In this document: piece by piece, positions 1-16,095 of the stretch | Position numbering within the stretch: position 1 is the stretch's first letter | Layout: every line of letters starts with the position of its first letter | Origin: an uncultured Myxococcales bacterium | GTDB lineage: Bacteria > Myxococcota > UBA4151 | Length of the DNA stretch: 16,095 nt | Reading direction: 5' to 3' | Assembly: GCA_964013405.1 (NCBI GenBank) | Contig: CAXGWI010000079.1 | Coordinates: 1-16,095, forward strand | Made by a program: the position numbers and the translations under genes | Notes under the pieces: model-generated | Seen by the model: the letters and a program-made list of their open reading frames with translations, nothing else | Told to the model about the DNA's origin: nothing | Database searches by the model: none

Positions 1-54
1 CCGCCGGAGTTGAAGGCAGAGGCCGCAAGGCTGAGCCAGGCCATCGGCAGCTAA
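1..54 (+). CDS. 3' end of an upstream gene (partial, ...PPELKAEAARLSQAIGS*), product unknown
   Basis: Frame 1 is open from the window edge to TAA at 52-54 with GC-rich codon usage. This stop overlaps the TAG of the convergent cobB (51-53), as at other convergent junctions in the window. Only 17 codons are visible. Confidence 0.4.
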   Translation, partial: PPELKAEAARLSQAIGS

Positions 55-794
55 AGAGCCCCAACCAGCTGGTTCAAGAGGGGCGCTGAAGAACCGGCCA
101 AGGTATAATCCACCCGCCCCGAAAATGGTGTCGTCTGGGGATTGATCTCCACGGTGACCGCCCCCCTTTGAATCGCCAGGTCGATAAGCCCCGCCGCCGG
201 ATACACCACACCGCTGGTCCCGACGCTCACAAAGAAGTCAGCTGATGCCGTGGCAGCCAAAGCCGCTGCCAGGACCGTCTCGGGCAGGGCCTCACCGAAC
301 CAGACCACATCGGGGCGCAGTAGAGCCCCGGCCGAGGAACGCAGTGGAAAGGTTGTTTGGGCTTCCGATGGCAGGGTGACAAACGCGCCCGTTTCAACCT
401 CGCGCCAACGCAAAATACTGCCGTGAAGCTCAAGAACCTCTCGGCTACCGGCCCGCTGATGCAGGCCGTCCACGTTCTGCGTCACCAAGGTCACGGAGCG
501 ACCGCTGCCTTCGGCCCATGCTTCCAGTTGAGCCAGGGCTCGGTGCCCATCATTCGGCTCGCAGGCCAGCACCTGCTGACGACGTCCTTCGTACCAGCGA
601 CTGACTCGCTCGGGATGGGCAAGGAAGGCTTCCGGGCTTGCGAGCTCCTCGGGGCGAAACCGAGACCAGTGACCCTCTAGCGCGTCGCGAAAGGTTGGGA
701 TCCCACTCTCTGCGCTGGCCCCAGCACCGGTCATCACGACGATCTGCTTTGCCCGGCCGAGTCGCTGGACGATGGGCTCGATGAGGGCGCTCAC
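51..794 (-). CDS. cobB: NAD-dependent protein deacylase, Sir2/CobB family (class III-like)
   Basis: Sirtuin motifs TGAGASAESGIPTFR, TQNVDGLHQRAG, ELHGS, LRPDVVWFGE, VGTSGVVYPAAG and EINP, plus the WYxxR specificity motif. Start moved from 878 to the GTG at 794, which forms a GTGA overlap with the upstream stop (791-793). Confidence 0.93.
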   Translation of the reverse strand: MSALIEPIVQRLGRAKQIVVMTGAGASAESGIPTFRDALEGHWSRFRPEELASPEAFLAHPERVSRWYEGRRQQVLACEPNDGHRALAQLEAWAEGSGRSVTLVTQNVDGLHQRAGSREVLELHGSILRWREVETGAFVTLPSEAQTTFPLRSSAGALLRPDVVWFGEALPETVLAAALAATASADFFVSVGTSGVVYPAAGLIDLAIQRGAVTVEINPQTTPFSGRVDYTLAGSSAPLLNQLVGAL

Positions 795-1822
795 TCTTTC
801 AGGGTCGTGCCGGGATAGAAATGGGTCAAGATATCCCGATATGTCTTGCCCTTCAGGGCCATGCCTCGGGCACCCCATTGGCTCATCCCAACGCCGTGGC
901 CCGACCCATGCCCCCGGAACACGAGGATCTTACCGTTGGCGACGCGGACTTCGAAATCACTGCTTCGCACCACCTCCCAACCCAGCGCTTTGCGAAGGTC
1001 CTGGACCTCATAATCCTTCTTGCCCGCCCGGCCCCAGAAGCGGACGCGCTTCACCCGCCCCGAGGGTTGGAAGGCAATCACTTTCGCTTGGACCAAGCGA
1101 CCCAGTCCCAAACGAGTTCCAGCATCCTGGGTCGACATGCGGCTGTCCCAATTGACCCGGGTACAAGCGAGGTCCGGACTCGTCACACTCTTGAGATAAG
1201 GATAGGCTGTGCCCCACACCTCCTGGGCTGGCACCGTTTTGCCGGCGGCGCAGGCGTGATAGTAGGTCGCGGCTGGCTTGCCGCCGTAGCGAAGAATCTG
1301 TCCTCGAGTCGCCGAGACGGCCCGCAGCACGGGCCGGCGGGCCTCGCCCCCCCGATAGACCTGACTGCTGACATCGGCGGTGACATCCCAATCCGCTTGG
1401 GTCCGACTCGATCGGCGCCAGTGGGTATAGGTTCGAGCTGCGACGGCCATCGCCTTCAATGATTCCGGGGGCCAACCGGGCAAAAGCTCCGCATTGACCA
1501 CCCCGGCGACGTAACTCTCCATGTCGAGAACTGCCACCAACTGCAGGGTCTTGCCCCGCCGGCTGACCTGGGCCTCGCCCCGCCAGCGAACATCCGCGAA
1601 CTGAAAGGAGCCCTTACCTTTGCAGACCGTCCCCTTTGCCAGCTTGGCCGATCCGACCATCAGCATCGAGCCGGCGGCCCGGACCGTCGGATTCTTCAGG
1701 GTCTGTCCGCCGCAACTCACCGCCCCCTGGAACTGGAAGCGCTTCTCGCTGGCATGGATGCGAACCCGCACGAATTCCGGTGCGGCCATGAGGTTTAAAG
1801 CGATGGCAAGGGTTGGGCTCAT
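791..1822 (-). CDS. SpoIID/LytB domain protein (peptidoglycan lytic transglycosylase-like)
   Basis: Family motifs MESYVAGVVNAE..PGW..ESLKAMAVAARTY, SQVYRG, AV.AT.GQIL.Y, PYLKSV, GHGSGHGVGMSQWGA.GMA..G..Y.DIL.HFYPGT. Start set at ATG 1822, preceded by GAGGA. The longer track ORF (to 2050) overlaps ispG. Confidence 0.9.
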   Translation of the reverse strand: MSPTLAIALNLMAAPEFVRVRIHASEKRFQFQGAVSCGGQTLKNPTVRAAGSMLMVGSAKLAKGTVCKGKGSFQFADVRWRGEAQVSRRGKTLQLVAVLDMESYVAGVVNAELLPGWPPESLKAMAVAARTYTHWRRSSRTQADWDVTADVSSQVYRGGEARRPVLRAVSATRGQILRYGGKPAATYYHACAAGKTVPAQEVWGTAYPYLKSVTSPDLACTRVNWDSRMSTQDAGTRLGLGRLVQAKVIAFQPSGRVKRVRFWGRAGKKDYEVQDLRKALGWEVVRSSDFEVRVANGKILVFRGHGSGHGVGMSQWGARGMALKGKTYRDILTHFYPGTTLKE

Positions 1823-1916
1823 GACATCCTCGACGCTGGAGATCGGATTTTTCTTCGCTTTTGGAAAGGCTCGAGGCGATTTTTTCGTTATGGGGGGCAC
1901 AGCGAGGAGAATTACC

Positions 1917-2996
1917 GTGTCCACGGAGTTGATCGCGGATCGCCGCTCGAGCCGGCAAATCCACATCGGCCAGGTGCCCATTGGCGGGGATGCGCCAATT
2001 TCGGTCCAATCCATGACCACGGTCGACACCCGGGACGTGGTGGCAACCATTGATCAACTGCGCCAACTCAAAGCAGCTGGCTGCGACATCGCCCGACTCG
2101 CTGTTCCCGACCAAGAGGCGGCAGAAGCACTTGAAGCGATCATGCATCGGGCCCCTCTTCCCGTGGTGGCCGACATCCATTTTAACTACAAGTTTGCACT
2201 CATGGCCGCTGATGCGGGTATCAGTGCCCTTCGCTTCAACCCAGGCAACATCGGTGCGGCCTGGAAAGTACGTGAACTGGTGGCTTCCGCCAAAGACCAT
2301 AACATTCCCATTCGAGTGGGGGTGAACGGTGGATCGGTGGAGAAGCGGTTAATGAAGAACCACGAAGGGGAGCCGACCCCCGAGATGCTGGTCGAGTCGG
2401 CCATGCATCACGTGCGGATCCTCGAAGATGAGAACTTCGAGGACATTAAGATTTCGGTGAAGTCGAGCCAGGTCCCAACCATGGTGGCGGCTTACAAGTT
2501 ACTGGCTGAACGGGTCGACTACCCGCTGCACCTCGGGGTCACCGAGGCAGGCACACCGCGCCTCGGCAGCCTGCGCAGTGCGCTCGGGATCGGCTTGTTA
2601 GTGTCCCAAGGTATCGGCGACACGATCCGAGTCAGCCTCACCGCAGATCCCGTCGAGGAGGTCGCAGCGGGCATCGCCATCTTGAAGGATCTGGGACTGC
2701 GACAGGGCGGCATGTGTTTGGTCAGCTGTCCCACCTGTGGACGCTGCACCGTCGACATGATCTCAGCCACCGAACGCATCGAAAAGAAGCTAGGCCCCAT
2801 TCAAGGCGACTTGCGGGTGGCGGTCATGGGCTGTGAAGTCAACGGTCCCGGTGAAGCGAAGGCCGCCGATGTCGGCATTGCGTATGGGCATGGGGTTGCG
2901 CTCTTGGTGAAGCGGGGTGAGGTCATTAAACGCCTTGATCCAGACGTGGCCGAGGACGCCCTTGTTGCCGAGGTCAAAGACATGGTGAGCGAGTAA
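1917..2996 (+). CDS. ispG: 4-hydroxy-3-methylbut-2-en-1-yl diphosphate synthase (IspG/GcpE, MEP pathway)
   Basis: Motifs IGGDAPISVQSMT, VVADIHF, RFNPGNIG, IRVGVNGGS, YPLHLGVTEAG and GIGDTIRVSLT, with 4Fe-4S ligands in CPTCGRC and MGCEVNGPGE. GTG start at 1917 follows a strong GAGGAG RBS. Confidence 0.97.
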   Translation: MSTELIADRRSSRQIHIGQVPIGGDAPISVQSMTTVDTRDVVATIDQLRQLKAAGCDIARLAVPDQEAAEALEAIMHRAPLPVVADIHFNYKFALMAADAGISALRFNPGNIGAAWKVRELVASAKDHNIPIRVGVNGGSVEKRLMKNHEGEPTPEMLVESAMHHVRILEDENFEDIKISVKSSQVPTMVAAYKLLAERVDYPLHLGVTEAGTPRLGSLRSALGIGLLVSQGIGDTIRVSLTADPVEEVAAGIAILKDLGLRQGGMCLVSCPTCGRCTVDMISATERIEKKLGPIQGDLRVAVMGCEVNGPGEAKAADVGIAYGHGVALLVKRGEVIKRLDPDVAEDALVAEVKDMVSE

Positions 2997-3029
2997 GATT
3001 CTCGCACTGCTGTGTGCGCACGCGCGAGA

Positions 3030-3057
3030 TTGCAATGTCCGTAGAATAGGGCATACT
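3030..3057 (+). promoter_or_regulatory. Candidate sigma70-type promoter for the 3088-7501 operon
   Basis: TTGCAA (3030-3035) - 16 bp - CATACT (3052-3057). An alternative -10 hexamer, TAGAAT, lies at 3042-3047. AGGAG RBS at 3074-3078. Confidence 0.35.
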
Positions 3058-3087
3058 CCGACAGCGAAAGCTCAGGAGTTCCAAACG

Positions 3088-4317
3088 ATGATGCGTACAT
3101 CCCTCGTCCTGTCCTCCCTTTTCCTTCTCTGTGCTTGCCCGGGCGTGGTGCTCGATCAAGATGAAGGTGGTGGTGGCGGTTTGGCACCAAATATCCCCCC
3201 TCCCCAATGTGATCGAGACGGCTTTGATGTGGATTTCTCCACCGCCACCGCCGGTGTGGGCCGGCGTGGCGGGAAGCGCTACCTTCGTTATGATGTCCGA
3301 GGCGATGGCGAGGTCTTTGATAAGCTCGAGGTCATCGCCTATCTCCGGGATGACGAAGAAAGCCTGCCGGCCGGTGACGAACCGATCCGGCTCTTCGCCG
3401 AAGACGGCCTCGCAAACTGTGAGACCTGCGTCATTGCCTATCGGGGCTGTGATGGAGATACCTGTGCCGAAACTTATCTCGCTGATGGTGAACTCCTCGT
3501 CAGCTCGTCCGGGACCGAAGGTGACACCTTCAAGGCGAAACTCGTCTGGGATCGGGCGCAAACGATCTTCCGGGAGGTCGATGGCGACGGTGAGGTCCAC
3601 GAGCGGGGCTATGAGTTCTGCGGCTCTAACCTCACCTTTGAAGCGCCCATTGGCAACGACCGTAAGGGCAGTTGCAGCGACACCGGCGACGGCGCCAAGG
3701 TGGGTAATTTGCTCGCCGACTGGGCTTTGCCGAACTGCTACGGCGATATGGTCGGACTCCACGATGACTGTGGTCGAGTGAAGGCGAAGGTCCTCATGCT
3801 CACCACCGGTTGGTGCCCCGCCTGCGCGACTCGGGTCCCCCAAATGGAGACCGAGATGGCGCCGAAGGCTGCAGACGGTGCGCAAGTCTACTACCTTCTC
3901 GGTGAGATGGGTCGAGGCGAGCCGCCATCGCCAGCGGCGTGCATGGGCTACGCCCGGGGCAAGGGGATCGATCCTGCCCGCATGCTGATCGACAACGCGC
4001 AGATTCCCAATGGCAATTACGTGTCGTTCTACAACACGGTCTACGGTCGACCCTTCGACCAGCCAGACCTGGATCAAAATGACGGCAATGCGGTCAACTC
4101 AGCATTCAACCAGCAGCGGTACACGAAGCTGTCCACCTGCCCGTCCATGGACGACCGGGATGGCGATGGTGCACCGGACTACATGTGGGGTCTGCCCTAC
4201 ACGGCAGTCCTCGACGGCGAAAACAATCGTTACGTTTGGGGCAGCGGGGACTCAACGGTCTGCCCGAGCCCCTACGGCTCCCACAGCCAGGCTGTCACCG
4301 ACCTGTTGAACCGTTAA
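3088..4317 (+). CDS. Cys-rich lipoprotein with C-terminal thioredoxin-like (redoxin) domain
   Basis: AGGAG RBS; hydrophobic N-terminus ending LLCAC (lipobox-like); N-terminal Cys-rich domain with CETC; redoxin-like segment KVGNLLADWALPNCYGDMVGLHD...VLMLTTGWCPAC (CxxC at 3814-3825); DxDGDG acidic motifs. Confidence 0.7.
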   Translation: MMRTSLVLSSLFLLCACPGVVLDQDEGGGGGLAPNIPPPQCDRDGFDVDFSTATAGVGRRGGKRYLRYDVRGDGEVFDKLEVIAYLRDDEESLPAGDEPIRLFAEDGLANCETCVIAYRGCDGDTCAETYLADGELLVSSSGTEGDTFKAKLVWDRAQTIFREVDGDGEVHERGYEFCGSNLTFEAPIGNDRKGSCSDTGDGAKVGNLLADWALPNCYGDMVGLHDDCGRVKAKVLMLTTGWCPACATRVPQMETEMAPKAADGAQVYYLLGEMGRGEPPSPAACMGYARGKGIDPARMLIDNAQIPNGNYVSFYNTVYGRPFDQPDLDQNDGNAVNSAFNQQRYTKLSTCPSMDDRDGDGAPDYMWGLPYTAVLDGENNRYVWGSGDSTVCPSPYGSHSQAVTDLLNR

Positions 4318-4320
4318 ACC

Positions 4321-4647
4321 TTGCGCCCGCCGCTTTGGATCGGACCCCTATTGCTGGTCCTCGCCGCCCCCGCCGCCGCTCAGGATGTGAGCGGTGACGG
4401 TGGCTTAGACGGTGGCATCAGCGACACGGAGATTTGCGACAACTGCAGTCCAGCCGTCGTCGACTTCGAGGCCTGGGATGTGGGCCCGCAGGAGCGTCAG
4501 GATGCTGGTCTGCGGCAACGCCGGGCCCGCCCCGACGCCGGGATCCAAAATGCGCCTGAGTCCGGCGGCTTCGGTTGTAGCACCGGGGTCATGGGCCTGG
4601 AGCCCCTGTTCCTGCTCGGCCTGCTCCGACGTAGAAAGAAAAGGTAG
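4321..4647 (+). CDS. Small secreted protein with MYXO-CTERM-like sorting tail
   Basis: Signal peptide ending AAAQ, a low-complexity DGG/DAG-rich body with one CDNC motif, and the C-terminus GGFGCST-hydrophobic stretch-LLRRRKKR. It fills the gap between its neighbours (3 bp and 6 bp spacers). The TTG start is uncertain. Confidence 0.7.
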   Translation: MRPPLWIGPLLLVLAAPAAAQDVSGDGGLDGGISDTEICDNCSPAVVDFEAWDVGPQERQDAGLRQRRARPDAGIQNAPESGGFGCSTGVMGLEPLFLLGLLRRRKKR

Positions 4648-4653
4648 CGCACC

Positions 4654-5604
4654 ATGGTGGCTCTGCGCTCACTTCTCCTCCTTAGTCTCGCTTGCGTGCC
4701 CTCCGTCACGCCCACCCCCTACGAGCCCTATGCCCTCGACAATCAGGGCTTGATCGACTGTGCCGCGCCCCCGGCCTGTGACATCAACGCCGTGTTTTGT
4801 CCCTGCGCCGATGCGCCCAACTGGCAGTTGGAAGATTTCCAGAATGCAAGCCCACGCAAAGGTGAGACCTACGGAATTCAGGACCTATTGGGCGAAGGCA
4901 AGGTGGTCATCGTCAGCTTCTTCTTTGGTGGCTGCGATGCCTGCCATCAGCAAATGGCTGCCATGCAGATCATGCAGGATAAACTGCATGCCCAGGGTTA
5001 TACGGACGTCGTCTTTATCACCATCAACCAGAAGGAATACTCCAACGACACGGCCCAAGCTGAGTACTTCCGGCGCCGTAGTAGTATTGTTTGTAGCACC
5101 GGCGATTACCCCTCCTGTGACGAGAACGGAACGGTGCTCGTCACCTTCCCCCTCTTCCAGGACACCGTTGAGGGCGGCGGTTGGTCCTCCCATCAAGGGC
5201 AGAAGGACGACATCTTGATCTACCGGGCCGATGGGAAGCTCCACCGCTTCTACGGCTCCATGGAACGAGAGGATCCAGCCGAACGGCAGGATCCCAAGCT
5301 GGCCCTGGAAGCCAATCCCGACAACTTCCGCTTGTTGGAACGGGCCATTCAGTCGGCTTTCGGGGTCCAGGCCTGCACAGATGATAGCGACTGTGAAGCC
5401 ACTGGCGGATGGTGCCGGCTTCCCGATGGCAGCTGTGGCGGCGAAGGGGTCTGCGCCCCTAGCCCCCTCGAAGGCGAGGTCACACAATGCTGGGAAACCC
5501 TCATGCCCCAACCGGTCTGTGGCTGTAATGGCGAAACCTACCTTAACCGCTGTGCGTTAGAGGCGGCCGGGACCAGCCTTCTCTACGCAGGCACCTGTCA
5601 GTAA
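4654..5604 (+). CDS. Lipoprotein with selenoprotein-P-N-like thioredoxin-fold domain (CxxC) and C-terminal Kazal-type domain
   Basis: Lipobox LSLAC; VVIVSFFFGGCDAC; KLHAQGYTDVVFITIN; FPLFQD; WSSHQGQKDDILIYRADGKL; Kazal signature PVCGCNGETYLNRC...AG..LLYAGTC at the C-terminus. Confidence 0.75.
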   Translation: MVALRSLLLLSLACVPSVTPTPYEPYALDNQGLIDCAAPPACDINAVFCPCADAPNWQLEDFQNASPRKGETYGIQDLLGEGKVVIVSFFFGGCDACHQQMAAMQIMQDKLHAQGYTDVVFITINQKEYSNDTAQAEYFRRRSSIVCSTGDYPSCDENGTVLVTFPLFQDTVEGGGWSSHQGQKDDILIYRADGKLHRFYGSMEREDPAERQDPKLALEANPDNFRLLERAIQSAFGVQACTDDSDCEATGGWCRLPDGSCGGEGVCAPSPLEGEVTQCWETLMPQPVCGCNGETYLNRCALEAAGTSLLYAGTCQ

Positions 5605-5618
5605 AGGGAGAACGAGCC

Positions 5619-5981
5619 ATGCGATCGCTCCTTTTGACCTTGGCAGTCCTGAGTTTAGGCGGCTGCAAGGGCTATGACTCGAACAAGAACCTCGATCAGT
5701 TCACCGATGGAGAGATGTCGGCCCTGTGCCATTGGGCCTACCAGCTGCGGGGGGGCTCGAGTCGCCTGCAACAATGCGAGGACGCCGACGGCACCGCGGT
5801 CAGCGTTGTCCTCGATGTAGAGACTGCCGAGTTATCCCGCTGTGTAGGTATGCCGAGACCTGCCTGCCCAGCCATCTACTTTGAAGACTGTACCGAAGCC
5901 ATTGCTAACGATCCTTGCACTGGCGCCGCCAGCAAAGCGTGCTTGGACTGGAGCGACTACTGCGAACTGAAGGAAGATTGA
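5619..5981 (+). CDS. Small Cys-rich lipoprotein, function unknown
   Basis: GGGAG RBS, lipobox LGGC, eight further Cys in the mature region, and a TGATG overlap with the next gene. Confidence 0.75.
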   Translation: MRSLLLTLAVLSLGGCKGYDSNKNLDQFTDGEMSALCHWAYQLRGGSSRLQQCEDADGTAVSVVLDVETAELSRCVGMPRPACPAIYFEDCTEAIANDPCTGAASKACLDWSDYCELKED

Positions 5982-7501
5982 TGCGCCTTACCCTGACAGC
6001 CCTCGCCGCTCTGGCCCTTTTCTTCGCGCCCAACTGGGCCCAGGCTCAGTGTGCAACCTGTGGCAACCCGGCCGTCCAAGCGGGGGGACAGTCCTTCTCC
6101 GGTGAGCAGCCTGGGAGCGGCTTCGCGGCGGAGTTTATCTACGGCTACCTCAATCTCGATGATTTCGTGGACGGGGAAAACAACAACGCCCCTGTTTCGG
6201 CGGAGACCGTCAAAGACCTCATGGGTGTCGACAACTTCCGTATGACTGTCCACTCCACGACCCTGATCGGTCGTTACGGTATCAAGGGTGGACACACCTT
6301 TGGCTTGGTGGTTCCGGCTGGCTATCCCATCACGAACAAGGGTGGCAGTCCGAAGGGTCAGTTCGGCATCGGTGATTTGGATTTAAGCGCCACGCTCAAC
6401 TTGAAGGACCTCATCAGCGATAAACTGCCGGCCCTGAGTCTGAGACTTGGCACCGTCTTACCCACGGGCACCTTCAGCTTTGCGGGAACAGCCCAAGCCG
6501 TGGCCGCCGAGCAATACGTGAGTTTGGGCCGGGGCAGCTATTGGGGTTCGGCCGGGCTCAGCCTCTTTGGCAAGGTCACCGACGACCTCTCTTACTTGGC
6601 TTCGGTGAGTTATCAGCAGCCCTTCAACACCTACAAGACCGATGCTGGGGCTGGGCAGACCGCCACCTTCCGCTTTGGTCAGGAGATTCGGGCCAGCGGC
6701 GGGCTGATCTACCCACTCAAAAAGGGGGAGTGGAACCTCGTCCTTCAGGCCGACTTCTCCCAGCGTTCCGCCGCCATGCAGCAGCTCGCCGGTGAGACCG
6801 AAGCGACCCCCTTCGAAAAGACCGCTGGCAGCAATGCTAATCTCCTGCCTGCCATCAGTTGGACCAAGGACAAGCTGACCTCCACCGTCGCGATGACCTA
6901 CCCCATCTACTTCCAAGTGAAGTCGGTGGACATCATCCCCGACCCCAGCGTTTATCTCTCGTTCAGCTACCGCTTCGGCAGCTCGGCACCGACCGGACCC
7001 AAACCAGCCATCGAGCCGGGCGACGACCCCATCGACCCCAACGTGGTGGGCAAACTGCCGCCCGGCAAGATCACCATCGTGGACTACTGGGCCGAGTGGT
7101 GCCTCATCTGTAAAAAGATCACCCCCGGCATGAAGGCCTACACCAGCGCCTGGGACGATGTGCACTTCATCAAGGTGGACGCCACCAAGTGGGATGTGCC
7201 CGAGTTCGAGAAGTACCTGCCGGCCCAACCGAGCCTGCCGGTAATCGATATCTTCAATCGGGAGGGCAAACTGCATCAGCGCCTCTCCGGCGAGGCCTGC
7301 AGCGAGTTCGTCAACAACGGCTACAAGCTCCTCGATGGCCTGCCCGGCGGTGGCCCCAAAGTGAAAGCCGCCGCGAAGCCAGAGCCCGAGGAGGAGGTGC
7401 CAAGCACGGAGCAGGAGCCTGCGCCCGCTGCTGAGCCGGCCAAAGGCACCACAGGCGAAGTGGAGCCCGAGCCTATCCCGAGCATCGAGATCGCTAACTA
7501 A
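5981..7501 (+). CDS. Outer-membrane beta-barrel (COG4313/MetA-pathway 'transporter'-like) fused to a C-terminal thioredoxin domain
   Basis: Start moved to ATG 5981 (TGATG coupling). Signal peptide ending AQA, then QCATC. Barrel-family motifs GIGDLDLS, LRLGTVLPTG and SLGRGS, alternating amphipathic strands ending YLSFSYRF, a Pro-rich linker, Trx motif ITIVDYWAEWCLIC (CxxC 7100-7111) with FIKVD and LPVIDIF, and a P/E/A-rich tail. Confidence 0.7.
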   Translation: MRLTLTALAALALFFAPNWAQAQCATCGNPAVQAGGQSFSGEQPGSGFAAEFIYGYLNLDDFVDGENNNAPVSAETVKDLMGVDNFRMTVHSTTLIGRYGIKGGHTFGLVVPAGYPITNKGGSPKGQFGIGDLDLSATLNLKDLISDKLPALSLRLGTVLPTGTFSFAGTAQAVAAEQYVSLGRGSYWGSAGLSLFGKVTDDLSYLASVSYQQPFNTYKTDAGAGQTATFRFGQEIRASGGLIYPLKKGEWNLVLQADFSQRSAAMQQLAGETEATPFEKTAGSNANLLPAISWTKDKLTSTVAMTYPIYFQVKSVDIIPDPSVYLSFSYRFGSSAPTGPKPAIEPGDDPIDPNVVGKLPPGKITIVDYWAEWCLICKKITPGMKAYTSAWDDVHFIKVDATKWDVPEFEKYLPAQPSLPVIDIFNREGKLHQRLSGEACSEFVNNGYKLLDGLPGGGPKVKAAAKPEPEEEVPSTEQEPAPAAEPAKGTTGEVEPEPIPSIEIAN

Positions 7502-8162
7502 GCTGCTGCCCAGTCCACGTGGCGGGGCGACCTTGCCCCGGTGCGACCAATTCAAGGACACGGTCACTGAGCCGCTGAGCTTCGACCCGGTCGTGGGTCA
7601 CCATCAGCGCCGCGGCCCCCTCCAATTGGATTTGCTCCCGAAACCAAGCCCCGAGTTCGGAGCGCAGCTCCGTGTCCAAGTTGGCAAAGGGCTCATCGAG
7701 CAGCAGGAGCCGAGGCTTCGGCGCCAGGGCCCGGGCGAAGCCAACCCGCTGCTGCTGCCCGCCGCTGAGTTGGGCTGGAAGTCGATCTGCGAGGGGTGCA
7801 AGCCCCAAGCGCTCGAGCAGGGTCTCAGTACGCGCCTGGGCTTCAGCTTGGCCTTTCAGACCAAAGGCGACGTTCTGGGCCACCGTCATGTGACTAAAGA
7901 GGGCAAAGTCCTGAAAGACCATACCGACCCGGCGCCGCTGGGGTGGCAGGCCGCTCACGTTGTGGCCAGAAAGGTGGATCTCCCCCTCGAGGGGTTCCAA
8001 GAAGCCGGCGATGGCCCGCAGAAGACTGGACTTCCCCACACCGCTCGCCCCCACAACGGCAACGATCTCCCCCTCGGCCAGTTGCAAGGAGAGACCACCG
8101 GCGACCGCTTCGCCGTCGTAGCCAATCGCCAGTTTCTTCAACTCAAGGACCGCTTCAATCAT
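7494..8162 (-). CDS. fbpC: ABC transporter ATP-binding subunit (FbpC/PotA-like, short form)
   Basis: Walker A GASGVGKS, Q-loop VFQDFALF, signature LSGGQQQR, Walker B LLLLDEPF, H-loop VTHD. ATG 8162 follows GGAG and overlaps the permease stop. The symbol is family-level. Confidence 0.88.
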   Translation of the reverse strand: MIEAVLELKKLAIGYDGEAVAGGLSLQLAEGEIVAVVGASGVGKSSLLRAIAGFLEPLEGEIHLSGHNVSGLPPQRRRVGMVFQDFALFSHMTVAQNVAFGLKGQAEAQARTETLLERLGLAPLADRLPAQLSGGQQQRVGFARALAPKPRLLLLDEPFANLDTELRSELGAWFREQIQLEGAAALMVTHDRVEAQRLSDRVLELVAPGQGRPATWTGQQLS

Positions 8163-9891
8163 GGTCACTCCATCGCCTAAGCAGGCTTTGAGCCACAAGC
8201 ACCATCGCCAAAAGCAACAGAGCACTGACACCTAATTCAGCAAAGTGTGCGTCTTCGTGACCGTCATAAATAATGGTCGCCAGGGAATGGTGTCCGGCCG
8301 GCAACAGCATCAGTGTAATCGGCAATTCTTTGATGGCAGCGATAAAGGCCAGCAAAAACCCAGCGGCCGCTGCCGGGGCTAAGGTGGGCATTCGAATCTC
8401 GAAGAAAATCCGAGCGTTGGAAGCCCCGAGCGTTTGAGCCGCCTCCAAAGGTCGAGGGTCTTCCCGTAAAAATGCAGATTTCATCAGGCCGTATGGATGG
8501 GCAAGAAAGCGGAGTCCGAGCCCCAAAATCAGCAGCAGGAACAAGCCCTCCAAAACCTGAGCGATGCCATGGGGGAGGACTTGGACCAACTGGAGGAAGC
8601 CATAGGCCGTCAGCACACCGGGGAGCCCACTGACTCCGTACGCGATGAACTCAGTCCATGAACCCCCACCCCCTCTTTGGGCCGTCCAGCGGGCCGGAAT
8701 TCCGCCCAGAAGCAGAGCGATGCAACCGGCACCGAGTCCCAGGCCTGCAGTGGTGAGTGCGGCTGCACCCATGGGCATGATGAGAAAGGCTAGAGCCATC
8801 GGCACAACGACAAAGGCCACAGCCATCAACACGAACACAAAGGTCACAGCCACGAGCACAGCCACAGGCATGAGCGCAAACGAGACAGGAATGGGCATGA
8901 GCAACATGACCACTGCAAGGGGAAGAAAGCTCAGAAGGCGATAGCTAAGTCCAACCCACGCCGCCATAGGAGTCCCGAAGGCTCCTTCGAGGCCCCACTG
9001 GGCGATGACCACGAGGGGCAGGACCAGGGCTGCCCCCAGATACACGGCTTGCAAGGCGTAGACCCCAACGAGATGAATCGGCTTTGGACGGAGTCGACCA
9101 ACGCTTCGCAGGCCCGCCCGCCCGAGGGCTTCACTGCCCCTTTGGCCCTGCACCCAACGCCCAAGAGCGACCAAGGGCAAGACGGCTGCGACCATCACGA
9201 GCCCCAGGGCTGCGGGGTTGGGGCCCCCATACTTGGCGGCCTGGAACAGCTCCCAGGTCAGCACCCGGGTATTTAGCACCGCGACCGCGCCAAAGTCAGC
9301 CACGGCGTAGAGCAGGACCAGCAGGGCGCCAAAGGCGATGGCTGGCCGGAGTGCCGGCCACTGAACCTCACTCAAAAGGCGCCAGGGCCCCGCACCAAGG
9401 CTGCGGGCAGCCTCTTCCTGATCCCTAGCGAGGGCAGAGATAGCCGAGGACAGGGTGAGCTGAACATAGGGCGCACAGGCAAGGCCAAGCACAAAGACAC
9501 TGGCCCAGAAGCCCTCAAAGCGACCACTCAGGCCTAAGGGTTCTCCCAGGTGCCCTTTCGGAGCCAGCGCCTCCCGTATGGTAATGGCGAGAAGAAAGCT
9601 GGGCAAGACCAGTGGGAGCACAGTGAGGCGGGCGAGTAAGATCTGTCCCGGGTAATGCCAACGAGCTTGCACCCAGGCGAAGGGCGCACCGAAGAGAAAG
9701 GCGACGCCGCACACACAAAGGGCCAAACACAAGCTTCGCAGAAGCGTCCACCAAACGGATGGCCATGACAGGGGCACCGAGACCAAGCCGGGAGGCCCCC
9801 AGAACGCGAGCAAGGTGCCGACCAGAGGCAAGATCCCCAGGCCCAGACAGAGCCAGGTGGCCCAGCGGACCCAAGGAGCGGGCCGGTGCAC
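8155..9891 (-). CDS. fbpB: Iron(III) ABC transporter permease (FbpB/FutB-like, two BPD_transp_1 halves) with an extra hydrophobic insert
   Basis: Two EAA motifs (EEAARSLGA, LEAAQTLGA), plus VLPLVLPSF, ADFGAVAVL and IKELPITLML. The GTG start overlaps the TAG of the binding-protein gene. The symbol is family-level. Confidence 0.88.
   Translation of the reverse strand: MHRPAPWVRWATWLCLGLGILPLVGTLLAFWGPPGLVSVPLSWPSVWWTLLRSLCLALCVCGVAFLFGAPFAWVQARWHYPGQILLARLTVLPLVLPSFLLAITIREALAPKGHLGEPLGLSGRFEGFWASVFVLGLACAPYVQLTLSSAISALARDQEEAARSLGAGPWRLLSEVQWPALRPAIAFGALLVLLYAVADFGAVAVLNTRVLTWELFQAAKYGGPNPAALGLVMVAAVLPLVALGRWVQGQRGSEALGRAGLRSVGRLRPKPIHLVGVYALQAVYLGAALVLPLVVIAQWGLEGAFGTPMAAWVGLSYRLLSFLPLAVVMLLMPIPVSFALMPVAVLVAVTFVFVLMAVAFVVVPMALAFLIMPMGAAALTTAGLGLGAGCIALLLGGIPARWTAQRGGGGSWTEFIAYGVSGLPGVLTAYGFLQLVQVLPHGIAQVLEGLFLLLILGLGLRFLAHPYGLMKSAFLREDPRPLEAAQTLGASNARIFFEIRMPTLAPAAAAGFLLAFIAAIKELPITLMLLPAGHHSLATIIYDGHEDAHFAELGVSALLLLAMVLVAQSLLRRWSDHD
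8776..8856. repeat. Degenerate 27-bp tandem repeat (3 copies) inside the permease gene
   Basis: catgatgagaaaggctagagccatcgg / cacaacgacaaaggccacagccatcaa / cacgaacacaaaggtcacagccacgag, sharing a core aaagg(c/t)nanagcca. Confidence 0.65.
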
Positions 9892-10928
9892 TAGTCGATC
9901 CCCAACTCCCGCAGCAGAGTGAGACTGGCAGCCACATCATTGAGTGCCGCTTGCGTGTTTTGCGCCACCCCTTCGGGCGGTTTCACGTCGGGGTGGAGCG
10001 CCACGCCCTCGACCACAGGATACTCATAGGCTTTCTGCGTAAAGTAGCTCTGTCCTTTGGGGCTCAATAGGAATGCGATCAACTTCTCCGCGTACTCCAC
10101 TTGGTCACTGGATTTCGGAATCCCAACCCCCGCGAGCATCATCACATTGCCCGCATCACCCCCTTGAAAACTGTGATTTGCCGCCTTCAAGCCTGGATTC
10201 GCCGCTTTGATCTTATGTAGGTAATAGTGATTCACCCAGCCCATATCGATCTCGCCTAAATCCACCGCCTTCACTTGGGGCGAATTCTTTGGATAGCGAG
10301 CAGGATTTTGCGCATTCATGGCCGTGAGCCATGTCTTGGTCTTCTCCACGCCCCACAGGCTCCGCAACGCGCTCACATGGGCTTGCATGCTGGCGTTACC
10401 CGGCGCCCAACCGATCCGCCCCTTGTACTGAGGCAGGACGAGATCCTCTAAGCGCTGCGGCAATTCTTCGGCTTTCACCCGTTCCGGGGAATAGACCAAC
10501 ACTCGCAGGCGACCGCTGGTCGCAACCCAATGCTTCTTGGGCCCCCGAGCCGTCTCAGGAACCTTGGCCAAAAGAGCGTCGGGTAAGGGTCGCAAGTGCC
10601 CCCGGTCACCAAGGGTTGTGAGGTAACCGACCGCCTGGGCAAAGAACAGATCGGCATCGCTGCGATCGCCCTCGGTCACCAAGCGGTTCGCCAGCGCTTC
10701 TGTGTTCTTGTTGAAACGTAGCTTCACTTCCACGCCCTCGGTGGCAGCCCATTCCTTCAGGAGCGGCTCCACGAGGATGGCGCTGCGCCCTGAATAGATA
10801 GTGAAGACAGGTTTTTCGACGGCGACTTCTGGGGCTTTCTTAACCCCTTTTTCTGCCGCCGATTCTTGCGGCTGACTGGAACAGGCAAGTCCTGAGCTCA
10901 GACAAAACAAGAGGGCGAATCGTTGCAT
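9891..10928 (-). CDS. fbpA: Iron(III) ABC transporter substrate-binding lipoprotein (FbpA/FutA/AfuA-like)
   Basis: AGGAGA RBS and lipobox GLAC. Motifs TIYSGR, EGDRSDADLFF, GRLRVLVY, KGRIGWAPGNAS, the iron-ligating tandem Tyr in VNHYY, and EYPV. The symbol is family-level. Confidence 0.9.
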   Translation of the reverse strand: MQRFALLFCLSSGLACSSQPQESAAEKGVKKAPEVAVEKPVFTIYSGRSAILVEPLLKEWAATEGVEVKLRFNKNTEALANRLVTEGDRSDADLFFAQAVGYLTTLGDRGHLRPLPDALLAKVPETARGPKKHWVATSGRLRVLVYSPERVKAEELPQRLEDLVLPQYKGRIGWAPGNASMQAHVSALRSLWGVEKTKTWLTAMNAQNPARYPKNSPQVKAVDLGEIDMGWVNHYYLHKIKAANPGLKAANHSFQGGDAGNVMMLAGVGIPKSSDQVEYAEKLIAFLLSPKGQSYFTQKAYEYPVVEGVALHPDVKPPEGVAQNTQAALNDVAASLTLLRELGID

Positions 10929-11108
10929 GGGCTATCTCCTCAAAACGGCACTGGTTCACCTGAACGGAAAGATCAAGAGCCACCGCTTGCCGGGGCGCCT
11001 TTTGACTCGATAGCCATGGGCCTGTGTCACGAATCTGCGAAAGGTCGCCTCTAGGCTACTAGTCTGCCGATCTGGAGTGTGCGATCGCTGAGCGTGGAGC
11101 CATGAAAA

Positions 11109-12575
11109 GTGATGATGACCGAGAACCCTTATGCCACCGCTTTAGACGGACTGATCCTCGCTGACCCCGTCGCCGCCTTCTTCGCCTTTTGTCGGGAGCG
11201 AGAAGCCGTGCGGATTCGTCGGGCATCCGGTGCACCGGCTCCCTGGTCCCAGGACGAAATCTTCCAAAGGGGTCGTTTCCTCAACGTGTTTCGGGAAGAT
11301 GACCGCGGCAGTCAGGCATTGCTGCGCTTTGCTAAGCCGGTGGCAAAAGACTTAGAGCGCTTAGTTCATGCCCTCTTCTTTGCTCGTTGGTGCAATCGCC
11401 AATCCACCCTGGACAGCCTCTCTGCTAATCTGCTGGAATCACCGGAGGCATTGATTCCAACTCTTGAGGCCTTGCCCGAGCCGCCATGGTGTAACTGGAC
11501 GGCCTACCCTGTGGAGCCGATCCGCTGGCAGGGGAAACTCTACAGTCGCTGGGACAGCGCCACCGACTTGTTTCGGCGCATCCGCCCGGAACTGACGGAC
11601 GTCATCTGCGCTGCCGGTGGCGATGTCATCAAGGCCACCGAGGCGGTCAACGGCTTGCTTCACATGGACAACGACTTTCCTATCTTTATGGCGGTTATGG
11701 ATCTGGCCTGGTTTCGCCCCGACATCATCGACCCTGCGAGTCCGGTACCCACCGGGATCGGCGCCGCTCCATTTCTGGACCGCCTCGAAAATGCCCTCGG
11801 CGCAAAGGATCACCAAGATACAGCGCAGCGGATGATCGAGCTGCAGCGGACTTTTTGGCCCGAAGCCAAACGCCCCTTTCAACCCATCGATATCGAATAC
11901 CTGGCCTGCGAATGCCGGAAGTATTACAGCTACGTGAACGGCACCAAAGCCTTCGAGGGTAAAAACCGATTTCAAGCGGGGCGCACGGCCCGGCTGAGTT
12001 TTGACCTGGACCTCCCGAGGCCTCAGGAACCTGAGATAACCACCCAGATCCACATCATTGCGGGGGGACCCTGTTCCGGTAAGACCACGCTTCTCAATGG
12101 GCTCGCTGAAGCCGGCTACCGGGTGGAGGTCGAAACTGCGGAACGGATGTTGAAGGAGGGCATTGCCGCTGGGCAGACAGCCCAGGAACTCCGGGCCGAC
12201 CCCCTGCAATGGCAGCAGGAGGTGATGCGCCAGGATTATGCCCTTTTTCATCGCTTACCGGTCGACGAGTTGGTCTTCGCTGACACCTCGTTCATCGAGA
12301 CCCTGGTCTTTGCCGAGCGAGCCGGGATGGAACTGGGCCCCAATCTGCGCCGTTGGCTGCGTCACAAGCGCTATCGGCGCGTCTTCTTTCTCGAGCCACT
12401 CCCGGCCTACGAAGAAAGCGCTGTCCGCATCGAATCCCAGGATCTTGCGAAGCAGATCAGTGCGCAGGTACGTGCCGCCTATGAGGCCTACGACTACGAA
12501 CTGATCCCCGTGCCAGCGGCACCCTTAGCCGAGCGCATCGCCTTCATCGAGTCGTGCCTGAAAGCGGACGGCTAG
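11109..12575 (+). CDS. Fusion of aGPT-Pplase1 / 5-hmdU DNA kinase helical domain (N-term) and AAA_28/NadR-type P-loop NTPase/kinase (C-term)
   Basis: The N-terminal FFAFCRERE..R..R..G..APWSQDEIF...RFLNVFREDDR.S and IDIEYLACECRKY match the aGPT-Pplase1 pattern as I recall it. The C-terminal IIAGGPCSGKTTLL..L...GY..E.E.A, VFADTS, Y..VFFLEP and Y.LI.VP....ERI.FI match AAA_28. GGAG lies upstream; the start could be 11109, 11112 or 11115. Confidence 0.75.
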   Translation: MMMTENPYATALDGLILADPVAAFFAFCREREAVRIRRASGAPAPWSQDEIFQRGRFLNVFREDDRGSQALLRFAKPVAKDLERLVHALFFARWCNRQSTLDSLSANLLESPEALIPTLEALPEPPWCNWTAYPVEPIRWQGKLYSRWDSATDLFRRIRPELTDVICAAGGDVIKATEAVNGLLHMDNDFPIFMAVMDLAWFRPDIIDPASPVPTGIGAAPFLDRLENALGAKDHQDTAQRMIELQRTFWPEAKRPFQPIDIEYLACECRKYYSYVNGTKAFEGKNRFQAGRTARLSFDLDLPRPQEPEITTQIHIIAGGPCSGKTTLLNGLAEAGYRVEVETAERMLKEGIAAGQTAQELRADPLQWQQEVMRQDYALFHRLPVDELVFADTSFIETLVFAERAGMELGPNLRRWLRHKRYRRVFFLEPLPAYEESAVRIESQDLAKQISAQVRAAYEAYDYELIPVPAAPLAERIAFIESCLKADG

Positions 12576-13213
12576 AAGGTGTAACCCATCCGGAAGTTCA
12601 TCACCGGCCAGATCAGACCAAGGATGGGACGGTCCTCGGCCAAACTCAGCCGGAGTCCGGCCTGAAACTCGGTGCAGACGCCCCCCGTCTTCGAAGAGGT
12701 CTTCCCGCCCATCAGTAGGCCGCCAACAACCCCGTAGAAGGGCTCGTCACGGCGGTTTGTCTTCATGCGCTCCAACTCGAGCTAGGCCGAGAGGTGGATG
12801 TTGCGGGTAAAACTGCCGATCAGATTGAGGCGCCCAAAGGCACCGATGTATTGGCGTTCGCCACCCAAATCCTCCACGCCGAGAATGTCGAACAACATAA
12901 ACCCGTCATCCTCCGGGTCGTTCCACGCATTCAAGCCGCCCAAAACCCCAAGGCTCAACGCGGCGTCGATCCGGCGCTCCACGGACACTTCCGCCCACGG
13001 ATGTGAGAACATTGCGCTAAACAGAAGGGTGCGGATCAAGCCGACAGTCACCGTGGTCTGGGGCCCCTCGGCTTTGACGGGCGCCGTCAGTTGGGCAGAA
13101 GGGCCATCATCGACACTGACGGGGGCCTCCGCAGGCCCAGCCGCCTGGGCCAACGCGCTGGGTCCAGCCAGCAGAACAAGGAGTAAGGGCATTGCCATCG
13201 AGCAGCGAGTCAT
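12572..13213 (-). pseudogene. Small outer-membrane beta-barrel protein gene interrupted by a single in-frame TAG (12782-12784)
   Basis: Track ORFs 12782..13369 and 12572..12775 are in the same frame and read through as ...NIHLSA*LELERMK.... ATG 13213 follows GGAG; signal peptide ending ALAQA; amphipathic strands; C-terminal beta-signal NFRMGYTF. Confidence 0.7.
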
Positions 13214-13256
13214 GGGGAGGCTCCAAGCCCTAGCTTCGAGGCTCCACCCAAATTTT

Positions 13257-14720
13257 TCAAGGGCGAGCAGGCCCCAGCCGCAGGGTGGCGGGCCCATCGT
13301 GCGCCCAACGCACAAAGAGCAGCCCAGCCACCTCGTCGTGGGTCCAGCGAGCGCCTTGGGCCTCGACACTCAGCCCCTCGGGAAAGAGTCGTGTGGGCAC
13401 GGCGATCTCCGTAATGCCCCCCGCCTTCGCCAGCAAATCCAGTTGGCCTTCCAGGGTGTCGGGATTCCAACGCCACCCGTTCAGGGCGCCAGCGACTGCA
13501 CTGGGATAGGCCCGCACCAGGGCCTCCACCTGCCCGAACTCGTGTCCACCAGGCCCGGTGATGCTCATCCCCTCTTCGTTCCAGTCGTCCTCGGTGGTGG
13601 AGTACTCCCAGAGTGTAGCGTGCATGCCACTTTCATCCATGGCCTCGTATTGGGCCCGCAAGTAGTCTGCAGCACCGGCGTTGTGTTGCTGAATCCCAAA
13701 TTCCCCGAGAAGTACCGGGAGATCCCAGGCTTCCCCCTTGCCAGCCCAGGCATGAATGCCGCTGACCGTATCCGAACTCCCCGGGACCCAGGTCTGGGTC
13801 ACGAAGACGCTGGGGGCGTAGTAATGGGGCGCAAAGAGCAACCCCTCCCGCTGGGGCCGAGTCATCGCAGTGCTGCCCTCCACCCCTTCGAGTCCTGTGG
13901 TGTCGAAGACGATGAGTGCGTCCGGTGCCACGGTGCGAATGGCGTCTGTCATGCGTTCATAAAAGGGGCTCAGCACTTCCGGGCCCCACTGGCTGGGGTC
14001 TGCGGTGCCGGGTCCAGGCTCGTTGATCACCTCGTAGCCGATGACACCCGGAATGCCCCAGGTCCGGGCAGCCATATGCTGCCACATGGCTTCGAAGGCC
14101 TCCATCAAACCGTCCTCGCCAGCCCAGAAACGATCAAAAGCGAGGCGAGAAGGGCCGCTGAAGTAACCCAAAAACCAATCATGACACTCCGAATGCTCCA
14201 CCGGTTCATAGGGATCGGGGGCCGCCCACAGTGGAAAGCCATCGCCGCAATAGGTGCGGGCAAAAACATCTTGGTGGAAGTCAACGATGGTTCGAATATT
14301 ACGCTCGCCTGCCGCCTCAAGAATACGAGCATAACGCTCTAGAAACACTGCATCATACTCACCCCTAACCGGTTCTAGAGCTTCCCAGGTAAAGGGGACA
14401 CGGAGCACATTCACCCCCCAGCTCTGGGCTTGGTCGAGATAGATCTCGAGGGCCTCTTCAAAAGGCGGCGCATCGGCCTGCAAGGGCGCATTCGATTCGG
14501 CGAAGGCAAAGGGATGAAAGGGCAAAAACTTACTGCGGCCGCCCGCGTTCACCCCGCGCAGCAGGACCTCCCGATCGAGGGCATCGAGGAGTGTCGGCCC
14601 CTGCTGTCGGAGTTGCTGGTGGGCTAACTCCGGTCCCTGGATGGGCGCCTGACAGCCCCAAAAGACGCCAGAGAAGAGTGCGGCATGAACCGCGAGGCTG
14701 GATGGTTTCGATAAGATCAT
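13257..14720 (-). CDS. Glycoside hydrolase family 5, endoglycoceramidase-like lipoprotein
   Basis: Motifs LLRGVN, RVPFTWEALEP.RGEYD, VDFHQD, GDGFPLWA, GYEVINEP (acid/base Glu), FAPHYY, LGEFG (nucleophile Glu) and ATLWEY, then LVRAYPSAVAG leading into a C-terminal beta-sandwich. Lipobox FWGC follows ATG 14720. Confidence 0.88.
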   Translation of the reverse strand: MILSKPSSLAVHAALFSGVFWGCQAPIQGPELAHQQLRQQGPTLLDALDREVLLRGVNAGGRSKFLPFHPFAFAESNAPLQADAPPFEEALEIYLDQAQSWGVNVLRVPFTWEALEPVRGEYDAVFLERYARILEAAGERNIRTIVDFHQDVFARTYCGDGFPLWAAPDPYEPVEHSECHDWFLGYFSGPSRLAFDRFWAGEDGLMEAFEAMWQHMAARTWGIPGVIGYEVINEPGPGTADPSQWGPEVLSPFYERMTDAIRTVAPDALIVFDTTGLEGVEGSTAMTRPQREGLLFAPHYYAPSVFVTQTWVPGSSDTVSGIHAWAGKGEAWDLPVLLGEFGIQQHNAGAADYLRAQYEAMDESGMHATLWEYSTTEDDWNEEGMSITGPGGHEFGQVEALVRAYPSAVAGALNGWRWNPDTLEGQLDLLAKAGGITEIAVPTRLFPEGLSVEAQGARWTHDEVAGLLFVRWAHDGPATLRLGPARP

Positions 14721-14788
14721 GGCGGAACTAAGGGCGTGAGCGCACAGCAACGCAAGCGGAATCGCCCATTTTTTAGCCTCGAGACCTC

Positions 14789-14805
14789 ATCGACTTGTAG
14801 TCGAT
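14789..14805. promoter_or_regulatory. Perfect 7-bp inverted repeat in a divergent intergenic region (candidate operator)
   Basis: ATCGACT-TGT-AGTCGAT between the divergent GH5 and Cys-rich lipoprotein starts. Confidence 0.3.
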
Positions 14806-14850
14806 TTAGGCCTCTTGCCCCCCTAGCGCCAGCGGGCCAGACTGTCGCCC

Positions 14851-15696
14851 ATGAAAAAGACACTCTTTCTCTGTTCCCTCGTCGCGCTCACCGCCTGCGG
14901 TGAGGGCGACTCCCCTGGACCTGCTGCGCCGCCCTCGGCGACCTGTGGTGATGGCACCGTGGATGAAGGGGAGGCCTGCGACGATGGCAACACCGATGTC
15001 ACCGATGCCTGTGCCGCCAATTGCCAGTTAGCCCGCTGCGGCGACGGCATCACCCGTCGGGATCTCAGCCTGGGTGCGGAGGGCTTTGAGGATTGCGACG
15101 ACGGCAACGAGGTGGATCACGATGGCTGCCGTGCAAATTGCGTAGGTGCTGTTTGTGGCGATGGCGTGGTGCGCTTGGACAAATCAGAAGGCGAGCCCGG
15201 CTACGAGTCCTGTGACGACGGCAACGACAACGATTTCGATCTCTGCACCGCCGCTTGCCAGCGCCCCCGTTGCGATGTGGATCGGGACTGTCCCCCCACC
15301 CTGTGGTGTCGAGATCAACGCTGCGGTGAGGAGCCCCCCGAGGCGCCGGAATGCAGCGACGATACGCCTTGCGAAGAGGGCTTTAGCTGCCGGGAGAGCC
15401 TGTGCATCCCCGACGACAGCGACGGCGATGGCATCGCCGATCTGCGGGACAACTGCCCCGGCTTTGCCAATGAAGACCAAGCCGACGGCGATCGAGATGG
15501 CGCCGGCGATGCCTGCGACCCCAACCCGGCCCGTCCCGACTACCGGGCCGGTGGACTGCGCCGCCGCCCACCCCAGGGCGGCGCCATGCAAGCGGCCGAT
15601 CAAGGCTACCGAATTCGTGGGCGTCTCCGCCCGCTGGACGGACGGGCCACGGCCAACGGCAGTCACCGTCTGAGAGGAGGTTTCCGTGCCCCATAA
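14851..15696 (+). CDS. Lipoprotein with Myxococcus cysteine-rich repeats (DUF4215-like) and thrombospondin type 3 Ca-binding repeats
   Basis: Lipobox LTAC; three CGDG...E.CDDGN....D.C...C units; two short C..D.(D/P)C.....C....C modules; TSP3 DSDGDGIADLRDNCP..ANEDQADGDRDGAGDACD; Arg/Gly-rich tail. Confidence 0.85.
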   Translation: MKKTLFLCSLVALTACGEGDSPGPAAPPSATCGDGTVDEGEACDDGNTDVTDACAANCQLARCGDGITRRDLSLGAEGFEDCDDGNEVDHDGCRANCVGAVCGDGVVRLDKSEGEPGYESCDDGNDNDFDLCTAACQRPRCDVDRDCPPTLWCRDQRCGEEPPEAPECSDDTPCEEGFSCRESLCIPDDSDGDGIADLRDNCPGFANEDQADGDRDGAGDACDPNPARPDYRAGGLRRRPPQGGAMQAADQGYRIRGRLRPLDGRATANGSHRLRGGFRAP

Positions 15697-16095
15697 TCTC
15701 TCAAGATTCGTGTGTGCGTTCGCCCTCCTGTTCGCGGCCAGCAGCGCCCAAGCCCGCCCCATGGTCTACGACGGCTACCTCACCGACTTGAACGACCAAC
15801 CGGTGGAAGCGGTGGTGAACCTGCGGGTTGCCCTCTATGGCGAGCAGCTCGGTGGCGACCCGTTATGGGAAGAGCTGCTCAGCGAGATCAGCGTGCGCAA
15901 CGGCGTCTTCAGCGCTGCCTTGGGCACCATCACCCCCTTTCCCGCCGGTCTCTTTGCCCGCCGTGATCTCTACTTGGGGCTCTCCGTGGACGGGGGCGAG
16001 TCTTTATCTCCAGTGGGTTTTCCTATCAGCGCTACACTTACGCTCAACGCAATGTGGGTGGCCAATTCTACTGTGAGTTGCTCATGGGCGAGGGT
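15686..16095 (+). CDS. Secreted/surface protein N-terminal part (partial; missing from the ORF track)
   Basis: GAGGAGG RBS (15674-15680) and GTG 15686 overlapping the previous stop. It reads MPHNLSRFVCAFALLFAASSAQA|RPMVYDGYLTDLNDQPVEAVVNLRVALYGEQLGGDPLWEE...VRNGVFSAALG...LYLGLSVDGGESLSP, resembling the N-terminal module of bacterial tail-fibre-like/adhesin proteins. The frame is open to the window edge. Confidence 0.8.
   Translation, partial: MPHNLSRFVCAFALLFAASSAQARPMVYDGYLTDLNDQPVEAVVNLRVALYGEQLGGDPLWEELLSEISVRNGVFSAALGTITPFPAGLFARRDLYLGLSVDGGESLSPVGFPISATLTLNAMWVANSTVSCSWAR

Follow-up and report, generated by a model that had tools for sequence, protein, structure and literature searches.

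A thioredoxin-fused outer-membrane barrel and its redoxin lipoprotein partner as a candidate thiol or selenol relay in Myxococcota

What does a run of five genes with six CxxC motifs do in the envelope of a myxobacterium? The window, i.e. the whole stretch of 16,095 nucleotides analysed here, comprises positions 1-16,095 of contig CAXGWI010000079.1 (GCA_964013405.1) from an uncultured Myxococcales bacterium (Myxococcota; UBA4151). As Table 1 shows, g1 to g5 are all encoded on the + strand, with gaps of 3, 6 and 14 nt and then a 1-nt overlap of g4 and g5; this layout and the place of every CxxC motif agreed with the preliminary description. That description had also proposed an envelope thiol-redox system. 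Such a system, built round a barrel and encoded by an undescribed operon, was retained, but its conserved core was reduced to g5 and a redoxin lipoprotein.

Table 1. Genes, domains and CxxC motifs of the five-gene run in the window
Feature	Position	Strand	Details
g1	3088-4317	+	409 aa; ORF call
g1 N-terminal beta-rich four-cysteine domain	3205-3657	+	contains CETC
g1 CETC	3418-3429	+	probably structural disulfide motif
g1 C-terminal ResA/TlpA-like redoxin domain	about 3670-4314	+	WCPAC
g1 CPAC	3814-3825	+	redoxin active-site motif; conserved in 6/6 own-family orthologues
g2	4321-4647	+	108 aa, TTG start; ORF call
g2 CDNC	4435	+	own genus only, 2/5 orthologues
g3	4654-5604	+	316 aa; ORF call
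g3 SelP_N/TUGYCR-related redoxin domain	4816-5358	+	
g3 CDAC	4933-4944	+	redoxin active-site motif; first Cys aligns with in-frame TGA in 11 partner genes
g3 Kazal-type domain	about 5371-5601	+	
g4	5619-5981	+	120 aa; ORF call
g5	5981-7501	+	506 aa; ORF call
g5 signal peptide	5981-6046	+	predicted
g5 CATC	6050-6061	+	residues 2-5 of the mature protein; relatives have CxxU or UxxU; lumen plug by prediction
g5 12-stranded COG4313/FapF-type barrel	6119-6979	+	profile, AF2, Foldseek
g5 thioredoxin domain	about 7064-7321	+	low-complexity tail after
g5 CLIC	7100-7111	+	thioredoxin active site; family consensus WCxPC

The assignment of g5 as a barrel, predicted to lie in the outer membrane, was borne out by profile search, an AF2 model and Foldseek. 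The AF2 model (pLDDT 90) contained 12 long barrel strands and a thioredoxin, with 24 residues before strand 1; the pLDDT of residues 1-20 was 54-58, and the position of the CxxC was not resolved. The best Foldseek matches were FapF (E=1.7e-14) and 4RL8 (E=4.3e-12), with TM scores by target of 0.73-0.83, and FapF was also the best profile match (E=0.002). Pfam PF13557 (Phenol_MetA_deg) did not match g5 and matched 1 of 8 relatives, at E=0.0096. Among 58 thioredoxin-bearing rows, the barrel had no conserved His, Met or Cys column, and the only conserved cysteines were those of the two CxxC motifs. The thioredoxin of g5 carried the conserved Leu-Pro loop at residues 419-420. All three thioredoxin-like folds proposed earlier, in g1, g3 and g5, were recovered; in each, the CxxC started the active-site helix and was conserved in orthologues.

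The gene order itself was not conserved. A check across relatives contradicted the idea of a conserved five-gene unit, since the same order was present in just 2 of 6 own-family genomes. In the sister genus the run was split into g1-g2-g3 and g4-g5, leaving g3 and g5 unlinked. The g4 gene was directly upstream of g5 in all six own-family genomes, and a g4 paralogue came right after a g3 paralogue, a pair found in at least 5 of 6 own-family genomes when matches to both genes were counted. Because g3-type genes adjoin g5-type genes in distant lineages and because of this paralogue pair, the g3-g4-g5 linkage is probably old and the split in the sister genus secondary, as far as gene neighbourhoods indicate. 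The neighbouring ABC operon is convergent and overlaps the g5 stop by 8 nt. The tail-to-tail ABC transporter was thus confirmed, iron being the preliminary description's label for its substrate, but the link was found in the own genus only, and no NCBIfam model matched the operon above cut-off. The transcript data consisted of a single metatranscriptome contig that bridged g1-g2 only and may reflect DNA carry-over.

The conserved core consisted of g5 and a redoxin lipoprotein. In the window this partner is g3, a predicted lipoprotein; lipobox-like cysteines were located by pattern match at C17 of g1, C14 of g3 (atypical) and C16 of g4. The g3 product matched SelP_N above the Pfam cut-off and NF053656 (TUGYCR) with E=1e-10 and 41.6 bits, under the curated cut-off of 100. 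Outside the own family, a redoxin lipoprotein adjoined the fused barrel-thioredoxin gene at 16 of 21 genome loci, and it was adjacent at 16 of 19 complete metagenome loci. These neighbours belonged to three different redoxin subfamilies, and redoxin-motif ORFs made up 9 of 3082 in the own genome as background. No redoxin neighbour was found at 5 of the 21 fused loci, four of which formed the UxxU clade with His-rich linkers. In another family, all six genomes had redoxins of the g3 type, and no barrel was recovered there.

In relatives of g5, the second or both of the N-terminal cysteines were replaced by in-frame UGA in 17 other genomes and on 30 metagenome contigs; on all 30 contigs the pattern match lay between a signal-like stretch and the barrel-profile match. 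The partner was UxxC at 11 loci, and by alignment g3 is the cysteine form of this partner, which adjoins the barrel in other lineages. The exchange sites correspond to C27 of g5 and C94 of g3, and at the sequence level the predicted exchange of Sec for Cys marks both motifs as functional. The published SECIS model requires a hairpin with a G-led apical loop 16-37 nt after UGA and a limit of -7.5 kcal/mol (PMC13188914). This geometry was present in 17/17 Sec-form and 0/9 Cys-form barrels, and in 11/11 Sec-form and 3/9 Cys-form redoxins; the hairpin of one Sec barrel, at -7.2 kcal/mol, was slightly short of the limit. Partner hairpins were stronger than synonymous shuffles in 11 of 11 cases (p<=0.036), and barrel hairpin energies in only 5 of 17. 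Each of the 17 Sec-form genomes carried at least one of selA (16/17) and tRNA-Sec (16/17). Barrel and partner had the same Sec/Cys state in 12 of 13 readable genome pairs, which are kin and not independent. The motif codons of g3 and g5 in the window are TGC/TGT, with no UGA. Sec machinery is missing from the own family, whose system works with cysteine instead: selA was found in 0 of 6 genomes, selB above cut-off in 0 of 4, and the best tRNA-Sec match was a tRNA-Ser. A list of 119 prokaryotic selenoprotein families published in 2026 does not include the g5-type family (PMC13188914).

The remaining genes are likely additions specific to the family: g1 would supply another redoxin, g2 a small peptide at the surface, and g4 an accessory protein or client rich in disulfides. 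The five genes held 6 CxxC motifs against 2.4 expected, a modest excess (residue shuffles, p=0.025); because g1 and g3 are rich in cysteine, only the g5 pair was clearly above chance (residue shuffles, p=0.0008). Four of the six look redox-active; CETC probably has a structural role, and the CDNC motif lacks conservation. The g1 product is a predicted lipoprotein (Cys17) whose C-terminal domain was ResA/TlpA-like by fold. Its CETC was kept in 5/5 distant homologues of the N-terminal domain and missing in 4/4 sister-genus g1 orthologues, and the four-cysteine domain was also found in a protein without a redoxin domain, a distribution suggesting that CETC is probably not a redox site. The g2 product appears to be a short, acidic, exported peptide whose tail of Cys, hydrophobic stretch and Arg cluster resembles MYXO-CTERM; MYXO-CTERM has an invariant Cys, a hydrophobic helix and an Arg-rich end (PMC11980579). 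This tripartite pattern was present in 5/5 orthologues. The g2 C-terminal tag scored 14.7 against the MYXO-CTERM cut-off of 15.85 bits, and the orthologues scored 15-16 (maximum 16.2) against 20. The CDNC of g2 is probably not a redox site, judging by its distribution. The g4 product is a small, cysteine-rich predicted lipoprotein and matched no named family.

The best explanation, to which we give slightly less than an even chance, is that g5 and its partner redoxin form a thiol or selenol relay that would carry reducing power across the outer membrane. DsbD would reduce the g5 thioredoxin, which would lie on the periplasmic side, as a 12-stranded barrel would leave it; the thioredoxin would reduce the N-terminal CxxC, held in the barrel lumen like the N-terminus of Pput2725; and this plug would exchange with the CxxC or UxxC of the partner lipoprotein. 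The partner, if displayed outside, would then reduce or reshuffle disulfides or oxidised thiols on proteins at the surface or outside the cell; the relay presupposes that g3 is displayed at the surface. An inner-membrane electron donor had been reported as lacking. The operon indeed encodes none, yet elsewhere the genome has a DsbD-family gene (G000:C200). Because the N-terminus of Pput2725 is described as blocking the lumen at its periplasmic end (PMC4493636), the CxxC of g5 may never reach the outer face. A more specific version, which we consider conceivable but doubtful, would make the pair an undescribed outer-membrane counterpart of DsbD, in which a mobile dithiol or selenol plug is recharged by its own periplasmic thioredoxin and passes electrons on to a (seleno)redoxin at the surface. 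The module would consist of two selenoproteins that escape notice since gene callers truncate both genes at UGA, and the all-cysteine copy in the window would be expressible without Sec machinery. If true, it would give predatory, particle-degrading Myxococcota heme-free, thiol-based reducing power outside the cell.

A copper-type channel is the main rival, because barrel-only relatives of g5 sit in MbnP/MbnH clusters, although few metal genes accompany the fused form. Under this reading, which we regard as possible, though unlikely, g5 would conduct a soft metal, for example Cu(I), under the control of a thiol or selenol gate: the CxxC or CxxU would bind the ion inside the lumen, and the fused thioredoxin together with the partner would keep the site reduced or release the ion. 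The closest barrel-only relatives were copper-linked. Barrel-only relatives have His-His, CxxCxC or CGSxxC at the corresponding start. At each of the five His-His barrel loci scanned, out of six, MbnP and MbnH lay directly upstream, and one CxxCxC barrel had a Csp1 copper-storage gene as its neighbour. His-rich linkers were present in 13 of the 58 thioredoxin-bearing rows, one fused locus came after a DUF692/MbnB-type gene and one before an ArsR-type regulator. However, no match to MbnP/MbnH, Cop or Mer was found at E<=1e-9 among 70 ORFs at 17 fused genome loci or 62 ORFs at metagenome loci, the MbnP gene was not found in the own genome, and neither MbnP nor MbnH was found in the window. The barrel lining had no conserved metal ligand, no riboswitch was found in the window or in 19 loci, and the constant partner was a redoxin, not a metal chaperone.

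Envelope quality control appears rather improbable to us; in this reading redoxins facing the periplasm would isomerise or repair lipoproteins rich in disulfides, and clients that are small and unfolded or rich in cysteine would be exported through the barrel, a redox-gated pore working like FapF. The best fold match of g5 was indeed a secretion barrel, FapF, which has a long N-terminal coiled-coil region; g5 lacks this region, having 24 residues before strand 1. A DegP-type protease gene directly followed g1-g2-g3 in three sister-genus genomes, cysteine-rich ORFs numbered about 140 of 3204 called in the genome, and g2 and g4 could be clients, but outside the own family no client gene was conserved beside the barrel. 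Moreover, 10 DsbA-type domains elsewhere in the genome are available for oxidative folding, and the predicted selenocysteine of the plug in relatives suggests chemistry and not a passive gate. That the run is a genus-specific juxtaposition of two modules (g1-g2-g3 and g4-g5) that are unrelated and share no pathway, we hold to be very improbable. The modules stand apart in the sister genus, distant homologues of g1 stand by themselves over about 1.5 kb, and there is very little RNA evidence for a single transcript; the adjacency of g3-type and g5-type genes in distant lineages and the g3-g4 paralogue pair argue against it.

To our knowledge, the described disulfide electron relays stop in the periplasm, and no described system is known to move reducing power across the outer membrane as g5 and the redoxin lipoprotein would. 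For the upkeep of reduced surface or extracellular thiols in Gram-negative bacteria, a redox-plugged barrel that tethers a thioredoxin offers a concrete and testable candidate. If the metal channel holds instead, g5 would be a TonB-independent soft-metal channel. Sec is called extremely uncommon in transporters in one report (10.1101/2022.07.06.499078), and under either reading the relatives represent predicted selenoprotein families that the table of 119 does not contain (PMC13188914). The interest of the locus lies in the g5 and g3 core and not in the five-gene order, and the cysteine-only copy of the window is a practical start for biochemistry and structure.

Among known systems, the DsbD-fed proteins ResA/TlpA/CcmG and DsbC share chemistry and fold with the g1 C-terminal domain and the g5 thioredoxin, neither of which matched an NCBIfam model above cut-off. 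As far as we know, these periplasmic reductases end in the periplasm and none is fused to an outer-membrane barrel. In the MbnP-MbnH-barrel clusters (TIGR04052, TIGR04039 and a His-His barrel) the barrel is homologous and its mature N-terminus carries likely metal ligands, but it differs from g5 in having no thioredoxin fusion, His in place of Cys or Sec, and other neighbours. The g3 product is a distant relative of the NF053656 TUGYCR (seleno)protein and SelP_N, and its orthologues are predicted UxxC selenoproteins; unlike NF053656, it has cysteine-rich inserts, a Kazal domain and linkage to the barrel. Sec-containing outer-membrane barrels are represented by the GSU2204 MtrB/PioB-type barrel (NF041027) and the FCYXU TonB-dependent receptor (NF049945) (PMC13188914), different barrel families that were not matched by g5 or four Sec-form relatives. 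The Pseudomonas amyloid-secretion barrel FapF (PDB 5O65/5O67/5O68), best match of g5 by both profile and fold, shares 15-17% identity with it; no fap genes are near g5, and the matched chains have neither redox motifs nor a thioredoxin. In the main text of the Pput2725 paper the word cysteine is absent (PMC4493636). With this COG4313 channel (PDB 4RL8) g5 shares the barrel fold, to which it adds the N-terminal CxxC/CxxU/UxxU and the fused thioredoxin.

The five ORFs (g1 to g5), their spacers of 3, 6 and 14 nt and 1-nt overlap, and the six CxxC motifs of the preliminary description agreed with the sequence, and its reading as an envelope redox system was right in kind. However, the conserved unit is smaller than five genes and consists only of the barrel–thioredoxin fusion g5 and an adjoining g3-type redoxin lipoprotein. 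The full five-gene order occurred only in the window's own genus, in whose single other genome the whole block and its flanks were retained; the adjacency to an ABC transporter was found in this genus only. The genome itself, of which the window is contig C79, is 3.9 Mb and 94% complete. In the sister genus the block was split, with g4 and g5 adjoining in all four genomes, g1-g2-g3 joined at a separate locus in three, and two short contigs, one bearing g1 and the other g3, in the fourth. The sister-genus g3 leads into a DegP-type protease gene (one of three copies was domain-scanned). A g3-g4 paralogue pair, counted where both genes were matched, was present in the window's genome and in 4/5 relatives. 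One RNA-library contig was recovered, bridging g1 and g2 only, and the sole RNA run containing part of the stretch was marine.

Conservation of the CxxC motifs held throughout the aligned orthologues of the family (both genera) for WCPAC in g1, CDAC in g3 and both motifs of g5, but not for CDNC in g2, found in 2/5 orthologues, or for CETC in g1. The latter is probably a structural disulfide, because it is absent from all four sister-genus orthologues yet kept in 5/5 distant homologues of its domain, one of them without a redoxin domain. The model of g1 (pLDDT 66) contained one beta-rich domain and one ResA/TlpA-like domain. The number of motifs was modestly above that of residue shuffles (6 versus 2.4 expected, p=0.025), from which the two motifs of g5 alone stood out (p=0.0008).

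Features of the window, and of other loci read out from the same genome or from relatives
Feature	Position	Strand	Description
ispG	1926-3087	+	91 nt upstream of g1 (position includes the gap)
g1	3088-4317	+	CETC, WCPAC; weak AhpC/TSA match (domain scan)
g2	4321-4647	+	CDNC; nothing over a cut-off (domain scans)
g3	4654-5604	+	CDAC; SelP_N, AhpC/TSA and Kazal matches (domain scan)
g4	5619-5981	+	Nothing over a cut-off (domain scans)
g5	5981-7501	+	CATC, CLIC; thioredoxin match (domain scan)
ABC importer	7494-10928	-	Three genes, convergent to g5, 8-nt overlap; permease with long hydrophobic insert of low complexity; NCBIfam models all below cut-off
488-aa protein	11109-12575	+	5-hmdU DNA kinase helical domain (PF18723, E=1e-20) and NadR-type AAA_28
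Lipoprotein	14851-16095	+	TIGR02232 cysteine repeats, DUF7107, TSP3 repeat (position includes the overlapping gene)
L017 (contig C25, same genome)	about 7650-8600	-	g1-like redoxin; cysteine-rich repeats replace N-terminal domain
L018 (contig C2, same genome)	13092-14608		g3-g4 paralogue pair, barrel absent
L019 (contig C221, same genome)	715-1176	-	Second, weakly similar barrel (tblastn E=0.007)
L141	202-2372		DUF692/MbnB-type gene cluster, ~1 kb upstream of a cysteine-form barrel–redoxin pair
L154	6335-7189	-	Barrel-only CxxU form, thioredoxin absent

As the gap between ispG and g1 contained no terminator-like site, read-through from ispG into g1 is possible. The fusion of a 5-hmdU kinase helical domain with AAA_28 is unusual for a cellular genome. 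The gene overlapping the terminal lipoprotein gave a weak fibre-protein N-domain match and continues past the contig end.

The barrel-only profile of g5 matched FapF (E=0.002) and 4RL8 (E=0.73), and Foldseek ranked FapF and a COG4313 channel at the top. The AF2 model, built from 141 sequences, showed 12 barrel strands plus the thioredoxin (pLDDT 90, pTM 0.79), the first 20 residues, and with them the N-terminal CxxC, being of low confidence. In PMC4493636, the lumen of Pput2725 is described as holding the N-terminal 14 residues, folded in from the periplasmic side. Across 58 thioredoxin-bearing alignment rows, Q-C-x-x-C-x-N-P, barrel glycines and prolines, WCxPC and a Leu-Pro loop were conserved, and the barrel interior had no conserved His, Met or Cys column. 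Own-genus g5 is off consensus at several conserved positions and forms a long branch. Named relatives were mostly from Myxococcota; the barrel gene of L020, an 8.1-Mb genome titled Enterobacteriaceae, clusters with Myxococcota sequences, and its label may be wrong.

Both g5 and g3 are cysteine forms of selenoprotein families for which no catalogue entry was found. Four distant g5 homologues carried a TGA four residues past the signal peptide, after which the same frame resumed. The barrel was present in 38 of 401 genomes scanned in the phylum; the N-terminal motif of the 45 loci read out was CxxC in 8, CxxU in 13 (one thioredoxin-free) and UxxU in 4, the others being barrel-only with different N-termini, or cut. 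All 17 TGA forms had a hairpin whose loop, led by a G, follows 16-22 nt past the TGA, a feature of the bacterial SECIS model of PMC13188914, and none of nine Cys-form barrels had a SECIS-type hairpin. Hairpin energy was better than synonymous shuffles in only 5/17 TGA forms, because the protein sequence itself constrains the hairpin. The genomes of these forms encoded selA (16/17) and tRNA-Sec (16/17), and each had at least one of the two. In the window's own family, selA was found in 0/6 genomes and selB over the cut-off in 0/4, and the best match of the tRNA-Sec search was a tRNA-Ser. Searching metagenomes with a nucleotide pattern of the CxxU motif returned 30 stretches, all with the motif behind a signal-like stretch and matching the barrel profile; the frame ends early in two. 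A representative library gave 56 proteins at E<1e-30, many beginning just past the expected Sec position. The UxxU clade (L118, L148, L149, L150), with two selenocysteines and long His-rich barrel–thioredoxin linkers, had no redoxin partner found; its members are the best candidates for metal handling.

Outside the family, a g3-type lipoprotein lay immediately downstream of 14 of 21 fused loci; one locus had it upstream and divergent, one had a different WCGPC lipoprotein upstream, and no partner was found at five, one being on a 1.7-kb contig. The partner was a UxxC form in 11 loci, all with a SECIS-type hairpin beating synonymous shuffles (p<=0.036). In the metagenomes the contig included the thioredoxin at 19 loci, some of them duplicates or close kin; 16 had a redoxin neighbour, two had no flank and one showed no such neighbour. 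Three redoxin subfamilies occupied the partner slot; for comparison, 9 of 3082 ORFs in the window's genome bore the motif. The link is non-exclusive: all six genomes of another family had g3-type genes and no barrel match. In several of that family's loci (L223-L228) the g3-type redoxin gene is convergent with a cluster of cytochrome c and small-lipoprotein genes. L229-L233 are stand-alone small UGYC-motif redoxin selenoproteins that ORF calling splits at TGA. The window's genome also has a donor gene, of the DsbD family, and ten domains of DsbA type, all of them away from the window.

A redox relay across the outer membrane, formed by g5 and g3, is our leading, tentatively held interpretation. 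The g5 thioredoxin domain would lie on the periplasmic side and the N-terminal CxxC inside the lumen, electrons would pass from DsbD through the thioredoxin and this plug to the lipoprotein, and g3 would be displayed at the surface. A metal channel is possible and less probable. Barrel-only relatives begin with His-His or cysteine clusters, and among 38 hand-picked proteins scanned, MbnP and MbnH precede 5/6 His-His loci (one outside the scan) and Csp1 lies beside one cysteine-cluster barrel locus; His-rich linkers occur in 13/58 fused rows. However, scans near fused loci, covering 70 ORFs at 17 loci in the genome set (66 of 112 candidates plus four added) and 62 of 81 candidate ORFs in the metagenome set, together gave four matches only, each once: a DUF692/MbnB-type gene, an ArsR-methyltransferase, a TerB-like domain and a TonB-receptor fragment. 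Our weighting of all readings follows from these metal-linked barrel-only forms set against the scarcity of such genes near fused loci; a role in quality control or export appears improbable, and unrelated modules more improbable still. The redox relay and the metal channel could both be true if the plug reduces metal bound to it.

Neither the barrel fold nor the thioredoxin folds are new. The fusion with an N-terminal CxxC, CxxU or UxxU is absent from Table 1 of PMC13188914 and matched no specific NCBIfam model; no paper on it was found among the full texts searched, which include only a minority of subscription papers, and supplements of selenoproteome surveys could include it. Parts of PMC11980579 and 10.1101/2022.07.06.499078, and of PMC5330540 as background only, were also used. 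The window contributes a form with cysteine throughout, from a lineage that lacks Sec machinery, in which the barrel and the g3-type partner stand together in one run.

Follow-up and report, generated by a model that had tools for sequence, protein, structure and literature searches.

The gene at 4654-5604 of the window, by which we mean the whole 16,095-nucleotide stretch analysed here, from a contig of an uncultured Myxococcales bacterium, raises the question of whether bacteria encode relatives of the N-terminal domain of selenoprotein P (SelP or SELENOP) and how close these stand to the animal protein. In the available part of PMC2397514, SelP is distantly linked to TlpA/ResA by fold recognition and its homologs are placed only in animals; likewise, the available part of PMC7539508 lists SELENOP as unique to multicellular organisms. 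Within a literature coverage that lay mostly outside subscription journals, we found no paper on a bacterial SelP-like family. Neither SELENOP nor selenoprotein P occurs as a whole word in PMC13188914 or PMC13326102, whose supplements could list such proteins under redoxin or AhpC names, and the available part of PMC10298544 holds nothing further on the origin of SelP. Databases already show the domain match, as these bacterial proteins carry precomputed PF04592 annotations.

A predicted lipoprotein with a SelP_N match

The features of the gene and of its neighbours are collected in Table 1. The initial annotation had compared seven peptide blocks (e.g. CADAPNW, FPLFQD and LERAIQSAF) with SELENOP, and these lie in one frame of the open reading frame, in the order given there. 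Equivalent blocks occur in the same order in a mammalian-type SelP locus (L122); the last block, the C-terminal helix, falls outside the local profile-profile alignment. The span assigned to the SelP-like redoxin, 4798-5380, does contain a redoxin domain, but the reading frame is longer, and also encodes a signal peptide with Cys14 and a Cys-rich, Kazal-like tail. Both CxxC codons are TGC, including that of the first Cys at 4933-4935, as had been stated.

Table 1. Coordinates of the window gene, its features and its neighbours.
Position	Strand	Feature	Remarks
4654..5604	+	CDS, 316 aa (the window protein), predicted lipoprotein, SelP_N-like redoxin domain and Cys-rich/Kazal-like tail	P0001
4654..4695	+	Predicted signal peptide ending at Cys14, likely lipidated, lipobox non-canonical	From sequence
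4798..5367	+	Thioredoxin-fold (TlpA/ResA/Prx-type) domain, residues 49-238 (~242), matching SelP_N	Initial annotation: to 5380
4933..4944	+	Active-site CxxC, C94-D-A-C97; first Cys is the Sec position of SelP and many bacterial relatives
4951..4953	+	Gln100, three residues past the CxxC	Alignment
5092..5118	+	Class-specific insert with two invariant Cys (C147, C155), likely a structural disulfide
5182..5223	+	W-x-x-H-x-G-x-K-D-D-x-x-I-Y motif; Asp185 (5206-5208) at the cis-proline position
5374..5598	+	Cys-rich region and Kazal-like module (Kazal_2 match, residues 278-308)	29.1 bits, cut-off 22.8
3088..4317	+	Upstream gene, predicted lipoprotein containing another CxxC redoxin domain	Weak AhpC-TSA match, below cut-off
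4321..4647	+	Small protein, C-terminus resembling MYXO-CTERM	14.7 bits, cut-off 15.85
5619..5981	+	Small predicted lipoprotein, rich in Cys
5915..7501	+	Exported-looking protein, thioredoxin CxxC domain at its C-terminus	Likely start 5981, overlapping the preceding stop

All six genomes of the window's class carry two members each, and the resulting 12 sequences all have CxxC and the Kazal-like tail. Cys14 is unchanged in 12 of 12, in agreement with the lipoprotein nature predicted initially, and so are C147 and C155 of the two-Cys insert (CSTGDYPSC) that had been singled out. We infer that the protein is lipid-anchored in the envelope, as its N-terminus would predict. A lipobox-like pattern was found, using a crude regular expression, in 99 of the 123 representatives having an N-terminal extension. 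The insert-bearing segment measures 84-118 residues in the window's class, the median being 63 in the representatives and the range 66-71 in SelP, and the tail is confined to the window's class subgroup and close relatives. Insert and tail are likely disulfide-stabilised add-ons of this lineage, for localisation or partner binding.

In Pfam, SelP_N was the best of seven families matched by the whole protein (34.7 bits, E 1.6e-8, cut-off 23.2), and reached 36.9 bits with residues 49-238 alone. AhpC-TSA (28.5, cut-off 26) and Kazal_2 (26.7, cut-off 22.8) also passed, and Redoxin (22.2) and SCO1-SenC (20.5, cut-off 22.8) remained below their cut-offs; the comparison of SelP_N with AhpC-TSA and Redoxin that had been suggested as a check therefore comes out for SelP_N. 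The margin over AhpC-TSA is 6 bits, and is reversed in the N-terminal half (AhpC-TSA 30.7, SelP_N 29.3). The C-terminal half alone matched no Pfam family at E<=1. Residues 239-316 match Kazal and not SelP_N, and bacterial SelP_N matches stop near profile position 125. The best NCBIfam match was NF053656 (TUGYCR), whose cut-off of 100 bits led us to reject membership at 41.6.

AlphaFold predicts a confident thioredoxin fold for residues ~40-240, with pLDDT mostly 83-97 outside the insert, and a tail that is poor in the first of two models and moderate in the second. The top structural matches are ResA (Foldseek, E 5e-8), DsbE and Etrx2, and the VIA structural match to 3gl3 has Z 13.9 and rmsd 2.3 over 136 aligned residues. 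Neither a SELENOP chain (in one search, among the best 60 of 106 matches) nor a solved structure of the SelP domain was seen in our PDB searches. The ESM Atlas neighbours of P0019 were unnamed archaeal and AhpC-like clusters, with no SelP cluster once generic families had been skipped, a result that is uninformative to mildly negative, as the filter also drops any SelP cluster with one generic-family member. Word-based homolog searches, a method insensitive here, found bacterial proteins (3, 9 and 6 in number) and never an animal SelP.

The wider bacterial family

A phmmer search of 1.84 billion representatives gave 151 matches to the window protein. The best 150 of these are mostly predicted lipoproteins with the motifs W-C-x-x-C, FPLFQD and W..H.G.KDD, and at E<=1e-5 match SelP_N (96), Redoxin (80) and AhpC-TSA (75); in four family fragments without CxxC, SelP_N is the sole Pfam match. 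Of 401 genomes from the phylum, nine match SelP_N, and of 14 control genomes, none. Scanning 185,579 genomes with the family motif yielded 36 loci, namely, 23 UxxC, 12 CxxC and one chance match, mostly from Myxococcota/Deltaproteobacteria MAGs and Plesiocystis pacifica; the pattern is strict, so that these loci do not equal the range of the family. A pattern scan of metagenomes gave 21 loci: ten animal-type SelP (six near-complete domains, from which our animal profile was built, and four pieces), six bacterial members, four of them with TGA, and five chance matches. Finally, an alignment search of 301 genomes matched 35, and extended to the curated TUGYCR clade and to a small clade with KHD, whose members nearly all have TGA. 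The window protein is a divergent, long-branch, Cys-only member of this mostly Myxococcota family, and not the member nearest to SelP.

The Cys member of the P0052/P0168 cluster, which counts 394 cluster members and includes many marine ones, has a C-terminal extension unlike the myxobacterial ones, and suggests that the family reaches beyond Myxococcota. P0147 (451 aa, Logan) shows the N-terminal and FQD/G.K.D motifs of the family without CxxC and looks like a eukaryotic single-pass membrane protein; it is a possible non-animal eukaryotic homolog. In P0130 the first Cys is replaced by Trp, perhaps a TGA read as Trp, and P0131, P0135, P0139 and P0150 begin just past the motif, which is where Sec genes wrongly called as truncated would start. 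The KHD clade (L037, L039-L041, L058) has His at the cis-proline position, and TGA in four of five; it lies below the NF053656 cut-off, shows no SelP_N matches where tested, and is likely another uncatalogued selenoprotein group. Plesiocystis pacifica SIR-1, a cultured organism, has a Cys member (L101) although its genome has selA.

Kinship with animal SelP

The window domain scores 48.9 bits on the profile of six animal SelP, on which 500 shuffles reach at most 3.8, and BLAST against the same six gives 23-27% identity over ~147 residues. On this profile the core family scores 45.5-83.3 bits (44 rows), TUGYCR 3.9-28.2 (26) and generic redoxins -2.5 to 16.6 (20), with 134 of 142 non-generic representatives above the best generic row. 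Because the animal and core sets had both been picked by the KDD motif, the profile was rebuilt without it; the ranking of the groups was kept (core 19.4-60.5, median 39.5; window 35.5; TUGYCR at most 22.5, median 15.6; generic at most 17.4), and 125 of 142 representatives stayed above the best generic row. With a score of 16.3 on the animal profile, the paralog on contig C2 does not stand out from generic redoxins, and C2-type paralogs behave likewise. Five of the six near-complete animal SelP domains were scanned with SelP_N and score 153-282 bits, and the best pairwise BLAST identities of animal SelP with core members are 32-41%. In hhalign, SelP scores 184 with the core, 108 with the class subgroup, 82 with TUGYCR and 49 with TlpA-like rows.

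Two characters are shared. The Asp185 column holds Asp in 6/6 SelP and 29/29 core rows, Arg in 12/12 TUGYCR and Pro in 12/15 generic redoxins, and among class rows Asp in five and Gly in three, where the cis-proline site is placed by sequence alignment and the six animal rows were themselves selected by the G-x-K-D-D motif. The Gln100 column holds Gln in 6/6 SelP, 29/29 core and 12/12 TUGYCR rows, in the class rows also, and in 1/15 generic redoxins. Kinship between the bacterial family and SelP is thus well supported by scores and characters, and by these measures of sequence the UxxC members are the nearest bacterial relatives of the animal SelP N-terminal domain found here.

Selenocysteine in the bacterial relatives

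Homologs had been expected to use TGA/Sec with a bacterial SECIS, and this is what we found. UxxC accounts for 23 of the 36 motif loci, and a SECIS-like hairpin follows 28 of 28 TGA forms and none of 18 Cys forms, the window gene among the latter, under a rule (GG-started 3-nt loop, at least 4 Watson-Crick pairs, 17, 21 or 25 nt past the codon) whose three loop positions were picked after viewing earlier folds, one position alone giving 23 of 28; four duplicate loci were dropped before counting. A loose generic bSECIS rule separates poorly (25/28 TGA vs 10/22 Cys). In the 23 hairpins at +17, cells changed on both sides number 21, against 7.2±1.9 in shuffles (0/500 as high), counts that include relatedness and codon constraint; slid controls had a lower pairing and covariation score. 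The hairpins fit the bSECIS model given in the available part of PMC13188914. Among the genomes compared, which took in 20 of the 23 UxxC and 10 of the 12 CxxC loci, selA is over cut-off in 18/20 with TGA vs 4/10 with Cys, and it was also found in 4/4 other genomes. Judged on these genomic signals, Sec in the bacterial relatives is real. UxxC members fall below the curated NCBIfam cut-off where tested, and are therefore probably annotated as truncated genes.

A second type of SECIS-like hairpin occurs in L085, L087, L089 and L100, 21-31 nt after the TGA, and encodes S-R-L-[ED]. This group has Q-A-S-R past the motif in common with the vertebrate-type SelP loci L120 and L122, and L085 is the sister of SelP in one of our trees; this could be coincidence.

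The window gene was rejected as a selenoprotein gene, given TGC at 4933, no SECIS-like hairpin and no Sec machinery found. The source genome (3.9 Mb, 94% complete) has no selA, selB or selD over cut-off, and no tRNA-Sec among 43 ARAGORN tRNA lines, although ARAGORN can miss tRNA-Sec. In the class, selA was found in 0/6 genomes, and selD was over cut-off in 0/5 searched. The Cys form of the window protein fits such a lineage. The genome's single paralog, that on C2, shares the architecture of the window protein, and a same-genus ortholog is 82-85% identical to the window protein.

Phylogeny and the origin of SelP

Trees were built using IQ-TREE with LG+C20, and AU tests were run on quick trees of 47- and 42-row sets. 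In the 84-row tree, whose bootstrap had not settled, SelP is one clade (100/99) joined with the TGA member L113 (94/85), inside a clade with core, class and KHD rows (87/92) and with TUGYCR outside. In the 47-row tree, built without motif columns, SelP groups with the TGA members L085 (90/87), L072 and L108 (84/85), and the backbone is open. In the 42-row tree, which leaves out six long-branch or KHD rows, the class subgroup is sister to core plus SelP (92/90), and SelP falls with L072/L085/L108 (85/92). The sister of SelP differs among the three trees; all place SelP among Sec-using bacterial members, and no such join is starred.

An origin of SelP within TlpA-like rows was rejected (AU p 0.0003, two TlpA-like rows). 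The tests did not reject SelP outside the bacterial family (p 0.17, 0.24), SelP with TUGYCR (p 0.50), SelP with the class (p 0.21) or the class subgroup with the outgroups (p 0.58, 0.39). In the phylogeny with metazoan SelP that the initial annotation had proposed, a clade of SelP, core family and class subgroup appears in the 84- and 42-row trees, and the class subgroup may also lie outside the clade of SelP and core family. The annotation's placement of the window protein in the SelP clade holds as regards the SelP_N match, the Asp at the cis-proline site and the Gln past the CxxC; what we see, however, is a long-branch offshoot, and not the nearest relative of SelP.

It is at this point that the window protein could be read as a generic divergent redoxin, SelP likeness being a property of the core family and the subgroup appearing intermediate through long branches. 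Besides the AU results for the class subgroup, its equal hhalign scores with SelP and TlpA-like rows (108 vs 106; TUGYCR, 109) agree with this. Yet the same subgroup scores 250 with the core family, from which nearly all phmmer matches come, it keeps KDD and Gln, the window domain has about twice the motif-free score of the best generic row, and both clade supports that join it to the core family and SelP speak against such a reading, to which we give a very slim chance.

Tentatively, animal SelP may descend from a UxxC lipoprotein of this family that was transferred horizontally from a myxobacterium and already contained Sec, the family being an uncatalogued bacterial selenoprotein group with its own SECIS hairpins, and the window gene having reverted to Cys upon loss of the Sec machinery; this scenario is plausible, though we would not bet on it. 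Local identity of up to 41%, a UxxC with Sec at the corresponding place and a derived loop found on both sides restrict the origin of SelP to a clade that can be named, so that phylogeny can test it. The family also provides natural small single-domain Cys versions, including that of Plesiocystis pacifica (L101), for structural and enzymatic work on the SelP domain, and could model its predicted peroxide-removing chemistry. The UxxC core family is therefore a more valuable object than the window gene, a derived Cys member.

Genomic context

In the other genus of the class, the redoxin-lipoprotein and MYXO-CTERM-like genes hold the same upstream positions at one copy, and a DegP-like (protease) gene lies 3' of the ortholog. 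A homolog of the small Cys-rich lipoprotein is also found 3' of the C2 paralog (E 1e-7). Flank clustering revealed no neighbour kept across the whole family, and neither promoter-like sites nor a surplus of terminators appear between 1400 and 7700. One RNA run contained 0.10 of the words, which gives no sign of expression. The downstream thioredoxin-domain protein is possibly a reducing partner of the window protein. Its long exported-looking N-terminal region, with a CxxC-like pair at the start, is fused to the thioredoxin domain, has no Pfam match and may be an outer-membrane barrel.

Elsewhere in the window, ispG/gcpE (1620-2996, +) lies directly upstream of the redoxin cluster on the same strand. 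A 5-hmdU DNA kinase helical domain (PF18723) is fused to an AAA_28 domain at 11109-12575 (+), in a cellular genome; an iron-type ABC permease (8155-9891, -) has an unusually long hydrophobic low-complexity insertion at about 8650-8950; and the AT skew is 0.3-0.4 across 8000-10000.

Proposed function

The window protein is probably a lipid-anchored envelope CxxC redoxin, a Cys-only offshoot of the SelP-like family, which by analogy with SelP would most likely reduce hydroperoxides or small oxidants and not dock protein disulfides; we hold this with moderate confidence. Cys94, a Sec in relatives, would attack the oxidant, Cys97 would resolve to give a disulfide, and its re-reduction would fall to a thioredoxin-type donor in the envelope, possibly the CxxC protein encoded two genes downstream. 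As cited in the available part of PMC5133445, the redox motif of SelP has peroxidase activity when reduced through thioredoxin reductase-1. The family is without the peroxiredoxin Arg, and the peroxidase step hence rests on analogy with SelP. According to the available part of PMC2757866, the cis-Pro probably makes up the site where Trx/CMPs bind polypeptides, and peroxiredoxins have Arg in its place.

The best solved folds, those of the ResA/DsbE disulfide reductases, argue against a peroxidase-type reading, and raise an alternative in which a ResA/TlpA/DsbE-like protein-disulfide reductase or isomerase keeps the many Cys-rich envelope proteins folded, its kinship with SelP being real but of little bearing on chemistry. 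The CxxC dithiol would suit such an enzyme, as would the Etrx2 match, the neighbouring genes, which encode exported proteins rich in Cys and two further CxxC proteins, and the DegP-like gene that follows the ortholog in the other genus. However, the cis-proline typical of these enzymes is Asp here, and Gln stands where most TlpA-like rows have Glu, a residue that we take to be Glu80 of ResA, consistent with the PDB title 'ResA E80Q'. Flank clustering, moreover, gave no conserved cytochrome-c-maturation or Dsb neighbours, and we regard this alternative as unlikely.

With the cis-proline missing, the CxxC thiolates could also act as ligands, and the protein might be a Sco-like one that binds or delivers metal; cis-Pro may prevent metal binding to CxxC, as stated in the available part of PMC2757866. 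The best PDB sequence match is a Sco lipoprotein (E 0.0014), the acidic KDD loop lies near the site, and the SCO1-SenC match in Pfam is weak and below its cut-off. Sco, though, uses CxxxC, most genome-derived relatives carry Sec as the first residue of the motif, which suggests redox catalysis, and no oxidase or metal-transport neighbours are conserved. Metal handling thus has a slim chance of being the function, and reduction of small oxidants is the reading that we retain.

Comparison with known systems

Peroxiredoxins have Arg at the cis-proline position, where the window protein has Asp, for which the adjacent Lys184 might substitute. TlpA, ResA and DsbE (PF00578 AhpC-TSA, PF08534 Redoxin) have in common with it the fold (Z 13-14), CxxC, Prx-type insertions and membrane anchoring, but carry cis-Pro and Glu where it has Asp and Gln, at 17-20% identity. 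The TUGYCR proteins of NF053656 come from the same phylum and are for the most part lipoprotein-like UxxC redoxins, with the Gln in common and a neighbouring position in trees. Nevertheless, their true members score 150-216 bits, have Arg at the cis-proline site and match SelP_N at E<=0.01 in 0/6 cases, whereas all 38 relatives tested here stay below the cut-off of 100 (at most 93.7; the Sec member P0159, 73.6).

Animal SELENOP, SelPa and SelPb (PF04592) are likewise exported, and their U/CxxC is in register with that of the family members. The matched fold region spans approximately profile positions 6-125, the animal region past this point being absent from the window protein. Both sides have the Gln past the motif, and the W...G-x-K-D-D-x-x-I-Y with Asp at the cis-proline site. 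The Sec (TGA) and SECIS of the animal UxxC are not in the window gene, but are present in its bacterial relatives.

Follow-up and report, generated by a model that had tools for sequence, protein, structure and literature searches.

A predicted outer-membrane beta-barrel joined to a thioredoxin is encoded at positions 5981..7501 of the window, by which we mean the whole stretch of DNA analysed (16,095 nucleotides from an uncultured Myxococcales bacterium). The protein is very probably a cysteine-containing member of an uncatalogued selenoprotein family, a barrel with a dedicated thioredoxin, some of whose members carry CxxU or UxxU where the window protein has CxxC. At the level that the evidence supports, neither NCBIfam 20.0 nor the covered part of a 2026 table of 119 prokaryotic families (PMC13188914) contains this selenoprotein family. 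With CxxC, CxxU and UxxU all occurring naturally at a single position, the family offers a series for asking what selenium adds, and the window's all-cysteine, single-chain version is an easy form for expression.

The fusion gene and its protein

The gene (forward strand, as are all features of the protein given below) was delimited from the list of open reading frames and from profile and relative searches, and encodes 506 residues. Its start ATG overlaps the TGA of the upstream gene (5619..5981, +), which encodes a small Cys-rich lipoprotein-like protein and occupies the same place in three family relatives. A promoter and terminator scan gave hits at chance level only. The signal peptide spans residues 1-22 (5981..6046), its A-Q-A end (residues 20-22) being placed by eye with the same layout in relatives, and the mature protein begins QCATC, as a preliminary description of this DNA had read it. 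The CxxC motif (C24-C27, 6050..6061, TGT..TGT) is the cysteine form of the CxxU/UxxU found in the family. It lies in an N-terminal arm of 24 residues before strand 1 (6047..6118), defined from the models and the family alignment, with the family consensus C/U-x-x-C/U-x-N-P-x-L-P-x-G. A predicted 12-stranded beta-barrel of the COG4313/FapF fold follows (6119..6976), and YLSFSYRF (6953-6976), previously proposed to close the barrel, coincides exactly with the last modelled strand. A Pro-rich linker of about 31 residues (6977..7069, from sequence and model) leads into the thioredoxin domain (7070..7333), predicted to be periplasmic, with WCLIC at 7097-7111 (C374, C377) and L-P at the cis-Pro position. 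The match to PF00085 (E 1.1e-8, 35.5 bits against a cut-off of 23.5) bears out the preliminary description of a thioredoxin following the barrel in the same reading frame. The acidic, Pro-rich tail that it also described is present at 7346..7498 (11 Glu and 10 Pro in 51 residues), and is not conserved. A third cysteine, C440, was ruled out as essential, being kept in 15/111 rows.

The fusion is shared by seven full-length relatives at 25-88% identity and recurs at 19-36% identity. A contig from run X5 spans 6678-7393 across the junction with 34 substitutions and no gap. An assembly artefact is ruled out by the seven relatives and the gap-free contig, which also settles the earlier concern that the fusion might be unique to this assembly or unsupported by reads. 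The split, adjacent genes that had been anticipated elsewhere occur at 12 loci, and as a pair on contig C50 of the window's own genome.

Barrel fold and position of the arm

Two AlphaFold2 models of the mature protein, with mean pLDDT of 89 (83 alignment rows) and 90 (121 rows), both place twelve long strands at mature residues 25 to 310, followed by the thioredoxin. The best structural match of the model is the COG4313 channel PDB 4rl8 (Z 26.3, rmsd 2.6, 258 residues aligned), followed by FapF (PDB 5o65, Z 26.0, rmsd 2.4) and then by autotransporters at Z 19, in agreement with the original proposal of a COG4313-type outer-membrane barrel. At the level of sequence, the PF13557 profile gives no match to the window protein and matches 25/83 relatives (best 6e-8), with L096 scoring above the cut-off. 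The nearest Atlas cluster to the window protein (score 0.97) has PF13557 in 16% of its members, and a PDB sequence search with the window protein returned only thioredoxins and disulfide isomerases among the matches listed. No aromatic-catabolism cluster is found among the recurring neighbours of the barrel loci.

Residues 1-14 of the arm have pLDDT <50 in both models, even with 121 rows, and model residues 10 onward align with 4rl8 from its residue 1. The two termini of an outer-membrane barrel both start on the periplasmic side, and the 24-residue arm would therefore enter the lumen from that side. The first 14 residues of 4rl8 fill the lumen on the periplasmic side (PMC4493636, partial text), and the plug of FapF turns back to the periplasm (PMC5557850, partial text). 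Structural alignment of both models also places the arm along the linker that threads the autotransporter pore (model residues 1/2-310 against EspP 1013/1015-1300, at low confidence), and this modelled alignment hints, with equally low confidence, at a path towards the outside.

Probable selenocysteine forms among relatives

A phmmer search against cluster representatives listed 150 hits, 99 of which match a barrel profile built from them. Genomic DNA was inspected because most of the listed hits begin just after the CxxC, without a signal peptide. In public annotations the gene is cut after the TGA and goes by the name hypothetical protein or thioredoxin; the named entries from Hyalangium and Archangium begin past the motif. 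When 401 genomes of the phylum were searched with a profile, 39 matched at E<=1e-30. With U standing for an in-frame TGA, the protein-found loci read CxxC in 9, CxxU in 9, UxxU in 9 and UU in 1; the motif is missing from four distant barrels, and another locus is cut. In the TGA loci, the TGA stands directly after an intact signal peptide, and the 19 TGA loci align with the 9 cysteine loci at the motif. A SECIS-like hairpin, under criteria taken from the available part of PMC13188914 (16-37 nt after the TGA, G in the loop, energy <= -7.5), follows the TGA in 19/19 TGA loci against 0/7 cysteine loci tested, at a spacing of 17 nt in 17/19 and over a background of 1-23% within genes. No such hairpin stands behind the window's CxxC. 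Of the 19 TGA genomes, 18 contain selA (fragmented in one of them), and the nineteenth has selB.

The family can also be reached from the DNA. A scan of species genomes for motif plus hairpin, a pattern that itself required neither a barrel reading frame nor a signal peptide, gave at least 120 hits, 80 of which were examined. Of these 80, 78 run into a barrel reading frame after a signal peptide; 42/80 are UxxU and 38/80 CxxU. The examined hits come almost entirely from records titled Myxococcota or Deltaproteobacteria, two of them cultured Pyxidicoccus, and their genomes overlap in part with those of the protein-found loci. Every row with an N-terminus (61/61) has C or U at the arm motif, and the fused thioredoxin is of the cysteine type in all loci read. 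Left out of the counts were L102 (a chance match), L065 (no barrel frame), L023 (cut N-terminus), the distant motif-less barrels L024, L026, L028 and L031, and five loci at contig ends. Judged from the DNA, the TGA codons in the arm most likely encode selenocysteine.

The window protein itself has TGT codons and no TGA, and is not a selenoprotein by codon or by machinery: searches for selA, selB and tRNA-Sec in the window genome (94% complete) found none, and selA was found in none of five family relatives (59-93% complete), all of them CxxC. Since three CxxC copies sit in selA-positive genomes, the cysteine forms do not arise solely from missing selenocysteine machinery. That relatives appear to place selenocysteine at this site makes it very likely that the CxxC of the window protein is chemically active.

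Several individual loci deserve comment. The UU variant (L018:1414-2841, +) has two TGA codons side by side immediately behind the signal peptide, with a SECIS-like hairpin 26 nt further on. L065 has a signal peptide, CAGU and a hairpin, and its frame enters an unrelated sensor-like gene; it is a truncated or rearranged copy. In one genome (G052), selA lies in several pieces (C16:99439-100205, C22:13-564), possibly through assembly frameshifts, and selB is intact. Two records titled Enterobacteriaceae and Klebsiella (L084, L085) hold genes that group with those of the myxobacterial clade and adjoin the same redoxin gene; the records are probably mislabelled or misbinned.

The thioredoxin companion

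Among the pattern loci, 73 were decidable: 55 have a fused thioredoxin, 12 a split one and 6 neither, so that the thioredoxin is fused or directly upstream in 67/73. In the split form, a thioredoxin lipoprotein with a metal-binding domain is encoded directly upstream of the barrel (12 loci). The active site is CxPC in 91/111 thioredoxin-bearing rows, and L-P stands at the cis-Pro position in 93/111. The CLIC of the window protein had been singled out as an atypical dipeptide; it is indeed present and rare (LI in 2/111 rows), and at that frequency it is ruled out as a family feature and carries no meaning at the level of the family. When the profile of the fused thioredoxins was run against the window genome, the first non-self match was the C50 partner (77.5 bits, against 46.8 for the next). 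Because the closest match in the genome is the thioredoxin that adjoins a second barrel, the fused domain is likely to serve its own barrel specifically, and by sequence the fused and split forms appear to make up a single dedicated group. At L087:2402-2938 and nine similar loci, thioredoxin lipoproteins carry a repeated Cys/His-rich domain with no Pfam match, which may be a metal-binding module.

Two subfamilies

A FastTree phylogeny of 98 barrels (midpoint-rooted, with motif columns removed and neither outgroup nor clade test) divides them into a His-rich subfamily B, in which UxxU prevails, and a subfamily A made up of one UxxU clade and the window's CxxU/CxxC clade. Within the window's clade, CxxC is scattered over several separate places, which suggests repeated exchange between selenocysteine and cysteine. 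Conserved histidine motifs and His-rich linkers mark subfamily B, some members of which also end in a Cupredoxin_1 or HMBD domain, and the deeper-branching forms look metal-linked. The histidine motifs occur in no member of the window's branch, and the window barrel has two histidines.

The window genome also contains a member of subfamily B in split form and in its cysteine version: at C50:2341-4109, an HMA-thioredoxin lipoprotein is followed by a His-rich barrel starting CSGC-TNP. This second barrel was missed by a genome search with the single protein and found with the profile. The related barrels L024, L026, L028 and L031 start His-His, with no Cys/Sec motif and no thioredoxin. They are a possible outgroup, and their His-His start is a hint of an arm that serves as a ligand site.

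Neighbouring redoxin genes

Three further genes precede the barrel on the forward strand. The gene at 4654..5604 encodes a redoxin lipoprotein-like protein with GGCDAC (SelP_N/AhpC-TSA plus Kazal), and that at 3088..4317 a second one with WCPAC (AhpC-TSA, E 1.5e-4, below the cut-off). Between them, 4321..4647 encodes a short exported protein with a tail that we take to be MYXO-CTERM-like, and travels with the two redoxin genes in the family. Homologues of 4654..5604 flank the barrel in other clades, and some of them read UxxC. The NCBIfam model NF053656, for a TUGYCR-motif thioredoxin-fold (seleno)protein, concerns this partner and not the barrel; it matches 4654..5604 weakly (41.6 bits) and a UxxC homologue at 46.1 bits, against a cut-off of 100. 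In the window's clade, a redoxin lipoprotein gene adjoins the barrel at 25/30 loci, and its product comes in two architectures that are unrelated to each other: 15 resemble 4654..5604 (6 of them UxxC with a hairpin of their own), and 10 have Cys-rich repeats.

The link between barrel and redoxin is not obligate. In the window's family, barrel and redoxin block are on separate contigs in three genomes; in family f24 the redoxin is unlinked in six genomes (with a sister barrel type instead in three of five checked); and no redoxin lipoprotein neighbour is found in 8 loci of the all-UxxU sister clade. Redoxin and barrel co-occur in 16/16 cases, a count that is partly circular (the profile came from barrel neighbours) and drawn from kin that are not independent. 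A complex prediction for the barrel-thioredoxin protein with the redoxin domain of 4654..5604 scored 0.00, which has no bearing either way. The block 3088-5604 as a whole is kept in the family (L186-L188) even where the barrel is elsewhere.

Proposed role and alternatives

A disulfide that is structural only was rejected on the selenocysteine forms: exchange with selenocysteine makes it unlikely, and the arm is therefore probably catalytic or a metal ligand. The fused thioredoxin, as a constant companion of the reductant type on the predicted periplasmic side, is likely to keep the arm reduced, by analogy with TlpA and its clients ScoI and CoxB, and the CxPC of the family resembles the CVPC of TlpA (PMC6669012, partial text). 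On the best reading, the barrel would serve as a thiol/selenol relay through the outer membrane, a role that we regard as somewhat short of probable. In such a relay, a DsbD/ScsB-like protein would feed the fused thioredoxin, which would reduce the CxxC of the arm (CxxU or UxxU in selenium users) whenever the arm slipped out of the pore; the arm would then re-enter the pore and reduce the partner redoxin lipoprotein or other cell-surface disulfides. The window genome holds on contig C200 a gene that we take to be DsbD-like. In the DsbD relay itself, electrons pass from one thioredoxin fold to another by way of a dithiol that is not part of such a fold. As DsbD could feed a periplasmic redoxin directly, a barrel is best explained by an acceptor on the outside. 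Metal features are no longer seen in the window's clade, where second redoxins are present. We know of no thiol route that carries reducing power across the outer membrane; if the relay is real, Gram-negative cells have one of their own. More tentatively still, the family may be an outer-membrane counterpart of DsbD in myxobacteria, with a swinging dithiol, selenenylthiol or diselenol arm that is recharged by its own thioredoxin and feeds surface redoxin lipoproteins, hidden until now as gene callers stop at selenocysteine codons.

The main rival is a metal-ligating channel, which the preliminary description had also raised. Here the reduced arm would bind Cu(I), Hg(II) or a similar soft metal and pass the ion to periplasmic carriers, with the thioredoxin merely keeping the ligands reduced, for which TlpA acting on ScoI and CoxB is a precedent (PMC6669012, partial text). 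The idea suits the sister subfamily, with its histidine motifs, His-rich linkers, C-terminal Cupredoxin_1 or HMBD domains and upstream HMA-thioredoxin lipoproteins; outer-membrane efflux and cupredoxin genes neighbour some loci, and the covered part of Table 1 of PMC13188914 gives UxxU as the motif of a metal-binding selenoprotein. It does not carry over well to the window's clade, which is without the histidine motifs and the metal domains: the two histidines of the window barrel form no motif, its neighbours are redoxins rather than metal carriers, and the separate C50 pair in the same genome suggests different jobs for the two barrels. For the window protein we consider metal transport possible though rather unlikely; were it true, the protein would be a metal channel carrying its own reductase.

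If the disulfide instead gated transport, letting a small molecule through or allowing the neighbouring lipoprotein to be exported in the manner of FapF, the closest folds would be apt, one being an uptake channel with a plug and the other a secretion channel in which the plug has to move, and the adjoining genes do encode exported multi-domain lipoproteins. A CxxC loop at the free tip of the arm would, however, alter the shape of a plug little, selenocysteine, doubled in so many of the examined pattern hits (42/80), would fit catalysis or metal binding better, and there are barrel-only loci with a thioredoxin but no export candidate. We hold gating to be unlikely. Least probable, in our view, is that arm and thioredoxin both stay in the periplasm with the barrel as their anchor and nothing crossing the membrane, the roles then being peroxide or sulfenic-acid scavenging or the repair of outer-membrane proteins. 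The poor order of the arm in both models and the N-terminus of FapF, which turns back into the periplasm (PMC5557850, partial text), would fit such an arrangement, but the barrel motifs are well conserved across relatives, the fold keeps a full pore, and a lipid anchor would presumably be simpler.

Relation to known systems

Neither the barrel fold nor the thioredoxin is new by itself; it is for their combination that no described counterpart is known. The COG4313/PF13557 channel Pput2725 (PDB 4rl8) has no C-terminal domain and shares 12% identity with the window protein, and the available part of its structure paper mentions no cysteine or disulfide (PMC4493636). FapF (PDB 5o65) has the same fold as the window barrel, at 18% identity, with a PTG motif and a movable plug (PMC5557850, partial text). 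Its N-terminus forms a coiled coil and its plug is helical, whereas only 24 residues precede strand 1 in the window protein, and FapF has neither a redox motif nor a thioredoxin; the window, in turn, has no fap neighbours, and redoxins and an ABC transporter instead. DsbD and ScsB resemble the window protein in joining a membrane domain that bears a Cys pair to a periplasmic thioredoxin that serves thioredoxin-fold proteins (PMC3322552, partial text). They are helical inner-membrane proteins, whereas the window protein is a predicted outer-membrane beta-barrel with its Cys pair on a free arm, and there is no sequence relation outside the thioredoxin, so the comparison is one of working principle only. 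TlpA of Bradyrhizobium is likewise a dedicated periplasmic CxPC thioredoxin that keeps a client dithiol reduced; unlike in the window protein, its clients ScoI and CoxB are separate, are not channels and, in the part of the source available, have no selenocysteine (PMC6669012).

Two outer-membrane entries occur in the covered part of the selenoprotein table, the TonB-dependent receptor FCYXU (NF049945, CxxU) and the GSU2204 family (NF041027). Both are other families with no fused thioredoxin listed, and 0/104 scanned proteins match either in NCBIfam. Among the entries covered in Table 1 of PMC13188914 (119 families) there is no COG4313-type barrel; the available parts of PMC12013277 and PMC13326102 add no such outer-membrane selenoprotein, and NCBIfam 20.0 gave no barrel family model for 83 + 21 proteins. 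A literature search, conducted mostly outside subscription journals, found nothing relevant on the combination of barrel, thioredoxin and selenocysteine.

Other genes in the window

Convergent with the barrel gene, 7494-10928 (-) encodes an ABC transporter (binding protein, permease and ATPase) that presumably resembles iron or thiamine uptake systems. It was rejected as a partner of the barrel, being on the opposite strand and not a recurring neighbour. Further along, 11109-12575 (+) encodes a 5-hmdU DNA kinase helical domain (PF18723) fused with an AAA_28 domain, and 12782-13369 (-) an exported protein with no Pfam match, adjoining a GH5 glycoside hydrolase gene at 13257-14750.

Follow-up and report, generated by a model that had tools for sequence, protein, structure and literature searches.

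The gene and its surroundings

The window considered here, a 16,095-nucleotide stretch of contig CAXGWI010000079.1 from an uncultured Myxococcales bacterium, holds a gene whose product joins a helical domain to a P-loop kinase domain (Table 1). The gene stands alone, much as the initial annotation had described it: on one side it diverges from an ABC operon, whose solute-binding protein, permease, and ATPase were assigned with Pfam, and on the other it converges on a minus-strand gene that carries one in-frame stop at 12782–12784. Pfam profiles run over the 16 ORFs of the window find no phage or DNA-modification genes, and the early observation that hydroxymethylase, transferase, and phage genes are missing there is borne out. 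A promoter and terminator scan at the gene gave matches at chance level. In the contigs of three DNA runs, the gene appears only in pieces.

Table 1. Coordinates of the gene, its domains, and its motifs
Feature	Position	Strand	Basis
Whole gene, PF18723 helical domain + AAA_28/NadR-like kinase domain	11109..12575	+	Pfam, homologue search, AlphaFold2
PF18723 (clade 1 aGPT-Pplase / HMUDK_hel) domain, ~residues 22–290	11172..11978	+	Pfam, tblastn, model, VIA
N-terminal ER...W...NVFREDDR motif; predicted phosphate or nucleotide contact	11196..11306	+	Alignment
E263-x3-C267-E268-x-x-K271 motif; predicted metal ligand and C6-attacking Cys	11895..11921	+	Alignment, PUGT analogy
AAA_28 / NadR-type P-loop kinase domain, residues 316–476; accessory	12054..12536	+	Pfam, Foldseek, absence in stand-alone relatives
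Walker A motif GGPCSGKTT	12063..12089	+	Sequence

The open reading frame begins with GTG and encodes 488 amino acids; the deposited protein, of 487 amino acids, starts from the ATG at 11112. The motifs claimed for it (ER...W, NVFREDDR, the stretch with the Cys motif, and the GGPCSGKTT P-loop) are all found within the gene, with ERE at residue 30, NVFREDDR at 59, EYLACECRK at 263, and GGPCSGKT at 319. The proposed fusion of a helical with a P-loop domain is recovered by Pfam profile search, in which PF18723 (HMUDK_hel) matches in two stretches at 74.6 bits, above its cut-off of 25 bits, and PF13521 (AAA_28) matches at 105.8 bits, also above cut-off and with Walker A intact. The N-terminal domain thus does match the aGPT-Pplase1 helical family to which it had been assigned. 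It is a divergent member, since phage members of PF18723 score far higher, at 114–273 bits.

Both domains are present in all of the best 120 of 1408 protein matches, which align over the full length at 55–81% identity. AlphaFold2 models the whole protein (pLDDT 94.4, pTM 0.90) and the helical domain alone (pLDDT 93.8) with confidence. The two-domain matches and the confident model exclude an assembly chimera, and the fusion of PF18723 with AAA_28 is real and conserved. By profile assignment, the protein belongs to these two families, and not to the 5-HMUDK or AADT families.

The P-loop domain and the "hmU DNA kinase" label

The P-loop domain resembles the AAA_28 domains of NadR and Ttd14, in agreement with the first assignment: in addition to the PF13521 match, NadR (8x7f) is the top row of its Foldseek search (E 1.5e-3, rmsd 3.1 over 184 columns). 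Unlike NadR, however, the protein has neither an adenylyltransferase nor an HTH domain, and it scores only 27 bits with the NadR NCBIfam profile (cut-off 341).

The Pfam name of the helical domain, HMUDK_hel, invites the reading that the protein is a cellular 5-hydroxymethyluracil (hmU) DNA kinase, one that holds DNA with its helical domain while its P-loop phosphorylates the base. Walker A is intact in at least 90% of 123 sequences, this kinase subfamily is seen almost exclusively with the helical domain or its linker, and the high pTM speaks for confident domain packing, all of which would suit such an enzyme. The family of the P-loop would not. It shares with 5-HMUDK (PF18748; M6 gp54, PaMx11 gp49) a P-loop kinase fold and the company of a PF18723 domain, but it is of a different family: there is no PF18748 match in the protein, and against a profile of 23 phage kinases its similarity is confined to 26 columns at Walker A. 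The same profile detects the kinases of ViI, PhiW-14, M6, and 15599, and finds nothing in the source genome.

Neither do the known kinases depend on a helical domain, contrary to the idea that this domain aids hmU phosphorylation. As described in the work on M6 and SP10, the purified stand-alone P-loop protein M6 gp54 phosphorylates hmU-DNA alone, the kinase half of SP10 gp186 is sufficient for the same reaction, and M6 gp55 is dispensable in the glycinylation reaction (PMC8989533). Table 3 of Lee 2018 swaps the labels of M6 gp51 and gp55 (PMC5889632); in the M6 genome, the PF18723 gene directly follows the kinase gene, which fits gp55. In PaMx11, the counterpart of the helical domain studied here is gp50 rather than the kinase gp49.

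Lastly, the helical domain persists where the kinase does not. The kinase has no match in any of 31 genomes that carry the helical domain alone, by a search of incomplete genomes run without a positive control, and an AAA_28 family search of these genomes gave one match over cut-off (E 8e-6, in genome G311). A split-gene arrangement, with the kinase encoded elsewhere in such genomes, was considered and rejected, as the kinase was not found there. On grounds of family assignment, the label "hmU DNA kinase" is misleading and the protein is not a 5-HMUDK; that it acts as a cellular hmU DNA kinase seems to us very unlikely.

The helical domain: Motif, fold, and chemistry

In an alignment of 52 near and distant family sequences, R31, W46, R62, G218, C267, E268, and K271 are invariant, and E263 is conserved in at least 90%. 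The ER/W/R-D and E-x3-C-E-x-x-K motifs are common to our protein and the phage clade 1 proteins of the same Pfam family (PaMx11 gp50, M6 gp55, ViI gp160, PhiW-14 gp72, and the C-terminal half of SP10 gp186), and residues 29–272 are ~26% identical to PaMx11 gp50 over 245 residues by tblastn. In contrast to these phage proteins, ours lies in a separate cellular clade, carries a C-terminal AAA_28 fusion, and has a host in which no hydroxymethylase, AADT, or HMUDK partner was found.

The motif gains meaning by comparison with the clade 2 AADTs (PF18724; PaMx11 gp46/PUGT, 8z2m/8z2n; M6 gp51). In PUGT, as described, Glu243 binds a metal and Cys247 attacks C6 of the base (PMC11472151), and these Glu and Cys residues are reported as essential in the clade 2 enzyme (PMC11472151; PMC8989533). 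E263 and C267 have the spacing of PUGT E243 and C247, an equivalence drawn from motif spacing rather than residue-level superposition, and by this analogy E263 is predicted to be a metal ligand and C267 the C6 nucleophile. PUGT (8z2n) is also the top Foldseek row of the helical domain, a weak match (prob 0.91, TM 0.41, E 0.3), and it aligns in VIA over 213 residues (Z 8.0, rmsd 4.5). The protein differs from the AADTs in having no PF18724 match, in its identity of 12–16%, and in its setting, as AADT systems have an upstream hmU kinase and its host has none found. A profile comparison of the domain with PUGT was not significant, and a sequence search of PDB chains at E up to 1 gave no match.

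The clade 2 chemistry has a further property. When borohydride is supplied without glycine, the methylene intermediate of the clade 2 enzyme is reported to be reduced to thymidine (PMC8989533; PMC11472151); this chemistry can therefore reach T, given a hydride.

The HhH-glycosylase-like fold first claimed for the domain is compatible with the VIA rows, the tops of which are QNG1 (7u07; Z 8.8, rmsd 5.9, 205 residues aligned), OGG (3n0u; Z 8.1), and PUGT, followed by AlkA/Mag1 (Z ~7); 14 of the 15 rows with Z of at least 5 are QNG1 or DNA glycosylases and one is PUGT, the best Z of 8.8 being about background for helical domains. QNG1/DUF2419 and the HhH glycosylases (OGG, AlkA, Nth) would share the fold class at only 7–14% identity. 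This resemblance raises the possibility of a repair enzyme, a DNA glycosylase acting by excision on hmU or on some other damaged or modified base, and one might also cite a distant relative in which PF18723 is joined to a family A DNA polymerase. Yet hmU-replicating phages carry the family next to a hydroxymethylase gene, and such an activity would ruin their own DNA; the invariant Cys, moreover, indicates ring-activation chemistry. We hold a glycosylase to be very improbable.

Two features bear on the substrate: the fused domains are acidic, with a mean net charge of −6.9, and another residue stands where phage members have the glycine of the HhH hairpin. Duplex DNA binding is not favored by the charge of the fused domains, and the two features together leave a free nucleotide as a possible substrate.

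Phage relatives follow hmU synthesis

The phages compared for base content fall into two groups. SP10, PhiW-14, M6, and ViI are described as replicating with hmU and packaging only T or hypermodified T, whereas SPO1 and SP8 are hmU phages (PMC8989533). For SH-Ab 15599, a dTTPase is reported to be present, yet the packaged dT/dA is 0.77 (PMC13458397). PF18723 occurs in all five T-packaging phages, namely, SP10, PhiW-14, ViI, M6, and SH-Ab 15599. It is absent from the three hmU-keeping phages, SPO1, SP8, and CP-51, the last of which we take to contain hmU in its DNA, and a synthase-like gene is present in each of the three. The kinase, too, is in all five T-packaging phages and absent from the three hmU-keeping ones, which are close kin. 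As kinase and PF18723 co-vary in the measured phages, this contrast alone cannot separate the two genes.

The separation comes from a broader set of viral loci, namely, the 80 most similar to our protein among 322 rather than a random sample, each with up to 6 kb on either side. A synthase-like gene lies in 64 of these loci, a TAGT glycosyltransferase in 33, the kinase in 24, TAGT together with the kinase in 2, and AADT in 13; 14 have none of synthase, TAGT, kinase, and AADT. The synthase-like genes carry the Asn that we take, by the Asn/Asp rule, to mark dUMP-type synthases in 58 of 64 cases. The kinase profile, which matched 7/7 kinase-bearing records as positive controls, found nothing over the full length of any of 23 TAGT-type viral records (of 31), 11 of them at least 90% complete. 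A Fisher test of TAGT against kinase gives p 6e-5, a value overstated because the viral loci are related; when the 79 helical proteins are clustered at 60% identity, 56 clusters result, of which 19 are TAGT-only, 19 kinase-only, and 1 both.

Among phages, then, PF18723 goes with hmU synthesis whichever decoration route is used, and it has no need of the kinase; this association with hmU synthesis rather than with the kinase is new here. The link to hmU made for the domain in the initial annotation is likely. The simplest shared job would be dealing with undecorated hmU, for which the known outcome is T.

A different job is conceivable, that of an AADT-like group transferase. After attack by the Cys, an amine or thiol would trap the methylene, so that hmU, or a different 5-substituted pyrimidine of host DNA or RNA, would gain a new group; the kinase would make the leaving group. 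Motif and fold are common to our protein and PUGT, and SP10 makes glutamylthymine with PF18723 fused to its kinase and no PF18724 match in its genome, so that the PF18723 domain may be its glutamate transferase. The kinase-plus-helical layout also recurs, in SP10 gp186 and in fusions of PF18723 with thymidylate kinase found in bacterial islands. Against this stand several observations. SP10 gp185, in which comparison with the phage's own synthase finds a synthase-like motif, faint (E 0.33) and no more than a lead, could itself be the SP10 transferase; M6 gp55, according to the report cited above, is unnecessary for glycine transfer (PMC8989533); and the residue after the catalytic Cys is Glu in our protein but Lys in PUGT, where the presumably equivalent Lys248 of YuA binds the glycine carboxylate. 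In the cellular hosts, moreover, no kinase partner was found in 31 genomes, nor did searches that covered PF00303 and ThyA find an hmU source. A transferase is, in our judgment, quite unlikely.

A cellular clade with an optional kinase

A scan of one genome per species yielded 41 loci: 10 are fused, one of them broken off where its contig ends, and 31 have only the helical domain. The stand-alone relatives are ~290 residues long, 58–69% identical to our protein, and mostly from Marinimicrobia. Matches occur in 14 of 301 genomes from the phylum of the host, and the close form is limited there to the source genome and three of the five genomes of its family; the gene was not found in G020, a genome of the same genus. 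Occurrence is similarly patchy in a Marinimicrobia sample (34/251 genomes). The hosts of the clade comprise Myxococcota, Planctomycetota, Marinimicrobia, and a green alga, Cymbomonas, which carries the fused form; most of the named hosts are marine groups, and the gene is kept in genomes as small as 0.7–1.1 Mb.

In a quick tree of 59 rows, in which long branches meet, fused and stand-alone forms make up a single clade (SH-aLRT 99). Nine stand-alone rows are nested among the fused forms, which suggests that the kinase was lost from them; the nesting of the Marinimicrobia stand-alone group argues further against the hmU kinase reading. None of the best 80 viral loci falls in the cellular clade, and none exceeds 29% identity to our protein over near-full-length matches. 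A search of the ESM Atlas returned PF18723-type clusters only, and a weak search for longer fusions added two proteins of the same architecture. In sum, the branch of PF18723 described here is real, conserved, and cell-specific, and its NadR-like kinase is optional.

The branch has no consistent partner: no neighbor is common to the fused loci of the one-genome-per-species scan, and in a larger set the commonest true neighbor accompanies 6 of 45 fused loci. Stand-alone loci have housekeeping neighbors such as lptF/G, beside which synteny is fixed in 16 of 42 loci. These neighborhoods bear on the earlier proposal of anti-phage defense, whereby the protein would strip, trap, or phosphorylate phage hmU such that the DNA is cut or replication is blocked. 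The patchy, cross-phylum spread would suit a defense gene, glycosylase folds are described as acting against modified phage DNA (bioRxiv 10.1101/2025.10.29.685425), and another PF18723 branch does lie in island-like clusters, where MazG_C, dCTP deaminase, and TIR genes accompany it. That branch, however, is a separate clade in the quick tree, and the fused and stand-alone loci surveyed here show no defense-island context. PADLOC, with a library dated 2023, gave a single marginal match at the Walker A region (E 0.007) and no system model. The defense proposal thus goes unsupported, and we consider it highly improbable.

Modification, salvage, and repair genes of the hosts

The source genome (G000, 94% complete) has ThyX, and profile searches found in it no PF00303, PF18748, or PF18724 match; the PF18724 profile, run there without a positive control, did match in PhiW-14. 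A tblastn search with two phage AADTs returned nothing under E 0.03. The dispersed host pathway for hmU that had been suggested, including a thymidylate-synthase-like hydroxymethylase elsewhere in the genome, thus finds no counterpart among these families. Among 46 genomes, 16 have a canonical single ThyA match and the rest have none.

Salvage at the nucleotide level offers another way to use hmU. The NadR-like domain would phosphorylate the 5′-OH of hmdU, and the resulting hmdUMP would be converted or hydrolysed by the helical domain (giving dTMP, dUMP, or the free base), so that hmU from dissolved DNA would be recycled or detoxified. Small molecules are the substrates of the kinases that the P-loop domain resembles (NadR, shikimate, and deoxynucleoside kinases); QNG1/DUF2419, an HhH-fold nucleotide-salvage enzyme, heads the VIA rows; and the protein surface is acidic. 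A marine source is at hand, as 12–68% of T in dinoflagellate DNA is reported to be hmU (PMC11572971), and the named hosts are mostly marine. Thymidine kinase, by contrast, was matched in none of the 16 gene-bearing genomes of at most 1.0 Mb, transporter or nucleoside-salvage genes do not recur as neighbors, and phages must spare hmdUMP for replication, implying a substrate switch within the family. On this evidence, salvage is an unlikely account of the gene. By eye, two of those 16 genomes carry a dNK-like protein. Complementarity of the gene with thymidine kinase or ThyA across genomes was also looked for, and none was seen.

Repair genes give a mixed picture. SMUG1 excises hmU, and its motif is present in 6 of the 12 fusion hosts checked, as well as in G020, which lacks the fusion gene. 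No SMUG1 motif was seen in 14 stand-alone hosts (0.7–1.1 Mb genomes); Ung1 is the sole UDG-family match in 6 of these 14, and a family 5 UDG occurs in 6, with 12 of all 50 UDG loci not classable by motif. The simple idea that the gene fills a repair gap was set aside, since complementarity with SMUG1 is mixed and half of the fusion hosts have it.

A proposed eraser of the hydroxymethyl group

From the domains, the conserved motif, the fold class, and the gene distributions described above, we infer a substrate, a chemistry, a hydride donor, and a role, in terms that are necessarily conditional. The reading we favor, and hold as possible though short of probable, is that the gene product erases the hydroxymethyl group of hmU, most likely converting hmU to T in DNA and acting alone. 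Equally tentatively, it would share the chemistry of an AADT as far as the methylene intermediate, after which a canonical base would be restored. Besides the motif and the phage pattern, the lack of consistent partners of the cellular clade and its retention in 0.7–1.1 Mb genomes, six with Ung1 as their sole UDG-family match, count in favor of this reading.

In this scheme, the HhH-like domain would flip the hmU base into its pocket, where a metal held by Glu263 would bind O4 and Cys267 would add to C6, as in the clade 2 transferase. The 5-hydroxyl would then leave to give an exocyclic methylene, and a hydride from some donor would yield thymine; a less likely end would be the loss of formaldehyde to give uracil, followed by normal repair. 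Against this scheme, neither a hydride donor nor a cofactor-binding domain came to light, the weak search for longer fusions included. The kinase would be an optional helper, phosphorylating the hydroxyl or a 5′-OH to speed the reaction, in keeping with its absence from the stand-alone genomes. Phage members would be the missing enzyme that converts undecorated hmU to T ahead of packaging, and cellular members would clean up oxidised thymine, or hmU acquired from phage or dinoflagellate DNA. At ~26% identity to the phage proteins, the cellular clade may have changed its substrate.

The broadest form of the proposal is that PF18723 as a family consists of hmU-to-thymine reductases, the phage members being post-replicative thymine makers and the marine cellular clade a direct-reversal repair system for oxidised thymine that works without base excision. 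We think this generalization somewhat unlikely as a whole.

Our literature search found no activity for any PF18723 or clade 1 protein, no enzyme for the hmU-to-T step, and no paper on this cellular clade. Older work may already contain the reductase idea. Lee 2018 already notes that the family has homologues in bacteria, and its SI Figs S12–S13, on bacterial and fungal ones, may bear on novelty (PMC5889632).

Implications

PhiW-14, SP10, ViI, and M6 copy their genomes with hmU and package thymine, and the phage pattern points to one gene family for this step. The question is testable with already cloned proteins, M6 gp55 and ViI gp160. Even if the restoration reading fails, a misleading annotation has been corrected, as the protein is not a 5-hmU DNA kinase by family. 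In the best reading, the cellular clade would be a stand-alone repair or clean-up enzyme for which the kinase is optional. If restoration holds for this clade, it would represent a new kind of DNA repair, the in-place reduction of an oxidised base, with possible use as a tool for hmU mapping or the reading of modified DNA, and it would be a repair enzyme retained by some of the smallest bacterial genomes of the ocean.

Neighboring genes and the host genome

The gene convergent on the main gene returned no match in a Pfam search; its product ends in a C-terminal phenylalanine, as do outer-membrane proteins. The initial annotation had described this gene as split (Table). A contig assembled from DNA run X1 (depth 3.7) carries a sense codon in place of the single stop; the split may therefore reflect variation between strains or a mistake in the assembly. 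Elsewhere in the window lie a GH5 protein that resembles endoglycoceramidases and carries GH5_C at its C terminus, and a series of secreted thioredoxin-fold proteins, one of which matches SelP_N and Kazal, together with a barrel-like protein ending in a thioredoxin domain. The host genome, G000, holds a single UDG-family match (L162), in which inspection of the catalytic motif yielded none that could be classified.

Coordinates of the features discussed
Feature	Location	Strand	Remark
Convergent gene	window 12572-13369	-	single in-frame stop at 12782-12784
GH5 protein	window 13257-14750	-	
Thioredoxin-fold series	window 3088-7501	+	
UDG-family match (L162)	G000:C6:37893-38327		
Two-piece stand-alone gene	L041:6001-6929		genome G331
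SP10 gp185	L176:3652-6342		
Microbacterium phage BouleyBill genes	L045:4367-5179 and 1357-2830		PF18723, Ploopntkinase3 gene, synthase-like gene

Unusual fusions and a copy in two pieces

The PF18723-AAA_28 fusion is also present in records of the green alga Cymbomonas tetramitiformis, its gene models being split in one record and fused in a second, and two further matches appear eukaryotic, judged by their low-complexity inserts (P0124, P0281, P0305, P0323, and P0324 in all); contamination is possible in both cases. In genome G331 (a 0.97 Mb chromosome record), a stand-alone gene lies in two pieces, either a pseudogene or a sequencing error. A separate 1087-residue protein, P0268, fuses PF18723 to a family A DNA polymerase.

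A bacterial branch in island-like clusters

Loci L054-L062 form a distinct bacterial branch of PF18723 (367-382 bits; four scored). Three of these proteins bear an N-terminal extension, matching thymidylate kinase in two. Their neighbors encode MazG_C, dCTP deaminase, metallophosphoesterase, or ThsB-like TIR proteins, surroundings that look like a nucleotide-centered defense island; no PADLOC model covers the PF18723 part of these clusters.

PF18723 in phages

In a large group of uncultured phages (L091, L094, L097, L098, and L111, among others), PF18723 accompanies a dUMP-type hydroxymethylase and a TAGT glycosyltransferase, and a kinase is absent. From this gene content, their DNA would be predicted to carry glycosylated hmU, resembling base J. 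In SP10, the N-terminal part of gp185 aligns weakly (E 0.33) with the synthase over the latter's catalytic PC...RS stretch, making gp185 a possible candidate for a second cysteine enzyme of the pathway. The search of BouleyBill for an AADT found none. Its synthase-like gene encodes Asp at the specificity position, the residue found there in dCMP hydroxymethylases; hydroxymethylcytosine may be a further substrate of the PF18723 family.
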